The notes under the pieces: generated by a model | What the model saw: only the letters and a program-made list of their open reading frames with translations | The model's database searches: none | What the model was told of the DNA's origin: nothing | Origin: an uncultured Actinomycetes bacterium | GTDB taxonomy: Bacteria; Actinomycetota; Thermoleophilia; UBA2241 | Assembly (NCBI GenBank): GCA_963783865.1 | Contig: CAWAPD010000003.1 | Location: 485,009-549,008, forward strand | Reading direction: 5' to 3' | Length of the DNA: 64,000 nt | Translations under genes and position numbers: made by a program | Shown here: positions 1-64,000 of the stretch, piece by piece | How positions within the stretch are numbered: position 1 is the first letter of the stretch | Layout: every line of letters begins with the position of its first letter

Positions 1-295
1 TGAGCTGCTGCCGCGAGTACTTGGTCGGGTCGGACATGAGGCCCTGGAGGCCGGTCCCCACCGTCTTGGAATCGCTGATCGCCTGCTGGACACCGGTGAA
101 GTAGCTGCGATACGCGGACTCCTTGGCCGACTGCTGGCAGGCGCGGAACAGGAGCGCCGCCGCGAAGACGACGACGAAGAGGACGACGAAGAAGATGACG
201 AGGCGCTGGATGCGGAGGTGGGAGCGGTTGCGTCTGCGACGGGGTGGGGCTGCCGGTGTCTGGGTGGCATCCGGCTCGTCGTCGAAAAACGACAC
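1..295 (-). CDS. hypothetical membrane-anchored protein, N-terminal fragment (gene continues beyond window start)
   Basis: GTG start at 293-295 (minus strand) 8 nt after a GGGAGG RBS; basic N-terminus followed by one hydrophobic helix (RLVIFFVVLFVVVFAAALLF); no recognisable domain; truncated by window edge. Confidence 0.35.
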   Translation of the reverse strand, partial: MSFFDDEPDATQTPAAPPRRRRNRSHLRIQRLVIFFVVLFVVVFAAALLFRACQQSAKESAYRSYFTGVQQAISDSKTVGTGLQGLMSDPTKYSRQQL

Positions 296-316
296 CCCTG
301 ACCTCCCTGGCGTCTG

Positions 317-403
317 TGGTGGGCGAGGCGGGATTTGAACCCGCAAGCTCTTGCGAGCACTAGGTCCTGAACCTAGCGTGTCTGCCAGTTTCACCACTCG
401 CCC
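317..403 (-). tRNA. tRNA-Leu (anticodon CAG), 87 nt with long variable arm, CCA encoded
   Basis: Manual fold: acceptor GGGCGAG/CTCGCCC, anticodon stem CTAGG/CCTAG with loop TTCAGGA (CAG), variable-arm hairpin GCTC-GCAA-GAGC, T-arm GCGGG-TTCAAAT-CCCGC, discriminator A + CCA. Confidence 0.85.
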
Positions 404-476
404 GAGCGGCCGTTCCGCAGGGTGTGACTATACCACAGCGAATAGTCTGCCAAAGCCGACCGACCGGACGGAGAAC

Positions 477-2189
477 ATGGCCCCCGCATCCAACAGCCGA
501 GCCCCGCTGTACAGCGCCTGGCGCGACCGCTACGAGGTCGTCGGCACGATCGGTTCGGGGGGCTTCGCGACCGTCTACGAGGCGGTCGACCGCCAGCTCG
601 GCGGCGAGGTCGCGCTCAAGGTCGTCGAGGACCGGCCGGCCCTGTCGGCGCGGGTCGTGCGCGAGGTCGAGGCGGCTCGCTCGCTCGACCACCCAGCGAT
701 CGTCAAGCTGCTCGACTTCTTCGGCGACGGGCGGCGCAGCTTCCTGGTGTGGGAGCTCGTGCGCGGCGACCCGCTCGACGCGCTCGCCGACGAGCTCGGC
801 GAGCGCGACATGGTCGCCGCCGCCGCCGAGTTGTGCGACGCCCTCGCCTACGCCCACAGCCGCGGCATCGTGCACCGCGACATCAAGCCCGAGAACGTGA
901 TGATCGACGAGGACGGCGCCGTGAAGGTCATGGACTTCGGCATCGCCCGCATGATCGACGCCGAGACGCTCACCGCCGAGGGCGAGATGCTGGGCACGGT
1001 CGCCTACATGTCGCCCGAGCAGGCGGCGGGGCGCCGCATCGGACCGCCGACCGACGTGTACTCGGCCGGCGTCGTGCTCTACGAGCTGCTGGCCGGCGAG
1101 AACCCGCTGCGCGGCGCCACCGCCGCCGAGACGATCGGCAACGTGCTGGCCGGGCGCATCCCGCTGCTGGAGGAGCTGCGTCCCGACCTGCCGCGCGAGC
1201 TGACCGACCTGGTCGACGTGGCCGTCTCGCCCGATCCTCTCGAGCGCCCGACGGCGGTCGAGATGGGGGAGGCGCTGCGCGCGGTCGAGGACCGCCTGGG
1301 CGGCGCCCGCTTCCGCGCCCAGCGCCTCTTGGCGCCCTTCCGCCGTCTCGAGGTGGTCGGCGCCCGGGCGCTCGGCGCGGCGATCGCCTTCGCCTGCCTG
1401 GTCGCCCTGTGTCTGACGCTGCCCGGCTACCCGTCGAGCTGGATCCTGCCGATCGCCGCCGTGGCCGCGGTCGCGTGGCTCGCCGCGCCGCCGCTCGGCC
1501 TGGCATGGACGCTCGGGGCGATGCTGTTCCCCCTGTTCAACGTGTCGTCGGGCGTCGGGTTCGCGGCGCTGCTCGGGTTCGTGCCGCTGATGATGGTCGG
1601 GCGCCGCTGGCCGCTCGAGGTGGCGTGGGCCGGTCTCGCGGTGCTGCTGGTGCCCGTCTACGCGGTGCTCCTGGCGCCGGTCGGCGCGGCCGCGTTCGGG
1701 CGCCGCCGCGGGCCGCTCACGGCGGCCTGGGCGGCGGCGGTCGTGTTCGTCTGTCTCACCGTGTCGGGCGCGCGGGGAGCGCCCTTCACGGGCTTCTCCC
1801 CGCGCGCCCACCTCGGCGCCCAGCTCGGCGCCGCGGTCAGCCCGCTGACGGTGATCACGCGCGTGGGCGCGGTCGTGCTCTCGGCGCCCTGCCTGCTGCA
1901 GATGGCGGCGTGGGCCGGACTCGCGTTCGCCTTCGCGGTGTTGCTGCGGCTCGACCGGCTGGAGCTGCGGCTGTGGGTCTGGGCGGTCGCGTTCGCCTGC
2001 CTGTTCGCCGGCTATCGGCTCGTGCCGCGGCTCGCCTGGGAACGCACCGCGCCGCCGCACGCCCTGGTGCTCGCCGTGACCGTCGCCGCGGTCCTGTCGC
2101 TGGCGGTCGTGGCCCTCGCGCCACCCCTCCAGCCGAGGCTGGAGGGACCGCCGGCCGGGCTCGCCGAGCCCGACGACGACGTGTGGTAG
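477..2189 (+). CDS. Ser/Thr protein kinase (Hanks-type) with C-terminal polytopic (about 8-10 TM) membrane domain
   Basis: Kinase motifs GSGGFATVY, VALK, HRDIKPEN, DFG, GTVAYMSPE; ATG 477 after GGAG RBS (ORF-track start 351 would overlap the tRNA); C-terminal about 300 aa is a run of hydrophobic helices. Confidence 0.85.
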   Translation: MAPASNSRAPLYSAWRDRYEVVGTIGSGGFATVYEAVDRQLGGEVALKVVEDRPALSARVVREVEAARSLDHPAIVKLLDFFGDGRRSFLVWELVRGDPLDALADELGERDMVAAAAELCDALAYAHSRGIVHRDIKPENVMIDEDGAVKVMDFGIARMIDAETLTAEGEMLGTVAYMSPEQAAGRRIGPPTDVYSAGVVLYELLAGENPLRGATAAETIGNVLAGRIPLLEELRPDLPRELTDLVDVAVSPDPLERPTAVEMGEALRAVEDRLGGARFRAQRLLAPFRRLEVVGARALGAAIAFACLVALCLTLPGYPSSWILPIAAVAAVAWLAAPPLGLAWTLGAMLFPLFNVSSGVGFAALLGFVPLMMVGRRWPLEVAWAGLAVLLVPVYAVLLAPVGAAAFGRRRGPLTAAWAAAVVFVCLTVSGARGAPFTGFSPRAHLGAQLGAAVSPLTVITRVGAVVLSAPCLLQMAAWAGLAFAFAVLLRLDRLELRLWVWAVAFACLFAGYRLVPRLAWERTAPPHALVLAVTVAAVLSLAVVALAPPLQPRLEGPPAGLAEPDDDVW

Positions 2190-2253
2190 TGTTGGTGAGT
2201 CCCCGGCCGGCGGAGATCGCGGCGGCGGCCGTCTGAGCGACACGGAAGCGGCG

Positions 2254-3093
2254 GTGAATCCCCTCAAGTCCATCGAAAAGCGTATGGAGAAGACGGTCGA
2301 GAGCCTCTTCGGCCGCGCCTTCAAGGCCAGCGTCCAGCCGGTCGAGCTGGCCCACAAGCTGGCCAAGGAGATGGGCGACCACAAGACCGTCAGCGTCTCC
2401 CGCGTCTACGTCCCCAACGTCTACGAGGTCTTCCTCTCGCCGCCCGACTACGAGCAGCTGCACTCGTTCGAAGCCACGCTGGCCGACGAACTGTCGAGCT
2501 ACCTGGTCGCCTACGCGAAGCGAGAGGGCTGGACCCTGGTCGCCAAGCCGACCGTTGCGCTGCACGCCGACGCCGACCTGTCGCTGGGCGAGTTCGGCAT
2601 CGCCGCGCACACGACGGCGCCCGACGCGACCGGCGCGGGCGCGGGTGCGGCGGCCCTCGCGCCGCTGGTGCCGCCACCAGACAAGCGGCTCTCACAGACC
2701 CTGGTGTTCGGTCCGCCCGACGTGGCCGCCGTGCCGCCCGCGCCCCCCGTGGCCGTCCCCGGCCCCGGCCCGGCGGTCCCGCCGCCCTTCGCCCCCGCCG
2801 CGCCCGGACGCCTCTGCGCCGTGCTGCGCGGCCCCGGCATCGAGTCGGTGGTGGACGGCGACGTTGCCGTCATCGGGCGCAGCAAGCAGTGCGACGTCGT
2901 CGTCGCCGACCCCAACGTCTCCCGCCGTCACGCCGAGATCCGGCGGCAGGACGACGGCTTCGTGGTCGTCGACCTGCAGTCGACCAACGGCATCCGCGTG
3001 AACGGGCGGGAGGTGAAGCGCGCCGCCCTCGCCGACGGCGACCGGTTGCAAGTGGGGACCACGCGTCTCCGCTTCGAGACCCGGCCATGCTAG
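2254..3093 (+). CDS. fhaA: FhaA-like protein (DUF3662 N-terminal domain + C-terminal FHA domain)
   Basis: N-terminus MNPLKSIEKRMEKTVESLFGRAFK typical of FhaA; C-terminal FHA signature GRSKQCDVVVADPNVSRRHAEI...STNGIRVNGREV; GTG start. Confidence 0.85.
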   Translation: MNPLKSIEKRMEKTVESLFGRAFKASVQPVELAHKLAKEMGDHKTVSVSRVYVPNVYEVFLSPPDYEQLHSFEATLADELSSYLVAYAKREGWTLVAKPTVALHADADLSLGEFGIAAHTTAPDATGAGAGAAALAPLVPPPDKRLSQTLVFGPPDVAAVPPAPPVAVPGPGPAVPPPFAPAAPGRLCAVLRGPGIESVVDGDVAVIGRSKQCDVVVADPNVSRRHAEIRRQDDGFVVVDLQSTNGIRVNGREVKRAALADGDRLQVGTTRLRFETRPC

Positions 3094-3629
3094 ACGTCGT
3101 CCTGTTCGCCCTGAAGATCGGGTTCCTGGTCCTGCTGGTCCTGTTCGTCGTGCTCGTGATCCGGCGGACGGTGACCGACGTGCGCGCGGGGGCCAAGCCC
3201 TCTGAGCAAGCGCCCGACGTGGCGATCCCCGAGGCGGCCGTCGTGCCGGCGGCCACGCCGGCCGAGCGCCGCCAGCGCCGCCAGCGCCGCCACGCCGAGC
3301 GCACGATGCCCGGCGAGTCGCTCGACCTGATGGCCCACATCGACCCGCGCCTGGTCGTGGTCTCCAGCCCGGTGCTCGAGGAGGGCGAGGTCGTCAAGCT
3401 CGACGGCTGGGTGATGTTCGGGCGGGCGCCGGCCTCGGACGTGGTCCTCGACGACCCCTTCGTGTCGCAGACCCACGCGCGGGTGACGCCCCGCGGGCAG
3501 CTCCACTTCGTCGAGGACCTGGGCAGCACGAACGGCACCTTCCTGAACGGGCGCGAGGTGCTCGAGGCGCAGCTCCTGATCGACAGCGAGCTGCGCATCG
3601 GCGAGACGGTCTTCCGGTACGAGGAGTGA
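3087..3629 (+). CDS. fhaB: FHA-domain membrane protein (FhaB/FipA-like)
   Basis: ATG overlapping fhaA stop (ATGCTAG); N-terminal TM helix, C-terminal FHA (GRAPASDVVLDDPFVSQTHARV...STNGTFLNGREV). Confidence 0.8.
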   Translation: MLDVVLFALKIGFLVLLVLFVVLVIRRTVTDVRAGAKPSEQAPDVAIPEAAVVPAATPAERRQRRQRRHAERTMPGESLDLMAHIDPRLVVVSSPVLEEGEVVKLDGWVMFGRAPASDVVLDDPFVSQTHARVTPRGQLHFVEDLGSTNGTFLNGREVLEAQLLIDSELRIGETVFRYEE

Positions 3630-3636
3630 CGCGCGC

Positions 3637-4914
3637 GTGACGCTCGTCGCCCGCCATGCGGTGCTGACCGACGTCGGGCTGCTGCGGTCCGGCAACGAGG
3701 ACGCCTACGCGGCGGAGCCGCCGCTGTTCGCCGTGGCCGACGGCATGGGCGGCGCCAAGGCCGGCGAGGTCGCTTCGGCCCTGGCGCTCGAGACGCTGGC
3801 CGCCCGCCTCGCCGCCGGCGACGGCCTGGTCGCCGCCGCCGCGGCGGCCAACGCGGCGGTGTTCGAACGCGCGTCCGCCGATCCCGGCCAGAGCGGCATG
3901 GGCACGACCCTGACCGCCCTGCGCCTGACCGACACCTCGGCCGAGGCCGTCCAGGTCGGCGACAGCCGGCTCTACCGCCTGCGCGACGGCGCCCTCCAGC
4001 AGCTCACCGAGGACCACTCGGTGGTCGGGGAGTGGCTGCGGGCCGGAGCGATCAGCGCCGACGAGGCGCACGCCAGCAAGTATCGCAACGTGCTGACCCG
4101 GGCACTGGGCACCGAGCCGGCGGTCGAGATCGACGACCTGACGCTGGAGGTGCGCGCCGGCGACTTGCTGCTGCTGTGCAGCGATGGGCTCTCGTCGATG
4201 CTGACCGACGACGAGATCGCGGCCGTGCTGGTCGCCCAGACGCCCGACGTAGAGGCCTGCGCGCGCCGGCTCGTCCACGAGGCCAAGAACCACGGCGGGC
4301 ACGACAACATCACCGTGATCATCGTGGCCATCGACGAGGTCGAGCCGGGAGCCGGGGAGCCGGAGGACGAGGGGGCGGGCGCGGCCGCCGCCGGGCCGGC
4401 CGAGGAGGCGGGCGCGATCACCGAGGACATCCCCCTGCCGGCCGGCGGCGCGGCGGCCGCGCCCGAAGAGGACAAGGGCAAGGCCGGGGACGCGGCCGAA
4501 GCGGCCGGACCTACCGGCGACACCGGGCCAGGCACCGGCGACGGTGTCGAGGCCGGCGCGACGCTGGACGAGCACGACGCCAAGGACGACGGGGCGACGG
4601 CGACCGGCCGGCGCCGGCGCACGATCACGATCGTCGCCTTGGTCGCCGTCGCCCTCGTGCTCGTCGGCCTGGTCGCCGGCATCCTCGTGGTCGACAACAT
4701 GTACTTCGTCGGTGTCGACCAGGGCATGGTCAGCGTCTACCGCGGCGCGCCTTACGAGGTCGGCGGCGTCAAGCTCTACCGGGTGTACCTGCGCAGCACC
4801 GTGCCCATCGGGAACGTGCGAGCCGACCTGCAACAGCGCGTGCTCGAGCGCCACGTCACGAGCAAGGACGACGCGCTCCGGCTGGTGCGTGAAGTCCAGG
4901 GGATATCGCCGTGA
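3637..4914 (+). CDS. pstP: PP2C-family Ser/Thr phosphatase PstP with C-terminal TM segment
   Basis: GNEDAYAA, ADGMGGAKAGEVAS, DSRLYRLRDG, LCSDGLS motifs of PPM phosphatases; TM helix TITIVALVAVALVLVGLVAGILVV; GTG start after GAGGAG. Confidence 0.9.
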   Translation: MTLVARHAVLTDVGLLRSGNEDAYAAEPPLFAVADGMGGAKAGEVASALALETLAARLAAGDGLVAAAAAANAAVFERASADPGQSGMGTTLTALRLTDTSAEAVQVGDSRLYRLRDGALQQLTEDHSVVGEWLRAGAISADEAHASKYRNVLTRALGTEPAVEIDDLTLEVRAGDLLLLCSDGLSSMLTDDEIAAVLVAQTPDVEACARRLVHEAKNHGGHDNITVIIVAIDEVEPGAGEPEDEGAGAAAAGPAEEAGAITEDIPLPAGGAAAAPEEDKGKAGDAAEAAGPTGDTGPGTGDGVEAGATLDEHDAKDDGATATGRRRRTITIVALVAVALVLVGLVAGILVVDNMYFVGVDQGMVSVYRGAPYEVGGVKLYRVYLRSTVPIGNVRADLQQRVLERHVTSKDDALRLVREVQGISP

Positions 4915-6248
4915 GCCGCCGCAACCGCGAGCTGCTGCTCCTGCTGCTGGTCGGCGTCATGTCGACCTCGATCTACGTCTCGGTCTACGCCGCCCGCTTC
5001 CACGAGATCGGCCGCCTGTCGCTCGTCTACGGCGGTGTGTATCTGGCGGTGTTCGCCGTCCTGCATATCGTGGTCCGCTGGCGCCTGCCCGAGGCCGACC
5101 CCTACCTGCTGCCGATCACGGCGCTGCTCACGGCCGTCGGCCTGACCGAGATCTACCGCATCGAGCCCCACCTCGCCCGTCTGCAGGGTCAGTGGCTGCT
5201 GGTGGGGGCGGCGCTGTTCGCGGCGACGATCTTCGTCGTCCGCGACCCGCGCCGCCTCGACGACTACCGCTACGTCATCGGCGGCGTCGGGCTGCTCCTG
5301 TTGCTGGTGACCATCGTGCTCGGCACCAACGTCAACGGCGCCCGCCTCTGGATCCGCGTCGCCGGCTTCTCGATCCAGCCGTCCGAGCTCGCCAAGCTGG
5401 CGATCGTCATCTTCCTGGCCGGCTACCTGAACGACGTCAAGGAGATGCTGTCGGTGCCGACCGCCCGCATCGCCGGCCTGCGGATCCCGGCGCTCAAGTA
5501 CTTCGGGCCGCTCGTCGTGATGTGGGTCCTGTCGCTCGCGCTGCTGATCTTCATGAAGGACTTCGGCATGTCGCTGCTGTTCCTGGCGACCTTCGTCGCC
5601 ATGCTCTACATGGCCACGGCGCGGGTCGTCTACGTGATCACCGGGGCGGCGCTATTCGCCCTCGGCGCCGGCGCCGCCTACCAGTACGTCGCGCACGTGC
5701 ACGAGCGCTTCGCGATCTGGATCGACCCCTGGTCCACGGCGACGACGAGCGGCTACCAGCTGCTGCAGTCGCTGTTCGCGATCGCCGACGGCGGCGTGCT
5801 CGGGCCGGGCGTCGGGCGCGGCTACCTGCTGTTCGCCGACCGCACGCCGGTGGTCCCCGACCTGCCGACCGACTTCATCTTCGCCGCCGTCGCCAACGAG
5901 CTCGGGCTGGCCGGCGCCGTCGGCCTGATCGTGCTCTACCTGCTCTTCTGCTGGCGCGGCTTCCACATCGCCGTCTGGGCGACCGATGGCTTCTCGAAGC
6001 TCCTGGCCGGCGGTCTGGCGACCGTTTTCGGCCTGCAGACCGTCATCATCCTGGGCGGCGTGACGCGACTGATCCCCCTGACCGGGGTGACGCTGCCGTT
6101 CGTGAGCTACGGCGGCAGCTCCATCACCGCGAACCTCGTCCTCGTCGCCCTGCTGCTGCTGGTCTCTCACCGGACGAACGCCCGGCGGGGCGCCGGCGGC
6201 GACACGCAGCACCTCGTCGCCGGGGAGATGGAAGTGGGGACAGCGTGA
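4911..6248 (+). CDS. rodA: FtsW/RodA/SpoVE family cell-wall polymerase (SEDS)
   Basis: Multi-TM protein; GTGA start/stop overlap with pstP; position in conserved cluster between pstP and pbpA. Confidence 0.9.
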   Translation: MSRRNRELLLLLLVGVMSTSIYVSVYAARFHEIGRLSLVYGGVYLAVFAVLHIVVRWRLPEADPYLLPITALLTAVGLTEIYRIEPHLARLQGQWLLVGAALFAATIFVVRDPRRLDDYRYVIGGVGLLLLLVTIVLGTNVNGARLWIRVAGFSIQPSELAKLAIVIFLAGYLNDVKEMLSVPTARIAGLRIPALKYFGPLVVMWVLSLALLIFMKDFGMSLLFLATFVAMLYMATARVVYVITGAALFALGAGAAYQYVAHVHERFAIWIDPWSTATTSGYQLLQSLFAIADGGVLGPGVGRGYLLFADRTPVVPDLPTDFIFAAVANELGLAGAVGLIVLYLLFCWRGFHIAVWATDGFSKLLAGGLATVFGLQTVIILGGVTRLIPLTGVTLPFVSYGGSSITANLVLVALLLLVSHRTNARRGAGGDTQHLVAGEMEVGTA

Positions 6249-7681
6249 ACCGGGCCATCGGACGGATCTTCATCGTCGGCATGGTGCTGTTCGCGGCGCT
6301 GATGGTCAACGTCGTCTACCTGCAGGTGTTCGCCGCTCGCGGCTTGCAGCGGAACCCCGACAACCACCGTTCGATCGCCGCCGGGCTGCGCGTCAAGCGC
6401 GGGCCGATCGTCGCCTGGGACGGCACGGTGATCGCCGCCTCGCAGAAGAAGTCCGGGTTCTACTACCGGACGTACCCGAGCGGCGCCTTCGCGCCCCAGA
6501 CGATCGGCTACGACAGCGTGCGCTACGGCCTCAGCGGCCTCGAGTCGTCGTACGACGCGTGGCTCACGGGGACCTCGACCGTGAACGGCTGGCAGGGGTT
6601 GGTGGACCGCGCCCTCGGCCGGCGCCCGCACGGGGACACCGTGCGCACGACGCTGGTGCCGGCGGTGCAGGACGTGGCCCAGCAGGCGCTCGTCGGGCAG
6701 CATGGCGCCATCGTCGCGCTCGATCCGACGACCGGCGCCGTGATCGCCATGGCGTCGTCCCCGACCTACTCGCCGGCCTCGCTGGAGACCCAGTGGCGGA
6801 CGCTGGCCAGGGACCCGTCGGCGCCCCTGTTCGACCGCGCCACGCAGAGCCTTCAGCCCCCGGGCTCGTCGTTCAAGGTGGTCACCGCCACCGCCGGCCT
6901 CGGGCTCGGCAAGGTCACGCCGCTGACGCCGTTCATCGACACCGGCGTTTACTACGTGGGCGGCGGCAAGATCGTGAACTACCACCACGAGGTCTTCGGC
7001 CCCAACACGCTGACCCGGGCGCTGACCCTGTCGATCAACACCACGTTCGGCAAGGTGGGCAACCTGATCGGGCAGGGCGGCCTCGTGGACCAGATGACCG
7101 CCTACGGCTTCTACGCGCGCCCGCCGCTCGACCTGCCGCCCGGGCAGGTGGCGGCCTCCGGCCGCTACGCGGGCGGCAGGCTGCTCTCACCGGGCGCGCC
7201 GATGGACGCGCTGCACGTGGCCGCGGCGGCGATCGGCCAGGAGAACGTCCTGGCGACGCCGCTGCAGATGGCCCTCGTGGCCGCCGGCGTCGCCGACGGC
7301 GGTACGGTCATGCGGCCGTATCTGGTGCAGGACGTGAAGACGCCGGCCGGCAAGGTCGTGGTGCAGGCGGCGCCGCAGCAGTGGCAGGACGCGATGAGCC
7401 CCCAGACGGCGGCCACGCTCAACACGATGATGCAGCAGGTGGTCAACGCCGGCACCGGGACCGCCGCCGCCCTGTCGGGCATCCAGGTCGCCGGCAAGAC
7501 GGGCACGGCCGAGAAGCCGCCGGCCAACATCGGCTGGTTCATCGCCTTCGCGCCCGCCGTCGCGCCCAAGGTCGCGGTGGCGGTCATGATCGAGAACACG
7601 CCGCTCACGGGGGGCGACGTCGCGGCGCCGCTGGCGGCGCAGGTGATCAGCGCCGCCCTGACCCAGCAGAGCCTGCCGTGA
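6245..7681 (+). CDS. pbpA: penicillin-binding protein, transpeptidase (PbpA-like class B PBP)
   Basis: SSFK (SxxK), KTGTAE (KTG) motifs; N-terminal TM anchor; GTGA overlap with rodA; the ORF-track 4544..7681 frame is real only from 6245. Confidence 0.9.
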   Translation: MNRAIGRIFIVGMVLFAALMVNVVYLQVFAARGLQRNPDNHRSIAAGLRVKRGPIVAWDGTVIAASQKKSGFYYRTYPSGAFAPQTIGYDSVRYGLSGLESSYDAWLTGTSTVNGWQGLVDRALGRRPHGDTVRTTLVPAVQDVAQQALVGQHGAIVALDPTTGAVIAMASSPTYSPASLETQWRTLARDPSAPLFDRATQSLQPPGSSFKVVTATAGLGLGKVTPLTPFIDTGVYYVGGGKIVNYHHEVFGPNTLTRALTLSINTTFGKVGNLIGQGGLVDQMTAYGFYARPPLDLPPGQVAASGRYAGGRLLSPGAPMDALHVAAAAIGQENVLATPLQMALVAAGVADGGTVMRPYLVQDVKTPAGKVVVQAAPQQWQDAMSPQTAATLNTMMQQVVNAGTGTAAALSGIQVAGKTGTAEKPPANIGWFIAFAPAVAPKVAVAVMIENTPLTGGDVAAPLAAQVISAALTQQSLP

Positions 7682-7722
7682 ACGGGCCGATGCGTATGGT
7701 ACGTTTATGGACGTGAGGTGTC

Positions 7723-9600
7723 ATGACTGACGGATTCGACCGCGGCGAACTGATCGACGGGCGCTACCGGGTGCTCAACCGCCTGGGTATCGGCGGCATG
7801 GCCGACGTTTACCTGTGCGAGGACCTCACCCTCGGTCGGCGCGTCGCGCTCAAGGTCCTGCTCTCGCGCTACGCTGGCGACGGGCAGTTCGTCGAGCGGT
7901 TCCGCCGCGAAGCTCAGGCGGCGGCCCAGATCAACCACCCCAACATCGTCAACGTCTACGACTGGGGCATGGTCGGCGAGACGTACTACATCGCCATGGA
8001 GTACGTCGAGGGTGAGACGCTGAAGGAGCGGATCCGCCGGCAGGGCAAGCTGGCCCCCGGCGAGGCCGTACGGATCACCCTCGAGCTGTTGGCCGCGCTC
8101 GACGTGGCCCACGCGGCCGGCATCGTCCACCGCGACGTCAAGTCGCAGAACATCCTGATGGACGCCGCCGGCACGGCCAAGGTGACCGACTTCGGCATCG
8201 CCCGTGCCGGCGACTCGCAGATGACCGAGGCCGGGTCGATCCTGGGCACCGCCCAGTACCTGGCGCCCGAGCAGGCCAAGGGCGAGCCGGTCGACGCGCG
8301 CTCCGACCTGTACTCGGTCGGCGTCGTGCTCTACGAGATGCTGACCGGTCGCGTGCCGTTTCAGGGGGACAGCGCCGTCACCGTGGCGCTCAAGCACGTG
8401 AACGACGTGCCGCCCGAGCCGGCCGAACTGGTGCCGGGGCTGCCCTACTCGCTGAACCAGATCGTCCTGAAGGCGCTGGCCAAGGACCCCGAGCGCCGCT
8501 ATGACAGCGCGTCGAGCTTCGCCGCCGACCTGAACAACGCGCGCACGGGCGGGCCGTTGATCGCGGCCGCCTACGACCCCTCCGAAGAGGCCACGCAGGT
8601 GCAGAAGGCGGCGCCGCTCGCCGCCGAGGGGCAGACGCGGGTGATGCCGAGGGCGGCGCCGCCTTCTCCGCCCGAACGCGGGCGCCGCCGCCCGGTCTGG
8701 CCCTGGCTGCTGCTCGTGGCCTTCGTGGTCGTCGCCGCGATCGTCGCGGCGCTGCTCCTCAAGTCGTGCGCGTCGAGCGCGGTGAAGGTGCCGTCGGTCG
8801 TCGGCCAGAGCGAGGCCGCGGCGCGGACGGCGCTCGAGAACGACGGCTTCAAGGTCAAAGCCGTCGACACGTACTCCGACCAGTTCTCCGGCGGGTTCGT
8901 CGCCGCGCAGGACCCGGCGGGGGGGTCGAGCCTCGCCAAGGACGGCACCGTGACGATCTCGGTCAGCCGTGGGCCCGTGCACACGCAGCTGTCCGACCTG
9001 AGCGGCATGACGCCCGCCCAGGTCCAGGACTACCTCAAGCAGTTCGGGCTCGTCGGCAAGCAGCTGTCGGGGTCGTCGAACGCGGTCCCCAAGGGACACG
9101 TGTACAAGCAGAACCCGCCGGCCGGCACCACGGTTGCGCGCGGCGACACCGTGAAGTACTGGGTCAGCGCCGGCAAGCCGCAGGTCGCGGTGCCCGACGT
9201 GAGCGGCGAGACGCAGAGCCAGGCGACGGCCGACATCCAGGCAGCCGGCCTGCAGATCGGCTCCATCAGCCAGGCGCCGAGCGGCTCGGTGCCCGCCGGC
9301 AGCGTGATCAGCCAGAGCCCGCCGGCAGGACAGCTGGTCGACCAGGGCACCCCGGTGTCCATCACGGTCAGCAGCGGCACCCCGACGCCGAGCCCGAGCC
9401 CGTCGATGGTCGCGATCCCCGACGTCCTCGGGCTCCCCGAGGCCGAGGCCGAGACGAAGCTCACCGACGCGGGGTTCATCGTCGACCCGCCCAAGCAGGT
9501 GGGCAGCATCCAGCCGCCCGGCACGGTGGTGAAGGTCACGCCCGACGTCGGCACGCTGGCGCCGACGGGCTCGTCGGTCACGATCTGGGTAGCGAAGTAG
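7723..9600 (+). CDS. pknB: Ser/Thr protein kinase PknB with four extracellular PASTA domains
   Basis: Kinase motifs ([27 protein letters not shown]), single TM helix, four about 65-aa PASTA repeats; ATG after GAGGTG. Confidence 0.95.
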
Positions 9601-9603
9601 CGA

Positions 9604-9637
9604 GGGGCGGCGGCGGGCTTCGGCCCGCCGCCGCCCC
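9604..9637. terminator. GC-rich hairpin, bidirectional terminator between convergent pknB and antiporter genes
   Basis: Perfect 15-bp stem GGGGCGGCGGCGGGC / GCCCGCCGCCGCCCC with TTCG loop. Confidence 0.6.
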
Positions 9638-9657
9638 GTCTACGTCACGACTCCCCG

Positions 9658-10653
9658 CTATCGGCCGACGAACGCCACCACGTAGACCAGATAGGCCATG
9701 TACATCGTCACCGCCCCGCCCAGCGACCACCACGTCAGGGTGTGCCTGAAGCGGAGCGTGAGGTAGAACACGGTCCCTGAGATCAGCGCCAGCACCCCCG
9801 ACACCAGGCCGGTGCGCGTCAGGTCCCACTCCGTGAAGATCAGCCCGATCGACACCGGGAACGTGCTCTGGAACACCATCGCGCCGGTGATGTTGCCCAG
9901 CGCCAGCGTGTCCTTCTTCTGCCGCACCCAGATCACCGAGTTGAACTTCTCGGGCAGCTCGGTCGCGATGGGGGAGAGCAGCAGCGAGACGATGAGCGGG
10001 TCGGCGCCGAGCGAGAGGCTCACCGTGTTGATCTGGTCGACGAAGATCTTGGCCCCGAGCACGATGCCCGCGGTGCTGACGATCAGCTGCAGGATGATGC
10101 GGCGCCGGTGGGGCATCACCGGGTGGCGGTGGAAGTACAAGGGCTTGAGCTCGCCGCCGAGGTCGCCCTCGGACCGCATCGTCCGGTACACGTAGAAGCC
10201 GTAGGCGACGAGCAGGCAGGGCGCGATGATCCACTTCACGTGCATCACCGGGATGAGGCCGGCGACCATCGCGACGCTGTAGGCGATCAGGAAGTAGAGG
10301 AGGTCGCGTCGCATGACGGTCTCGTTGATCGTGACCTCACGCGGGCGGCGGCCGCGCCAGGCGAAGTAGTAGACGGCGGCGCCGGTGACGAACATCGCCA
10401 GGCTCGAGAGCATGAACGGGGCGCCGAGGATGGCGCCGATGCCGATCTCGTCGCCGGCGGCCTTGCCGCTGAACAGGATGGCGATGATCGGCACCAGCGT
10501 CTCGGGCAGGGCCGTGCCGACGGCGGCGAGCACGCTGCCCACGGCGCCCTCGCCGAGCTCGAACCGGCGTCCGAACCACTCGACCGCGTTGGTGAAGCCC
10601 TCGGCCGAGATCAGGATGATGACGAGGGCGACGAGAAGCAGGGCGTAGGTCAT
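9658..10653 (-). CDS. Ca2+/Na+ (CaCA family, YrbG-like) cation antiporter
   Basis: Two alpha-repeat regions (GNAVEWFG... / GAMVFQSTFPVSIGL...) across about 10 TM helices; ATG MTYALLL at 10653 (alternative ATG 10668); upstream part of the ORF-track frame is artefact. Confidence 0.75.
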   Translation of the reverse strand: MTYALLLVALVIILISAEGFTNAVEWFGRRFELGEGAVGSVLAAVGTALPETLVPIIAILFSGKAAGDEIGIGAILGAPFMLSSLAMFVTGAAVYYFAWRGRRPREVTINETVMRRDLLYFLIAYSVAMVAGLIPVMHVKWIIAPCLLVAYGFYVYRTMRSEGDLGGELKPLYFHRHPVMPHRRRIILQLIVSTAGIVLGAKIFVDQINTVSLSLGADPLIVSLLLSPIATELPEKFNSVIWVRQKKDTLALGNITGAMVFQSTFPVSIGLIFTEWDLTRTGLVSGVLALISGTVFYLTLRFRHTLTWWSLGGAVTMYMAYLVYVVAFVGR

Positions 10654-10814
10654 CGTGCGCGGGAGCATACCATGGCCCCGGACGGCGGCTCGCCGCCGTC
10701 CGGGGCCCGGTGGAACGAGCCCGGTCGGCGCTCGCGGCGCGCGAAGGCGGGCGGGCCAGAAGACGCCGAAGGCGGGGCGGCCGTCCGGCCGCCCCGCCTT
10801 CGGACCACCCGCGA

Positions 10815-12317
10815 CTACCCGATGTTGAAGACGTGCCTGATCAGGGGGAACGCGAAGTAGACGACGAAGCCGGCGCTGGCGAGGTACATCATCCAGTTCA
10901 CCTCGCGCGCCTTGCCCTGCGCGATGCGGATGATGCAGTACGAGATGAAGCCGGCGCCGATGCCGTTGGTGATGCTGTAGGTGAGGGGCATGATCGTCAT
11001 GATGAGGACGGCCGGCAGGCCGAAGGCGAGGTCGCCGAAGTCGATCCCGGAGAACGCCTTGCGCTCGCCGTTCTCGTGCTCCGCCTTGCCTTCGCCCTCG
11101 GTCAGCGTGCGCATCATCAGGAAGCCGACGATGATCAGGGCCGGAGCCGTGGCGTTGGCCGGCACGACGGCGGCGATCGGCGAGAAGAACATCGCCACCA
11201 GGAACAGCACCGCCACGATCACCCCGACCCAGCCGGTGCGACCGCCCACGCCCACGCCGGCGCCCGACTCGATGTAGGTCGTGGCCGACGAGGACGAGAC
11301 GGCGCCGCCGGCGATCGCCGCCACGGAGTCGACCAGCAGCGGCTTCTTGACGTCGGGCAGGTCGCCCTTGTCGTCGAGGTAGCCGGCCTGGCTGCCGACG
11401 CCCACCAGGGTCCCCATCGTGTCGAAGAAGTCGGACAGCATGAGGCTGAACACCCAAAGGATCGTGGCTGCGATGCCGAGCTTGGCGAACGACCCGAAGT
11501 TGAACGCGCCGATGAGGCTGAAGTCGGGGTTGGCGACGATCTTGTGGGGGATCTCGGCGATGCCCTGGTCGACGCCGTTCGAGAGGAACGCCTTCTTGTC
11601 GTAGATGTAGTTGAGGATGGTGGCGAAGACCGTCGAGAAGACGATGCCGAGCAGGATGGCGGCCTTCCAGCCGCGGGCCAGCATGATCATGGTCACGACG
11701 AGGCCGAAGATCGTCACCGCGACCGGCACGCCGATCAGGACGCCGAGGGTCACGGGGGTCCCGTCCCCGATGATGACGATGCCGCCGTCGACGAGCCCGA
11801 TGAACAGGATGAAGAAGCCGATGCCGATGGCGATCGCCTTCTTCAACGGCAGCGGGATCGCCTTGAAGATCGCCGTCCGCGCGCCGGTGAGCACGAGGAT
11901 CGTGATGGCTATGCCCTCCATCACGATGACGCCCATGGCCTCGGCCATCGTGAGACCACCGGCGGCGACGAGGCTGAAGGCGACGATCGCGTTGATGCCC
12001 AGTCCGGGGGCGATGGCGTAGGCGCGGTTTGTGTAGAGGCCCATGATCAGGGTCATGACGCCGGCCACGAGGCAGGTAGACGTCAGCACGGCGGGGAACG
12101 ACAGGCCCTTCGACTGCAGCGCGGGGATGCCCGTGAAGCTCAGGATCGACGGGTTCACGAAGATGATGTACGCCATGACCATGAAGGTCGTGAGCCCGGC
12201 CATGGTGTCGCGACGGACGGTCGTGCCGTTCGCGTTGAACTTGAAGAACCGCTCGAGCGCTCCCGCGCCCGCCGGCGGCCCCTCCGCCGGGACTGCCTGC
12301 GTGGGACCCGCTGCCAT
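10815..12317 (-). CDS. NCS2-family purine (adenine/guanine/hypoxanthine) permease, AzgA/PbuG-like
   Basis: FKFNANGTTVRRDTMAGLTTFMVMAYIIFVNPSIL N-terminus characteristic of AzgA/PbuG; about 12 TM; ATG 12317 preceded by AGGAGG. Confidence 0.8.
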   Translation of the reverse strand: MAAGPTQAVPAEGPPAGAGALERFFKFNANGTTVRRDTMAGLTTFMVMAYIIFVNPSILSFTGIPALQSKGLSFPAVLTSTCLVAGVMTLIMGLYTNRAYAIAPGLGINAIVAFSLVAAGGLTMAEAMGVIVMEGIAITILVLTGARTAIFKAIPLPLKKAIAIGIGFFILFIGLVDGGIVIIGDGTPVTLGVLIGVPVAVTIFGLVVTMIMLARGWKAAILLGIVFSTVFATILNYIYDKKAFLSNGVDQGIAEIPHKIVANPDFSLIGAFNFGSFAKLGIAATILWVFSLMLSDFFDTMGTLVGVGSQAGYLDDKGDLPDVKKPLLVDSVAAIAGGAVSSSSATTYIESGAGVGVGGRTGWVGVIVAVLFLVAMFFSPIAAVVPANATAPALIIVGFLMMRTLTEGEGKAEHENGERKAFSGIDFGDLAFGLPAVLIMTIMPLTYSITNGIGAGFISYCIIRIAQGKAREVNWMMYLASAGFVVYFAFPLIRHVFNIG

Positions 12318-12505
12318 GGGTACCTCCTGTCCGTGGCCGTCGACGACGACCTTCCCCTCTCTCGTCGCGGAGCGTATGTGAGGGGATGGTGGAGGGTCAA
12401 CGGGCGGGGGGCGGGGGGCCCGCGGCCCGCCGCCCCCCGCCCGTTGACAGCGCCTCGCTTCGCGCATATCTTCAGGCGCCCAGGCAGCGAAAGGATTCCG
12501 TCCAG

Positions 12506-13768
12506 GTGGACGCCGACCCCGGCCGATTAGAACTCTCCGACCTCGAATCGATGACGGTGGTCGACGCCGCCGGCCACGAGGTCGGCGAGCTGGCCGACGT
12601 CCTGGCCGCCCTCTCGCCCGCGCCGCCCGCCGTGACCGCCTTCATCGTCGAACGCGACGACGAGCAGCTGCGCGCCGACTGGGACCAGGTGCGGGCGATC
12701 GACGTCGACGACGAGCGGCTCACGCTGTCGGTCGCCGGCGACGTGCTGGCGCCGGCCTCGCTCTCCGAAGAGGAGATCGGGCTCGTCGACTCGGTGCTCG
12801 ACAAGCAGGTGCTCGACGTGGAGCGGCGCAAGTTCGTACGCGTCCAGGACGTGGCCATCGAGCCCTTCGAGGACCGTCTGATCGTGGCCGGCGTCGACAC
12901 CAGCAGCGGCGCCGTCATGCGGCGCATGGGTCTGGGGTTCCTGGGCCGCGGCCTGCGCCGCCGCCCCGGCGACTTCGTGCCCTGGGACGACGTCAACCTC
13001 ATCTCCGTACGGCTCTCGCGGGCCAACTTCGTCGAGGCGTTCACCGAGATAGCGGAGCTGCATCCGGCCGACCTGGCCGACATCGTCAGCCAGGTCGGCC
13101 CGCGGGAGCGCGCCGCCGTGCTGGCGGCCCTGAACGCGCCGCTGGCCGCCGACACCCTGCAGGAGATGGACCCCGAGCTGTGCACCGGCGCGCTGGCCGA
13201 GATGCCGGCCCACCGGGCCGCCGCCGTACTGCGCCACATCGACCCCGACGAGGCCGCCGACATGCTGGCCGAGCTGCCCGACGAGGTGGCCGAGCAGCTC
13301 CTCGACCTCCTGCCACCCGACGAGGCCGGCGCGCTGCGGGGCCTGGCCAGCCACCCGGAGCACTCGGCGGGGGCGCTGATGACGACGGATCTCGTCGCCC
13401 TGCCGGCCGCCATGACCGCCGACGCCGCCCTGGCGCGGATCAAAGCGGAGCGTCCCGAGCCGGTCGCCCTGGCCGTGATCCTGCTCCTCGACCGCGACGA
13501 GCGGCTCTGCGGCACGGTCTCGCTGGCCGAGCTCGTGCTGGCCGACCCCGGGCAGGCCCTGACCGGGATCTGCTCCGAGGACGCACCGCAGGTCGGTCCC
13601 GACGCCGACGAGCAGGAGGTCGGCCGTCTGATGACCAAGTACAACCTGCTGGCGCTCCCGGTGACCGACGCCGACGGCCGGGTGCTGGGCGTGGTGACGC
13701 TCGACGACGCGGTCGACGCGATCGTGCCCGACGAGTGGAAGCGGCGACTGCCGCGGCTCTTCCGCTAG
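12506..13768 (+). CDS. PRC-barrel + MgtE N-terminal + CBS-pair domain protein (MgtE cytosolic-domain homolog lacking the membrane pore)
   Basis: MgtE_N-like acidic helices (MLAELPDEVAEQLLDLLPPDEAGAL) followed by two CBS motifs; no TM region; GTG start after AAGGA. Confidence 0.6.
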   Translation: MDADPGRLELSDLESMTVVDAAGHEVGELADVLAALSPAPPAVTAFIVERDDEQLRADWDQVRAIDVDDERLTLSVAGDVLAPASLSEEEIGLVDSVLDKQVLDVERRKFVRVQDVAIEPFEDRLIVAGVDTSSGAVMRRMGLGFLGRGLRRRPGDFVPWDDVNLISVRLSRANFVEAFTEIAELHPADLADIVSQVGPRERAAVLAALNAPLAADTLQEMDPELCTGALAEMPAHRAAAVLRHIDPDEAADMLAELPDEVAEQLLDLLPPDEAGALRGLASHPEHSAGALMTTDLVALPAAMTADAALARIKAERPEPVALAVILLLDRDERLCGTVSLAELVLADPGQALTGICSEDAPQVGPDADEQEVGRLMTKYNLLALPVTDADGRVLGVVTLDDAVDAIVPDEWKRRLPRLFR

Positions 13769-13777
13769 GCCGGCGTC

Positions 13778-14371
13778 CTAGACCGGCTGGGTGACCGGCC
13801 CCGTCTGGACCTCGGTGGCATGGCTGCGGCGCGGCGTGGCGATCAGGGTGTCCAGCTCGAGCCGGTACCGCGCGACGGCGCCGCTCGAACGCAGCCGGCG
13901 GAAGCCGTTCCCTTCCAGCACCGAGCCGTTGAACAGGTTCAAGTCGCGAAGATAGCCGTGGAACCTGTCCTCGGGGCTCGGGTGCAGCAGACCGTAGGCC
14001 TCGAGCGCCTCGGCGTCGCGCCGCTTGAGGGTCGCGACCACGTCCTGCAGCAGGGACTGGAACCCCGGCAGGAACTCGGCGTCGTAGAAGTAGGCACAGG
14101 TCAACAGCACGGCGTCGGACGACGGCGCGCCGCCCGGCAGGCGGCGGGCGCGCGCCACGAGGGCGCCCGGGGCCACCTGCATCCAGCCGAGAACGTCGGC
14201 GCCCTCGAGCAGCGCCCGCCCCACCAGGCCCGACTCGGCCTCGACGGCGCGCTCCCAGTCGACGCGGTCCTGTGCCGCGCCGGTCGCGGCGTCGGTCTGC
14301 CACCAGGTGCAGGTGGCGCACACCGCGGGGAGAAGCTCGCGGTCGGCGCCGCGGACGTCGACCGCTCTCAT
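13778..14371 (-). CDS. hypothetical protein (possible GNAT-fold acetyltransferase)
   Basis: ATG overlaps upstream Asp23 stop (ATGA); weak GNAT-like C-terminal strand (LEGNGFRRL); assignment tentative. Confidence 0.4.
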   Translation of the reverse strand: MRAVDVRGADRELLPAVCATCTWWQTDAATGAAQDRVDWERAVEAESGLVGRALLEGADVLGWMQVAPGALVARARRLPGGAPSSDAVLLTCAYFYDAEFLPGFQSLLQDVVATLKRRDAEALEAYGLLHPSPEDRFHGYLRDLNLFNGSVLEGNGFRRLRSSGAVARYRLELDTLIATPRRSHATEVQTGPVTQPV

Positions 14372-14718
14372 GCGTCGGCCGGCGGCTCGTCCCAGACGAT
14401 GTCGTCGACGAACACGGTCACGCCGTCGAGCTCGATGCCGGTCATGCTCCTCAGGTAGTCGGCCGCCTGGCGCCGGATCGCCGGCGTGAGGTCGGCCAGG
14501 TGGGCGTCGGGCCGGATCACCACGTGGATCTCGAGGACGGTCCTGCCCGCGTGGTCGGCGAGGCGCACGGGGCCGTGCCACTCGACGTGCACGCGTTCGC
14601 CCAGCGACTGCAGCGGGGTGCGGTACAGGTCGGCCACGCCGGGCAGCGACTTGATCGCGTCCCAGACGTAGGTGGTGACGACCTCGGGGGAGTAGCTCTT
14701 CTCGGCCGGACCGGGCAC
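14368..14718 (-). CDS. Asp23/Gls24 family (alkaline shock protein-like) protein
   Basis: VPGPAEKSYSPEVVTTYVWDAIKSLPGVADL... typical of Asp23 family; GTG start 6 nt after AGGAGG. Confidence 0.75.
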   Translation of the reverse strand: MPGPAEKSYSPEVVTTYVWDAIKSLPGVADLYRTPLQSLGERVHVEWHGPVRLADHAGRTVLEIHVVIRPDAHLADLTPAIRRQAADYLRSMTGIELDGVTVFVDDIVWDEPPADA

Positions 14719-14860
14719 GCGGGCCTCCTGGATGGCTGGCTCTCCAAGCACCTTCGCGCCGGATTATAGCCGCTCGCGGGGGCCAAGGGCGTCATTTGCG
14801 CCCGCAGAACGGCTCGCCGTATACTCACGGTCCGACGCCGCCGGAACGACGGCTCCCCGT

Positions 14861-16324
14861 ATGAACGCTTCCCGTGACGACATGACGACCGTCTATCGCG
14901 CCGACTGGGTGCTCCCCATCGGCGCGCCGGTGCTTCGGCCCGGCGCCGTGGCCGTGCGCGGTGACACGATCGCCGCCGTGGGACCGGCCGACGAGCTCGT
15001 CGCCGCGCACCCCGGCGCCGAGCTCGTCGATTTCGGCCAGGCGATGATCCTGCCCGGCTTCGTCGACACCCACAGCCACCTCGAGTACACGACCTTCCGC
15101 GGCATCCTCGACGACGAGAACTTCGGCGACTGGATCATCAGCCTCATCGACGTGAAGGCGGCCCTGTCGCCCGACGAGTACCTGATGAGCGCCCGCATGG
15201 GCGCCGCCGAGGCGCTCATGTCGGGCATCACCACGGTCGCCGACACGAGCTACGGCGGGGCCTCGCTGGCGGCCGCCGCCGAGGCGGGCCTGCGCGGCAT
15301 CGTCTACGCCGAGGTCTTCGGCGTCGACGACAGCCGCCTCGACGAGACGCTGGCCGACCTCGAGGCCCGCCTCGAACGGCTGCAGGCCCAGGCCCCGCCC
15401 CAGATCGCGATCGGCGTCGCGCCGCACGCGACCTACACGGTCTCGAGCCGGCTCTTCCAGCGGCTCGCCGCGCTGGCCCGAGAGCGCGGCATGAAGCTGG
15501 CCAGCCACGTCGCGGAGAGCCAGGACGAGGTCACCTACATCCGCTCCGGGTCCGGCAAGTTCGCCCACGACTACCGCGAGAAGATGGGCTGGGAGCGGAT
15601 GCTGATCCAGCCGTACGGGGTGAGCCCGATCAAGTACCTTCAGCAGTGGGGCGTGTTCGACCGCGACTTCCTGGCCGTGCACTGCGTGTACGCCAGCAAG
15701 GACGACATCCGCATCCTCAAGGCCAAGGACGTGGCCGTTGCCCACTGCCCCAAGAGCAACGCCAAGACGGGCTGCGGCATCGCCCCCCTGCCCGACCTGC
15801 TGCGCGCCGGCGTGCGCGTCGGGTTCGGCACCGACAGCCCGGCCTCGAGCAACATCATGGACATGTTCGATGAGATGCGCACCGCCCTGTTCCTGCACCG
15901 CGGGGTCGAGCGCGACGTCGACGTGCTCGACGCCGAGCGCTGCGTGCGCATCGCGACGCTGGGCGGTGCCGAGGCTCTCGGGCTCGACGACCGTGTCGGG
16001 TCGCTCGAGGCCGGCAAGCTGGCCGACCTGATCGCCGTCGACGTCTCGAGTTCGCACTTCGCGCCCATCGGGGACCCGTACTCGGCTCTCGTCTACGGTG
16101 CCAACCAGGACGACGTGCTGTTCACGTGCGTCGGAGGCCGCGCCGCCTATCGCGACGGCGTCGTCCCCGGCATCGACGTCGAGGCCGTGCACGCGGAGAG
16201 CCTGACCGTGCGCGAACGCCTGCAACGCCGCGTGCGCGAGGGCAGCATGCGCGTCGGCTCGGCCACGTCCGGCTGGTGGCACACGACGAGTCCTGCCGCC
16301 GCCACCCCCACCCAGGGAGACTGA
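14861..16324 (+). CDS. amidohydrolase superfamily, MtaD/chlorohydrolase (TRZ/ATZ)-like deaminase
   Basis: PGFVDTHSHL metal-binding HxH, overall similarity to 5-methylthioadenosine/SAH deaminases; ATG 14861 (alternative 14882). Confidence 0.8.
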   Translation: MNASRDDMTTVYRADWVLPIGAPVLRPGAVAVRGDTIAAVGPADELVAAHPGAELVDFGQAMILPGFVDTHSHLEYTTFRGILDDENFGDWIISLIDVKAALSPDEYLMSARMGAAEALMSGITTVADTSYGGASLAAAAEAGLRGIVYAEVFGVDDSRLDETLADLEARLERLQAQAPPQIAIGVAPHATYTVSSRLFQRLAALARERGMKLASHVAESQDEVTYIRSGSGKFAHDYREKMGWERMLIQPYGVSPIKYLQQWGVFDRDFLAVHCVYASKDDIRILKAKDVAVAHCPKSNAKTGCGIAPLPDLLRAGVRVGFGTDSPASSNIMDMFDEMRTALFLHRGVERDVDVLDAERCVRIATLGGAEALGLDDRVGSLEAGKLADLIAVDVSSSHFAPIGDPYSALVYGANQDDVLFTCVGGRAAYRDGVVPGIDVEAVHAESLTVRERLQRRVREGSMRVGSATSGWWHTTSPAAATPTQGD

Positions 16325-16327
16325 CAC

Positions 16328-16996
16328 ATGCTGCTCAACCGCCAACGCGTGAAGTTCTGGCAGAAGTGGATCTTCGGCTTCATGGCGTTCCTGATGGCCG
16401 CCTTCCTCATCTTCGGCTACTCGGGGGTGCTGACCAGCTGCATGAAGTCGGCCGGCGTGGCCACCGGCAGCGGCTACGACCAGGCGGTCGACAAGGCGAC
16501 GACCGCCTACAAGGCGGCGCCCAGGGACGCGGCGGCGATCCTGGCGCTGGCTCAGGCGTACCAGTCGCGGGCCCTCTCGCAGGTCGACGCGTCCAGCGGC
16601 CAGAAGAGCGACGCCCAGCAAGCCCTGCGATACTACGACAAGTACCTCGCGCTGCCCGCGGCCAAGCTTGGGGTCAACCCCCGGGCGGCGCGAATATCGG
16701 CGCTTCAGGCGCAGGTCCTCATGTACACGAAGCTCGAGCAGACCAGCGACCTCGTGCGCGTCTACAACAAGCTGATCGGGATCCAGCCGAAGAACCCCGA
16801 GTACTACCTGCAGCTCGGGGCGGCCGCCAGTGACGCGGGGGACACGCCTACGGCGCTCCTGGCGTTCAGCCGTTTCCTGCAACTGTCGCCCCGTTCGCAG
16901 TACGCTAGCCAGGTGAAGCAGCGAATCAAGACGCTCCAGGCGCAGCTCAGTTCGACGACTGCGCCCATACCGTCCGCCACCTCGAGCTCGAAGTGA
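16328..16996 (+). CDS. membrane-anchored TPR-like repeat protein, hypothetical
   Basis: N-terminal TM helix, helical repeats (AQAYQSRAL..., YYLQLGAAASDAGD...). Confidence 0.5.
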   Translation: MLLNRQRVKFWQKWIFGFMAFLMAAFLIFGYSGVLTSCMKSAGVATGSGYDQAVDKATTAYKAAPRDAAAILALAQAYQSRALSQVDASSGQKSDAQQALRYYDKYLALPAAKLGVNPRAARISALQAQVLMYTKLEQTSDLVRVYNKLIGIQPKNPEYYLQLGAAASDAGDTPTALLAFSRFLQLSPRSQYASQVKQRIKTLQAQLSSTTAPIPSATSSSK

Positions 16997-17003
16997 GGCC
17001 GAA

Positions 17004-17348
17004 ATGACCGATTTCTCGTCGACGACGTCGTTCCCCCGTGACGGGGTGGGTCTCGTCGAACTCACGGGAGAGGTCGACCTCTACACGGCGCCACGCTTCA
17101 AGCAGGACCTGGTCGGCGTGATCGAGGCCGGGGCTCGGGCCGTGGTCGTCGACCTGACCGGCGTGACGTTCATCGACTCGACGGCGCTCGGCGTGGTCAT
17201 CAGCGGCGTCAAGCGCATGGCCGAGGTCGACGGGCAGCTCGTGGTCGTGGCCTCGTCGCGGCCGGTCGTGCGGATCCTCGACATCACCGGGCTCGACAAG
17301 GTCCTCACGATCGTCGGCGACCGCGACGCCGCGCTCGCCGAGGTGTGA
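17004..17348 (+). CDS. STAS-domain anti-sigma factor antagonist (SpoIIAA/RsbV-like)
   Basis: LTGEVDLYTAPRFKQDL...VVDLTGVTFIDSTALGVV conserved STAS core with phosphorylatable Ser/Thr region. Confidence 0.8.
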   Translation: MTDFSSTTSFPRDGVGLVELTGEVDLYTAPRFKQDLVGVIEAGARAVVVDLTGVTFIDSTALGVVISGVKRMAEVDGQLVVVASSRPVVRILDITGLDKVLTIVGDRDAALAEV

Positions 17349-17383
17349 GCGCGCGCCCGCGAGAGGGCGCGCGCGTTTTGGCT
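17349..17383 (+). terminator. rho-independent terminator after STAS gene
   Basis: GCGCGCGCCC-GCGAGA-GGGCGCGCGC stem-loop followed by GTTTTGG. Confidence 0.6.
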
Positions 17384-17448
17384 CGACAGGCATCGGGTGA
17401 CGATGGTACAAGGTGTGCGTCCCGCGCACCGACGACCGTGAGAGCCGC

Positions 17449-19734
17449 ATGAGACTCATCGTCACCGAGAAGGATTCCGCCGCCCGCAAGATCGCCCAGA
17501 TCCTCGGCGGCCCCGTCAGCACGACCGAGCACGGCCGCGGGCGGCAGAAGGTCAGGTCGTACTCGTTCACCTGGAAGGGCGAGCCGGCCGTCGCGGTCGG
17601 CCTGCGCGGCCATGTGATGGAGACGGCGTTCCCCAACACCTACCGCCGCTGGAGCCTCAAGACCCTCGACAAGATGACCCGCGAGCCGAGCCTGGCGTGG
17701 GTGGTCGACGGCGCCAGCGCGTCCACCGTCGCGGCGCTGCGGTCGGCGGCCAAGGGCGCCACCGAGGTGATCGTGGCGACCGACTACGACCGCGAGGGTG
17801 AACTGATCGGCGAGGAGGCGCTGCGGATCCTGCGCGGCGACGCCCTGCGCCGCCACCCCGGCGACAAGCCCGAGAAGGCCGCCCGGCGCGGCAAGAGGGC
17901 GGCGGCGGGCGGGCGCCGCCCCGCGGCGCCGCCCCCGCCGCCGCTCGACGGCGACGACGGCGAGGTCAAGCTCAAGCCGGCGCTGCCCGAGGCGATCGTC
18001 GACCGCCACCACCGGGCCCGCTACTCGGCTCTCACGACCGAAGAGGTCGAGCGCGCCTTCGCCAAGCTCGGCACCCTCGACTTCAACCTCGCCGACGCCG
18101 CCCACACGCGGCAGGACATCGACCTGATCTGGGGCGCCGTGCTCACCCGCTTCATGTCGCTGGCCTCCTACCGCTACGGCGCCGACTACCTGTCGATCGG
18201 CCGCGTGCAGACCCCGACCCTGCGGCTCGTGGTCGACCGCGAGCGCGAACGGCGCGCCTTCGTCGCCGTGCCCTACTGGGAGCTCGGAGCCGACCTGCAG
18301 GCCGGCACGGGCGAGCGGTTCACCGCCGAGCACGCGCACGGCCGCTTCGCCGCCGCCGCCGAGGCCGCAGCCGCCCTGGCGGGGGCCAGTGGCGGCACGG
18401 GCGAGGTGACCGCCTACGAGACCACCTCGCGCACGCTGGCGCCGCCGGCGCCCTTCAACACCACGGCCCTCATGAGCGCCGCCTCGAGCGCCGGCGTCGC
18501 GCCGGCGCGAGCCATGAGGGCGGCCGAGTCGCTCTACCTCGACGGGCTCATCAGCTACCCGCGCACCGACAACACGGTCTACCCGCCGTCGCTCGACCTC
18601 GGAGGCGTGCTGCGCACCCTCGAGGCCTACCGCCCGGTCGCCGCCATCGCCGGCGACCTCGCGGCCCAGGGCGCGCTGAAGCCCACCCGCGGCAAGAAGC
18701 AGACGACCGACCACCCCCCGATCTACCCGGTCGGCGTGCCCCGCACGGAGTTGCGCGGCGACCAGGCACGGGTCTACGACCTCGTCGCGCGCCGCTTCCT
18801 GGCGACGCTGTCGCCGCCGGCCGTGATCGAGAGCCAGCGACTCGACGTCCGCATCGGCAGCGAGCCGTTCGTCGCCCGCGGCAGCCGTGTCGCCAAGCCG
18901 GGCTACCTGCGGGCGTGGCAGCCGTACACGTCGGACCGCGAGAAGCCGCTGCCGCAGGCCGCGCCGAGCGACCTCGTCACCGTGCTCGAGGTGCGCAACG
19001 AGGCCAAGGAGACCCAGCCGCCCGGCCGCTACGGACAGGGCGCCCTGATCGAGAAGATGGAGGAGCTCGGCCTGGGGACCAAGGCGACCCGAGCCGACAT
19101 CATCCAGCACCTCTACGACCGCCACTACGTCGACGGCAACCAGGTCGAGCCCACCGGGCTGGGCATGGCCTTGATCGACGCCTTCGACGCCGCCATGGCC
19201 GAGGCCAGGATCGACATCTCCTCGCCGGCCATGACCGCTCGTCTCGAGCAGGAGATGGACGGCATCACCGAGGGCAAGCGCCGCCGCGACGAGGTCGTCG
19301 AAGACAGCCAGGAGATGCTGCTGCACGCGCTCAAGCTGCTCGAGGAGCACCTCGAGAAGATCCGTACCGTGATCCCCCAGGCGGCTCGCGAGGACCAGGG
19401 GATCGGTCTCATCCTGGGCACCTGCCAGGTGTGCGGCGGCCAGCTCAAGGTGCTGCGCGGCCGTACCGGCAAGCGGTTCGTCGCCTGCGTGGGCAAGGAG
19501 GGCGACGAGCCACGCGTGCCCGAGGGCGCGCCCGAGGGCACGCCGGGCCGGACCGGCTGCGGGCAAACATTCCCGCTCCCCCAGCGGGGTGCTATCATCG
19601 CGAAAGGGACCACCTGCGAGACCTGCGGGTGGCCCGAGATCACCGTGACGAAAACGGGCGGCCGCGGCAGACCGTGGCAGCTCTGTCTGGACCCGGATTG
19701 TCCCACCAAGGAGAAGTACAAGAAGCGCGCGTAG
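17449..19734 (+). CDS. topA: type IA DNA topoisomerase (TOPRIM + topoisomerase core, C-terminal zinc ribbons)
   Basis: N-terminal TOPRIM (LIVTEKDSAARKIAQIL), active-site region LISYPRTDN, two C-terminal CxxC...C motifs; ATG 17449. Confidence 0.85.
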   Translation: MRLIVTEKDSAARKIAQILGGPVSTTEHGRGRQKVRSYSFTWKGEPAVAVGLRGHVMETAFPNTYRRWSLKTLDKMTREPSLAWVVDGASASTVAALRSAAKGATEVIVATDYDREGELIGEEALRILRGDALRRHPGDKPEKAARRGKRAAAGGRRPAAPPPPPLDGDDGEVKLKPALPEAIVDRHHRARYSALTTEEVERAFAKLGTLDFNLADAAHTRQDIDLIWGAVLTRFMSLASYRYGADYLSIGRVQTPTLRLVVDRERERRAFVAVPYWELGADLQAGTGERFTAEHAHGRFAAAAEAAAALAGASGGTGEVTAYETTSRTLAPPAPFNTTALMSAASSAGVAPARAMRAAESLYLDGLISYPRTDNTVYPPSLDLGGVLRTLEAYRPVAAIAGDLAAQGALKPTRGKKQTTDHPPIYPVGVPRTELRGDQARVYDLVARRFLATLSPPAVIESQRLDVRIGSEPFVARGSRVAKPGYLRAWQPYTSDREKPLPQAAPSDLVTVLEVRNEAKETQPPGRYGQGALIEKMEELGLGTKATRADIIQHLYDRHYVDGNQVEPTGLGMALIDAFDAAMAEARIDISSPAMTARLEQEMDGITEGKRRRDEVVEDSQEMLLHALKLLEEHLEKIRTVIPQAAREDQGIGLILGTCQVCGGQLKVLRGRTGKRFVACVGKEGDEPRVPEGAPEGTPGRTGCGQTFPLPQRGAIIAKGTTCETCGWPEITVTKTGGRGRPWQLCLDPDCPTKEKYKKRA

Positions 19735-20408
19735 CCCCGCACGACACGTCGCGCGGCTTCTTTATCACGGTCGAAGGCATCGACCGCTCCGGCAAGACCA
19801 CGCAGGTCGAGCGGCTGCGCGCCGCGCTCCTGGACCGCGGCCTGCCGGTCGGCTACGCGGGCGTGCCCGGGGGCTCGCTGCGCGAGCCCGGCGGCACGCC
19901 CACCGGCGAGGCCGTCCGCGAGGTGCTCCTGCACCGCCACGACGTCGACCCGTGGGCCGAGGCGCTGCTCTACGCGGCCGCCCGGGCCCAGCTGGCGCGC
20001 GACGTCGTCGCGCCGGCGCTGGCGGCCGGCATGATCGTCCTGCTCGACCGCTACGTCGACTCCTCGCTGGCCTACCAGGGGCACGCGCGCGGGCTCGGTC
20101 TCGAGCGCGTCCTCGAGCTCAACGAGTGGGCCACCGGCGGGCTGCTGCCCGACCTGACGCTGCTGCTGCGCGTCGACCCCGACGTGGCCTGGGCCCGCGA
20201 CGGCGGAGCCGCCGACCGCATGGAGCGGCAGGGCGTCGCGTTCCAGCGCCTCGTCGCCGCCGGCTACGACGAGGTCGCGCGGCGGTTCCCCGAGCGGGTC
20301 GTCGTGGTCGACGGGGCCGGCCCCGTCGACAAGGTGGCGGCCCTGGTCGAATCGCAGGTCACCGGACGCCTGGCGGCGACCAGATGGGGGGCGACGGTTG
20401 TTCGCTGA
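19698..20408 (+). CDS. tmk: thymidylate kinase
   Basis: P-loop FITVEGIDRSGKTTQ, DRYVDSSLAYQG; start uncertain (no ATG/GTG immediately after topA stop; TTG 19698 is the nearest in-frame candidate). Confidence 0.75.
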   Translation: MSHQGEVQEARVAPHDTSRGFFITVEGIDRSGKTTQVERLRAALLDRGLPVGYAGVPGGSLREPGGTPTGEAVREVLLHRHDVDPWAEALLYAAARAQLARDVVAPALAAGMIVLLDRYVDSSLAYQGHARGLGLERVLELNEWATGGLLPDLTLLLRVDPDVAWARDGGAADRMERQGVAFQRLVAAGYDEVARRFPERVVVVDGAGPVDKVAALVESQVTGRLAATRWGATVVR

Positions 20409-21513
20409 CGTCCCCGGTCAGGAACGGGCCAAGGCATATGTGGCCGAGGTACTCGCGCGCGGGCCCGGCCACGCGTATCTGCTGGCCGGGCCCGAGGGCC
20501 TCGGCAAGCGCGACTTCGCGCGGGAGTTCGCGGCCGCCCTGGTGACGCCGTGCGGCGGCTGTGGCGAGTGCGCCGACTGCGAGCGTGCCCGGCGCGGCGC
20601 CCATCCCGACCTCGTGGTGATCGAGCGCGAAGGCGAGTTCATCCGCATCGAGCAGGTCGCGCGCCTGATCGCCGACCTCAGCCTCAAGCCCTTCTCGGCC
20701 GAGCGCCGGGTCTGGGTCATCATCGAGCCCGAACGGATGAACGTCGAGGCCGCGAACAAGTTCCTCAAGAGCCTCGAGGAGCCGCCGGCGCACGTCCACT
20801 TCGTGCTCGTCAGCGACGCGCCCGAACGGGTGCTGCCGACGGTGCTCTCGCGCTGTCAGCGGATCGACTTCGGTCCCGTCGCCGACCACGAACTGGCCGA
20901 GGCGCTGGAGGCGCGCGAGGGACTGCCGCCGCAGGCGGCCCTCGCCCTCGCGCGCCTGGCCCGCGGCTCGATCGGCAGAGCCCGGCGGCTCGCCGAGGAC
21001 GCCCGCGGCGACGGCCGGCGTGACCGTTACCTGCGGCTGGCCGCCCGCGTGGCCATGCACGACCGCGACGCCGAACGCGCCTTCGTCGACGAGGTCGAGC
21101 GCGCCGGGCAGGCCGTGTCGGCCGCCGTGGCGGCCGACATCGAGGCCCGGCGCGCCGAGCTCGAACGCAGCGTCTTCGACAAGCAGGAGCTGGCGTGGCA
21201 CACGCGCCGGCTCGATGGGTTGGCGCGGCGCGAGGAAGCGCGGCGCGCGCGGCTGTCGTATCTCGACGCCGTGGACCACCTCGCCAGCTGGCTGCACGAC
21301 GCCTGGGCCGTCGGCCTGGGCGCGCCGCAGGCGGCGTGGAACAGCGACCGCCTGGCCGAGCTGGAGCACGCGAGCGTGGCCCGGCCCGACCTGTACGCGG
21401 GTCTGATCGCGGTGGCCGACGCCACCCGCAAGGACCTGTCTCTGAACGTCGATCGCGGGCTTGCCCTTCGGGCCATGTTCGCCCGTTTCCAGGAGGTCTG
21501 GGAGAGTGCCTAA
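20398..21513 (+). CDS. holB: DNA polymerase III delta-prime subunit
   Basis: LLAGPEGLGKRDFAREFAAAL Walker-A-like, CGGCGECADC zinc module, SRCQRIDF; TTG start overlapping tmk end. Confidence 0.8.
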   Translation: MFADVPGQERAKAYVAEVLARGPGHAYLLAGPEGLGKRDFAREFAAALVTPCGGCGECADCERARRGAHPDLVVIEREGEFIRIEQVARLIADLSLKPFSAERRVWVIIEPERMNVEAANKFLKSLEEPPAHVHFVLVSDAPERVLPTVLSRCQRIDFGPVADHELAEALEAREGLPPQAALALARLARGSIGRARRLAEDARGDGRRDRYLRLAARVAMHDRDAERAFVDEVERAGQAVSAAVAADIEARRAELERSVFDKQELAWHTRRLDGLARREEARRARLSYLDAVDHLASWLHDAWAVGLGAPQAAWNSDRLAELEHASVARPDLYAGLIAVADATRKDLSLNVDRGLALRAMFARFQEVWESA

Positions 21514-22318
21514 TGTCGTCAGCGTCGTCTTCAACGACGGCGGCAAGGTGTACCACTTCGACGCCGGCGAGCTCGAGCTTGCGCCCGGCGACCGCGTCGT
21601 CGTCGAGACGCAGCGCGGGACCGACTTCGGCCGCGTCGTCGGCGGCATGGGCGAGGCCACGGCCGACGCGTCACGCGGCCTCAAGCGCGTCGTGCGCGTG
21701 GCGACGGCGGCCGACGAGGAGCGTGCGCGCTCCAACACGGCCGTCGTCGCCGACGCCCTTGCGGCCTGCCGCGAGCTCGTCGCCGATATGGGCCTCGCCA
21801 TGAAGGTCGTCTCGGCCGAGAGCACGTTCGACGGCGGCCGTCTCACCGTGTCGTACTTCTCGGAGGACCGCGTCGACACGCGCGACCTCGCGAGCCGCCT
21901 GAACGACCGCGTTCGCCGGCGCATCGAGTTGCGCCCGGTCACGGCCCGCGACGAGGCTCGCCTGGTCGGCGGCTACGGGCCCTGCGGCCGGCGCCTGTGC
22001 TGCTCGCTGTTCGCCGGCAACCAGGAGCCGGTCTCGATCCGCATGGCCAAGGACCAGAACCTTCCGCTCAACCCGTCGAAGATCTCGGGGGGCTGCGGCC
22101 GGCTCATGTGCTGCCTCAAGTACGAGCACAAGGTCTACGTCGACTTCCGCCAGCGCGCTCCCAAGAAGGGTGCCTACGTGACGACTCCCTCGGGAAAGGG
22201 AAAGGTCGTCGAGTTGCTGGCGCCGACCGACAGCGTGGCCGTCGACCTCGGCGAGGGTCGGGTCGGCACCTGGAAGCTCTCCGAGCTGCTCGACGGCGAC
22301 GACAGGGAGGACGCATGA
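21506..22318 (+). CDS. PSP1-domain protein (YaaT/RicT-like regulatory protein)
   Basis: N-terminal VVSVVFNDGGKVYHFDAGELELAPGDRVVVETQRGTDFGRVV and Cys-rich PSP1 C-terminal core; conserved tmk-holB-yaaT arrangement. Confidence 0.75.
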   Translation: MPNVVSVVFNDGGKVYHFDAGELELAPGDRVVVETQRGTDFGRVVGGMGEATADASRGLKRVVRVATAADEERARSNTAVVADALAACRELVADMGLAMKVVSAESTFDGGRLTVSYFSEDRVDTRDLASRLNDRVRRRIELRPVTARDEARLVGGYGPCGRRLCCSLFAGNQEPVSIRMAKDQNLPLNPSKISGGCGRLMCCLKYEHKVYVDFRQRAPKKGAYVTTPSGKGKVVELLAPTDSVAVDLGEGRVGTWKLSELLDGDDREDA

Positions 22319-22551
22319 CCGACGACAGGCACGTGGTGCTGAACGTCCCCGACATCTCCTGCAACCACTGCAAGATGGCGATCGAGAAGGCGCTCGCCGA
22401 CGTCGAGGGCGTCGGCGACGTCGAGGTCGAGGTCGAAGCCAAGACGGTGGGGCTGCGCTACGACGCCGCCCGCACCGACCTGGACGCCGTCGAGCGGGTC
22501 ATGACCGACGAGGGGTATCCGGTCGCCGGGCGGCACGAGTTCGACAGCTAG
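22315..22551 (+). CDS. copZ: heavy-metal-associated (HMA) domain metallochaperone, CopZ-like
   Basis: 78 aa with CNHC metal-binding motif in the betaalphabetabetaalphabeta HMA position; ATGA overlap with upstream stop. Confidence 0.7.
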   Translation: MTDDRHVVLNVPDISCNHCKMAIEKALADVEGVGDVEVEVEAKTVGLRYDAARTDLDAVERVMTDEGYPVAGRHEFDS

Positions 22552-22557
22552 CCGCGC

Positions 22558-22640
22558 GGGTTCGAACGCGCTCCCGGCAGGCTAGAACGCGTTCCCGGCG
22601 GGCTGGAACGCATACTCGGCGGCTGGTACGATACACGACC
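22558..22640. repeat. three and a half tandem copies of an imperfect about 21-bp direct repeat (GCTRGAACGCNYNCCCGGCRG) immediately upstream of tRNA-Lys
   Basis: GGGTTCGAACGCGCTCCCGGCAG / GCTAGAACGCGTTCCCGGCGG / GCTGGAACGCATACTCGGCGG / CTGGTACGATACAC... Confidence 0.6.
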
Positions 22641-22647
22641 ATCGCGT

Positions 22648-22723
22648 GGGCCGTTAGCTTAGCTGGTAGAGCAGGGGACTCTTAATCCCAAGGTCGAAGG
22701 TTCGAATCCTTCACGGCCCACCA
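22648..22723 (+). tRNA. tRNA-Lys (anticodon CTT), CCA encoded
   Basis: Acceptor GGGCCGT/ACGGCCC, anticodon loop CTCTTAA, T-arm GGTTCGAATCC; 76 nt. Confidence 0.9.
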
Positions 22724-22777
22724 TCTCCTTGCGTCGCCGGAGGCATTGCGAAGGCCGCCGGCGGGGATGTATCTTCG

Positions 22778-23623
22778 GTGATGCCGACGAAGGGACGGAG
22801 AGTGCGACGTACGCGGACGCTGCGCGATTCGGGACTGGAGTTGACGCGCTCCTGGCGCGGGGCCCTTCCCGTTGACGGACGCGACGCCGTCCGGCAGTTC
22901 CTCATCCTCCTGCTCAGCTACCTGGCGTATGACGCGGCCCGCATGGCCGTGCACGGCCGCGAGGTGCTTGCGATGGCCAACGCCCAGCGGATCATCGCCG
23001 CCGAGCGGGCTCTGGGGGTGTACATCGAGCCTTGGGTCCAGACCCAGGTCAGCCACGTGTACCCGCTCCTGCTCGCGTTCAACTGGCTCTACGTGAACCT
23101 CCACCTGCCGGTCACGATCGTCACTCTCACGTGGATCTACCTGTACCGCAACGAGGCCTGGTCGCTGTTCCGCAACGTCTTCCTCACGATGAACGCGTGC
23201 GCCATGGTGGTGTTCGCGATGGTGCCCGTGGCGCCGCCGCGGCTGGTGCCGACCTCGGGAGTCGTGGACACCCTGTTCGTCTTCTCCTCCAGCAACTACC
23301 GGAGCGGCATCCTGTCGATCGTCACCAACCAGTACGCCGCCTTCCCGAGCCTGCACATCGGGTACGCGCTCTTCTCCACCTTGGCCGTGTGCCTGCTCAC
23401 CCGCAACCGGCTGGCACGGGCCCTGGCCGTCGTCTACCCGTTCATCGTGCTGGCCGGCATCGTGATCACCGGCAACCACTACCTCCTCGACGCCGCGGCC
23501 GGGGTCGCCGTGCTGGCCGTGGCCTTCGCCGCCAACTACCTGGTGGCTCCCGACGAGGTCCCCGAGGCGATCGCGATCGCCAGCCGCTGGCCGGACGACC
23601 GCTGGCATCGGCCCCGGGACTGA
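22778..23623 (+). CDS. PAP2-superfamily (PAP2_C/Aur1-like) integral membrane phosphatase/transferase
   Basis: PSLH and NHYLLD (HxxxD) PAP2 catalytic motifs in a 6-TM protein. Confidence 0.7.
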   Translation: MMPTKGRRVRRTRTLRDSGLELTRSWRGALPVDGRDAVRQFLILLLSYLAYDAARMAVHGREVLAMANAQRIIAAERALGVYIEPWVQTQVSHVYPLLLAFNWLYVNLHLPVTIVTLTWIYLYRNEAWSLFRNVFLTMNACAMVVFAMVPVAPPRLVPTSGVVDTLFVFSSSNYRSGILSIVTNQYAAFPSLHIGYALFSTLAVCLLTRNRLARALAVVYPFIVLAGIVITGNHYLLDAAAGVAVLAVAFAANYLVAPDEVPEAIAIASRWPDDRWHRPRD

Positions 23624-23665
23624 TGTGCTGACGCCGGTCTGCCGCCAAGGCGGCGCCCCATCCGC

Positions 23666-24277
23666 ATGAGCGTCAAGGACTGGTACACGACGAGCATGCG
23701 CGGCGCCGCGACGTCCTTCGCGACGCGGATCGTGGTCGCCGGCCACATCACGCCGAACAACCTGACGATCGCCGGGCTGATCCTGAGCGCCGCGACGATC
23801 CCGCTGATCATCCGCGGGCACTTCATCATGGCCGCCCTCGTGCTGCTCGCCGCCGGCGTCTGCGACATGCTCGACGGCGCCGTGGCTCGCATCTCGCAGA
23901 ACGTCACGCCCTTCGGCGCCTTCCTCGATTCGACCAGCGACCGGTTGTCGGAGGGCTTCGTGCTCATGGGGATCGGACTGTGGTACGCGATCCACGACTC
24001 GTTCTTCATGCTCGGCGTGGTGTTCGTGGTGCTCATCTGCTCGTTCCTTGTCTCGTACGCGCGGGCCCGGGCCGAGGCCGTGGGGCTCGAGTGCAAGGTC
24101 GGGTTCGCCTCGCGGCCCGAGCGTCTGGTCGGCCTGATGATCGGTCTGATCCTGGCTCGCTACCACGTGCTGGTCTTCATGCTCCTTCTGCTCGCCGTGC
24201 TGACCACCTGGACGGTCGTCGTGCGCATCCTCCACGTGCGCAAGCAGATGGTGTCGGGGCCGGTCCCGCCGGCCTGA
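23666..24277 (+). CDS. CDP-alcohol phosphatidyltransferase (phosphatidylinositol-phosphate synthase-like)
   Basis: D-x2-DG-x2-AR...G-x3-D-x3-D motif (CDMLDGAVAR...GAFLDSTSDR) in a small polytopic membrane protein adjacent to ino1. Confidence 0.8.
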   Translation: MSVKDWYTTSMRGAATSFATRIVVAGHITPNNLTIAGLILSAATIPLIIRGHFIMAALVLLAAGVCDMLDGAVARISQNVTPFGAFLDSTSDRLSEGFVLMGIGLWYAIHDSFFMLGVVFVVLICSFLVSYARARAEAVGLECKVGFASRPERLVGLMIGLILARYHVLVFMLLLLAVLTTWTVVVRILHVRKQMVSGPVPPA

Positions 24278-24436
24278 CGCGCCGCTGCCGCCGGGCCTGA
24301 CGCGCCGCCTCCGCCGGCACCCTTGCCGCCCCGGTCCGCGAGGGGCCCTGTGGTATACTCCGCGGCGTTCAGGCAGAGTCCACACGGCCGCGACGGGGCT
24401 CCTTCCGCGGCTTGGACCGCTCAACTGGAGGGAACC

Positions 24437-25540
24437 TTGAGCAACCCCGTTCGTGTCGCCATCATCGGTGTCGGCAACTGCGCCTCGTCGTTCGTGCAGG
24501 GCGTTGAGTTCTACAAGAACGCGAAGAAGTCCGACTTCGTCCCCGGTCTCATGCATCCCGTGCTGGGGGGCTACCACATCCGGGACATCGACTTCGTGGC
24601 CGCGATCGACGTCGACAAGAACAAGGTCGGCAAGGACCTCTCAGAGGCCGTCTTCACCAAGCCCAACAACACCGTCCAGTTCACCGACGTGCCGTCCAAG
24701 GGCGTCAAGGTCGTGCGGGGCATGACCCACGACGGGCTCGGCAAGTACCTGTCGCAGATCATCGAGAAGGCGCCGGGACCCACGGCCGACATCGTCGGCA
24801 TCCTCAAGGAGACGCAGGCCGACGTCGTCGTCAACTACCTGCCGGTGGGCAGCGAAGAGGCCACCAAGTGGTACACCGAGCAGATCCTGACCGCCGGTTG
24901 CGCCATGGTGAACTGCATCCCCGTGTTCATCGCCCGCGAGCCCTACTGGCAGAAGCGGTTCGTCGAGGCGGGCGTGCCGGTCATCGGCGACGACATCAAG
25001 AGCCAGGTCGGCGCCACCATCGTGCACCGCGTGCTCACTCGCCTGATGCGCGAGCGTGGCGTCAGGCTCGAGCGCACGAGCCAGCTGAACGTCGGCGGCA
25101 ACACCGACTTCCTCAACATGCTCGAACGCGAGCGCCTCGAGTCCAAGAAGATCTCCAAGACCAACGCGGTCACCAGCCAGCTCGACTACGACATGGGGGC
25201 CAAGAACGTGCACATCGGGCCGAGCGACTATGTCGAGTGGCTCGACGACCGCAAGTGGGCCTACATCCGCATGGAGGGCCGCACGTTCGGCGACGTGCCG
25301 CTGAACATCGAGCTCAAGCTCGAGGTGGTCGACTCCCCCAACAGCGCGGGCATCGTGATCGACGCCGTGCGCTGCGCCAAGATCGGTCTCGACCGCGGCA
25401 TGTCGGGATCGCTCGAGGGCCCGAGCTCGTACTTCATGAAGTCGCCGCCCGTGCAGCATCCCGACGACCTCTGCCGCCGGATGACCGAGGAGTTCATCGC
25501 GGGCGAGGGTCCCGGAGCCACGGCCATCTGCCAGGGCTGA
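24437..25540 (+). CDS. ino1: myo-inositol-1-phosphate (inositol-3-phosphate) synthase
   Basis: [21 protein letters not shown] Rossmann N-terminus and overall architecture of bacterial/archaeal Ino1; TTG start 7 nt after GGAGGG. Confidence 0.9.
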
Positions 25541-25611
25541 GCCCGGCGGCAGGGTGAGCCGCCGGCGCGAGCGGGTGTGCCGGCGACGCTGAGGGGCATC
25601 GGGAGGGCTGC

Positions 25612-27549
25612 GTGACGAGTCCGAGCTACAAGATCGGCATGCTCACCCCGTACGGCTGGACCGAGCCCGGCGGGGTGAACCAGCACATCGCCGCCCTGGC
25701 CGAGCGGTTCACGGCCGTCGGCCACCGCGTCACGATCATCGCGCCCAGCGACGACCGGGCGGCGGTCAAGGACGCACGCGCCCGCGTGCGCGCCGTGCTC
25801 CTCGAGGAACGAGACACGGTCTTCACGCCTGACGAGTCGTACCCCAGGTACTTCTTCGCCGGCGGCGCCTACAAGATCCGCTACAACCGCTCCGTCAGCG
25901 TCATCGCCGTGCCGTCGTCGCTCGTGTCGAACGTCGACGTGCTCATGGAGGCGGAGCACCTCGACCTGCTCCACATCCACGAGCCCTTCGTCCCCAGCCT
26001 GGGCTGGAACGCGCTGCGCCACTCCACCTGTCCCATGGTCGCCACGTTCCACGCCAACGCCGAACGGTTCCTGTCGTACGCCACCTTCTCGTCGCTGGCG
26101 CAGCGCTACATGGACCAGTTCGACGCGGCGATCGCCGTGTCGCGGGCGGCGCGCGACACGGCCGCCAAGTACCTCGATGCCGACTTCCGCATCATCCCCA
26201 ACGGGATCGACCTGTCGCGGTTCCCGCCGGCCGGCGAGCGCCGTCCCGGTCCGCCGCGGGTGCTCTTCCTGGGCACCGACTCGCGGCGCAAGGGCCTGCC
26301 CGTCCTGCTCCGCTCGCTCCGCCATCTGGGCGACCTCGACGGGTTCGAGATCGACGTCGCCGGCTCGGACAAGCACGAGCAGCGGTTCGGCAAGCTCGTG
26401 CCCGACGGGTTCGCCGGGCGCGTCCATTTCCGAGGACGGGTGCCCAGCGACGAGGTCGTGCGGCTGTATCAGGACGCCGACGTCTTCTGCGCGCCGTCGC
26501 TCGGCAACGAGTCGTTCGGCATCGTGCTGCTCGAGGCGATGGCCACCGGCACGGCCATCGTCGCCTCCGACATCGACGGGTACCGCGACGTGGTCGGCGA
26601 CGGCAGCGAGGGGATCCTCGTCGAGCCGCGCGACGAGCGCGCCCTGGCCGGCGCCCTGCGGCGCATGCTCGGCGACGACGACCTGCGCGCGTCGTGCGCG
26701 CGGCGCGGGGTCGTCAAGGCACAGCGCTACAGCTGGGACAACGTCGCCCGTGAGGTGGAGGGGGTCTACGCGGAGGTGTTCAAGCAGCTCAAGCGCCCCG
26801 AGGTGATACGGGCGCGGGCGCGGGCGAGGTCCGAGGTGCTGGCCGACCTGCACGTGCACTCGCACCACTCGGACGACTGCGTGATGACGATCCCCGAGAT
26901 CCTCGCCCGCGCTCGCGAGTGCGGCCTGGGCGCGATCGCGATCACCGATCACAACACGATCGCCGGCGGTCTCGAGGCCGTGCCGCAGGGTCCCGACTAC
27001 GGGATCAGGGTCATCGTCGGCGAGGAAGTCAAGACCGGCGAGGGCGAGATCATCGGCCTGTTCCTCGACGAGAACATCCCGCCCGGCCTCTCGTTCGCCG
27101 AGACGATCGCCGAGATCCACCGTCAGGGGGGCATCGTGTACGTGCCGCACCCCTTCGATCGCCTGCACACGGTGCCGAGCTACACCCTGCTCAAGGCCAG
27201 CGTCGGCGGGCTCGACGTGGTCGAGACCTTCAACTCGCGCATCGCGTTTCCGGGCTTCAACGAGCGGGCGGAGCGCTTCGCGGCCCGGTATCGCCTCGCC
27301 GCTGCGGCCGGCAGCGACGCCCACGTGCTGCCGGGGATCGGCACGGCGATGACGGGGATGGCGGCCTTCACCGGTCCCGACGACTTCCTCGAGGCCCTGG
27401 CCGGCGGGCGCATCATCCGCCGCCACAAGAGCCTGCTCTACCTGCAGTCGCTCAAGCTCCTGCAGACGAGCTTCGAGGGAGGGGGACGCGCGCAGGGGGC
27501 GCCGGAGGCACGCTCCGCGCGCCGCCGGCGCCCCAGAATCGGTCCCTGA
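25612..27549 (+). CDS. PimA-like GT4 glycosyltransferase (phosphatidylinositol mannosyltransferase family) fused to a C-terminal PHP phosphoesterase domain
   Basis: N-terminal 380 aa align motif by motif with mycobacterial PimA (LHIHEPFVPSL, MVATFHAN, IPNGIDLSRF, ADVFCAPSLGNESFGIVLLEAMATGTAIVASDI); residues 400-645 carry a TrpH-like PHP domain (DLHVHSHHSDD, ITDHNT, HPFD); GTG after GGGAGGG. Confidence 0.8.
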   Translation: MTSPSYKIGMLTPYGWTEPGGVNQHIAALAERFTAVGHRVTIIAPSDDRAAVKDARARVRAVLLEERDTVFTPDESYPRYFFAGGAYKIRYNRSVSVIAVPSSLVSNVDVLMEAEHLDLLHIHEPFVPSLGWNALRHSTCPMVATFHANAERFLSYATFSSLAQRYMDQFDAAIAVSRAARDTAAKYLDADFRIIPNGIDLSRFPPAGERRPGPPRVLFLGTDSRRKGLPVLLRSLRHLGDLDGFEIDVAGSDKHEQRFGKLVPDGFAGRVHFRGRVPSDEVVRLYQDADVFCAPSLGNESFGIVLLEAMATGTAIVASDIDGYRDVVGDGSEGILVEPRDERALAGALRRMLGDDDLRASCARRGVVKAQRYSWDNVAREVEGVYAEVFKQLKRPEVIRARARARSEVLADLHVHSHHSDDCVMTIPEILARARECGLGAIAITDHNTIAGGLEAVPQGPDYGIRVIVGEEVKTGEGEIIGLFLDENIPPGLSFAETIAEIHRQGGIVYVPHPFDRLHTVPSYTLLKASVGGLDVVETFNSRIAFPGFNERAERFAARYRLAAAAGSDAHVLPGIGTAMTGMAAFTGPDDFLEALAGGRIIRRHKSLLYLQSLKLLQTSFEGGGRAQGAPEARSARRRRPRIGP

Positions 27550-27605
27550 GCAGGCGAAACCACGACATCGACGAGGTTGGTCGCGGGACACCACCTCGCG
27601 CTATC

Positions 27606-28274
27606 ATGAAGCGCAGGATTCGCCCCCGCCGCGCCAAATACTTAACGGCAGAGACCGAAAGGCGACTGGTGGCCCAACCGAACGAGATCTACGACAAGTA
27701 CCTCACGCGTGCGATCTCCGAGATCAACGAGCTGACCGGGGAGATCCTGCGGTGCCGCAAGTGCCCGCACACCCGCACGATGCCGGTCATCGGCTCCGGT
27801 CATCCCCTCGCCGACATCATCCTGCTGAAGTACAAGGTGCAACCGAGCGAGGCCCATGAGGGGGTGGCGTTCTTCGGGCGGGCCGGCACGGCGGTCATGA
27901 AGAGCTGCCAGCGGCTGGGCATCGATCCCCTGCAGCTCTACGGCACCAACGTCATCAAGTGCGTCGGTGTGCGTGAAGACGCCAAGGTCGAGGCCAGGTG
28001 CCTCGACTACCTGCGGCGCGAGATCGCGATCGTCGAACCCAAGATCGTCGTCGCCATGGGCGAGCACGTGGTCGGCGCCCTGAACGCGCTCGGGCTACCG
28101 CTGGCGCAGCCTCTCGAGTACAAGGCCGGCGAGATCGTCGAGCTCACCCCCGCGACCGAGGTGCTGATGACCCCCGACATCGACGCCTCGCTCGACGAGC
28201 AGCGCCTCAAGGCCTCGTTCTGGAAGGCGTTCCGCCGCCTCGGCGAGTGGTACGAGGCGATCCCACCCTACTGA
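27606..28274 (+). CDS. uracil-DNA glycosylase superfamily protein (family 4/5-like)
   Basis: CRKCP cysteines, GSGHPLADIILL motif-A region and FFGRAGT of UDG-fold enzymes. Confidence 0.65.
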   Translation: MKRRIRPRRAKYLTAETERRLVAQPNEIYDKYLTRAISEINELTGEILRCRKCPHTRTMPVIGSGHPLADIILLKYKVQPSEAHEGVAFFGRAGTAVMKSCQRLGIDPLQLYGTNVIKCVGVREDAKVEARCLDYLRREIAIVEPKIVVAMGEHVVGALNALGLPLAQPLEYKAGEIVELTPATEVLMTPDIDASLDEQRLKASFWKAFRRLGEWYEAIPPY

Positions 28275-28278
28275 TCCC

Positions 28279-29022
28279 TTGACCCGCGCCCGGATCGTCT
28301 CCGTCGCCGTAGCGGCGGCCCTGCTGGTCCTGTTCACCCTCGTCAGCGGTCCCTTACCGCGGTTCGAAGCCAGGGCCGACGCGATCGTGTCGATGGCGGC
28401 CGGCATCGCCGTGCTCGCCGTGATCGTGTGGGGCCTGCTCCCCCTGCGCCGCCTGGGCGCGCGCCTGCTCGTCGTGGCGGCGGTGGCGCTGGCGGTCGCC
28501 ATGGCGGCGACCTATCTCCATGCCACGGCGGTCATGGACCTGGCGAAGATCGCGTTCGGTGCCTGCGTCGGCTTCTGGCTCGGCACGACACTCGCCGAGC
28601 TGACCGAAGACGTGCGCTGGATCGTCGGGATCGCCGTCGCGGTGGCCGTGGCCGACGCGTTCAGCGTGTTCTCGCCGGTCGGCGTGACCCACTACCTGCT
28701 GACCCGGCAGCCGGCGACCGTGCCGTACTTCGTGGTCGCGTTCCCGACCATCGGCTACGCGGTGCGCGACGCCTACTCGGCGCTGGGGACGGCCGACGTC
28801 ATCTTCTACGGGCTCTACCTGGCGGCAGCCGCGGCCTTCCGGTTGCGCGTCGGCGCCACGGCCGCCGCCATGGCGGCCTCGGTCGTCGTGACGGCGGCCG
28901 TGGCCGTGTGGTGGCGGGCGCTGCCGGCGCTGCCGCTCATGGGGATCGCCTTCCTGGCGGCGAACGCCGACCTGCTGTGGCCGCTCCTGCGCGGTCCGGG
29001 GCGCAGCGTCAGCCGCGCGTGA
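28279..29022 (+). CDS. hypothetical polytopic membrane protein
   Basis: Continuous ORF of hydrophobic helices; TTG start; no recognisable motif. Confidence 0.45.
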   Translation: MTRARIVSVAVAAALLVLFTLVSGPLPRFEARADAIVSMAAGIAVLAVIVWGLLPLRRLGARLLVVAAVALAVAMAATYLHATAVMDLAKIAFGACVGFWLGTTLAELTEDVRWIVGIAVAVAVADAFSVFSPVGVTHYLLTRQPATVPYFVVAFPTIGYAVRDAYSALGTADVIFYGLYLAAAAAFRLRVGATAAAMAASVVVTAAVAVWWRALPALPLMGIAFLAANADLLWPLLRGPGRSVSRA

Positions 29023-30424
29023 ACAGGGCCACCGTCTCGATGTGGTGCGTGTGCGGGAACATGTCGACGGGCGCGATCCGGCGCAGCCGGTAGCCGAGCC
29101 CGTCGAGCTGAGCCGCGTTCGCCGCCAGCGTCGTCGGGTTGCACGACACGTACACGACCCGGTCGGCGCCGAGCAGCGCCATCCGCTCCACCGCCTTCTT
29201 GCTCATGCCGGCCCGGGGAGGGTCCGCGACGACCACCGACGGCGGTGAGAAGGGCCGGGCGGCGATGCGCCGGGGGTCCTTCTCGAGCGCCGTGGCAAGC
29301 TCGGGGTCGACACCGGTCGGCGGCTCCAGGAGCAGGGCGCGCACGTCGCCGGCGCTGAACACGACGTTGCCGACGCCGTTCAGCCCGGCGTTGACGCGCG
29401 CCGCCTCGATCGCCTCTGGCTGGGCCTCCATGCCGTAGACCACGGCGGCGCTCCGGGCCAGCAGCAGGCTGATGCCGCCGATCCCGCAGTAGAGGTCGTA
29501 CGCCGGGCGGTCCGGCTCGGGCGCCGCCCAGGCGAGCGTCGTCTCGTAGAGGACGTCGCACATCGTCGAGTTCGTCTGCAGGAAGGCGAGCGCCGGCACG
29601 CGCAGCGACAGGCCGCCGAGGGTCTCGTGGAAGTGCGGCGGGCCCGAGACCATGAACGGCCCGACGCCGGTGGCGGCGTCGGCCCGCGACTCGTTGACGG
29701 TCACGGCGAACGAGGTGAAGGGCTGGGCCGCGGCGACGCGGGCGGCGAGCTCCTGCTCCTCGCGGAAGCGTGAGGTCACGAACAGGTCGAGCAGGAGCTC
29801 GCCGCTCGCCAGGCCGCGGCGCACGACCAGGTGCCGCAGCAGGCCGTGGTGGGTCTCCTGCGAGTAGGCGGGCAGGGAGAGGGCGCGGCAGGCGGTCGCG
29901 ACCGCCTGCCGCGCCCTCTCCGTCTCCTCGGGCGCCAGCCGGCAGCCGTCGCCCTCGACGATCTCGCGCCACGACCCTCGCCGGTGCAGGCCCAGAACCA
30001 GCTCGCCGTCGCGCAGGCCGAACGAGTACTCCATCTTGTTGCGGTAGCGCCAGGGGTCGTCCATGCCGCGGATCGGCTCGACGGCGAACCCCGAGAGGCC
30101 GCCGATGTGCTCGAGCGACTCCACGACCTGGCGCTGCTTGAACTCGAGCTGCGTCTCGTAGGCCATGGCCTGCCACTCGCAGCCGCCGCAGTCGCCGTGC
30201 GCCGCGCATGGGGCCTCCACCCGTCGCTCGGACGGCTCCACCACCTCGAGCAGCCGCGCCTCGGCGAACTGCGCCTTGCGGCGCGTCACCTCGGCGCGCA
30301 CCCTGTCGCCCGGCACGACTCCGCGCACGAAGACGACGAACCCGTCGTCGTGCGCCACACCCTGTCCGCCGTAGGCGAGGGTGTCGATGGCGAGCTCGAT
30401 GATGTCGCCGGGCCGAGGAGGCAT
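29009..30424 (-). CDS. rlmD: 23S rRNA (uracil-C5)-methyltransferase RlmD/RumA (TRAM + Fe-S + SAM-MTase)
   Basis: N-terminal TRAM (GDIIELAIDTLAYGGQGVAH), four-Cys cluster CAAHGDCGGCEWQ, SAM motifs DLYCGIGGISL, VVADPPRAGM; the 1013-aa ORF-track frame is real only for this 3' portion. Confidence 0.85.
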   Translation of the reverse strand: MPPRPGDIIELAIDTLAYGGQGVAHDDGFVVFVRGVVPGDRVRAEVTRRKAQFAEARLLEVVEPSERRVEAPCAAHGDCGGCEWQAMAYETQLEFKQRQVVESLEHIGGLSGFAVEPIRGMDDPWRYRNKMEYSFGLRDGELVLGLHRRGSWREIVEGDGCRLAPEETERARQAVATACRALSLPAYSQETHHGLLRHLVVRRGLASGELLLDLFVTSRFREEQELAARVAAAQPFTSFAVTVNESRADAATGVGPFMVSGPPHFHETLGGLSLRVPALAFLQTNSTMCDVLYETTLAWAAPEPDRPAYDLYCGIGGISLLLARSAAVVYGMEAQPEAIEAARVNAGLNGVGNVVFSAGDVRALLLEPPTGVDPELATALEKDPRRIAARPFSPPSVVVADPPRAGMSKKAVERMALLGADRVVYVSCNPTTLAANAAQLDGLGYRLRRIAPVDMFPHTHHIETVALFTRG

Positions 30425-30571
30425 GGGTCGAGTGTACCGTACCGGGCCGGCGTGATTGTCCACCCGGCGTGGCGAGCGTTCCCGCGCCGGCGTCTGGTAC
30501 AGTCGCTCGCGGGGCAAGGTCCGGAGGACGCCGGACACAGGGCGACGGGCGCCGGGCGCCGGGGAGACGAC

Positions 30572-32074
30572 GTGGCAGCTTTCGATGCGGACGCATACAG
30601 GCGGCGGGCCGAGCGGTTCCTCGGCGAACTCGACCTCGAGCACTACCAGCATTACGCGGGCCTGAAGGCCGACTGCGACTTCAGCTCCATCTACGGACGG
30701 TACCCCGACCTGTTCACCCGCGAGACGGTCGACACGCTGCATGGCCTGTACCTCGAGGCGGTCGACGACGACGCGCGTCGTCGTGCCTCCTACCTGCTGA
30801 ACTTCGCCACCGACGGGTTCCTCGGCGAGGCGACCAAGGAGCTCTCCGACGAGATCGCCAACCTCGAGGGCCGGGCGACGATCGAGGTCGACGGCGAGGA
30901 GATCGGCTACCGGTACTCGAGCGTGGTGCAGGCCAACGAGGCCGACGGCGGCCGGCGGCGGCGCATCTACGAGGCGCGGCTGCGGCTGACCGGTGACGCG
31001 CTGAACCCCCGCTACGAGGAACGCTGGCGCGTCCTGCACGACCTCGTGCGCGAGCTCGGGTACACGGACTACCGGGAGCTCTACTCGCAGGCCCAGGGGG
31101 TCGACTTCGGACTGCTGCGGGCCGAGATGGAGACCTTCCTGCAGGAGACCGAGGGCCTCTACCAGCGCACCCTCGACAGGATCGTTGGCGACAAGCTCGG
31201 GTTCGGCCGCGAGGAGCTGCACATCGCCGATCTGCCGTTCCTGATCAGGGCGCCCGAGTACGACCACGTGTTCACCCAGGAGGCCCTGCTGCCGACCTTC
31301 GCGCGGGTGCTCTCCGGTATGGGCGTCGACCTCGACGCCCAGAGCAATGTGCACGTCGACGCCGAGGCGCGCGAGCTCAAGTCGCCGCGCGCGTTCTGCA
31401 GCCCCGTGAGGGTGCCCGACGAGATCTACCTCGTGGTCATGCCCAAGGGCGGCCAGGACGACTACCAGGCCCTGCTCCACGAAGGTGGGCACACCGAGCA
31501 CTTCGCTCACACCCGGCCCGACCTCCCGTTCGAGTACCGGTACCTCGGCGACAACGCCGTCACCGAGGGCTTCGCCTTCATCCTCGACCACCTCGTGCTC
31601 AACGCCCGCTGGCTCGAGGAGTATCTCGAGTACGCCGACTCGCAGGGGTTCCTGAAGTTCGCCTACCTGGTCGAGCTGTACTTCCTGCGCCGCTACGCCG
31701 GCAAGCTCGCCTACGAGACCGAGCTCCACGTCCAGGAGGGACCGCTCGGCCACATGGCCGAGCGCTACCACGCGCTCCTCACCGGCGCCGTCCAGGTCGA
31801 CACGCCCGCCGTCAACTTCCTGATCGACGTCGACGACGGGTTTTACGCGGCGCACTACGTGCGGGCCTGGATGCTCGAGGGCGCCTTCCGCATGCTGTTG
31901 CAGGACCGCTTCGGCATCGAGTGGTTCCGCGAGCCCGAGGCGGCGGAGTGGCTCAAGCAGCTGTGGTCGCACGGGCAGGCGTTCACGGCCGACCAGTTGC
32001 TGCTCAAGAACGGCGGCGGGCGGCTCGACACCGGGCCCTTGCGCCTGCACCTCGAGCGCGTGCTCGGGCGCTAG
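30572..32074 (+). CDS. zinc metallopeptidase, M32 (Taq carboxypeptidase)-like / HExxH family
   Basis: HEGGHTEH zinc motif, about 500 aa, downstream GxFxxxHY and LIRAPE segments reminiscent of M32; family call tentative; GTG 30572 after GGGGAG. Confidence 0.5.
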   Translation: MAAFDADAYRRRAERFLGELDLEHYQHYAGLKADCDFSSIYGRYPDLFTRETVDTLHGLYLEAVDDDARRRASYLLNFATDGFLGEATKELSDEIANLEGRATIEVDGEEIGYRYSSVVQANEADGGRRRRIYEARLRLTGDALNPRYEERWRVLHDLVRELGYTDYRELYSQAQGVDFGLLRAEMETFLQETEGLYQRTLDRIVGDKLGFGREELHIADLPFLIRAPEYDHVFTQEALLPTFARVLSGMGVDLDAQSNVHVDAEARELKSPRAFCSPVRVPDEIYLVVMPKGGQDDYQALLHEGGHTEHFAHTRPDLPFEYRYLGDNAVTEGFAFILDHLVLNARWLEEYLEYADSQGFLKFAYLVELYFLRRYAGKLAYETELHVQEGPLGHMAERYHALLTGAVQVDTPAVNFLIDVDDGFYAAHYVRAWMLEGAFRMLLQDRFGIEWFREPEAAEWLKQLWSHGQAFTADQLLLKNGGGRLDTGPLRLHLERVLGR

Positions 32075-32075
32075 G

Positions 32076-32507
32076 TCAGCTCGCCCCCGGGTCGGCCGGG
32101 GCCGCGCCCGGGAGCGGCTGCACCAGCAGCCGCCGCCGGCGCGGCCCGTCGAACTCGGCGAAGTAGATGCCCTGCCAGGTGCCCAGCTCCAGCCGGCCTT
32201 CGTGCACCGGCACCATGCAGCTGCTGCCCATCAGGCTCGCCTTCACGTGCGCATCGGAGTTGCCCTCGAGGTGGGCGAACGGCAGGTCCGGCGGCACGAG
32301 CCGCCGCAGGGCCATGACCACATCACGGCGCACTGAGGGGTCGGCGTTCTCGTTGATCGTCACCCCGGCGGTGGTGTGCGGCACGTAGACGAGCACGGCG
32401 CCGTCCCGCAGGCCGGCGTCGTGCACCGCCTGCGCGACCTCGGCGGTCACGTCGCGCAGCTCCTCGCGCTGCGAGGTCTGGAGCGAGAGCGTGACGGGGG
32501 TGCTCAT
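32076..32507 (-). CDS. YjbQ/UPF0047 family protein (secondary thiamine-phosphate synthase-like)
   Basis: 143 aa; VYVPHTTAGVTINENADPSVRRD...HLEGNSDAHVKASLMGSS typical of YjbQ; ATG placed in frame with ORF track. Confidence 0.8.
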   Translation of the reverse strand: MSTPVTLSLQTSQREELRDVTAEVAQAVHDAGLRDGAVLVYVPHTTAGVTINENADPSVRRDVVMALRRLVPPDLPFAHLEGNSDAHVKASLMGSSCMVPVHEGRLELGTWQGIYFAEFDGPRRRRLLVQPLPGAAPADPGAS

Positions 32508-33172
32508 CGTACCCGTCCGAAGAGCCGCCGCAGCCCGCCGCCTCGCGGCGGCTCCGGCGGCGGCACCGGCCGCACCAGGCCGTTCCTGAGGGCGGTCACC
32601 ACGTCGGCCGTGCCGGTGACCGCCCGCGGGATCTCGGTGACGCACGTGAGTAGTCGGTCGACGGTGTGCGCGTCGCTGCCGCCGGTCTGGGGCTTGTCGA
32701 GCGCCATGGCCAGCTCCTCGGCGGTCCGCACGTAACGATTGCCGGTCCAGTTCCCGTTCCAGACCTCGACCGCGTCGATGCGGTCGCCCACCTGGTCGGC
32801 CAGCCCCGAGTAGTAGCTGGAGCCGCTGCGGCCGCCGCCGGCGGCGGGGTGGACCCAGACCATCGCCGCCGTATCGGGGATCTCCTCGGCCCGGGGCAGG
32901 CCCTGCACGTCCTGGAACGTCGCCAGGTAGTCGAGGTCGGGCGAGAAGAGGATGAAATCGCCGTACAGGGTCGAGATCTCCACGCCGTGCACCAGCACGA
33001 CGCCCTGCTCCGCCATCGGCCCTTCCAGAGCCAGATTGTCGGTCACGTCGCCATGGTTGGTCAGGGCGATCGCCTGCACGCCGTTCAGGCGGCAGAACGT
33101 GAGGAGGTCGCCGTAGGCGATCTGCGAGCAGTCCGAGGCCGGACAGGTGTGCACGTGGAGGTCGACGAGCAT
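32504..33172 (-). CDS. PHP-domain metal-dependent phosphoesterase (TrpH/YciV-like)
   Basis: MLVDLHVHTCPASDCS...ALTNHGDV...HGVEIS...VHPAAGG PHP motifs; ATG 33172. Confidence 0.75.
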   Translation of the reverse strand: MLVDLHVHTCPASDCSQIAYGDLLTFCRLNGVQAIALTNHGDVTDNLALEGPMAEQGVVLVHGVEISTLYGDFILFSPDLDYLATFQDVQGLPRAEEIPDTAAMVWVHPAAGGGRSGSSYYSGLADQVGDRIDAVEVWNGNWTGNRYVRTAEELAMALDKPQTGGSDAHTVDRLLTCVTEIPRAVTGTADVVTALRNGLVRPVPPPEPPRGGGLRRLFGRVR

Positions 33173-34940
33173 GATGGCCGAGTATACACTTGGCCCGGTC
33201 ATGCAGGGGACGCTGGACACCTTCAGCGTCGTCGAGGTCCTCCAGATGCTGGGGCGGGTCCGGAGCTCGGGGACGCTCCACATCGAGTGCGCCGAGCGGC
33301 AGATCGACGTCCACTTCATCCAGGGACTTATCGCGGAGACCCGCGATTCCACCCGGGTGTACGCCGACACCGTGCTCGGCAGCCTCCTCATCAAGCGCGC
33401 CCTGGTCACCGACGACCAGCTCGCCGAGGCGCTCGCCGAGCAGGAGCACAACCCCAAGCCGATCGGCACCATCCTGGTCGAGAAGGGGTTCGTGCACGAG
33501 GCCGACCTGCGCGACGTGTTGTCGCGGCAGGTCGCCAACTCGTTCCTCGCGGTCAAGACCGCCGGAGCCGGCACGTTCATGTTCGTCATCGACGAGCAGC
33601 CGCGACCCGTCGACTACATCACGATCGACACCAACAGCGTCCTCATCGAGGTCTCGTCGGTCGGCGGCGACTACGTCGTCGCCTTCAACCTGCTCGGGCA
33701 GGCGAACACCGTGCTGCTGCTCAACCGGGACTACGAGACGCTGCCCCGCCATTCGATCCCGATGGGCCGCGACGAGTTCCATGTGCTCACGCTGATCGAC
33801 GACCGGCGCACGGTGCAGGAGATCACCGACCTGAGTCACCTCGAGGAGGTGACGGTGATCAGCATCCTCGGCAAGTTCTGCGAGGCCGGGGTGCTGCTCG
33901 CGAAGGCCGAGAAGCAGGCGCGGGCGGCCGCCGACGACGAGCTGCTCGCACACCGGGACAGCGTCTGGGCCGAGGTCACGAAGATCCTCGACGACGTGAC
34001 CGGCACGGAGACGACCCTGGCCGCGCAGCCGCCGCGCAAGCAGGTCGAGCAGCCGGCCGACGCCGGCGTCGCCCTCAAGGTGGGCGACATGATCGACGGG
34101 CTCGTCGACACCGAGGTCACGCCGGCGCTCCAGGCGCTCGAGCACGACGGCGCGGCGGCGCCGTTCGACGAGGCGACGGCTGGGCCCGGGCAGACGCCGG
34201 CCGACGAGGTCGATCCGCTGGCGGCGCTGGTCGCCGCGTTCCCCGGACCGCCACCCGACGAGGCCGAGCTCGAAGACGCCGCCGGGCCGGAGCCCGGACA
34301 GGCCGCGCCTGCGGCCGCGGCGGAGACCCCCTCTGAGACACCGCCCGCGCCCCCTGTGCCTCCGGCCGTGGACGGGACCGCCGGGTTCGACTTCTCGGGC
34401 GCGACAGCGCCTGCGCCCGAGTCTCCCGCCGCGCCCGCGCCCGAGCCTCCCGCCGCGTCCGCGCCCGAGCCTCCCGCCGCGTCCGCGCCCGAGCCTCCCG
34501 CCGCGTCCGCGCCCGAGTCTCCCGCCGCGTCCGCGCCCGAGCCTCCCGCCGCGCCCGCGCCCGAGTCTCCCGCCGCGCCCGCGCCGCCCGCGGTGGGCGT
34601 CAACGGTGAGATGCCGATGCTTGCCGAACCGGTCCACCAGAGCTGGGAGGCCATCGACGGCGATGACGGCGAGCGTGACGAGCTGACCGAAGAAGAGATC
34701 GCCGCGGGCTTCTCGCGCGACATCACGCGCCCGCCGCTCGGGACCGGCATGGACCTGCCATGGGACGACGAAGAGGAGCCGGCGGCGCCGACTGCGCCCA
34801 GGGCACGCCCAGGCGCGCCCGCCACCGGCGAAAAGCCGGCGGCTCCTGCCGGCGCCGATCCCGGGTCGCCGGCTCCCGAAGGCGCCGACAAGCCGCTGCC
34901 GCCTCTCACGCCCGACGAGCTCGACGGCAAGTGGACCTGA
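33171..34940 (+). CDS. DUF4388 + T2SSE_N (GspE/MshE N-terminal-like) domain protein with Pro/Ala-rich repetitive C-terminus
   Basis: FSVVEVLQMLGRVRSSGTLHIE (DUF4388), LGSLLIKRALVTDDQLAEALAEQEHNPKPIGTILVEKGFVHEADL (T2SSE_N-like), then low-complexity PEPPAASA repeats; start ATG 33171/33174 or 33201. Confidence 0.6.
   Translation: MMAEYTLGPVMQGTLDTFSVVEVLQMLGRVRSSGTLHIECAERQIDVHFIQGLIAETRDSTRVYADTVLGSLLIKRALVTDDQLAEALAEQEHNPKPIGTILVEKGFVHEADLRDVLSRQVANSFLAVKTAGAGTFMFVIDEQPRPVDYITIDTNSVLIEVSSVGGDYVVAFNLLGQANTVLLLNRDYETLPRHSIPMGRDEFHVLTLIDDRRTVQEITDLSHLEEVTVISILGKFCEAGVLLAKAEKQARAAADDELLAHRDSVWAEVTKILDDVTGTETTLAAQPPRKQVEQPADAGVALKVGDMIDGLVDTEVTPALQALEHDGAAAPFDEATAGPGQTPADEVDPLAALVAAFPGPPPDEAELEDAAGPEPGQAAPAAAAETPSETPPAPPVPPAVDGTAGFDFSGATAPAPESPAAPAPEPPAASAPEPPAASAPEPPAASAPESPAASAPEPPAAPAPESPAAPAPPAVGVNGEMPMLAEPVHQSWEAIDGDDGERDELTEEEIAAGFSRDITRPPLGTGMDLPWDDEEEPAAPTAPRARPGAPATGEKPAAPAGADPGSPAPEGADKPLPPLTPDELDGKWT
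34414..34581 (+). repeat. seven tandem copies of a 24-bp coding repeat (GCGCCCGAGYCTCCCGCCGCGYCC, peptide PEPPAASA/PESPAAPA)
   Basis: Read directly in sequence; in-frame within the DUF4388 protein C-terminus. Confidence 0.85.
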
Positions 34941-34960
34941 CGCCAGGGGGCGCGGAGATG

Positions 34961-35000
34961 AGAAGAGGGCGGGCGGCCCGTACGGGCCGCCCGCCCTCTT
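34961..35000. terminator. bidirectional terminator hairpin between convergent genes
   Basis: 19-bp perfect stem GAAGAGGGCGGGCGGCCCG / CGGGCCGCCCGCCCTCTTC with TAC loop. Confidence 0.6.
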
Positions 35001-35040
35001 CGTTGCTACCGGCGCCCTCGGGCGCCGCGCGCGAGGACCG

Positions 35041-36429
35041 TCAGGCGGTCACGTCGCGGACGAGGTCCTCGTAGGCTGATACGTAGAGGTCGATGTCCTC
35101 GTCGGTGTGCGTGATCGACAGCGTCCACTCCTCTTCGCGGCCGGGAGCGATGATGATGCCGCGGTTGATGTTGTACAGCCATGCGAGTCCGACGAGCTCG
35201 TGGTCCTGGTACTTGATGAAGGACTCGTAGTCGGTGACCTTGGTGCTGGCGAAGTTGACGCACCCCTTGGAGCGGATGCCGACCGTGTACGCCGGGAAGT
35301 TGTACTTCTCCGCGATGGCGTCGCACTCGGTGATCAGGCGGTCGTTGAGGTAGTCGAGGCGAGCGTAGGCGGCTGGGGTCATGACCTGCTCGAAGCTGGC
35401 CCGCGCCGCGGCCATCGACAGCGGGTTGCCGCTGTAGGTGCCGACCTGGAAGACGGTGCCCTTGTGCACGATGTCCATGATCTCGTCGCTGCCGCCGATC
35501 GCCCCGCACGGGGTGCCGCCGGCGATGGCCTTGCCGAGGGTGACCATGTCGGGCACGACGCCCCAGCGCTCGATCGCGCCGCCGGCGGCGGTGCAGATGC
35601 CGGTCTTGACCTCGTCGAAGATGAGCACGATGCCGTGCTTCTTGGTGATCTCGCGGACGGCCTCGAGGTAGCCCGGCTCGGGCAGCACGACGCCGAGGTT
35701 CATCATCGCCGGCTCCATGATCAGGCAGGCCGGCTTGCGGCCCTCGGCGATGAGCTTCTCGATGCGCGCCTCCATCATCGCCGGGTCGTTGAACGGGACC
35801 GGGATGGTCATGTCGATCGACGACTGGGGGATGCCGGCGCCGTACGACATCGACTTGTAGTTGTCGCGCGGCCCGATCTGGCCGAAGTCCGTCACGCCGA
35901 TCGAGACCATGACGTAGTCGTGATGGCCGTGGTACGAGCCGAAGATCTTCATGATCGTCTCACGGCCGGTGAAGCCGCGCGCGACGCGGATGGCGTCCAT
36001 CGTCGCCTCGGAGCCGGAGTTCACGAAACGCCACTTCGGCAGCTTGAAGGTCTCGGCGAGGTGCTCGGCCATGATGACGCCGTCCTCGGTGGGCAGGCCG
36101 AACTGCGTGCCGAGGGGAGCCCGCTTCTGGATCGCTTCGACGATGACGGGGTGGGCGTGGCCCTGGACCATGCAGCCGAAGCCGTTGTGGAAGTCGCTCA
36201 ACTCCTGGCCGTCGACCGAGTAGATCTTGGATCCCTTGCCGTGGGTGAAATAGACGGGATACGGATCGCGCGCGTGGTACGTGGAGGCGACGCCCATCGG
36301 CATCGACTTGACCGCGCGCTTGTACAGCTCATAGGACTTGGGAGTGGCCTGCTCGAGGCGCTTCTCCTCCTTGTCCGTCAGCTCCGTGATGCGCTTGCGG
36401 TCGATCTGGACGGGGGTACTCGACGTCAT
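35041..36429 (-). CDS. class-III PLP-dependent aminotransferase (glutamate-1-semialdehyde 2,1-aminomutase family)
   Basis: SGSEA, FDEVKTG (PLP-lysine region), TLGKAIAGG motifs; ATG 36429 12 nt after AAGGAG. Confidence 0.85.
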   Translation of the reverse strand: MTSSTPVQIDRKRITELTDKEEKRLEQATPKSYELYKRAVKSMPMGVASTYHARDPYPVYFTHGKGSKIYSVDGQELSDFHNGFGCMVQGHAHPVIVEAIQKRAPLGTQFGLPTEDGVIMAEHLAETFKLPKWRFVNSGSEATMDAIRVARGFTGRETIMKIFGSYHGHHDYVMVSIGVTDFGQIGPRDNYKSMSYGAGIPQSSIDMTIPVPFNDPAMMEARIEKLIAEGRKPACLIMEPAMMNLGVVLPEPGYLEAVREITKKHGIVLIFDEVKTGICTAAGGAIERWGVVPDMVTLGKAIAGGTPCGAIGGSDEIMDIVHKGTVFQVGTYSGNPLSMAAARASFEQVMTPAAYARLDYLNDRLITECDAIAEKYNFPAYTVGIRSKGCVNFASTKVTDYESFIKYQDHELVGLAWLYNINRGIIIAPGREEEWTLSITHTDEDIDLYVSAYEDLVRDVTA

Positions 36430-36785
36430 TCTTCATTCACTCCTTACGCACAGGGACATCAGAAAGGACTGACAGGAGTTCGGGCGATTACCACCTCGCT
36501 GTTCATGCTCGACCCGAGCGTCCGGGAAGCGATGCCCCGGAGCCCTTTCCGCCCCCTGACCCGAGAGCGTCACAGACCGGAACGGCTGCGTCGACAGTCT
36601 ATCGCAGAACGGTGCAGCATGTCGCAAACGGCAGCAAGCTTGCCCAATCGGCAGCCGATTCGGAAGCACACCTTCGCCGCCGATACCCGGCCCGACGGCG
36701 TTCCGTGCGGCCGTCGAACACCCGTGCCCGGCCTGCCGCCGGGCACTCATCCTATCGGGCCCTGCCGCCACCGGCAAAGAGAAAC

Positions 36786-36864
36786 GGGGCGGCTGCCTGT
36801 CGGCAGCCGCCCCGCTGACGAAGAAGGGCGGGGCCCTCACGGGCCCCGCCCTTCGATCCCCTTG
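36786..36864 (-). terminator. two tandem GC hairpins (36833-36864 and 36786-36813) after the cytochrome gene, second followed on the minus strand by GUUUCUCUUU
   Basis: GAAGGGCGGGGCCC-TCAC-GGGCCCCGCCCTTC and GGGGCGGCTGCC-TGTC-GGCAGCCGCCCC. Confidence 0.6.
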
Positions 36865-36893
36865 TCGAGCCCGGAGGCTCGGGCAGAGGCGTG

Positions 36894-38912
36894 CTACTTG
36901 CCGGTCACCTTGACGGTCTTGCTGTACCCCACCGGACGCGTGACGCCCGAGAAGGTGTACGGACCGAACTTGGCGCGCAGCGTGGTTGCGCCCTTCGGGA
37001 CCTTCCACTTGTAGGTGTATGTCCCGTCGGTGCTCGGAGCGACGGCCGCCGTGACGACGACGCTCGCGACGGTCTTCCAGCTGCTGCCCGACTTCTTCTG
37101 GATGGTCACCTTCTTGCCGGCGCTCTGGTCAGAGCTCGACACGGTACCGCTGAGGGTGATCTTGGTACCGGTCTTGACGCTCGTCTTGGAGGCCTTGATG
37201 GTGACGGTGAACGGGATGGGCGCTACCTGAGCGACCCACGCGTTGGCCGCGTCGATCGCCTTCTCCGTGTAGGCCCAGTTGTGGATGCCCCGGCTCGAGT
37301 CCTCGGTGACGAATTCCTCGATGGTCTCGGCCTTCAGGAAGGCCAGGACGTTCGGGTTCGTCGAGGTCGGGTCGGACGGTTCTCCGATGTCGGCCGAGGC
37401 GTCCTCGGCGTCGGTGTACCCGATGCCGATTGCCGCGGTATCGAGCTTGGCGTCCAAGGCGGCCACCTGCTGATCGAACAGCGACTGGCGGGCGTCGAGG
37501 ACCGGCTGGAGGTACAGCGCCAGGTCATCGGTCTTCGTGGCGTGGCACTGGCCGCAGGCCGAGTTCGGCATGGGGCCGGTCCGGCCGGACACGGTCATCG
37601 TGTGCGTCGCCGCGTATTCCGGCGTGATGACCTTGAAGAGGTGGTTGGCGCCCGTTCCCGGAACGCCGTCGAACTCGATCCCGGTCGGGACCATATGGCA
37701 CTGGACGCAGTCGCCCTTGTGGACCGACGGCGTGTCAGGCACACCGAGGTCGGTGAGGGACGTGCCGGCCATCATCTCCTGCTGCGGATGATGGATCTCC
37801 TCGCCGGCGACGACCTGACCGCTCTGGTCCTCCGGGACCTCGGTGTTGTGGCACTGCGTGCAGAGCGTCGCTTGCGGCCGCACGAGTTGCGGGTTGCGGC
37901 CCGAGTTGAACACGGACTGCTGATCGCCCGCGGCGTGCGGGTCGTGGCAGGTGACGCACGCGTCGCCGTACAGCAGGCTGGTCGGGTCAGGCGAAGGAAC
38001 GCCGTTCGCGACCTGGATCTGATAGTCGGCGGAGTGGCACGGCAGGCATTCCGTGTTGGTGCCGTTGCCGATCGCCTTGAGGGTATCGAGGGCGTTCATG
38101 TGCGTGACCGCCGGGAATCCAGTCCCCGTGAAGCGGTCCTGCATCATCTCTTCGTACTGGACTGCGCTCTCGCCGTGCGCTCTCGCGCTGGCGGTGATCG
38201 GAGCGGCCCAGAAGAGGTTCCCGATCGGGTTGTCCGGCATCGGGATGTTCAGCACGTCGCTCAGAGGAGCGGCCGGCTGATACGCGCCGCTCGGGCTCGC
38301 CAGCGGCGTGGGGAACGGGTCGTACACCACGGGGTACTGCGGCTGGATCGTCGTAGGCGACGCCGCGGGTTGCGGCGTGTAGGTGTACGTTGCAACGGTC
38401 TTGCCGTAGCGCGCGTGGCACTGGCCGCAGATGTCAGGATTGGCCAGCGAGCCGTACTTGAACCCGGCGTCGTGCATCCGGGCGCCGTTGTAGTGGCAGT
38501 CGGCGCAGCCGACGTACGGCTCCGAGTAGGCCGCCGTCGAGTCGGGTGCCGGTGTGCCGGTCGGATAGACCGTGGGCGTCGCGGTCGGGCCGGGCTCCAA
38601 GGCGCCCTGCGCCTTGCTCGGATCGTAGTTGCCACTGTGGCAGCCGGCGCAGCCGGGGCCTTCGGAGATGGGCAGGGCGTTCGTCGTGAACGCGCTGACG
38701 TCGCCCAGCATCGAGTGGGCCGACGTCAACCACGCCGGGACCACCGTTGGGCCGATGCCGCCGGTGTCGTGACAGTTGGCGCAGTTCTCGAAAGTAGCGC
38801 CATAGACGGTGGTGTAGTCCGATCGCGCGCCGTTGCTGTCGGCGAACGCGGCTGGTGCCGCGATCAGCAACGCGACAGCAAGAACGAGCGCGAGAACGAG
38901 AACATGCTTCAC
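36894..38912 (-). CDS. secreted multihaem c-type cytochrome (nine CxxCH motifs) with C-terminal Ig-like beta-sandwich domain
   Basis: Signal peptide VKHVLVLALVLAVALLIAAPAAFA; CANCH, CAGCH, CADCH, CGQCH, CLPCH, CVTCH, CTQCH, CVQCH, CGQCH; GTG start 5 nt after GGAAGGAGG; visibly lower GC and T-ending codons relative to flanks. Confidence 0.85.
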   Translation of the reverse strand: MKHVLVLALVLAVALLIAAPAAFADSNGARSDYTTVYGATFENCANCHDTGGIGPTVVPAWLTSAHSMLGDVSAFTTNALPISEGPGCAGCHSGNYDPSKAQGALEPGPTATPTVYPTGTPAPDSTAAYSEPYVGCADCHYNGARMHDAGFKYGSLANPDICGQCHARYGKTVATYTYTPQPAASPTTIQPQYPVVYDPFPTPLASPSGAYQPAAPLSDVLNIPMPDNPIGNLFWAAPITASARAHGESAVQYEEMMQDRFTGTGFPAVTHMNALDTLKAIGNGTNTECLPCHSADYQIQVANGVPSPDPTSLLYGDACVTCHDPHAAGDQQSVFNSGRNPQLVRPQATLCTQCHNTEVPEDQSGQVVAGEEIHHPQQEMMAGTSLTDLGVPDTPSVHKGDCVQCHMVPTGIEFDGVPGTGANHLFKVITPEYAATHTMTVSGRTGPMPNSACGQCHATKTDDLALYLQPVLDARQSLFDQQVAALDAKLDTAAIGIGYTDAEDASADIGEPSDPTSTNPNVLAFLKAETIEEFVTEDSSRGIHNWAYTEKAIDAANAWVAQVAPIPFTVTIKASKTSVKTGTKITLSGTVSSSDQSAGKKVTIQKKSGSSWKTVASVVVTAAVAPSTDGTYTYKWKVPKGATTLRAKFGPYTFSGVTRPVGYSKTVKVTGK

Positions 38913-39358
38913 GGGCACCTCCTTCCTGGAGTGTGGAGTGGGTCTGTAGGAATCCGCCTTCAAAGATCACACCTCCTTTCTACGCAAGCGGAAGTGGTCT
39001 GTGGGGGTATTCCGGCCGCACGCGGGGCGTGAGGGGCCGGGAGAGGGATCGACGGTCCGAGAGGAAAGGGGAGGCGAAACGGGCGCCGTGGGCGAGGCAG
39101 GTGTCCTCGACCGCAGCGGTCGGCCTGTCGGCTGCACCCAAGATAGTCGACCCCATTGGCATGGTCCCCTCGTGCGCTCCCCTGGTGTGCCCGTTCTATT
39201 GCGAAGGTCGCCCCTGGGTCAACGTTCGGCTGCCCTTGGGAAACGCGGCACAAGGGGCATCGCGGCGATGCTCCACGCACCAAACCATGCAATAGTTGAT
39301 TCTTATAGCCGAAACGCAGTTTGGCCGCAACCTTTTTGGGTCACGGAGCGGGCTCGGG

Positions 39359-40609
39359 TCAGCCGGTCGCGTCCGGTGTCGGAGCCGCGGGGGGGTCGGC
39401 TGCTGGGGCGTCGGGGGTGGGGGCGTCGGGGACGGAGACGTCCCCGACGCCCCCACCGCGACGCCCCTCTTCGGTGGCCGGCCGCTGCAGGCCCAGGTCC
39501 CAGCCCTCGAACCTCACCCGTGGACGCAGGAAGAGGTACGTCTCACGCACCAGCGGGATCAGCGGCACGGCGATGAACATGCCCGAGATGCCGTGGATCT
39601 CCTGTCCGGCGAGGATGACGAAGATCACGACCAGCGGGTGCACCCGCAGCCGCGATCCCATGATCGTCGGCGTGAGGACGTGTCCCTCGATCTGCTGGAT
39701 CGCCAGGTACGTGAGGATCACCCACACCATCGTGAGCGGCGAGTGGAGCAGGGCGACGAACGACGGCGGCACGGCCGCCAGGAACGGCCCGACGTAGGGG
39801 ATGATCTCCATGACGGCGGTCCACGCTCCGAAGAAGGCCGCATACTTGCTGCCTGAGGGGAACACACCGGTCATGCCGAGGATCCACATCGCGAGTCCGG
39901 CGCTGAGCCCGAGCGCGGCCGACAACAGGAGCTGCGCCTTGACGTAGTCGACGACGGCCGACTGTGCGAGGCGGACGTAGCTCTCGCCGTCGCTGCGCGA
40001 CCGCGTCGGGAAGTGGTCGACGACGAAGCGCGAGATACGGCGCGAGTCGAGCAGCATGTAGATGGAGATCACGACGATCACGATCAGCAGGGCGACGGTG
40101 CGCACCACCGAGACCCCGAAGCCGAGCAGGCTGCCGGAGATGCTGGGCACGCGGTCGGCGGCCGACCGCGCGAAGCGCTGCAGCTGGGCCCCGACGTCGA
40201 CGTTCAGATGGAGCCGGTCGGCGACGTGCTGGAGTTGGTCCACGAGGCTCTTCGCCTGGCTGGTCATCGAGGGCAGCGAGGAGAGCAGGTTCTTGAGCTG
40301 GGTCACGATCGCGGGCATGAGCGCTGCCGCGAGCCCGACGATCACGGCGACGGCCACGAGATAGACGAGGAACACGCCCACGTAGCGCGGTACGTGGGCG
40401 CGCTTGAGCAGGTTCACGAGCGGGTTGAGGACGAGCGCCAGCAGCGAGGCCGCCAGGAAGATGAACACCGCCTGGCCGATGACCCCGAGGAACAGCCAGA
40501 CGATGATCAGCAGAGCCGGGATGAGCGCCGCTTGTAACCAGCGCGGCACGACGACGCGGCCCATGGGGGGAGCCTCGTGGTCCGTTGACCTGCCGTCGGC
40601 GGCTGCCAT
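39359..40609 (-). CDS. AI-2E family transporter (PerM/TqsA-like, UPF0118)
   Basis: 8-TM architecture with conserved PYVGPFLAAVP and IAVPLIPLV segments; ATG 40609 sits 7 nt downstream of a GGTATACT -10-like element (possible leaderless start); alternative ATG 40564. Confidence 0.75.
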   Translation of the reverse strand: MAAADGRSTDHEAPPMGRVVVPRWLQAALIPALLIIVWLFLGVIGQAVFIFLAASLLALVLNPLVNLLKRAHVPRYVGVFLVYLVAVAVIVGLAAALMPAIVTQLKNLLSSLPSMTSQAKSLVDQLQHVADRLHLNVDVGAQLQRFARSAADRVPSISGSLLGFGVSVVRTVALLIVIVVISIYMLLDSRRISRFVVDHFPTRSRSDGESYVRLAQSAVVDYVKAQLLLSAALGLSAGLAMWILGMTGVFPSGSKYAAFFGAWTAVMEIIPYVGPFLAAVPPSFVALLHSPLTMVWVILTYLAIQQIEGHVLTPTIMGSRLRVHPLVVIFVILAGQEIHGISGMFIAVPLIPLVRETYLFLRPRVRFEGWDLGLQRPATEEGRRGGGVGDVSVPDAPTPDAPAADPPAAPTPDATG

Positions 40610-40688
40610 GGACCGCAGTATACCGCCCGCGCCCGGCGCACCCGCACGAAGCGGCGGACTGTTTGCCGCTCGAGCCCGGCGGGCACAC

Positions 40689-40717
40689 TTGACACACCTT
40701 GACTCAGATTTTATGAT
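40689..40717 (+). promoter_or_regulatory. sigma-70-type promoter of the dnaK operon: -35 TTGACA, 17-nt spacer, -10 TATGAT; embedded direct repeats GACTCAG
   Basis: TTGACA(40689-40694)-N17-TATGAT(40712-40717), about 35 nt upstream of dnaK ATG; GACTCAG occurs twice (40701-40707, 40725-40731). Confidence 0.55.
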
Positions 40718-40752
40718 TGCAAACGACTCAGTAGTGCCAAGGAGGAATCAGC

Positions 40753-42648
<1,896 letters not shown>

Positions 42649-42653
42649 GTGAT

Positions 42654-42684
42654 GGGGCGGCGGCGGCATCCGCCGCCGCCCCCC
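42654..42684 (+). terminator. intra-operon GC hairpin (attenuator/partial terminator) between dnaK and hsp20
   Basis: GGGGCGGCGGCGG-CAT-CCGCCGCCGCCCC immediately after dnaK stop; no U-tract. Confidence 0.45.
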
Positions 42685-42773
42685 TCCGAGACGATGTGGG
42701 GCCGCGCGGCCAGTTCGCCTGCCGCGCGGCGTCGGGAGACTGTCCCCGAGAGGTGGACGCAAAGGAGGTCACT

Positions 42774-43226
42774 ATGGCGATCATCAGATGGGACCCCTTC
42801 CGCGAGATGTCGACCGTGCAGAACCGCTTCGACAGGCTGTTCGACTCGGTGTGGGGCGGCCGCCAGGAGGCCTGGCTTCCTGCCGTGGACGTGTTCGACA
42901 CCAAGGACGCGGTCGTGCTCAAGGCCGAACTGGCCGGCATGGACCCGGACGACATCCAGATCGAGATCGAGGACAACGTCCTCACCATCAAGGGTGAGCG
43001 CCGGTTCGAAGAGAAGGTCGACGAGGAGCGGTACTACCGCGTCGAGCGTCGCTTCGGCTCGTTCCAGCGCAGCCTGGCGCTCCCCCAGGGCGTGAAGGCC
43101 GACGATATCGCCGCAGCCTACGAGGACGGGATCCTCGAGGTGCGGGTGCCCAAGGCCGAGGAGGAGAAGCCGAAGAAGATCGAGGTCAAGGCGGCCAAGA
43201 AGACCGTCGAGGCCAAGACGGCCTGA
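42774..43226 (+). CDS. small heat-shock protein (Hsp20/alpha-crystallin family)
   Basis: alpha-crystallin domain ([43 protein letters not shown]...GILEVRVPK); ATG after AAAGGAGG. Confidence 0.9.
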
Positions 43227-43306
43227 GCGCGACGGGGCGGGCGGGTGCGGGTGCCCCGGCCCCGTCCGCCCTCCGCTGAACCCACGAGCCACGCGAGCGA
43301 GACGAC

Positions 43307-43948
43307 ATGGTCGAAAGCAGGCGCAAGAAGGACGAAGCACAGGACGCGGCGGCCGCCGGTAAGGCCGGTCGCGGCGGCGCGGGCGACCCGGCACAGGCCG
43401 CGACGGCCGGCGCGAAGGCGGCCGCCGGCGCCGCGGCGGCAGAGGCGGCTGCGAGGGCAGGCGCGCAGGAACCCGTCGGCGAGGCGCCGGTCCCGTCGCC
43501 CGACGACACGGCGGCCTCCCTCGCGCGCGAGCGTGATCAGTACCTCGACCACCTGCAGCGGCTCAAGGCCGAGTTCGAGAACTACCGCAAGCGCATGCAA
43601 CGCGACAACGAAGCGCTGGTGCTGCGCGCCGGCGAGGGCGTGATCGAGTCGCTGCTGCCGGTCGTCGACAACATGCGGCGGGCGCTCGAGGCGGCCGAGA
43701 AGCACGAGGAGGGGCAGCTGATCAAGGGCGTCGAGCTGGTCGCCGGTCAGCTGACCGCGATCCTGGCGAGTCACGGCCTGGGCGAGGTGCCGGCCGAGCG
43801 CGGCCTGCCGTTCGACCCGACGATCCACGAGGCCGTCATGACGCAGCCCGACGATCTCCCGGAGGGCCTGATCGCGGCCGTCGTGGATCGTGGCTTCACG
43901 CTGCACGACCGCCTGCTGCGGCCGGCGAAGGTGATCGTGACGGCCTGA
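43307..43948 (+). CDS. grpE: nucleotide exchange factor GrpE
   Basis: [18 protein letters not shown]...[13 protein letters not shown]-terminal beta-domain. Confidence 0.9.
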
Positions 43949-43949
43949 G

Positions 43950-45092
43950 ATGGGCGACTTCTACCAGACGCTCGGCGTCGACCGCAAGGCTTCACAGGAC
44001 GAGGTCCGCAAGGCGTTCCGCAAGCTGGCCCGCCAGTACCACCCCGACAAGAACCCGGGGGACAAGGCGGCCGAGGAGAAGTTCAAGGAGGCCAACGAGG
44101 CCTACGAGACGCTCTCCGACCCCGAGAAGCGCAAGCAGTACGACGAACTCCTGCGCCTGGGCGCGTTCGACCCTCGCGCCGGCGGCGGGTTCCGACCCGG
44201 CCAGGGGGGGTTCCAGGGCTTCGACCCGCGCATGTTCCAGCAGGGCGGCCAGTCGTTCCAGATGGGAGACATCGGAGACCTGCTCTCCAGCCTCTTCGGA
44301 GGCGCCGCGCAGGGGGGCCGCGGCCGCGGAGGGGCCGCGGCCCCAGAGCGCGGCGCCGACCTGCAGGCCGACGTGACGATCTCGTTCGAAGAGTCGCTGC
44401 GCGGGGCGACCGTGCGCGTGCCGGTCGAGAAGATCGACGCCTGCCCGACGTGCCACGGATCGGGCGCGGCACCGGGCACGACGCCCAAAGTCTGCCCGGT
44501 CTGCAACGGCCGCGGCGTCCAGGCGCAGAACCAGGGCCCGTTCGCGATCTCGGTTCCGTGCCAGCGCTGCCACGGCAACGGCACCATCATCGAGTCGCCC
44601 TGCGCGACCTGCAACGGCAGCGGCGTGACCCCGCAGATGCGCCGCTACACGGTGAAGATCCCGCCCGGGGCCAAGGAGGGCACGAAGATCCGCCTCAAGG
44701 GCAAGGGGGAGGCCGGCCGTCGCCACGGGCCGGCCGGCGACCTGTACGTGGTCGTCCACGTCGAGAGCAGCGACCTGTTCGAGCGCCGCGGCGAAGACCT
44801 CGTGATCGAGGTCCCGGTGACGGTCGCCGAGGCGGTGCTCGGTACCCAGGTCAAGGTCCCCACGCCCGGGGGCGGCCGGGTGTCGCTCAAGGTCCCGGCC
44901 GGCAGCAACGACGGCCGGACCCTGCGGGTGCGCGGCAAGGGCGCGCCGCGGCTCAAGGGCGGCAACGGCGACCTGCTGGCAAGGGTGCATGTGGTGATGC
45001 CGGCCAAGCTGAGCAAGGAGCAGCGCAAGCTGGTCGAAGAGCTGGGCAAGACCCAGGCGGACCCGCGCGCGGAGCGCTTCGGGGCCGCCTGA
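43950..45092 (+). CDS. dnaJ: chaperone DnaJ (J domain, G/F region, four CxxCxGxG zinc fingers, CTD)
   Basis: [33 protein letters not shown] (HPD), [32 protein letters not shown]. Confidence 0.95.
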
Positions 45093-45118
45093 CGGGCATG
45101 ACGGGCAGGTGAGCGACG

Positions 45119-45535
45119 ATGGCCGATGACACACCGCGGGTCGACAGGCCCCTGTTCATGATCTCGATGGCGGCCGAGCTGGCCGCCATGCACCCGCAGA
45201 CCCTGCGCCTGTACGAGCGGCGGGGGCTGCTGGCGCCGCGCCGCTCGGCCAAGAACACGCGCCTGTACTCTCTCGACGACGTGGCGCGGCTGCGGCGCAT
45301 CCAGGAGCTGACCGAGCTCGGCCTGAACCTGGCCGGCGTGGAGCGGGTGCTCGAGCTCGAGCGTGAGATGACGGCGATGAGGGAGCGCCTCGAGCGGCTG
45401 CAGGCCGAGCTCACCGAGACGGTGGCCCGCATGCACAGCGAGATGCGCGCGGTGGAGCGCTCGTTCCGCCACGACCTCGTGCCGGTGAGCAAGACGATGG
45501 CGGTCGTGCGCATCGAACGCCGCAAGAAGAGGTGA
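45119..45535 (+). CDS. hspR: MerR-family heat-shock repressor HspR
   Basis: MerR HTH (LFMISMAAELAAMHPQTLRLYERRGLL...RLYSLDDVARLRRIQEL) plus coiled-coil; canonical position after dnaJ. Confidence 0.85.
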   Translation: MADDTPRVDRPLFMISMAAELAAMHPQTLRLYERRGLLAPRRSAKNTRLYSLDDVARLRRIQELTELGLNLAGVERVLELEREMTAMRERLERLQAELTETVARMHSEMRAVERSFRHDLVPVSKTMAVVRIERRKKR

Positions 45536-45545
45536 GAAGTACCAG

Positions 45546-47987
<2,442 letters not shown>

Positions 47988-47993
47988 GAGCCG

Positions 47994-48028
47994 GGCGGGG
48001 CGGCGGCGCGGAGCGCCGCCGCCCCGCC
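47994..48028 (+). terminator. GC-rich hairpin after clpC
   Basis: GGCGGGGCGGCGGCGC-GGA-GCGCCGCCGCCCCGCC immediately after stop. Confidence 0.55.
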
Positions 48029-48354
48029 GTCCATCGACCGCCGACCCTGTTGTAGCGTCGTCGCCGGCCTCCTATAGTGAGACCCCATGAGACCCCGTCT
48101 ACGGACCGTGTTCCTGGGCAGCGTCCTGAGCGCGGCGCTGAGCGTGATCGCGACGCCGTGGCTGCGTCGCGTGCGCCGCGTCGCGGCGGCGGGCGGCGGC
48201 GGCCCGCGGGCCGCCGCCGCCCGCCGCGGGGTCGCTGCCTTCGCCGGGACCCCCTGCTCGCGAGAGGCGAGCGTCGCCGGGGCTGGCGACGCAACTGCCC
48301 GCGACGAGCGCTGATCCTCTGGCGGTCGTCGCTCATCGCTGGTAGTGTTGGGCC

Positions 48355-48735
48355 ATGGATTTCTCCGTCTTCGATGAGGGGAGCAGCATGGTCGATCTGC
48401 CCGTCAGCCAGGCTGGCGTCGAGGACGCGGACTTCCGGGTCGAGATCGGCTTCCAGGAGTTCGAGATCATCGCCTTCAGCGGCGACCTCAAGATCGTCGG
48501 CCGCGCCCACTTCGGCATCACCGGCCGCGCGTCCTCGCAGCGGCCGTCCGACTACCTGCGCCACTTCGCCGACACGCGTCTGACGCTGTCCCAGGTGTGT
48601 ATCTACCGGCTCGCCACCGACGAGCTGCTCGACACCACGCCCTTCGTCATCCTGAACCTCGATCGCGTCGACCTGGTCTACGCGCGCGAGCCTCAGGACG
48701 AGGGCGACGCGGCCGGGACGCCCGCCGGGGCCTAG
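48355..48735 (+). CDS. hypothetical protein
   Basis: 126-aa ORF with moderate-GC N-terminal region; no recognised domain. Confidence 0.35.
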   Translation: MDFSVFDEGSSMVDLPVSQAGVEDADFRVEIGFQEFEIIAFSGDLKIVGRAHFGITGRASSQRPSDYLRHFADTRLTLSQVCIYRLATDELLDTTPFVILNLDRVDLVYAREPQDEGDAAGTPAGA

Positions 48736-48738
48736 CCC

Positions 48739-49431
48739 GTGTACGCCGTCGACGTGCTGCTGCCGACGGCCCGGTTCGCCTTCTCGGTCGAGGGTGACAG
48801 CACGGTCGTGCTGCCCGAGCATCGCTCACCCCAGGCGTATGCGCTCTACCAGGAGCTGAAGCGCGACCAGCCCGTCGTCGGCATGACCACGTTCCCCAAC
48901 TCGATCCTGTTGCGCGGCGAGCGCACCATCCTCGTCGACCCCGGCCTGCACCTGCAGAACCAGCCGGTCCTGGCCGCGCTGCGCGCGCGCGGCGTCGACC
49001 CCGACGCGCTCGACCTCATCGTGCTCACCCACGCCCACCTCGACCACGCCGGCGCTTGCGCCGACGTGACCGGGCCGGTCGTCGTCCACGGGCTCGAGCG
49101 CACCGAGCTCGACTGGGCGATGGTCTCCGGCATCCTCGAGCTGCACCCCCTCACGTTCCTCGACGGCGCCGCGGGAGAGATCGCGCCCGGCCTGGAATGG
49201 ACCCTGACGCCGGGGCACAGCGCCGGCAGCATCTGCTTGAAGGTCGCCACGGCCGAGGGGCCGGTCGCCCTGGTCGGCGACACGATCGGCCCCCTGCGCG
49301 AGGACTTCGATGCGATGTCGCCCGCTCCGGGTGAGGGGCCGGCCGACCTGACCCTCGCAGCCTGGAGGCTCGTGCGTTCCTGGTCCCCGGTGCGGGTCGT
49401 GCCGGGCCACCTGCCGCCGTTCGCGCTCTAG
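48739..49431 (+). CDS. MBL-fold metallo-hydrolase
   Basis: THAHLDHAG (HxHxDH) and downstream His/Asp ligands (TPGHSAG, GHLPPF); GTG start. Confidence 0.75.
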   Translation: MYAVDVLLPTARFAFSVEGDSTVVLPEHRSPQAYALYQELKRDQPVVGMTTFPNSILLRGERTILVDPGLHLQNQPVLAALRARGVDPDALDLIVLTHAHLDHAGACADVTGPVVVHGLERTELDWAMVSGILELHPLTFLDGAAGEIAPGLEWTLTPGHSAGSICLKVATAEGPVALVGDTIGPLREDFDAMSPAPGEGPADLTLAAWRLVRSWSPVRVVPGHLPPFAL

Positions 49432-49504
49432 CGGCCGGCCCCGGCCGGCGCCGGCCGCTGTGCTAGACTTCAGGCTCCAGACCGTCGCGCCGGGAGTGTA
49501 GCCC

Positions 49505-49840
49505 TTGCCTATCTACGAATACCGTTGCGAAGCCTGCGGGCACACCTTCGAGGTGTTCCAGAAGTTCAACGACGTGCCCGTCGAGGTGTGCGAGCGCTGC
49601 GGGGCGACCGTCAGCCGTGTCTTCCACCCGGTCGCCATCCACTTCAAGGGCTCCGGCTTCTACACCACAGACTACGGCAAGCCGGGGGCCCAGAAGCGGC
49701 CCTCCAGGGACGGCGAGGGCGCCGCGGCCGAGAGCGCCGCGGAGACCGGCGCCGCAGCGGCCAAGACAGGCGACGCCAAGGCGTCGACCGGCGCCGGCTC
49801 CACCGCGGCGCCCAAGGACAAGGGCAGCAAGAAAGACTAG
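49505..49840 (+). CDS. FmdB-family zinc-ribbon protein
   Basis: PIYEYRCEACGHTFEV...CERCG two CxxC pairs at N-terminus, disordered Ala/Gly/Lys-rich tail; TTG start. Confidence 0.65.
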   Translation: MPIYEYRCEACGHTFEVFQKFNDVPVEVCERCGATVSRVFHPVAIHFKGSGFYTTDYGKPGAQKRPSRDGEGAAAESAAETGAAAAKTGDAKASTGAGSTAAPKDKGSKKD

Positions 49841-49879
49841 ACACGCGTCGCAGCGAGGGGCGCGTGGCGAGGGGGCGCC

Positions 49880-51256
49880 ATGGACGCGAGGGGTGAGGGT
49901 CCCAAGAAGACCACGGGCGGGACGGCGGACGACGCCCTGCGCGAGCGGGCGGTCGAACGCATCGCCCAGCAGGCCCGGGCCAACCTCCGCAACCTGATCA
50001 GCGACGATTCGCTGGCGCTGCCGTCGCTGAGCGCCATCGCCGACGACATCCGCCTCGAGCTCGAGAAGCGGGGCACGGTGGCGATCCTCTACGTCGGCCT
50101 CAAACGCTACGGACGCCTGGAGCGCGTGTTCGGCTGGCGGATCACCTCGGAGATCCTCGACGCCTGCGCCGGCATCCTGCAAGAGATGGTGGGCTCGACC
50201 CTGCGACGGCTCGACGTGCTCGCCGACTTCACGCTCTCGGACAACGCCTTCATCGTGGCCCTTTCGCCGCCGCGCAAGACCAAGGAGATCGCCGGCGACG
50301 ACCTCATGGCCATCAGCCGCCGCGTCTACGAGCGGCTGCAGTCCACCCTGCTGAACGACCTCAAGCCGGGGATCTTCGACCGCGTCCACCCGTTCGTCAC
50401 CACGGCCGTGCTGCGCGCGGCCGACGATCTGACCTTCGAGCAGTCGCTGCAGAACGGCGTGACCGCCGCCATGCAGGCGGTCGAAGAGGAGTCGATCCTC
50501 TACGACGACGAGCTCGAGCGCACCCTGGCAGACGCCATCGCCGACCACGGGCTCGAGCCGCTGTTCGAGGCAGTGGTCGACGTGAACGAGCGCCGCTGCC
50601 TCGGGTACCGCACGAGCGTGCGGGGACCGTTCTACTCGCCCTTGCGCCTGCCCGACGTCCTCGACGAGGTCTCGCGGCGCTCGGCGCTGCTCACGAGCTA
50701 TGGGATCGAAGCGCGCGAGGCGGCCGTGACGCGGGCGGTCGGCCTGGGCGCCGAGGACCTGCTCTTCCTCGGCTGCGCCGCGGCGGAGCTGCCCGGCGCG
50801 GCCGCCCTGGCGCTGAGCGAGTTCTACTCGCTGAACAAGGGCCTCGTGCCGCAGCACGTGGTGTTCGAGGTGCAGGCCGGCGACCTGGTCGCCAACGCCG
50901 CCTCCGTGCTGCGCGTGCTGTCCAGCGTGCGCGAGATGGGGTTCCCGGTCTGCATGGCCGGTGTCGGCGCCGGGCTCACGGCCTTCGACCTGATCGCCCA
51001 GGCCCGGCCCGACTTCCTGATCGCCGACCCCGTGATCACGCTGGGCGCCGCATCCGACCCGACCCTGATCGACACCATGCAGCTGCTGCTGCGCTACGCC
51101 GCCCGCATCGACGCGCGCCTGATCGCGCCCGAGGTCGGCGACGCGAAGCAGCTCAAGGCGCTGCGAGGGGTCGGCGTGGAGCTCGTCTGCGGAGACGTGC
51201 TGGGCCGGCCCGACACGCGGCCGCCGAGGATCGATCCCGAGAAGCTGAAACTGTAG
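49880..51256 (+). CDS. degenerate GGDEF-EAL tandem-domain protein (catalytic motifs lost; putative c-di-GMP receptor/scaffold)
   Basis: GGDEF-fold region with LSDNAF in place of GGEEF; C-terminal EAL-fold region lacking the EAL, DDFGTG and KID signatures. Confidence 0.55.
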   Translation: MDARGEGPKKTTGGTADDALRERAVERIAQQARANLRNLISDDSLALPSLSAIADDIRLELEKRGTVAILYVGLKRYGRLERVFGWRITSEILDACAGILQEMVGSTLRRLDVLADFTLSDNAFIVALSPPRKTKEIAGDDLMAISRRVYERLQSTLLNDLKPGIFDRVHPFVTTAVLRAADDLTFEQSLQNGVTAAMQAVEEESILYDDELERTLADAIADHGLEPLFEAVVDVNERRCLGYRTSVRGPFYSPLRLPDVLDEVSRRSALLTSYGIEAREAAVTRAVGLGAEDLLFLGCAAAELPGAAALALSEFYSLNKGLVPQHVVFEVQAGDLVANAASVLRVLSSVREMGFPVCMAGVGAGLTAFDLIAQARPDFLIADPVITLGAASDPTLIDTMQLLLRYAARIDARLIAPEVGDAKQLKALRGVGVELVCGDVLGRPDTRPPRIDPEKLKL

Positions 51257-51261
51257 GGGCG

Positions 51262-51304
51262 GGATGAGCGGGCGGCGGGCCACCGGCCCGCCGCCCGCTC
51301 ATCC
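51262..51304. terminator. bidirectional terminator between convergent GGDEF-EAL and diguanylate cyclase genes
   Basis: 20-bp perfect stem GGATGAGCGGGCGGCGGGCC / GGCCCGCCGCCCGCTCATCC with ACC loop. Confidence 0.6.
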
Positions 51305-51315
51305 GCGTGCCCGGA

Positions 51316-52218
51316 TCAGGCCGAGAGCGTCGTCGCGAGCGGTCCGTTCACGCTCGCGTCGGCGTGCAGCGACACCCGGTTGCGCCCGCGCGACTTGGAC
51401 TGGTAGAGGGCCTCGTCGGCCTGCTCGATGAACAGCGTCTCGTCGGCCGAGCCCCGGCGGTAGGTGGCCACGCCGGCGCTGACGGTCACGAACACCTTGT
51501 CGCCGCCGCGCTGCTCCAGCCCGATCGTCTCGACGGCGTGACGCACGCGCTCGGCGAGCTCGTACCCGTCGCCGCCGTCGCCGCGGATCAGCAGCGCGAA
51601 CTCCTCGCCGCCGTAGCGCGCCGCCATGTCGGCCTCGCGCACGACCGACTGCAGGGTCAGGCCGATGCGCCGCAGCAGGTCGTTGCCGGACTCATGGCCG
51701 TGGCGGTCGTTGAACGCCTTGAAGTGGTCGACGTCGAACATGATCAGGGCCAGGTCGCCGCCGTAGCGGTCGGCCTTGGTGGTCTCGTTGTGCAGGTAGT
51801 CGACGAACGTGCCGTAGTTGTACAGGCCGGTCAGCCGGTCGGTGAGCGACGAGGCCTGCAGCACGCTCTGGAGCTGGTGGTGGTTGCGTTGCACGCGGCC
51901 CAGCACCAGGCCGGCGATGCTGAACATGACGAGGCCGATGATCGCCTGCCGGGTGGTCGCCGGGTCGGCGCCGTGCCGGGCGACGAAGTAGCCGACGAAC
52001 ACGGCGCCGACCCAGCCGCTCACGAGCAGGCTGCCGAGCTCGAAGAAGAAGACGGCGGCGAGGATCAGCGGGAAGATGAACAACGGCCACAGGTACAGGT
52101 CGCCGGTGCCGAACACGACCACCGACACGGCGACCAGCGCCGCCACCAGCAGGACGATGCGCTGCGGCGTGACGCGCCGTTCGGTGAGGTCGGGGTGAAG
52201 AGCCCCGGGTTGGTGCAT
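51316..52218 (-). CDS. membrane-anchored diguanylate cyclase (GGDEF, catalytically intact)
   Basis: N-terminal TM helices then DRLTGLYNYGTF, RYGGEEFALL, I-site-like RxxD absent; ATG 52218 after GGAGGA. Confidence 0.8.
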   Translation of the reverse strand: MHQPGALHPDLTERRVTPQRIVLLVAALVAVSVVVFGTGDLYLWPLFIFPLILAAVFFFELGSLLVSGWVGAVFVGYFVARHGADPATTRQAIIGLVMFSIAGLVLGRVQRNHHQLQSVLQASSLTDRLTGLYNYGTFVDYLHNETTKADRYGGDLALIMFDVDHFKAFNDRHGHESGNDLLRRIGLTLQSVVREADMAARYGGEEFALLIRGDGGDGYELAERVRHAVETIGLEQRGGDKVFVTVSAGVATYRRGSADETLFIEQADEALYQSKSRGRNRVSLHADASVNGPLATTLSA

Positions 52219-52383
52219 GGTCCTCCGCTCTCGTGGCTTCTTCCTACCTACGACGTGCTCGTAGGCAATCCTGCGCTCGAAGGCCACCGTCGCCAGGCGA
52301 GGCTACACCTGCGTCCTGGGGGGTCGGCGGACGGCGTCGCAGGTTCGGGGGAGCGTCCGGGCGGTGAAGTAGAATCCGGACCG

Positions 52384-53177
52384 ATGACCGACATCCTGCT
52401 GACCAACGACGACGGCATCACCTCGGAGGGCATCGCCGCGCTGCGGAGGCTTCTCGACCCGCTGGGCACGGTGCTCACGCTCGCCCCGGCCACCAACCGC
52501 AGCGCCATCGCGCGCAGCATCACGATCGGCGGTCCGCTGAGGGCGCGCAGCGTCGAGTTCGGCGAGGGCTACGAGGGCTTCGCCCTCGACGGCACACCGG
52601 CCGACTGCGTACGCGCGGCCGCCGCCGGCCTGCTGGGCCGGCGGCCGCGCGTCGTCGTGGCCGGCGCCAACCTCGGTCCCAACGTCGGCGACGACGTCGT
52701 CTACTCCGGCACCGTCGCGGCCGCCCTCGAGGCGGCCGCCTTCGGCATCCCGGCCGTCGCCGTCTCGATCGCCTCGCGGGCGCCGCGTCATCTCGACGAC
52801 GTCGCGCGCTTCGTCGTGCCCATCGTCGAGCGCGTCGCCGCCGGCGGCCTGCCGCCCGGCGACGCGCTCAACATCAACCTGCCAGACCTGCCGCTCCGCC
52901 GCGTCGCCGGCGTCGTCGTGGCGCGCATCGGCACGCACGGCCTGCGCGAGCGTCTCGTCGTGGAGTCCGCCGCCGGCGCCGAGCGCACCTTCACCTTCGC
53001 CGCCGGCCCGGCGGCGGCGCCGTCGCAGCCGGGTACCGACATCGAGGCTCTGGGCCGGGGCTGCGTCGTGATCACCCCGCTGCGCCTCGTCCTCGACTAC
53101 GACGTGGCGCAGGCGGCGGTGCGCGAGTGGGGCCTCGACGACTGGCTGTCGGCGCACCGTGACGGCCGGGCCGGCCG

Positions 53178-53181
<4 letters not shown>
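52384..53181 (+). CDS. surE: 5'/3'-nucleotidase SurE
   Basis: ILLTNDDGITSEGI N-terminal DDG motif and SurE-wide similarity. Confidence 0.85.
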
Positions 53182-55941
<2,760 letters not shown>

Positions 55942-55984
55942 CCCGGGGCGGCACGCGGCCCCGCGCGCCGATCGGTTCCGAGCC

Positions 55985-56240
55985 GCTTAACATTGCTTAA
56001 TGGTCGGTTAACGGAGCGTTCGTGCGCCCGGCGATAGAGTCGGCCTGCGTGATCCCCCCCAAGTGACCACGCACGCCAGCGACCAGCTGGCAGCTCCTCT
56101 CTTCTTCGGGCCGCCCCGGCCCCGGGCGGTTCCACCGAAGAAAGGGGCGCCGGCCCCGGCAAGAGCTCTTCGAGCCCGCCGGGGCCGGCGCCGTTCGGCC
56201 GTTAATCCCGGTTAAGGCGCGCTTAACACGGGCTTAACCA
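55985..56240. promoter_or_regulatory. cluster of AT-rich palindromic motifs (GTTAAC / GCTTAAC / CGTTAAT) and nested inverted repeats in the ligA-tRNA-Thr intergenic region
   Basis: CGCTTAACATTGCTTAATGGTCGGTTAACGG (55985-56014); GGCCGTTAATCCCGGTTAAGGCGCGCTTAACACGGGCTTAACC (56199-56240); 15-bp inverted repeat GGCGCCGGCCCCGGC...GCCGGGGCCGGCGCC (56146-56192); CTTCTTCGG...CCGAAGAAG (56101-56142). Confidence 0.4.
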
Positions 56241-56291
56241 GAGCCCTCGATACTCTTGTAGACCCCCCTCAAGGGCATCCCCAAGCCCTTC

Positions 56292-56329
56292 AACGGGCCC
56301 CGTTCCCCACGGGGCCCGTTGTCTTTTCC
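56292..56329 (+). terminator. rho-independent terminator (hairpin + T-tract) about 350 nt downstream of ligA
   Basis: AACGGGCCCC-GTTCCCCAC-GGGGCCCGTT followed by GTCTTTTCC. Confidence 0.65.
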
Positions 56330-56461
56330 AGACCGGTAGCATCTCAGTATCCGGCCGCCTGCAGGCTGAGAACTGACGGCAGGCGCCCCGCCGCCACCGG
56401 CGCCTGCCCCAGGCCGTCGGCGTTCACGCCGGTCGCGCCCACCTGTAGACTCTACGCTGGC

Positions 56462-56537
56462 GCCGGCGTAGCTCAGTTGGCAGAGCAGCTGTCTTGTAAA
56501 CAGCAGGTCGACGGTTCGATTCCGCCCGCCGGCTCCA
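56462..56537 (+). tRNA. tRNA-Thr (anticodon TGT), CCA encoded
   Basis: Acceptor GCCGGCG/CGCCGGC, D-arm TAGCTCAGTTGGCAGAGC, anticodon loop CTTGTAA, T-loop GGTTCGATTCC. Confidence 0.9.
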
Positions 56538-56565
56538 GCCGTGCACTGCGGTCCGAGGAGGGATC

Positions 56566-56718
56566 GTGAAGCAACGCGATCTCGTGCGCGTCGGGCTTGT
56601 CGTCCTGTGGGCGGTGTTGTTGCTCGCCTACGTCGTCACCCACAGCGCCCTCTTCCTCGTGGCCTCGATCGTCGTGATCGCCCTGCAGGTCGTGTCGACG
56701 GGCATGCTGCGTCGCTGA
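56566..56718 (+). CDS. small hydrophobic membrane protein (50 aa), hypothetical
   Basis: GTG 5 nt after GAGGAGGG; VKQRDLVRVGLVVLWAVLLLAYVVTHSALFLVASIVVIALQVVSTGMLRR; below ORF-track length cut-off. Confidence 0.3.
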   Translation: MKQRDLVRVGLVVLWAVLLLAYVVTHSALFLVASIVVIALQVVSTGMLRR

Positions 56719-56923
56719 CGCCGCGGAGCGGGCGCTCGCCGCGCGAACTTGTGCGTTCTTGGGCACCTCCGTGACACGCCCGCCCGGCGGCGATACGCTC
56801 GCCGTCGGCGGCCGCCGTGGCCGCCGTGACTCCGTTGCCGGTGCCGCCGGACCCGCGGCAGGTCCGGGGGTGTGATCCCCGCACCGGCGGGCGGTCGTGA
56901 ACGCGGATCACGTGGAGGTGTGC

Positions 56924-58324
56924 GTGGAGTCGAAGATCCGTACCCGTATGGGCGACGGCGCCCTCGTCGAGACGACCCCGTCCGAGATCAGAGCCGATCT
57001 CGAGGCAGGCACTCAGCAGGCCGCCAAGCGCTCGAAGTACCCCGAGCTCACCAGCGACGAGCTCGACCACCTGCTCGACATCTTCGCGTCGAACAGCCGG
57101 GTGACCGGCGTCGACATCGGCGACGAGGTCGTCCTCAGCTACGACGGCTGCGGCAGCCAGGACATGGGGACCCGTATCAACGACCTCCAGGTCTACGAGC
57201 AGATCCTCTGCGCCGACTCGCTCGAGATGTACAGCCACGACTACTCGTACAAGCCGTGCAAGCCCCTCGTGCCTTACGAGCAGGCGATCATGCGCCAGGC
57301 GCAGTGGCTGCTGACGGCGCCCTGCGGCTACGGGGCGATGAGCGACCTCGGGCGCTACACCGTGCCCGACGGCCCGGTCGTCAACTGGTCGCAGCTGCTG
57401 CCGCTGGGCCAGATCGACGAGGCTCGGGCGGCCCAGGAAGAGGCCGTCGAGCTCGCCGCCGACGACATGGTGTTCGTGGCCGAGGGCATGGTCGAGGCCG
57501 GCGTCGACCACATCGACTTCGACACGGCCGGAGCGGCCGGCGACGCCGACTTCCTGGCCACGCTCAAGGCGATCGAGCGGCTGCGCGCCGCCTATCCCGA
57601 CTTGGGCATCCAGATCGGCATGGCCGGCGAGTTCGTGCTCGGCATGCACGGCGAGCTCGAGTACGACGGCAGGCGCCTGGCCGGCATGTGGCCGGTGCAG
57701 CAGATGGAGGCGGCGGCCAAGGCCGGCGTCACCATCTTCGGGCCGGCCGTCAACACCAACACCGGCAAGTCGATCGCCTGGAACGTGGCCCGCGTGCTGA
57801 CCATCTGCAAGCCGGTCTGCGAGCAGTCCACCGTGCCGGTGCACGTGAACGGCGGGATGGGCGTGGGCGGCGTGCCGATGCACATCACGCCGCCCGGCGA
57901 CGCGACGACCAGAGCCTCGCGGGCCTGCGTCGACATCCTGCGCCTCGACGGGTTGTAGGTGGGCGCCGGTGACGTCTACGGCCAGGCGACGGCGCACAGT
58001 GTCGCCTCGAGCATGGGCGGTATCCGCACTGCGGGAGATCTCGTAGCCAGGATGCAGTTCACCCGGGGCATGAGGAACATCGAGGCCAAGCGGTACGTGG
58101 CCGAGAAGCTGGGCGTGTCGGCGCTCGACCTGGTCGACCCGGTCGTGATGCTCGACGTGCGCAAGGAGTTCGGCCTGGGGTCGATGTACGAGTCCGAGAT
58201 CTCGGGACCCGACGACCCGCTCGCCATCGAGGCCAAGTTCAACATCTCGAAGGTGCTCGACGTCCCCATCAACTGCGTCGAGCGTTTCAAGGAGAAGAGC
58301 GGCCGGGCGGCGGCCCGGGCGTAG
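56924..58324 (+). CDS. mtbB: dimethylamine:corrinoid methyltransferase MtbB homolog (Dimeth_Pyl family), copy 1, with in-frame TAG (putative pyrrolysine codon) at 57956-57958
   Basis: Conserved MtbB blocks on both sides of the TAG: TRMGDG, YGAMSDLGRYTVPDGP, DFDTAGAAGD, GMAGEFVLGMHGELEYDG, FGPAVNTNTGKSIAWNVARV, GMGVGGVPM, then DGL-TAG-VGAGD...[19 protein letters not shown]...EAKRYVAEKLGV; the ORF track splits it into 56897..57958 and 57959..58324; GGAGG RBS before GTG 56924. Confidence 0.75.
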
Positions 58325-58351
58325 CCCAAGGCCGCCGCTCGTGCGGCAGGA

Positions 58352-58392
58352 GGGGCGGCGGCGTGGCGGATGCCACGCCGCCGCCCCTTTCG
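58352..58392 (+). terminator. rho-independent terminator after mtbB copy 1 (also terminates convergent PHP gene)
   Basis: GGGGCGGCGGCGTGGC-GGAT-GCCACGCCGCCGCCCC followed by TTTCG. Confidence 0.7.
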
Positions 58393-58447
58393 CGTCTCGG
58401 CGCCGCGGCCGGGCGCGGCAGGCCGGCCGAGTCGGCCGGCCAAGGAG

Positions 58448-59251
58448 CTACGGCAGCGGCACCGGCGTCCGGTCCGACAGCCTGAGAGTCTCGGTGTAGC
58501 CGGCCGCGCGCGCCGCGGCCACGCCCTCCTCGAAGAGCATCCCGATGTCGCCGAGCTCGTGGGCGTCCGAGCCGAACACCAGCGGGATCCCCAGCTCGCG
58601 GGCGCGGGCGAGCTGGCGTGGGGAGGGGTACATCGCGCCGGCGGGGTCGAGCACGCCGCCGGTGTTCAGCTCGAGCGCCATGCCGGCGGCGGCGACGGCG
58701 GCCAGGGCCCGGTCCTCCCACCTGGTCACGTCGGCGGCGGGACGGTGGCCCCACAGGCTCACGTAGTCGAAGTGCGCGAGCACGGCGAAGAGCCCCGACC
58801 GCGCGGCCCGCTCGACCACGGCGTAGTAGTCGCGGTAGACGGCGTCGACGTCGTCCCAGCGCGAGTCACGGCGCTTGTCGTCGTCGCCGGCGAAGTCGAA
58901 GTCGCCGACGAAGTGGACCGAACCGAGCGCATAGTCGAAGGGGTGGGCCGCCAGCGCCTCGGCCAGCCAATCCTCGCGCTCGGGCAGGTAGTCGGCCTCG
59001 ACCCCCAGCAGCACGGTGATCTCGGGATGGCGGTCGGCCGCGTCCTCCACGTCGGCCACGTAGCGCTCGAGGAGGGACGGCGCGACGCCGTACTCGCCGA
59101 CGGTTCCGAGGCCGGGCGGGACGAGGTGGTCGGTGATGCCGATCTCGGCCAGCCCGAGCGCGACGGCGCGCTCGACCACGTCGTCGATCTCACCAGTGCC
59201 GTCGGAGTAGCGGGTGTGCAGGTGGTAGTCGCCGAGCAGGTGGTAGTCCAT
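58448..59251 (-). CDS. PHP-family hydrolase, histidinol-phosphatase (HisK)-like
   Basis: YHLHTRYSDG, ITDH, HF..., SDAH PHP metal-ligand motifs, about 267 aa typical of HisK-type HolPases; ATG 59251. Confidence 0.7.
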   Translation of the reverse strand: MDYHLLGDYHLHTRYSDGTGEIDDVVERAVALGLAEIGITDHLVPPGLGTVGEYGVAPSLLERYVADVEDAADRHPEITVLLGVEADYLPEREDWLAEALAAHPFDYALGSVHFVGDFDFAGDDDKRRDSRWDDVDAVYRDYYAVVERAARSGLFAVLAHFDYVSLWGHRPAADVTRWEDRALAAVAAAGMALELNTGGVLDPAGAMYPSPRQLARARELGIPLVFGSDAHELGDIGMLFEEGVAAARAAGYTETLRLSDRTPVPLP

Positions 59252-59437
59252 GGACCCTCCAGCGGATGGCCGCGGCCGGGGCCGCGGAGCGCCGACCACT
59301 ATGGCCCGGCGCGCCGGCGCGGTCAAGCGCGGCGGCGGGCGGCGGGGCGGCAGGCGCCGCCCGCCGCCCCGCCGTGTTTGGCCGCCGCCCCAGCGGGAAC
59401 CAGCGACGCGACAGTACGACCCTTCCCGAAAGGCATC

Positions 59438-60469
59438 ATGCGCATCGCCGTCTTCTCGACCCACAGCCACGACCGCGAGTTCCTGACCGCGGCCGACGTC
59501 GACCACCACCACGAGCTCGTGTTCTTCGAGCCGCGACTGTCCGCCGGCACGGCTGCCCTGGCCGACGGCTTCCCCGTCGTCTGCGCCTTCGTCAACGACG
59601 AGCTCGACCAGCGCACCCTCGAGATCCTGGCCGCCGGTGGCACCGGGCTCGTCGCTCTGCGCTCGGCGGGGTTCAACAACGTCGATCTCGCCGCGGCCCG
59701 CGACGTGGGGCTGCGCGTCGTCCGGGTGCCCGCCTACTCGCCGCACGCCGTTGCAGAGCACACGATCGCCTTGATCCTGGCGCTCGACCGCAAGATCAAC
59801 CGCGCCTCGACGCGCGTGCACGACGGCAACTTCTCCCTCGACGGCCTGCTGGGGTTCGACCTGGCCGGCCGGACCGCGGGCGTCGTCGGCACCGGCGCCA
59901 TCGGCGCCACGGTCGCGCAGATCCTCAGTGGCTTCGGCATGCGGGTCCTGGCGACCGATCCGGTAGAGAATCCCCGCGTGACGGCGCTCGGCGCCGAGTA
60001 CGTCTCGCTTGGCCCTCTGCTGTCCGCCTCGGACGTCGTCTCGTTGCATCTGCCGCTGACTGCCGAGACCCACCACCTGATCGACGAGCGCACGATCGAG
60101 CAGATGAAGCCGGGGGCGATGCTCATCAACACCAGCCGCGGCGGCCTCATCGATTCGCGCGCGGTCATCCACGGCCTCAAGTCGGGGCGCATCGGCTACC
60201 TGGGCCTCGACGTCTACGAGGAGGAGACCGACCTGTTCTCGTACGACCTGTCGGGCCAGATCATCCAGGACGACGTCTTCAGCCGCCTGATCACCTTCCC
60301 CAACGTGGTCGTCACCGCCCATCAGGGCTTCTTCACGGTCGAGGCTCTGCAGGAGATCGCCCGCGTCACGCTGCGCAACGTCGACGCCTTCGCTGCCGGC
60401 GGGCCGCTGGAGAACGAGGTCCGCCCGCTGCAGCCGGTCCGCGACCGCGACCACCTGCGTGCGGCCTGA
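59438..60469 (+). CDS. ldhA: D-isomer-specific 2-hydroxyacid dehydrogenase, fermentative D-lactate dehydrogenase (LdhA)-like
   Basis: Near-collinear with E. coli LdhA: CAFVNDE, LRSAGFNNVDL, VVRVPAYSPHAVAEH, GVVGTGAIG (NAD fold), LHLPLT, NTSRGGLIDS catalytic triad region; ATG after GAAAGG. Confidence 0.85.
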   Translation: MRIAVFSTHSHDREFLTAADVDHHHELVFFEPRLSAGTAALADGFPVVCAFVNDELDQRTLEILAAGGTGLVALRSAGFNNVDLAAARDVGLRVVRVPAYSPHAVAEHTIALILALDRKINRASTRVHDGNFSLDGLLGFDLAGRTAGVVGTGAIGATVAQILSGFGMRVLATDPVENPRVTALGAEYVSLGPLLSASDVVSLHLPLTAETHHLIDERTIEQMKPGAMLINTSRGGLIDSRAVIHGLKSGRIGYLGLDVYEEETDLFSYDLSGQIIQDDVFSRLITFPNVVVTAHQGFFTVEALQEIARVTLRNVDAFAAGGPLENEVRPLQPVRDRDHLRAA

Positions 60470-60659
60470 CCCGACCCCCCGACCCAGACAGCCCCGATAG
60501 CCCACCGCGCCGGGTGGCGACCCCCCGAGCGGGGGCGATAGGATGGGCCCACGGCCCGGGAGGAGCCCGTTCGCGTCTCGCTCGCAGAAGTGCGTCCCCG
60601 GGCCGCCGGCCGCCCGCCCGGTGCGCGCCGGCCCACCCTGAGCAGTGGAGGTGATGCGC

Positions 60660-62046
60660 TTGGAACCGAAGATCCCTACCCGCATGGGTGACGGGTCGCT
60701 CGTCGAGATGACCCGGTCCGAGATCGAGGCCGATCTCCTGGAGGGCACCCGGCAGGCGGCGAAGCGGGCCAAGTGCGACCCGCTCACGCAGGACGAGCTC
60801 GATCACCTTCTCGACATCTACGCCTCGGCGGCGCGCTTCACGGCGGTCGACATCGGCGACGAGGTCGTGATGAGCAACGACGGCACTGGGACCAAGCACA
60901 TCGGCAACCGGGTGCAGGACCTGCAGACCTACGAGCAGGCGCTCGGCGTCGACATGGTCGAGCTGTGGCAGATCGACTACTCCTACAAGGCGATCAAGCC
61001 CAACATCGCGCACGAGAAGCAGTCGATGAAGATCGCCCAGGCGCTGCTCACCAACCCGGTGCAGTACGGGGCGATGCCCGACCTCGGGCGCTACTCCAAG
61101 CCCGACGGGCCGATCGACAACTGGTCGGAGCTGCTGCCGCTGATGAAGATCGACGAGGCCCGCGTCGCCCAGGTCGAGGCGGCGAAGATGCTCGTCGAAG
61201 ACATCGACTTCGTCGCCGGGCACATGGTCGAGGCGGGCACCGACGGCATCGACTTCGACACGACGGGGGCGGCCGGCGACGCCGACTTCTTCGCCGGGCT
61301 CACCGCCTGCCGACGGCTGCGCGAGAAGTACCCGTGGCTGGGCATCGAGATCGGCATGGCGAGCGAGTTCGTGCTCGGCATGCACGGCGAGCTCGAGTTC
61401 GACGGCGAGCGGCTGGCCGGCATGTGGCCCAAGGACCAGGTGCGGATGGTCCAGCAGGCCGGGGCCTCGATCTACGGGCCGGCCGTCAACATCAACACCG
61501 GCAAGTCGACCGCCTGGAACATCGCCCGGGCGATCACCTTCATCAAGCCCGCGATGGCGGTCGCCGAGATCCCCGTGCACGTGAACGTCGGCATGGGCGT
61601 CGGCGGCGTGCCGACGTGCGTCTACCCGCCGGCCGACGCGACCTCGCGGGCCAGCAAGGCCTTCGTCGAGATCCTGAAGATCGACGGCTACTAGGTGGGG
61701 ACGGGCGACCCCCTCGGCATGGAGTCGGCGCACACGCAGGCTTCGGGCATGGGCGGAATGCGGACCGCGGGAGATCTCGTGGCTCGCATGCAGATGACCC
61801 GGAGGATGCGCCTCAAGGAGGCCAAGCAGTACGTGGCCGGCAAGCTGGGCTGCGGCGTGCGCGACCTGTCCGACCCGACGGCGATGGAGCAGATCAGGCT
61901 CGAGAAGGGCCTCGGCACGCTGCCGTTCACCTCGTCGGTGCACCCAGGCCGAGGCCGGCATGATGGAGGCCAAGTTCAACATCGCCAAGATGCTCGGCGT
62001 CGAGATCAACTGCGTCGAGCGCTTCAAGGAGCGCGCCGGGCTGTAG
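60660..62046 (+). pseudogene. mtbB: MtbB homolog copy 2: in-frame TAG at 61692-61694 at the same alignment position as copy 1, plus an apparent +1 frameshift near 61945-61960 (possible pseudogene or sequencing error)
   Basis: [39 protein letters not shown] conserved around TAG; C-terminal MMEAKFNIAKMLGVEINCVERFKERAGL is recovered only in the +1 frame from about 61960; the in-frame reading continues spuriously to 62804. Confidence 0.55.
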
Positions 62047-62074
62047 GGGCGGCTCGCTCTCGCGCGGAATACCC

Positions 62075-62118
62075 GGGCGGGGGCGGGGCGCGGCGGGAGC
62101 CGCGCCCCGCCCCCGCCC
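62075..62118. terminator. bidirectional GC hairpin between mtbB copy 2 and convergent secreted-protein gene
   Basis: 20-bp perfect stem GGGCGGGGGCGGGGCGCGGC / GCCGCGCCCCGCCCCCGCCC with GGGA loop. Confidence 0.6.
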
Positions 62119-62120
62119 TT

Positions 62121-62741
62121 CTACTTGAGCCGCGCGAGGAACGTCACGCTCCCGAACGGGTCGCCCGGGGCCGGCGCGAGACCGAACACGCCGTCGATCG
62201 CGCCCACCGAGGTCGCGTTGAAGAACAGAAGGACGTTCGTGACCTTCACGTACTTGCGGCCGTGGATGGTCACCACCGACGGTATCGAGCCCATGAGGTT
62301 CTCGTCGAAGAAGTTCGCCGAGCGGGTGCCGTTGACGGAGATCGAGAAGCCGGTACCGGTGTTCACGCCCGCGCGCCAGCCTTTCAGGTCGAGCAGGAGG
62401 AAGGTGCTCGTGCCTGGACTCACGTAGGCAAGCCCGCCTCTGAGCAGGAAGGTGCCGTGCGCCCCGGCGCCCGGGGTCCAGGTGCCACCGCGGATCGGCA
62501 TCGTGAACGTCGCGTCGGATGTCGTGAACGACATCCTCGCGGGGGGGATCGGGTACGGGGGGAGGCTGGAGCCGATGAAATCACCGGTCTCCGTGGGGTC
62601 GAGGGTGAAGGTCGCCGTCCCGGCTCCCAGCGTGTGGACGGCCGCGCCGGCCGCGGCCGGCGCGAGCAGGAGCAGCAGGCAGGCTGTGAGGGTCAGGGCG
62701 AGAGCTGTCGGCACGCGCCGGCGCTGGCGAACGGTGCTCAT
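62121..62741 (-). CDS. secreted hypothetical protein with signal peptide (possible lipoprotein)
   Basis: N-terminus MSTVRQRRRVPTALALTLTACLLLLLAPAAAGAA then Thr/Gly-rich beta-type sequence; no known domain. Confidence 0.5.
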   Translation of the reverse strand: MSTVRQRRRVPTALALTLTACLLLLLAPAAAGAAVHTLGAGTATFTLDPTETGDFIGSSLPPYPIPPARMSFTTSDATFTMPIRGGTWTPGAGAHGTFLLRGGLAYVSPGTSTFLLLDLKGWRAGVNTGTGFSISVNGTRSANFFDENLMGSIPSVVTIHGRKYVKVTNVLLFFNATSVGAIDGVFGLAPAPGDPFGSVTFLARLK

Positions 62742-62987
62742 GAGTGGACCTCCCTCATTTCCGCGAACGGTCGTGTCGTCGAAGTCTTCCCGGGGTGGCG
62801 CTGAGCAGTCGCGATGGCCCGTGGCGGGCCGGCATGCAAGCCACGCCTTGCCGCCACGGAAGCGGCTGGGGTACGATGCACCCTACCTGTCGAACGTTCA
62901 GAGTCGCTTCGCTGCCACGCACGGGGGCTTCCTGGGAGGGGGCCGCTCCGCGGAGCCGGAGGCCGTGAAGCCGCGGAGGTGAAGCTG

Positions 62988-64000
62988 GTGGAAGCGCAGG
63001 TACCGGCCCCGTCCGAGGGCCGCATCCCCACGCGCATGGGCGACGGTTCGCTGACCTTCATGACCCCGGCCGAGCTGCGCGCCGACATCGAGGACGGCAT
63101 GCAGGCGGCGGTGGCCAAGGGCAAGGTGCCGCCGCTGATCGACGCCGAGATCGACCACCTGCACGAGATCTTCACCTCGCGGGCGCGGTTCACGGCGGTC
63201 GATCTCGGCGACGAGGTCATCCTCAGCAAGGACGGCTCGGGCACGCCGCAGCTGGGCAGCCGCGTCGACGCGCTGTACGGCTGCGAGCAGGTGCTGGGGC
63301 ACGACACCTGCGAGCTGTTCCACATCGACTACTCCTACAAGGCCGTCAAGACGATCGTGCCGTTCGAGCAGCAGATCATGAAGGAGGCGCTCGAGCGCCT
63401 GACGATCCCGGTCCACTACGGCGCCCAGCCCGACCTGGGCCGTTACTCGGCGCCCGACGGACCCTGCGGCAACTGGTCCGAGCTGCTGCCCCAGGTCCGC
63501 ATCGACGAGGCCCGGGCCGCGCAGGAAGAGGCGGTCGAGCTCGCCGTCGAGGACATGGTCTACGTGGCCGAGAGCATGTGGGAGGCCGGCGCCGACGGCA
63601 TCAACTTCGACACCGCCGGCGCCGCCGGCGACGGCGACTTCCTGGCCACCCTGCTGGCGGTCGAGAAGCTGCGCGCGCGCAATCCCGAGATGGGCATCAT
63701 GGTCGGCATGGCCGGCGAGCTGCTGCTCGGCACGCACGGCCGGCTCGAGTACAAGGGCACGCGCCTCGCCGGCCTCAAGCCCGAGGGCCAGCTCAAGGTC
63801 GTCCAGGAGGCCGGGGCCACCGTGTTCGGCCCGGCCGTCAACACGAACACCAGCCGGTCGACCGCCTGGAACACGGCCCGCGCGGTCACCTACGTCAAGC
63901 CGTGCATGGACGCGGCCAGGATCCCCGTGCACATGAACGTGGGGATGGGCGTGGGCGGCGTGCCGATGTACGGCTTCTGCCCCGTCGACGCGGTGACGAG
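62988..64000 (+). CDS. mtbB: MtbB homolog copy 3, 3'-truncated by window end (the expected TAG position lies beyond 64000)
   Basis: Same conserved blocks (TRMGDGSL, YGAQPDLGRYSAPDGP, NFDTAGAAGDGD, GMAGELLLGTHGRLEYKG, FGPAVNTNTSRSTAWNTARAV, GMGVGGVPM); GGAGGTG RBS as in copies 1 and 2. Confidence 0.7.
   Translation, partial: MEAQVPAPSEGRIPTRMGDGSLTFMTPAELRADIEDGMQAAVAKGKVPPLIDAEIDHLHEIFTSRARFTAVDLGDEVILSKDGSGTPQLGSRVDALYGCEQVLGHDTCELFHIDYSYKAVKTIVPFEQQIMKEALERLTIPVHYGAQPDLGRYSAPDGPCGNWSELLPQVRIDEARAAQEEAVELAVEDMVYVAESMWEAGADGINFDTAGAAGDGDFLATLLAVEKLRARNPEMGIMVGMAGELLLGTHGRLEYKGTRLAGLKPEGQLKVVQEAGATVFGPAVNTNTSRSTAWNTARAVTYVKPCMDAARIPVHMNVGMGVGGVPMYGFCPVDAVT

Follow-up and report, generated by a model that had tools for sequence, protein, structure and literature searches.

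The fhaA–pknB gene cluster of Actinomycetota is the central hub of Ser/Thr phosphorylation in cell-wall growth and division, and in Mycobacterium tuberculosis (Mtb) its locus is a drug target; to our knowledge nearly everything known about it comes from Mycobacteriales and Corynebacterium. The 64-kb stretch of DNA analysed here, from an uncultured Actinomycetes bacterium (GCA_963783865.1, CAWAPD010000003.1:485009-549008; hereafter the window), carries this cluster with a different arrangement of kinase genes. The original prediction described an extra Ser/Thr kinase with a large polytopic membrane domain upstream of fhaA, together with an empty position between pbpA and pknB, where pknA would be expected. 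This arrangement raises the question of whether the gene is a PknA that has moved and, if not, what kind of protein has taken the first place in the operon and what its membrane domain might do there.

The kinase gene and its operon

The open reading frame begins with an ATG at position 477, ends with a stop codon at 2187–2189 and encodes a product of 570 aa. A GGAG motif a few bases 5′ of the ATG supports this start, as does the length of a 97%-identical homologue (P0001), which is also 570 aa. The Pfam kinase model PF00069 scores 186.9 bits against a cutoff of 31.7, and the translation contains the full series of catalytic motifs: GSGGFA, VALK, REVEAA with the αC Glu, HRDIKPEN, DFG, an activation-loop TLT and SPE. 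Across the family, the Gly loop, Lys, αC Glu, HRD, Asn, DFG, activation-loop Thr and APE are invariant (alignment A3). Judged by its translation, the product is a Hanks-type Ser/Thr kinase with intact catalytic motifs, in agreement with the original prediction.

The surrounding genes are listed in Table 1. As predicted, the kinase gene lies between tRNA-Leu(CAG) and fhaA, in the same operon as the genes for FhaA, FhaB, PstP, RodA and PbpA, and the pknA position is empty: pbpA and pknB lie 41 bp apart, which leaves no room for pknA. Nor is there a pknA elsewhere in the locus, since a tblastn search of the 64-kb window found no third kinase domain beyond those of the polytopic kinase and PknB. 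The empty position is unexceptional in light of the literature, in which conservation across all Actinobacteria is described only for the pstP–rodA–pbpA–PASTA-kinase linkage (PMC6554272), whereas pknAB is described for the corynebacterial/mycobacterial cluster (PMC3296230).

Table 1. Features of the kinase gene, its product and the neighbouring operon (positions in the window)
Feature	Position	Strand	Basis or remark
tRNA-Leu(CAG), conserved divergent neighbour of the kinase gene	317..403	-	ARAGORN; Rfam tRNA 55 bits
Hanks-type Ser/Thr kinase gene with polytopic membrane tail	477..2189	+	570 aa; ORF and translation
Catalytic kinase domain, aa 19-263	531..1265	+	Pfam Pkinase, E 6e-55
Arg-rich juxtamembrane linker, aa ~264-296, predicted cytoplasmic	1266..1364	+	mean 6.7 K+R, 29 members
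Probable S-component-like six-helix core, aa ~286-431, boundaries inferred	1332..1769	+	
Whole polytopic membrane domain, aa ~297-548	1365..2120	+	8-10 membrane helices, predicted N-in/C-in
LPGYP motif, predicted outer end of membrane helix 1	1419..1433	+	family-wide (L/F)P(F/A)YP
fhaA (FhaA_N + FHA), 64 bp 3′ of kinase	2254..3093	+	Pfam FhaA_N 1.8e-35, FHA 4.4e-21
fhaB/fipA (N-terminal TM + FHA)	3087..3629	+	Pfam FHA; NCBIfam FhaB_Rv0019c 111 bits, under the curated cutoff of 125
pstP (PP2C phosphatase, C-terminal TM segment)	3637..4914	+	Pfam PP2C_2, PP2C, SpoIIE; translation
rodA/ftsW (SEDS glycosyltransferase)	4911..6248	+	Pfam FTSW_RODA_SPOVE 5.9e-74
pbpA (class B PBP)	6245..7681	+	Pfam PBP_dimer_2 + Transpeptidase
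pknB (PASTA kinase, four PASTA repeats), directly after pbpA	7723..9600	+	NCBIfam PknB_PASTA_kin 707 bits (cutoff 450)

The order kinase–fhaA–fhaB–pstP–rodA–pbpA–PASTA kinase is identical in seven further loci. Three of these come from relatives at 52–59% identity (L001, L002 and L003); the others are a low-GC Subteraquimicrobiales-type locus (L010), an Actinomycetota MAG (L011; GCA_023489275.1), Ca. Aquicultor secundus (L013) and Ca. Oleimmundimicrobium (L014; GCA_030651595.1). The tRNA-Leu(CAG) gene lies just 5′ of the kinase on the opposite strand in all four of the loci scanned for it (L001, L003, L010 and L011). Since the same order recurs in seven further loci from two classes, Thermoleophilia and Ca. 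Aquicultoria, the gene is better regarded as a fixed first cistron than as an occasional extra. On this gene order, the kinase gene is a fixed first cistron of the operon in at least two actinobacterial classes. The synteny comparison suggested with the original prediction thus bears out the location upstream of fhaA, but the word "extra" proves misleading. Further 5′, the genes for a DUF4446 protein, PheA (PDT) and SerS are also common to the loci.

In L003, L011 and L014 the stop codon of the kinase gene overlaps the beginning of fhaA, and in L010 only 4 nt lie between the two; this spacing suggests that they share one transcript. The corresponding gap in the window is 64 bp, and no intrinsic terminator was found in it; a scan of positions 250–2400 for promoter and terminator consensus sequences was empty, a result that is uninformative at 72% GC.

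Conservation of the family and the question of PknA

With the whole protein as query, more than 120 full-length homologues of 550–603 aa were recovered, with 52–97% identity and 85–100% query coverage. By source annotation, which supplies all taxon names used here for the family, the members are Thermoleophilia MAGs and Candidatus Aquicultoria (Ca. Aquicultor secundus, Ca. Oleimmundimicrobium and Ca. Subteraquimicrobiales). With the 97%-identical P0001 set aside, the tails of the homologues are 40–51% identical to that of the window protein and the kinase domains 59–65%. An alignment of 31 tails (A1) contains 22 invariant positions, which are mostly Pro, Gly, Trp and Tyr, together with Gln and Arg. 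Judged by this conservation, the protein belongs to a conserved family and is not a one-off.

The tail appears to be confined to this architecture. An exhaustive search of 1.84 billion representatives with a tail-profile HMM found only 107 clusters at E ≤ 1e-3, and all 10 of the long distant matches tested have an N-terminal Pkinase domain and a tail at residues ~280–570. The existence of a stand-alone, kinase-less membrane domain found no support, as the three short matches checked were fragments: P0147 is an incomplete version of a 584-aa protein, P0154 comes from a contig whose genes are fragmented and P0166 keeps part of the kinase domain. So far as the tested matches show, the membrane domain does not occur apart from this kinase. 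A search of genome contigs with a single full-length protein returned unrelated kinases only, from Myxococcota, Acidobacteriota and others.

Two observations could be taken to mean that the tail is a spurious reading frame or a degenerating remnant of no significance: high-GC DNA yields many long spurious ORFs, and a tail-only word-index search of a 5.8-billion-protein database was empty, a likely cause being the Ala/Leu-rich words of the tail. We consider the chance of this to be negligible. The level of tail conservation in more than 120 proteins refutes it, and the tail is detectable in low-GC Aquicultoria homologues at E values of 1e-9 to 1e-13. In addition, the GC3 of the kinase ORF (0.94) is typical of real genes in the window (~72% GC), and AF2 predicts the structure of the tail with high confidence.

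We propose the name fhaA-operon polytopic Ser/Thr kinase for a family defined by a Pkinase domain, a ~270-aa tail with (L/F)P(F/A)YP and a position immediately 5′ of fhaA, features that the window gene shares with those of the seven loci in two classes. A search of the literature on 5TMR-LYT and threonine kinases, on polytopic actinobacterial kinases and on Aquicultoria and Thermoleophilia kinases found no description of such a family. On this search the family is undescribed, and its tail domain is unannotated in Pfam and NCBIfam.

The kinase domain is clearly related to those of PknA and the PASTA kinases, with which it shares the same Hanks fold, all motifs and the activation-loop Thr. Its closest solved relatives by PDB sequence match are Mtb PknA (153.1 bits), S. 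aureus Stk1 (152.5 bits) and Mtb PknB (135 bits). Given that Mtb PknA is nominally the top match, that the locus is otherwise without a second kinase and that the cluster of mycobacteria and corynebacteria typically has two kinases (PMC3296230), the gene could be a PknA orthologue that left its place at the pbpA–pknB junction, now heads the operon and carries a different membrane anchor. This origin is unlikely. The score against PknA is tied with that against Stk1 and lies far below the 238 bits with which the window's own PknB matches Mtb PknA (compared with 259 bits against Mtb PknB); the two kinase domains of the window are 40% identical to each other.

A 269-column kinase alignment points in the same direction. 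It comprised the polytopic and PASTA kinases of five genomes, seven further family members and, as references, Mtb PknA, Mtb PknB and S. aureus Stk1. In this alignment, Mtb PknA is 44–47% identical to the PASTA kinases of those genomes but only 33–40% identical to the polytopic kinases. A neighbour-joining tree, a distance method applied here with one PknA reference, placed Mtb PknA inside the PknB/PASTA cluster and the polytopic kinases in separate deep clades outside it. The position of the gene differs as well, since PknA is encoded after pbpA, between pbpA and pknB, whereas the polytopic kinase is encoded at the operon 5′ end, upstream of fhaA and beside leuT. Finally, the tail is unrelated to the single TM segment of PknA. 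On the strength of the identities and the tree, we reject a relocated PknA; these comparisons give no support for orthology between the polytopic kinase and PknA.

The membrane tail and its predicted fold

The original prediction described the C-terminal region as polytopic, in contrast to the single TM segment with a PASTA or extracellular domain of PknB and PknA. This description holds: residues ~272–570, a domain of roughly 290 aa, contain 8–9 Kyte–Doolittle hydrophobic segments, for which we predict a membrane domain of 8–10 helices, and there is neither a PASTA match nor a short ectodomain. The PASTA-kinase model NF033483 matches the kinase part only, with 257.8 bits against a cutoff of 450. 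The region is also not a common annotated domain. The HMM search proposed with the original prediction yielded no Pfam or NCBIfam match to the window tail even at E ≤ 10; Pfam searches at E ≤ 10 with all 31 family tails gave scattered noise only, and a tail profile found 0 matches among PDB sequences.

The distribution of charge along the tail allows a tentative topology to be drawn. Across 29 members, K and R are enriched in the loops that follow helix 4 and the 29-residue hydrophobic segment 5, in the loop preceding helix 8, and at both ends of the tail, in the N-terminal linker and the C-terminus, while loops 1, 3 and 8 are uncharged. This spread favours an N-in/C-in arrangement with 8 TM helices and one helical hairpin. 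The Tyr and Pro of the LPGYP motif are invariant in the 31-tail alignment and at least 90% conserved in distant alignments, and the loop that bears the motif has no charged residues, which fits an extracytoplasmic location. More broadly, a predicted outer face fits both conserved motifs, (L/F)P(F/A)YP and FP.FN.S. In both AF2 models a long helix begins within the linker that precedes the tail, and the linker makes up its N-terminal portion. The linker is short and Thr-poor, unlike the juxtamembrane region of PknB, which recruits FhaA, and this speaks against the receptor-kinase model proposed below.

AF2 predicted about 11–12 helices for the tail (pLDDT 87.9, pTM 0.83). The structure-based search suggested with the original prediction gave a divided answer. 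Two predicted structures resemble the S-component fold (FolT, ThiT, BtuM, PanT, RibU, BioY and CbiM), but a Foldseek search of the tail model against the PDB returned nothing significant (best E 1.3). The aligned lengths, taken from predicted structures, are 125–150 residues, which fit only the first six helices; from this we infer an S-component-like core (tail residues ~15–160) followed by four further helices. We have moderate confidence in this core as a structural prediction, and the mapping of its six helices is uncertain in that the positive-inside analysis places a hairpin where an S-component has its transmembrane helix 5. A sequence-profile link between the tail and the S-component, 5TMR-LYT or MreD families was sought and not found.

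The S-component fold is known from several kinds of membrane protein. It is common to ECF S-components, to the membrane domains of LytS/YpdA/BtsS/KinB-type histidine kinases and to MreD; it binds ligands, and in the LytS/YpdA/BtsS histidine kinases it serves as a receptor domain (PMC11109136). Ser/Thr kinases are unmentioned in that work. The resemblance raises the prospect that the tail is a functional ECF-type S-component or a solitary transporter, and the protein a transporter–kinase fusion, a reading to which we attach very little probability. The tail has no detectable sequence relationship to FolT, ThiT, RibU, BioY, PanT, BtuM or CbiM: S-component families (e.g. PF12822) gave no match at E ≤ 10 for any of the 31 tails, in Pfam or NCBIfam, nor was there a PDB profile match. 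In contrast to S-components, it has four additional C-terminal helices, a fused kinase and no ECF module at the locus, as none of the eight loci contains EcfT or EcfA genes. An AxxxA motif in helix 1 might hint at docking to an ECF module, but we discarded this reading: the motif does not keep its register from one family member to the next, and helices rich in Ala contain it trivially.

The 5TMR-LYT proteins (LytS, YpdA, BtsS and KinB) follow a matching design principle in that a membrane domain of S-component fold serves as the input of a protein kinase (PMC11109136). Their output is a C-terminal GAF domain and histidine kinase, whereas in the polytopic kinase a Hanks Ser/Thr kinase lies N-terminal to the membrane domain. 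The tails did not match PF07694 (5TMR-LYT), and the fused output is Pkinase. Because its predicted fold is like that of the subunit with which vitamin transporters bind their ligands, the tail is probably a membrane-embedded sensor, and one that controls cell-wall synthesis in deep-branching Actinomycetota. Membrane-embedded sensing had been put forward in the original prediction; it is plausible, and the S-component resemblance of the two predicted structures strengthens it.

MreD offers a different precedent. In a cryo-EM structure of MreC–MreD, the S-component pocket of MreD binds a loop of MreC and so regulates RodA–PBP2, and the authors speculate on peptidoglycan-derived small ligands (PMC12625996). 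By analogy, the tail could be no ligand sensor but a module for membrane anchoring or docking, which would keep the kinase beside RodA–PbpA or other membrane partners through helix–helix contacts. We regard this as the main rival to a sensor role, though a rather improbable one. MreD itself is a stand-alone protein of ~160 aa encoded with mreC. Compared with it, the tail is about twice the size and is fused to a kinase, mreC is not adjacent, the tail did not match PF04093 (MreD), and MreD was absent from the 60 best structure matches of the second tail model.

In Mtb MviN/MurJ (Rv3910), a polytopic flippase carries a fused pseudokinase, through which FhaA is recruited. Like the polytopic kinase, this protein unites a polytopic membrane part with a domain of kinase fold and has a functional link to FhaA, but the order of its domains is reversed and its kinase domain is catalytically dead, whereas that of the polytopic kinase is intact. 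The kinase tail showed no similarity to MurJ or the MOP superfamily. MurJ/MviN and FhaA have both been mentioned as phosphoproteins linked to PstP (PMC6554272).

A proposed receptor kinase and its implications

Overall, we think it probable that these proteins form a family of receptor-type Hanks kinases in Thermoleophilia and Ca. Aquicultoria, in which a cytoplasmic kinase domain with intact catalytic motifs, a short Arg-rich linker and a membrane domain of 8–10 helices, the first six with a predicted S-component-like fold, are encoded by the first gene of this ancient operon. The membrane domain would act as an intramembrane or outer-leaflet receptor. In a pocket of the S-component type it would bind a small ligand, either hydrophobic or derived from the cell envelope; alternatively, as in the MreD–MreC complex, it would bind a partner membrane protein. 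Occupancy could alter the conformation or the oligomeric state of the protein and, with it, autophosphorylation of the activation loop. The active kinase would then phosphorylate the FHA proteins, the RodA–PbpA machinery or both, alongside PknB, and PstP would reverse these phosphorylations. In this way the polytopic kinase could take the role of the second kinase that PknA has in Mycobacteriales, without being orthologous to PknA.

The ligand, the substrates and the transcription of the gene as part of the operon are elements of this model that we infer. The lipid or cell-wall-intermediate ligand and the coupling to the FHA/PP2C circuit put forward in the original prediction are putative, and are based on gene order and fold resemblance. 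A bolder version of the model is possible but tentative: the protein could be the first Hanks-type Ser/Thr kinase with an S-component/MreD-like input, ancestral in the fhaA–pknB operon, that turns a membrane-embedded signal into Thr phosphorylation, the signal being a precursor (of peptidoglycan or lipid-linked) or else the condition of the RodA–PbpA complex, and that the crown Actinomycetes lost, with PknA taken up in its stead.

In summary, two deep-branching classes of Actinomycetota have a different, fixed second kinase at the operon 5′ end, with a large conserved intramembrane domain. This kinase offers a view of an ancestral or alternative wiring of the circuit, and its tail defines a domain family unannotated in current databases. 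If both the S-component-like fold and the sensor role are correct, a single transporter-derived receptor fold would feed histidine-kinase as well as Ser/Thr-kinase signalling, and the concept of the S-component "transceptor" would reach beyond two-component systems into Ser/Thr signalling. In that case the family would also provide a tractable route to the membrane-borne signal that controls cell-wall synthesis by SEDS–bPBP pairs.

Conserved neighborhood of the kinase locus

Synteny across Thermoleophilia and Aquicultoria also extends upstream of the tRNA-Leu gene, as seen in six of the relatives' loci (L001, L003, L010, L011, L013 and L014). The shared genes there encode a DUF4446 protein and a prephenate dehydratase (PDT and ACT domains), with a seryl-tRNA synthetase nearby in every such locus except L011, from an actinomycetotal metagenome-assembled genome. 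The gene directly preceding the tRNA in L001–L003, L010 and L014 encodes a protein of 334–367 aa without annotation, and window positions 1 to ~300 (minus strand) may hold the N-terminus of this gene.

Two broken sequences bear on the adjacency of the kinase gene and fhaA. The single ORF of P0133, a 545-aa protein matched by the kinase-tail profile search, combines part of the kinase, the membrane tail and part of FhaA_N, and in L012, a further relative's locus, the same gene set is present but broken into fragments. A reading of either as a real fusion is disfavored; both look like frameshifted assemblies, and they independently confirm the kinase–fhaA adjacency.

Within the conserved cluster, PstP measures only 249–275 aa in the Aquicultoria loci. 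The window's copy and those of the Thermoleophilia loci are 406–447 aa long and have both a C-terminal TM segment and an extended linker rich in Ala, Gly and Glu. Given these differences in length and C-terminal TM segment, the phosphatase is probably soluble in Aquicultoria and membrane-anchored in Thermoleophilia.

Coordinates of the features discussed
Feature	Locus	Position	Strand	Remark
Syntenic region upstream of tRNA-Leu	L001	7022-9783
	L003	6923-9816
	L010	2208-4843
	L011	6049-7414
	L013	3724-6459
	L014	1345-3977
pstP, long form	window	3637-4914
pstP, short form	L010	12947-13771
	L013	11880-12629
	L014	11946-12773
460-aa protein	window	12386-13768	+	MgtE_N, two CBS domains; weak N-terminal PRC-barrel match
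EAL-domain protein	window	49880-51256	+	convergent with GGDEF gene
GGDEF diguanylate cyclase	window	51316-52287	-	convergent with EAL gene
HAD hydrolase	window			beyond EAL/GGDEF pair
LigA, NAD-dependent DNA ligase	window	53791-55941		beyond EAL/GGDEF pair
mtbB copy 1 (dimethylamine methyltransferase)	window	56897-58324	+	Pfam Dimeth_Pyl
PYLIS_2 over mtbB copy 1	window	57956-58055		Rfam, 54.7 bits (gathering score 36)
mtbB copy 2 (dimethylamine methyltransferase)	window	60645-~62100	+	Pfam Dimeth_Pyl
PYLIS_2 over mtbB copy 2	window	61692-61791		Rfam, 61.2 bits (gathering score 36)

Other genes of the window

The EAL/GGDEF pair, the HAD hydrolase and LigA are ordinary content. A domain search of the 460-aa ORF found no MgtE membrane domain; its product may be either a stand-alone regulator or an MgtE-type Mg2+ transporter that has been split or truncated.

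Putative pyrrolysine decoding

Both mtbB genes carry an in-frame TAG that breaks the reading frame near positions 353–355 of the 463-position Dimeth_Pyl model, in the contexts LDGL*VGAGD and IDGY*VGTGD (asterisk, TAG), which we take to be pyrrolysine sites. In copy 2, the profile match past the TAG ends at position ~430. A literature search found no report of pyrrolysine decoding in Thermoleophilia. The presence of two TAG-interrupted mtbB genes, each overlaid by a PYLIS_2 element, suggests that the Thermoleophilia-like actinobacterium of the window decodes pyrrolysine.

Follow-up and report, generated by a model that had tools for sequence, protein, structure and literature searches.

A predicted OcwA-like nonahaem cytochrome c with an Ig-like C-terminus, vertically inherited at a fixed chromosomal site in uncultured Thermoleophilia

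The window, by which we mean the whole 64,000-nucleotide (64-kb) stretch of DNA analysed here, carries a gene for a predicted nonahaem c-type cytochrome of the OcwA/NrfA superfamily, in which an OcwA-like core and helical bundle are followed by an Ig-like C-terminus. The gene has been inherited vertically, in one fixed chromosomal position, within an uncultured lineage of soil and sediment Thermoleophilia (Actinomycetota). Its most likely role, and the best explanation overall, is that of an extracytoplasmic terminal oxidoreductase for extracellular electron transfer (EET), an assignment made from homology only and to which we give a probability of about 0.6. OcwA and OmhA, the characterised proteins closest to the window cytochrome, serve monoderm bacteria as extracellular electron-transfer reductases, in agreement with the electron-transfer role proposed in a sequence-only reading of the same DNA. 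The features of the locus are listed in Table 1.

Table 1. Features of the cytochrome locus, in window coordinates.
Feature	Coordinates	Strand	Details
Cytochrome gene	36894..38912	minus	GTG start, 672 aa, TAG stop; from ORF list and sequence
Sec-type signal peptide	38841..38912	minus	residues 1-24, ending ...AAPAAFA before DS; read from translation
Nine-haem domain	37518..38840	minus	residues 25-465; CxxCH at 44, 88, 136, 162, 289, 319, 351, 402, 453
C-terminal helical bundle, NrfA/OcwA type	37230..37517	minus	residues 466-561; DSSP helices 466-496, 520-537, 546-561
C-terminal Ig-like beta-sandwich domain	36897..37196	minus	residues ~573-672; no counterpart in OcwA
Terminator region, three stacked hairpins after stop	36783..36889	minus	RNA fold MFE -91.9 kcal/mol, z -7.3
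SD2, GGAAGGAGG	38918..38926	minus	serves GTG 38912; GGAGG core 5 nt from GTG
SD1, AGAAAGGAGGTG	38970..38981	minus	upstream Shine-Dalgarno; serves TTG 38963
N-terminal extension, 17 codons, in frame	38913..38963	minus	from alternative TTG start 38963
Family-specific 5' leader element	38891..39034	minus	hairpin, UCCGC/GCGGA stem, spacer, SD2, start 2

The large secreted protein with nine CxxCH motifs described in the sequence-only reading is borne out by the in-frame motifs, whose Cys codons lie at 38783, 38651, 38507, 38429, 38048, 37958, 37862, 37709 and 37556, and by the signal peptide. A six-frame scan of the 64 kb returned 15 CxxCH matches, nine of them from the cytochrome, and the only other in-frame occurrence among the called genes is in the zinc finger of DnaJ. 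All nine motifs are kept across 39 family members, except that haem 2 is gapped in one row and the His of the haem-5 motif is replaced by Met in three. The signal peptide, read directly from the sequence as MKHVLVLALVLAVALLIAAPAAFA followed by DS, has a positive n-region, a hydrophobic h-region and an A-x-A cleavage site, a pattern common to the 39 members, and its translation contains no lipobox Cys. From this conserved N-terminus the cytochrome is predicted to be a Sec-dependent secreted protein.

The fold of the cytochrome was modelled with AF2 (pLDDT 79, pTM 0.77). An NrfA-like globular haem domain is followed by a C-terminal three-helix bundle, as in OcwA, and the bundle region aligns to that of OcwA, including an invariant G-x-H-N motif (H544/N545). 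The Ig-like domain reported in the sequence-only reading at the C-terminus of this nonahaem protein is likewise supported. Residues invariant in the family include H66, H246, H271, H326, H398, H424, H544 and M407. These seven non-motif His residues and Met407 are on offer as distal ligands, which suggests eight six-coordinate haems. In OcwA-type cytochromes, haem 9 has His/Met ligation and the other closed haems are bis-His ligated. Because the model is haem-free and poor at residues 233-249, the ligand assignments stay candidates.

The kinship to OcwA is evident at the level of single sequences and of profiles. A phmmer search of the PDB retrieved OcwA (TherJR_2595, the nonahaem outer-cell-wall cytochrome of Thermincola potens JR; PDB 6i5b) with an E-value of 1.5e-22 and OmhA (the undecahaem S-layer cytochrome of Carboxydothermus ferrireducens; PDB 6qvm) with an E-value of 3e-13 and 26% identity. 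When the family profile was aligned to OcwA with hhalign, the probability was 100% and the E-value 6e-47 at 34% identity (~33-34% over the aligned regions), with haems 2-9 matching one-to-one and in register; this alignment begins only at haem 2, and haem 1 is N-terminal in both proteins. The two hosts belong to different phyla, Bacillota for OcwA and Actinomycetota for the window cytochrome, and OcwA ranked only about 60th among the matches in a library of 1.84 billion proteins.

Close comparison with OcwA revealed that the His-His pair at one of its two open haem sites is retained. The HH380/381 pocket over haem 5 of OcwA corresponds to H374/H375 here, and 33 of 39 family members keep this pair, whereas the HH281/282 pair at haem 2 is missing, with Glu/Gly and Gly/Ser at the aligned positions; the invariant H246 lies a few residues upstream of the lost pair. 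Also missing is the beta-sheet domain of OcwA (residues 75-156), which MccA shares and which sits between haems 1 and 2; motifs 1 and 2 are separated by 44 residues here compared with 110 in OcwA. Conversely, the insert between haems 4 and 5 is longer than in OcwA, and the Ig-like domain of ~100 residues is added. OmhA differs in having eleven haems, other N-terminal modules and no Ig-like C-terminus, and the octahaem/pentahaem nitrite reductases ONR, TvNiR and NrfA, like MccA, have different haem counts and much weaker similarity to the window cytochrome. The likeness to the decahaem cytochromes MtrC, OmcA and UndA is one of proposed role as surface terminal reductases, together with a marginal match to Pfam PF22113 at residues 34-144 (35.7 bits against a cut-off of 30); their staggered cross of ten haems with two beta-barrel domains was not found in the window cytochrome.

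Under the preferred reading, the apoprotein would be exported by Sec, its signal peptide cut after AFA, and the nine haems added extracytoplasmically by the same cytochrome c maturation system that serves the actinobacterial bcc complex. The haems would then form a branched wire, eight of them six-coordinate and haem 5 open beneath the conserved His-His pair. Respiratory electrons from upstream carriers could pass through the cytochrome to extracellular or cell-wall-space acceptors, for which Fe(III) minerals, humics or flavins are candidates, possibly with small oxyanions at haem 5, and the Ig-like domain may serve retention or contact. No LPXTG, SLH or lipobox anchor was found in the cytochrome, so surface retention is a conjecture. 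No further multihaem cytochrome, quinol dehydrogenase or ccs/res gene was found within the 64 kb or the conserved flanks.

OcwA reduces iron oxide, electrodes, FMN, nitrite and hydroxylamine (PMC6703420), and we weighed two other functions for the window cytochrome. It could be mainly an enzyme of the cell-wall space for soluble substrates, acting on nitrite, hydroxylamine or a sulfur oxyanion or in detoxification, rather than a terminal reductase of EET. We regard this as unlikely: the nearest relatives by sequence and structure are two iron-reducing surface cytochromes and not nitrite or sulfite reductases, the second open site of OcwA, at haem 2, is lost, and the CxxCK catalytic haem with its Lys proximal ligand, a trait of NrfA and octahaem nitrite reductases, is absent. 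An NCBIfam scan of the cytochrome returned no NrfA or octahaem nitrite reductase model, while the DmsE-type decahaem, GSU2203 decahaem and HmcA models scored far below their cut-offs, and no nrfH-like partner gene was found near the cytochrome. Less probable again is electron flow in the reverse direction, with uptake from Fe(II), reduced humics, minerals or a partner organism. Multihaem wires are reversible, nothing in the sequence fixes the direction, and electron uptake was suggested for a biocathode actinobacterium that contains OcwA (PMC7943316); however, OcwA and OmhA are tied to the reduction of Fe(III) and electrodes (PMC6703420, PMC7829351), and markers of oxidative EET were not seen in the 64-kb window.

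The cytochrome gene has 55 strong homologues, and about 50 loci in metagenome-assembled genomes (MAGs) of uncultured Thermoleophilia/Actinomycetota carry one. Conserved flanking genes were recorded in 42 of these loci, where the cytochrome keeps to one slot, flanked on one side by the dnaK-hsp20-grpE-dnaJ-hspR-clpB heat-shock cluster, joined in the window and 23 related loci by a gene for an AI-2E-family permease, and on the other by a HemL-like aminotransferase gene. The downstream aminotransferase was considered as HemL, a link to haem synthesis, but scored below both NCBIfam HemL cut-offs (360 against 398 and 358 against 527), and we therefore claim no functional link to the cytochrome. Cytochrome distances co-vary with those of the flanks (Mantel r 0.60, p<=0.001). 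A comparison with a 95%-identical relative gave equal synonymous divergence for the cytochrome (58 of 673 codons) and a neighbouring gene (34 of 463); with 32 nonsynonymous codon differences beside its 58 synonymous ones, the cytochrome gene is under purifying selection. The shared slot, the co-variation, the equal synonymous divergence and a composition that is not alien together support vertical inheritance.

The sequence-only reading had instead taken the gene for a horizontal acquisition, with a GC content visibly below the flanks and more T-ending codons. The codon observation stands: at 6.7%, T-ending codons reach a share that none of the other 39 genes matches (mean 3.3%, z +2.6), and GC3 is 0.896 against 0.941, the second lowest (z -2.3). 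These offsets, and window-type copies at non-syntenic sites in other genomes, are what a recently acquired foreign gene has in its favour; a few extra non-syntenic copies were found (L001, L030 and L069), and the window-type ones in L001 and L069 hint at some movement within the class or at old duplication. The GC difference, in contrast, was not recovered. The gene has a GC of 0.669 (rank 7 of 40, z -1.2), equal to or above that of the adjoining aminotransferase (0.652), dnaK (0.668) and hsp20 (0.663), the whole stretch from 35 to 43 kb lies at 0.66-0.68, and the Karlin codon distance is unexceptional (B = 0.187, rank 21 of 40). Moreover, the GC3/T3 offset recurs in 40 of 42 syntenic homologous loci, so that the slightly lower GC3 is a trait of the gene family and no sign of transfer. 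At the borders of the cytochrome there is no transposase or integrase gene and no tRNA, the neighbours being chaperones, the permease and the aminotransferase; the nearest tRNAs lie at 22.6 and 56.5 kb, and a test for plasmid origin gave no plasmid match. The matches from beyond Thermoleophilia/Actinomycetota were all weak and partial. The sequence-only reading had pointed to composition and to close relatives as the places to look, and both came out against transfer; given also the slot kept in 42 genomes, recent foreign origin is highly improbable.

Upstream of the gene we found a structured leader with two possible starts. The strong ribosome-binding site noted from the sequence is present at the GTG (SD2 in Table 1), and AAGGAGGTG at this position is conserved in the family. 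A second start, TTG 38963, lies further upstream and is preceded by its own perfect Shine-Dalgarno sequence, whose GGAGGTG is invariant across 37 loci, which leaves the 5' end of the gene at 38912 uncertain. In all 37 loci the upstream start is in frame, 15-19 codons away, and the spacer contains no stops in 288 codons in this frame compared with nine in 504 codons of the other two frames; its GC3 is only 0.57, unlike coding sequence in the window. SD1 and the first start are enclosed by an invariant stem, UCCGC (38988-38992) pairing with GCGGA (38953-38957). A covariance model of the leader (R1) scored 54 bits in the window (E 1e-12) and, across 1.24 Mb of loci, matched only ahead of members of this cytochrome family; in 25 leaders, 91% of cells were paired compared with 35-48% in slid controls. 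Rfam gave nothing credible in the window leader, the window terminator or the leader of one related locus (L040). A conserved upstream ATGGGGA was rejected as the true cytochrome start, its frame relative to the gene being distributed 3/14/13 across loci; it may be a short uORF. No promoter was picked up in the window by a scan for the sigma-70 consensus; in the main cluster, alignment alone brings out a conserved TTGCTA-17-TG-TATACC promoter clearly. At the other end, the hairpin terminator attributed to the gene was confirmed: GC-rich hairpins are stacked behind the stop codon, and the final one (36816-36783; 15 pairs in a terminator scan) has a U-rich tail.

Multihaem cytochromes of this kind had been called atypical for Actinobacteria, which holds for cultured Actinomycetes but neither for this uncultured Thermoleophilia clade nor for OPB41 Coriobacteriia, where cytochromes of this type have been described. 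OcwA homologues or 'outer surface MHCs' were listed for OPB41/Anaerosomatales Coriobacteriia and for Thermoleophilia MAGs from boreal lakes, lineages of anoxic habitats for which Fe(III) reduction or EET was inferred (PMC9686372; bioRxiv 10.1101/2022.03.26.485925). Those reports are gene lists from annotation pipelines, and neither describes the slot, the Ig-like fusion, the altered haem-2 site or the conserved leader. Danish soils and metagenomes from peat, permafrost and lake sediment have yielded the lineage studied here, and in such habitats Actinobacteria are usually scored as lacking EET.

A broader picture, which we put forward tentatively and consider possible although somewhat doubtful, is that of an order-level group of uncultured soil, peat and sediment Thermoleophilia with the OcwA-derived, Ig-fused nonahaem cytochrome as a core vertical gene, an overlooked electroactive group in which expression of the cytochrome is governed by a new dual-start 5' leader. 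If true, the lineage would represent widespread electroactive Actinobacteria that have gone unnoticed, and the leader with its two conserved in-frame starts would be a cis-regulatory or dual-initiation device of a new kind, confined to this cytochrome. If the protein functions like OcwA, Fe(III) or humic respiration (or electron uptake) would extend to a common uncultured actinobacterial lineage. The subfamily also offers a natural experiment on the OcwA scaffold, which has here lost one of two open haem sites and the dimer-contact beta domain and gained an Ig-like module, and the conserved leader with its frame-locked starts poses a concrete and testable regulatory puzzle.

A six-frame search of the 64 kb finds 15 CxxCH motifs, nine of them in the translation of the minus-strand cytochrome gene; among the called genes of the window, the remaining in-frame motifs are all in the DnaJ zinc finger. 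The N-terminus (MKHVLVLALVLAVALLIAAPAAFA, followed by DS) reads in translation as a plain Sec-type signal peptide that lacks a lipobox, and no covalent anchor motif is present in the protein. The sequence-only observation of a secreted nine-haem cytochrome was largely right, and the protein is real. Pfam returned Cytochrome_C7, Paired_CXXCH_1, and Cytochrom_c3_2 together with a marginal MtrC/MtrF domain match, and a sub-threshold match to Big_3_5 covers residues 573–650.

A sequence search of the PDB placed OcwA, the nonahaem outer-cell-wall cytochrome of Thermincola potens JR (6i5b), first with an E value of 1.5e-22, followed by OmhA, the undecahaem cytochrome of Carboxydothermus ferrireducens (6qvm; 3e-13), and by octahaem nitrite reductases at approximately 1e-4. 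A profile of 39 family members matched OcwA with a probability of 100% (E 6e-47, 34% identity), and the aligned region begins at the haem-2 CAGCH and extends to include the helical bundle, keeping haems 2–9 in register. OcwA, a terminal reductase with nine haems that is exposed at the cell surface, acts on iron oxides, electrodes, and flavins as well as on nitrite and hydroxylamine; its haems 2 and 5 are five-coordinate with a His-His pair over each, and haem 9 is His/Met coordinated (PMC6703420). The pair over haem 5 is kept as H374/H375 in 33 of the 39 family members, whereas the pair over haem 2 is replaced by Glu/Gly-Gly/Ser. The β-sheet domain that OcwA carries between haems 1 and 2 is missing, with 44 residues between the motifs compared with 110 in OcwA, and the family has an additional Ig-like domain. 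Because of these two losses and the gain of the Ig-like domain, we assign the protein, by sequence comparison, to a distinct subfamily of OcwA-type nonahaem cytochromes. Assignments to the MtrC or NrfA type were rejected, the latter because the cytochrome contains no CxxCK. The non-motif residues His66, His246, His271, His326, His398, His424, and His544, as well as Met407, are invariant among the 39 members. With nine haems and eight candidates for distal ligands, the protein may have a single open haem; the structure model contains no haems.

Horizontal acquisition had been proposed in the sequence-only reading from a GC content visibly below the flanks and more T-ending codon usage. Compared with the 39 other called genes in the window, the cytochrome has a GC content of 0.669 (rank 7 of 40, z −1.2); its neighbours are no higher (aminotransferase 0.652, dnaK 0.668, hsp20 0.663) and the whole 35–43 kb stretch lies at 0.66–0.68, so the claimed drop in GC was wrong. 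The codon observation was correct but the effect is small: T-ending codons account for 6.7% versus 3.3% (z +2.6, the top of the 40 genes) and GC3 is 0.896 versus 0.941 (z −2.3), with a Karlin codon-usage distance to the other genes of 0.187 (rank 21 of 40), far from "alien" values. Homologues in other genomes show this offset too: in 40 of 42 loci, GC3 is lower and T3 higher than in the conserved flanking genes (mean −0.051 and +0.041, compared with −0.045 and +0.034 in the window). The shift is therefore a trait of the gene family and not a sign of recent arrival.

A search of 5.8 billion proteins found 55 strong homologues, every one metagenomic, and the family is small, since an exhaustive phmmer search of 1.84 billion representatives yielded only 37 clusters at E ≤ 1e-30. 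Scanning one genome per GTDB species gave approximately 50 good loci, nearly all labelled uncultured Thermoleophilia or Actinomycetota MAGs (the taxon names are labels carried by the sequence records), with only weak partial matches outside these groups and no cultured genus among the homologues. These MAGs were recovered from soils in Denmark, palsa, permafrost, and the water and sediment of lakes. For the Thermoleophilia order UBA2241, only anoxic lake and permafrost MAGs are known (PMC7438021). One compared locus, L004, belongs to the order's namesake, MAG UBA2241.

Synteny was scored by thresholds on tblastn matches of the window proteins to the homologous loci, covering up to 10 kb per side of each homologue. 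Gene order is kept in 42 loci as clpB-hspR-dnaJ-grpE-hsp20-dnaK, the cytochrome, a HemL-like class III aminotransferase, a DUF4388/c-di-GMP-motif protein, and a PHP-domain protein, and an AI-2E permease lies directly upstream of the cytochrome in the window and 23 related loci. The flank proteins are 78–92% identical to those of the window but the cytochromes just 30–44%, except for the syntenic copies of loci L002 (64%) and L068 (95%). Across 27 genomes, pairwise distances of the cytochrome and the flanks are correlated (Mantel r 0.60, p ≤ 0.001), and this co-variation exceeds that between the two flank genes. Compared with L068, 58 of the 673 cytochrome codons differ synonymously and 32 nonsynonymously, against 34 and 14 of 463 codons in the neighbour gene; synonymous divergence is equal in the two genes, and both are under purifying selection. 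No transposase gene, integrase gene, or tRNA lies at the cytochrome borders in the window, and the region has no plasmid match. By the refutation criteria set in the sequence-only reading, the distribution, synteny, co-divergence with the flanks, and borders, alongside the composition, leave horizontal acquisition unsupported, and the cytochrome is a lineage-typical, vertically inherited gene.

Window-type copies (65–66% identical) also occur at unrelated sites in other genomes, namely L001 and L069. The L001 copy (contig CAWCSR010000002) shares 65% identity with the window protein, whereas the copy in the same genome (L011) at the fixed slot between the dnaK heat-shock cluster and the aminotransferase is 34% identical; the L069 copy adjoins a GAF histidine kinase/LuxR-type regulator pair. 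Another locus (L030) has an extra copy at a non-syntenic site, and three loci carry tandem duplicates in the slot, each copy with its own leader element. The non-syntenic window-type copies and tandem duplicates thus indicate that duplication or intra-class movement has occurred.

Several other genes of the window are worth describing. The aminotransferase directly downstream of the cytochrome, 77–85% identical in nearly all of the 42 loci and always neighboured there by the cytochrome, is closest to glutamate-1-semialdehyde aminomutase (HemL) and scores under both NCBIfam cut-offs; it may be linked to haem synthesis. The DUF4388 gene encodes an MshE-like c-di-GMP-binding motif and a Pro/Ala-rich tandem repeat (APEPPAAS...), where local GC reaches 0.78 and long spurious ORFs appear on both strands. 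A kinase-FhaA-PknB-like cluster, as typically found in core chromosomes of Actinobacteria, agrees with the Actinomycetota assignment. Two MtbB (dimethylamine methyltransferase, Pfam Dimeth_Pyl) genes are each interrupted in frame by a TAG where the profile has pyrrolysine, and because homology resumes past the stop, they suggest that this actinobacterial genome uses pyrrolysine; the window showed neither a tRNA-Pyl nor pyl genes.

Features of the window and of related loci (L numbers are homologous loci from other genomes)
Feature	Coordinates	Strand	Remarks
Cytochrome ORF	stop TAG at 36894	minus	single long ORF; start TTG 38963 in the ORF list (689 aa), GTG 38912 in the sequence-only reading (672 aa)
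SD1 AGAAAGGAGGTG with TTG 38963, SD2 GGAAGGAGG with GTG 38912	38912-38981	minus	perfect SDs; starts 17 codons apart
SD2 GGAAGGAGG	38918-38926	minus	GGAGG core 5 nt from GTG
Promoter and structured leader	window 38891-39360; L040 9690-10000; ~35 other loci	minus (window)	5' of cytochrome; conserved
Three stacked GC-rich hairpins	3' of cytochrome stop	minus	MFE -91.9 kcal/mol, z -7.3 vs shuffles; last hairpin (36816-36783) has a U-rich tail and was picked by the terminator scan
HemL-like class III aminotransferase	35041-36429	minus
DUF4388 protein	33147-34940	plus	repeat especially 34000-34940
Kinase cluster	351-9600	plus	Ser/Thr kinase, FhaA, PP2C phosphatase, RodA/FtsW, PASTA kinase (PknB-like)
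MtbB gene	56897-58324	plus	in-frame TAG 57956-57958
MtbB gene	60645-~62030	plus	in-frame TAG 61692-61694
Overlapping long ORFs	58370-60787	opposite strands	putative genes; 2-hydroxyacid dehydrogenase domains on one, PHP domain on the other
Tandem cytochrome duplicates	L009 3030-7000; L017 8670-12320; L026 9800-12940

The cytochrome is preceded by an unusual 5' region. All 37 of 37 loci have two SD/start-codon pairs, in frame and 15–19 codons apart, and both SDs are complementary to the 16S rRNA 3' end over 9–12 nt in nearly every locus. The spacer between the starts is divisible by three in length at every locus, and its frame holds no stop in 288 codons versus nine in 504 codons of the other two frames; as an internal control, a conserved ATGGGGA farther upstream has no frame lock (3/14/13). 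The spacer GC3 is only 0.57, a non-coding-like composition. A rare AGA codon after start 1, the upstream one, is nearly invariant, and this start is enclosed by an invariant UCCGC...GCGGA stem. A promoter conserved in the main cluster lies 220–290 nt upstream of start 1; it consists of TTGCTA, a 17-nt spacer whose last bases are TG, and TATACC. The leader, 220–290 nt long, contains a covarying 5' hairpin, a terminator-like hairpin with a U-rich stretch after it, and the UCCGC/GCGGA stem. Over 25 leaders, the fraction of paired cells is 91%, compared with 35–48% in slid controls, and 13 pairs are changed on both sides. The leader version of the window is divergent, and its match to the covariance model of the 3' part scores 54 bits. 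Across loci totalling 1.24 Mb, the model matched solely before cytochrome-family members, including non-syntenic and tandem copies, a specificity that is partly by construction because the model takes in the start of the coding region. The leader has no Rfam match.

The analysis demonstrates the sequence features, fold, homology, and evolutionary pattern of the cytochrome. Its function is inferred by homology only. The protein would be exported by Sec and cleaved after AFA, its haems would be attached by the actinobacterial cytochrome c maturation system, and it would reside in the wall space or at the surface. Such a system in Actinobacteria is established from the bcc complex; the 64-kb window contains no ccs/res gene. 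The protein would hand respiratory electrons to acceptors outside the cell; haem 5 may accommodate small substrates, and the Ig-like domain may serve in retention or contact. No partner cytochrome or quinol dehydrogenase is encoded in the 64 kb or the conserved flanks, and the protein may instead reduce soluble substrates or take up electrons.

Multihaem cytochromes in such Actinobacteria are already known, since proteins of the extracellular electron transfer type, including "outer surface MHCs", were reported in 8 of 19 Thermoleophilia MAGs in a lake-MAG survey (bioRxiv 10.1101/2022.03.26.485925) and OPB41 Coriobacteriia isolates have an OcwA homologue among 17–18 multihaem cytochromes (PMC9686372). 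The papers examined on modular multihaem cytochrome evolution do not mention Actinobacteria/Actinomycetota, Thermoleophilia, or Ig-like/immunoglobulin. The subfamily, its fixed slot, the altered haem-2 site with the Ig-like fusion, and the leader appear to be undescribed in the literature examined. The cytochrome would be of greater interest if its role in extracellular electron transfer in this widespread uncultured lineage, or the regulatory leader, were shown experimentally.

Follow-up and report, generated by a model that had tools for sequence, protein, structure and literature searches.

Near the 3' end of the 64,000-nt stretch of DNA analysed here (the window; 70% G+C), the second of three mtbB paralogs carries one extra C in the GGCC at 61947–61950, so that its reading frame is broken close to the C-terminus. 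Judged from its sequence, this gene (copy 2, 60660–62046, + strand) is a PF09505 dimethylamine methyltransferase gene (mtbB), and it appears to be a normal, selected, pyrrolysine (Pyl)-containing gene for a predicted dimethylamine:corrinoid methyltransferase. The extra C is probably spurious and most likely arose as an error in the consensus of a metagenome assembled from long reads (nanopore-type). We infer that the real DNA lacks the base, a reading favoured over a real mutation by indirect evidence.

The last 7 kb of the window hold the three PF09505 (mtbB) paralogs, which are 58–63% identical. Copy 1 (63% amino acid identity to copy 2) has its C-terminus in one frame, and copy 3 (58% amino acid identity to copy 2) runs off the end of the window:

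56897–58324, + strand: mtbB copy 1, intact, with a TAG at 57956–57958; PF09505 positions 3–353 and 355–462
57956–58055: PYLIS_2 match on copy 1, at its TAG; 54.7 bits (gathering score 36)
62988–64000, + strand: mtbB copy 3, ending at the window edge before its TAG; PF09505 positions 4–338

Copy 2 and its 3' flank consist of the following parts:

60660–61691, + strand: copy 2 before its TAG, 344 codons from the TTG at 60660
61692–61694, + strand: in-frame TAG of copy 2, the predicted pyrrolysine codon, in the gap between Pfam positions 352 and 355
61692–61791, + strand: match to Rfam RF02509 (PYLIS_2); 61.2 bits (gathering score 36), E = 2.8e-12
61695–61949, + strand: copy 2 after the TAG in the original frame, VGTGD...GLGTLPFTSSVHPG (...TSSVHPG), colinear with the orthologs
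61947–61950, + strand: GGCC with one surplus C (61949 or 61950), the only frame-changing coding indel across 58.6–62.1 kb relative to loci L140–L142
61951–62046, + strand: the conserved C-terminal 31 codons and TAG stop, now in the +1 frame, EAGMMEAKFNIAKMLGVEINCVERFKERAGL-stop
61950–62804, + strand: frame-0 continuation past the extra base, non-coding, crossing the terminator hairpin and overlapping the gene at 62121–62741 in antisense
62075–62118, + strand: perfect 20-bp G+C hairpin followed by TTCTACTT, terminator-like

The part of copy 2 before the TAG matches PF09505 (Dimeth_Pyl) over positions 4–352 of 463 (E = 5.5e-123); other in-frame starts are available at ATG 60654 and GTG 60645, and the 346-aa form of this part is identical to protein P0124. 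Copies 1 and 2 each have a single in-frame UAG at about profile position 354 that is kept in the orthologs, and the TAG of copy 2 stands at the same place in 96 of the 101 intact orthologs, the other five being alignment-end offsets. Because the codon occupies the conserved gap of the profile and is followed by a PYLIS_2 match, the TAG of copy 2 is best read as the family's conserved pyrrolysine codon and as no defect. The preliminary description of this DNA had placed the frameshift "on top of the amber codon", as a further fault of the gene, and this part of it falls away, since the same codon is found in the orthologs and in copy 1 and coincides with the PYLIS_2 match. The PYLIS_2 matches on copies 1 and 2 may reflect largely coding conservation; as an observation in its own right, the model, which was built for mtbB, scores 55–61 bits on these bacterial (Actinomycetota) mtbB genes.

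Downstream of the TAG the family C-terminus is divided between two frames. Frame 0 matches PF09505 positions 355–430 (E = 2.1e-29), and the +1-frame tail EAGMMEAKFNIAKMLGVEINCVERFKERAGL-stop matches positions 439–462 (E = 7e-5); with only 32 aa the tail alone scores below the gathering score, yet 28–30 of its 31 residues are identical to those of the closest orthologs. By codon usage, the coding signal of frame 0 stops at 61943 and that of the +1 frame starts at 61942. At the lesion the window reads CACCCAGGCCGAGGCC / GTGCACCCAGGCCGAGGCCGGCATG, of which the GGCC version is CCAGGCCGAGG, whereas L140, L141 and L142 read CACCCGGGCGAGGCC / CACCCGGG-CGAGGCC / GTGCACCCGGGCGAGGCCGGCATG (VHPGEAGM). 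In codons, the relatives have CCG GGC GAG and the window CCA GGC C GAG, with a synonymous G-to-A change at 61946 (CCG to CCA) 3 nt upstream of the extra base. Across the lesion the peptide would be VHPG|EAGMMEAK with the +1 shift and VHPGRGRHDGGQVQ in frame 0, and exactly one extra base parts the two frames that jointly give the whole family C-terminus. As far as the letters themselves tell, the lesion is one extra C in the GGCC at 61947–61950, at 93% of the gene length. The +1-frame stop is followed after 29 nt by the terminator-like hairpin (MFE −68.7 kcal/mol, z = −4.6), which probably marks the natural end of the gene. These results bear out what had been described beforehand as a +1 frameshift after the TAG, a conserved reading from the TAG to ...SSVHPG (to 61949) and a frame-0 ORF that stays open to 62804. 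The C-terminus does lie in the +1 frame, as described; it does not begin at 61960, since the homologous reading is taken up at 61951 with GAG (E). The suggestion of a single-base error in the CCAGGCCGAGGCCGGC run holds as to the single base, one extra C in GGCC; between an error and a young real mutation, the evidence favours an error indirectly.

For the comparison with relatives, the loci fetched comprised 59 from bacterial genomes (one genome per species) and 80 from contigs of metagenomes. Nearly all derive from Thermoleophilia/Actinomycetota MAGs (peat, soil, sediment), with copy 2 orthologs at 81–91% amino acid identity. Among the 104 orthologs used for reading the tail (≥78% amino acid identity, enough 3' sequence), the 116-residue part after the TAG is in one frame in 101, and the remaining three are broken at other positions; the tail follows the pattern ...TSSV[H/R]P[G/D/A]E[A/P]GM[M/I]EAKFNI.... 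Since the same 116-residue C-terminus is in one frame in 101/104 orthologs, the split between frame 0 and +1 in copy 2 is not a chance pattern. A protein search identified P0001 as a 99%-identical relative of copy 2, in a cluster that includes P0124. Members of this cluster, with DNA from three different JGI metagenomes, provided the three closest relatives, all of which are without the extra base: L140 (97.9% nucleotide identity, from JGI 3300082317), L141 (~95%) and L142 (~93%). A fourth contig, carrying P0122, has a 108-aa gene call after the TAG, which implies an intact tail. An exact DNA pattern across the lesion with a variable gap gave 0 matches in metagenome contigs, which indicates that this collection holds no sequence of the same strain. 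Exact look-ups of the copy 2 protein with three alternative starts matched no record, and a search of the PDB by sequence returned no relative.

These orthologs also bear on whether the two frames could be joined during translation. Programmed +1 frameshifting at CCA GGC CGA, with the rare CGA in the A site, would restore the conserved tail, and one mRNA would then need two recoding events, the reading of UAG as Pyl and the +1 shift. Rare "hungry" codons can promote +1 shifts, and both codons concerned are rare in the window (CGA makes up 2.5% of Arg codons and CCA 2.4% of Pro codons); the +1 tail is, moreover, intact. However, the tail is in frame 0 in all 101 intact orthologs, the three closest relatives among them, none of the P-site codons could re-pair at +1 (CCA to CAG, GGC to GCC, CGA to GAG), and the site has neither an upstream Shine-Dalgarno-like stimulator nor an in-frame stop. 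In bacterial prfB, a programmed +1 frameshift occurs at CUU UGA C with an upstream Shine-Dalgarno-like element. Copy 2 resembles this case in that its conserved C-terminus would be regained by shifting to +1 and that the putative shift site is followed by a rare codon; unlike prfB, it lacks a conserved site, a slippery P-site codon, a stop or a stimulator, and its orthologs are single-frame. We regard programmed frameshifting as highly improbable.

A second possibility, raised in the preliminary description, was that copy 2 is a decaying paralog: an old pseudogene gathering lesions, the amber codon among them. This idea draws on the two apparent interruptions (TAG and frameshift) in one gene of a three-paralog cluster, of which the TAG is the conserved Pyl codon found also in copy 1 and in the orthologs. 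The dN/dS of copy 2 is 0.06 against L140, 0.13 against L141 and 0.12 against L142, its nearest relative is 99% identical in amino acids, and comparison with L140–L142 revealed no second lesion. The 31 out-of-frame codons differ from those of L140–L142 by 1–3 amino acids, at positions that are variable among the orthologs, and their stop is at the conserved place. Among the paralogs, copy 2 also has the best-conserved orthologs (84–99% amino acid identity), and they are the closest and most numerous. Given the low dN/dS, the single lesion, the intact tail and stop and the well-conserved orthologs, decay of copy 2 is unsupported, and we attach hardly any probability to it. If the insertion is real at all, it must be extremely young.

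Evidence that it is not real comes from the sequencing background of the relatives. In a census of the loci fetched, frame breaks affected 14 of the 62 complete mtbB genes from nanopore "MFD" MAGs, compared with 2 of 104 in other assemblies. The MFD loci listed for this census were L016, L018, L034, L036, L037, L039, L040, L043, L044, L046, L051, L054, L055 and L057; two further MFD genes, those of L034 and L044, were matched in part only. A simple 1-nt indel explains neither of the two broken non-MFD genes (in L082 ~117 nt are deleted, and L035 has overlapping segments, which suggests a duplication or a chimeric join), giving 0/104 simple 1-nt frameshifts in non-nanopore mtbB genes. When the broken MFD genes are set against their nearest intact relatives, nearly all lesions turn out to be insertions of a single G or C outside homopolymers, in some cases accompanied by a substitution a few bases off (for example GGTA-CGGGC to GGTACCGGGC and GCATC-GCCGG to GCCTCGGCCGG), and they amount to about one frame shift per 4 kb of mtbB. 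The lesion of the window, CCCGGG-CGAGG to CCCAGGCCGAGG, has the same signature. A methylation motif (CCCGGG or CCWGG) behind nanopore miscalls was also considered. The record of P0124 (NCBI and ENA, 634,317-nt contig) has the labelling and contig scale of the MFD MAG proteins P0110 and P0113, whose contigs, of 777,446 nt and 317,706 nt, agree in length with L022 and L041, and we infer that the window's own sequence comes from a nanopore-type assembly.

Against an assembly artefact stands the condition of the rest of the window, which was checked over ~55 genes by codon-usage log-odds segmentation and Pfam scans (a GC3 frame plot was too noisy). No other split gene was found among these genes by segmentation and Pfam coverage. 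The segmentation flagged only three other ORFs in which the coding signal ends well before the stop, and by Pfam none of them is split: 17407–19731 is a topoisomerase I with a low-scoring tail, 39362–40531 a full AI-2E transporter, and 33192–34937 (+ strand) an N-terminal DUF4388 protein with a 654-nt low-scoring tail. In the last of these, coding-like codon usage stops near 34283, and from ~34230 to 35100 there is no clear coding frame on either strand. The ORF at 12539–13765 was considered as a second truncated gene and set aside; it combines MgtE_N and CBS without a membrane domain, which we take to be an architecture in its own right. Complete domain coverage elsewhere and the lack of a second split gene indicate a low local error rate in the window. 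This rate is far below that of the MFD mtbB genes, which makes a real mutation a serious competitor.

In that case the extra C would be a very recent, strain-specific 1-nt insertion that replaces the last 31 residues of the copy 2 MtbB. The rest of the window looks accurately assembled, with ~55 genes free of other frameshifts; the three paralogs (58–63% identical) provide redundancy and, with the lesion as near the 3' end as 93% of the gene, would ease tolerance of a real frameshift. The CCG-to-CCA change 3 nt away would occur by chance in ~1/7 of cases at 2% divergence, and frame 0 has no stop before the terminator. On the other hand, no relative has the base, not even one at 97.9% nucleotide identity, and without a second lesion or relaxed selection the event would have to be extremely young. 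The 0/104 count for simple 1-nt frameshifts outside nanopore data speaks against it as well, a G+C insertion outside a homopolymer is the artefact signature of the related nanopore MAGs, and the tail that would be lost (EAKFNI...INCVERF) is among the most conserved parts of the family. We consider a real insertion possible, if on the unlikely side, and an assembly error the probable explanation. These probabilities are our own back-of-envelope estimate, combined roughly from an over-dispersed artefact rate conditioned on no other errors in 62 kb, a rate of real 1-nt frameshifts of ~0.5% per gene (from the 0/104 count), a factor of ~3 for the insertion signature and a ~75% probability of a nanopore MAG source. 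With the extra C taken as an error, the real copy 2 would be read from 60660 to 61691, through the TAG as Pyl, and from 61695 to 62046 as one frame, and the organism would make a full-length MtbB ending ...VHPGEAGMMEAKFNIAKMLGVEINCVERFKERAGL.

Several other features of the window were recorded. Pfam scans and a tRNA search of the 64 kb detected no pylT, pylS, pylB, pylC or pylD gene, and the Pfam scans detected no gene for a corrinoid protein; the only tRNAs are tRNA-Leu, tRNA-Lys and tRNA-Thr. Of ~53 genes with called stops, 21 end in TAG (~40%), 31 in TGA and 1 in TAA, and the terminal stops of mtbB copies 1 and 2 are TAG, as is their internal Pyl codon. With TAG so common as a terminal stop, Pyl insertion must contend with termination at TAG on a wide scale. 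A convergent ORF of 206 aa without a Pfam match (62121–62741, − strand), whose N-terminal segment is hydrophobic and signal-like, separates copies 2 and 3. It is found at the same place in L008–L011 and L076 (65–74% amino acid identity) and is absent from the 93%-identical L142, where copy 3 directly follows copy 2. Relative to L142 there is one extra G at 62987, between the GGAGG at 62975–62979 and the GTG start of copy 3 at 62988, in the leader, where it leaves the frame unaffected. Elsewhere in the window, in what is an actinobacterial genome, 36897–38852 (− strand) encodes a 652-aa multihaem c-type cytochrome with matches to Cytochrome_C7, Paired_CXXCH_1 and an MtrC/MtrF-like domain.

Methanosarcina is the classical case of Pyl-type mtbB: its genes contain read-through amber codons and exist as multiple paralogs. 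Like Methanosarcina MtbB, the genes of the window show a full-length PF09505 match, a single TAG at the conserved position, a PYLIS_2 match after the TAG and several paralogs per genome; unlike it, they belong to a bacterial host (Thermoleophilia-like Actinomycetota) of high G+C, there is no pyl or corrinoid protein gene within the window, and copy 2 has its extra 3' base. For Methanosarcina barkeri, mtbB1-3 are described as having in-frame read-through amber codons (Paul, Ferguson and Krzycki 2000, in the form in which that work is cited in PMC10805028). Nearer to the window, Pyl-encoding mtbB/mttB genes have been reported, with expression, in Actinobacteriota MAGs from peatland (Bog-752 and others; Stordalen Mire) (PMC10805028). 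Copy 2 shares lineage and gene with these: L010 (isolate bog_752) and palsa and fen MAGs are 84–89% identical to it. Their C-terminus is uninterrupted, whereas that of copy 2 is shifted. The lesion itself is like the errors of nanopore-only MAGs: a single G or C inserted away from any homopolymer, close to a substitution, in a gene that is otherwise conserved. The nanopore MFD lesions, however, are scattered over mtbB at ~1 shift per 4 kb, compared with one lesion in the 64 kb of the window.

For annotation, copy 2 should be entered as one Pyl-containing gene at 60660–62046 with a suspected sequence error at 61949/61950, and not as three fragments or with a 369-aa ORF running to 62804. The same care applies to the clade at large: nanopore-only MAGs carry single-base insertions in about one fifth of their mtbB genes, and apparent pseudogenes among them need a check against the reads. 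The MFD lesions are an artefact at the level of the dataset and would inflate pseudogene counts.

If the base were real, frame 0 would be stopless before the hairpin, and translation would carry on until the transcript ends, with a product that lacks the conserved C-terminal segment EAKFNI...INCVERF. Trans-translation would probably tag such a product for degradation. Copy 2 would then be effectively null, a pseudogene of very recent birth, and copies 1 and 3 would buffer its loss. The biological weight of the lesion is small. The gene is of a known kind in a known lineage, an actinobacterial one in which mtbB of the Pyl type has already been described and is expressed (PMC10805028), and the frameshift, a one-off found in none of the relatives, amounts to an ordinary single-base indel.
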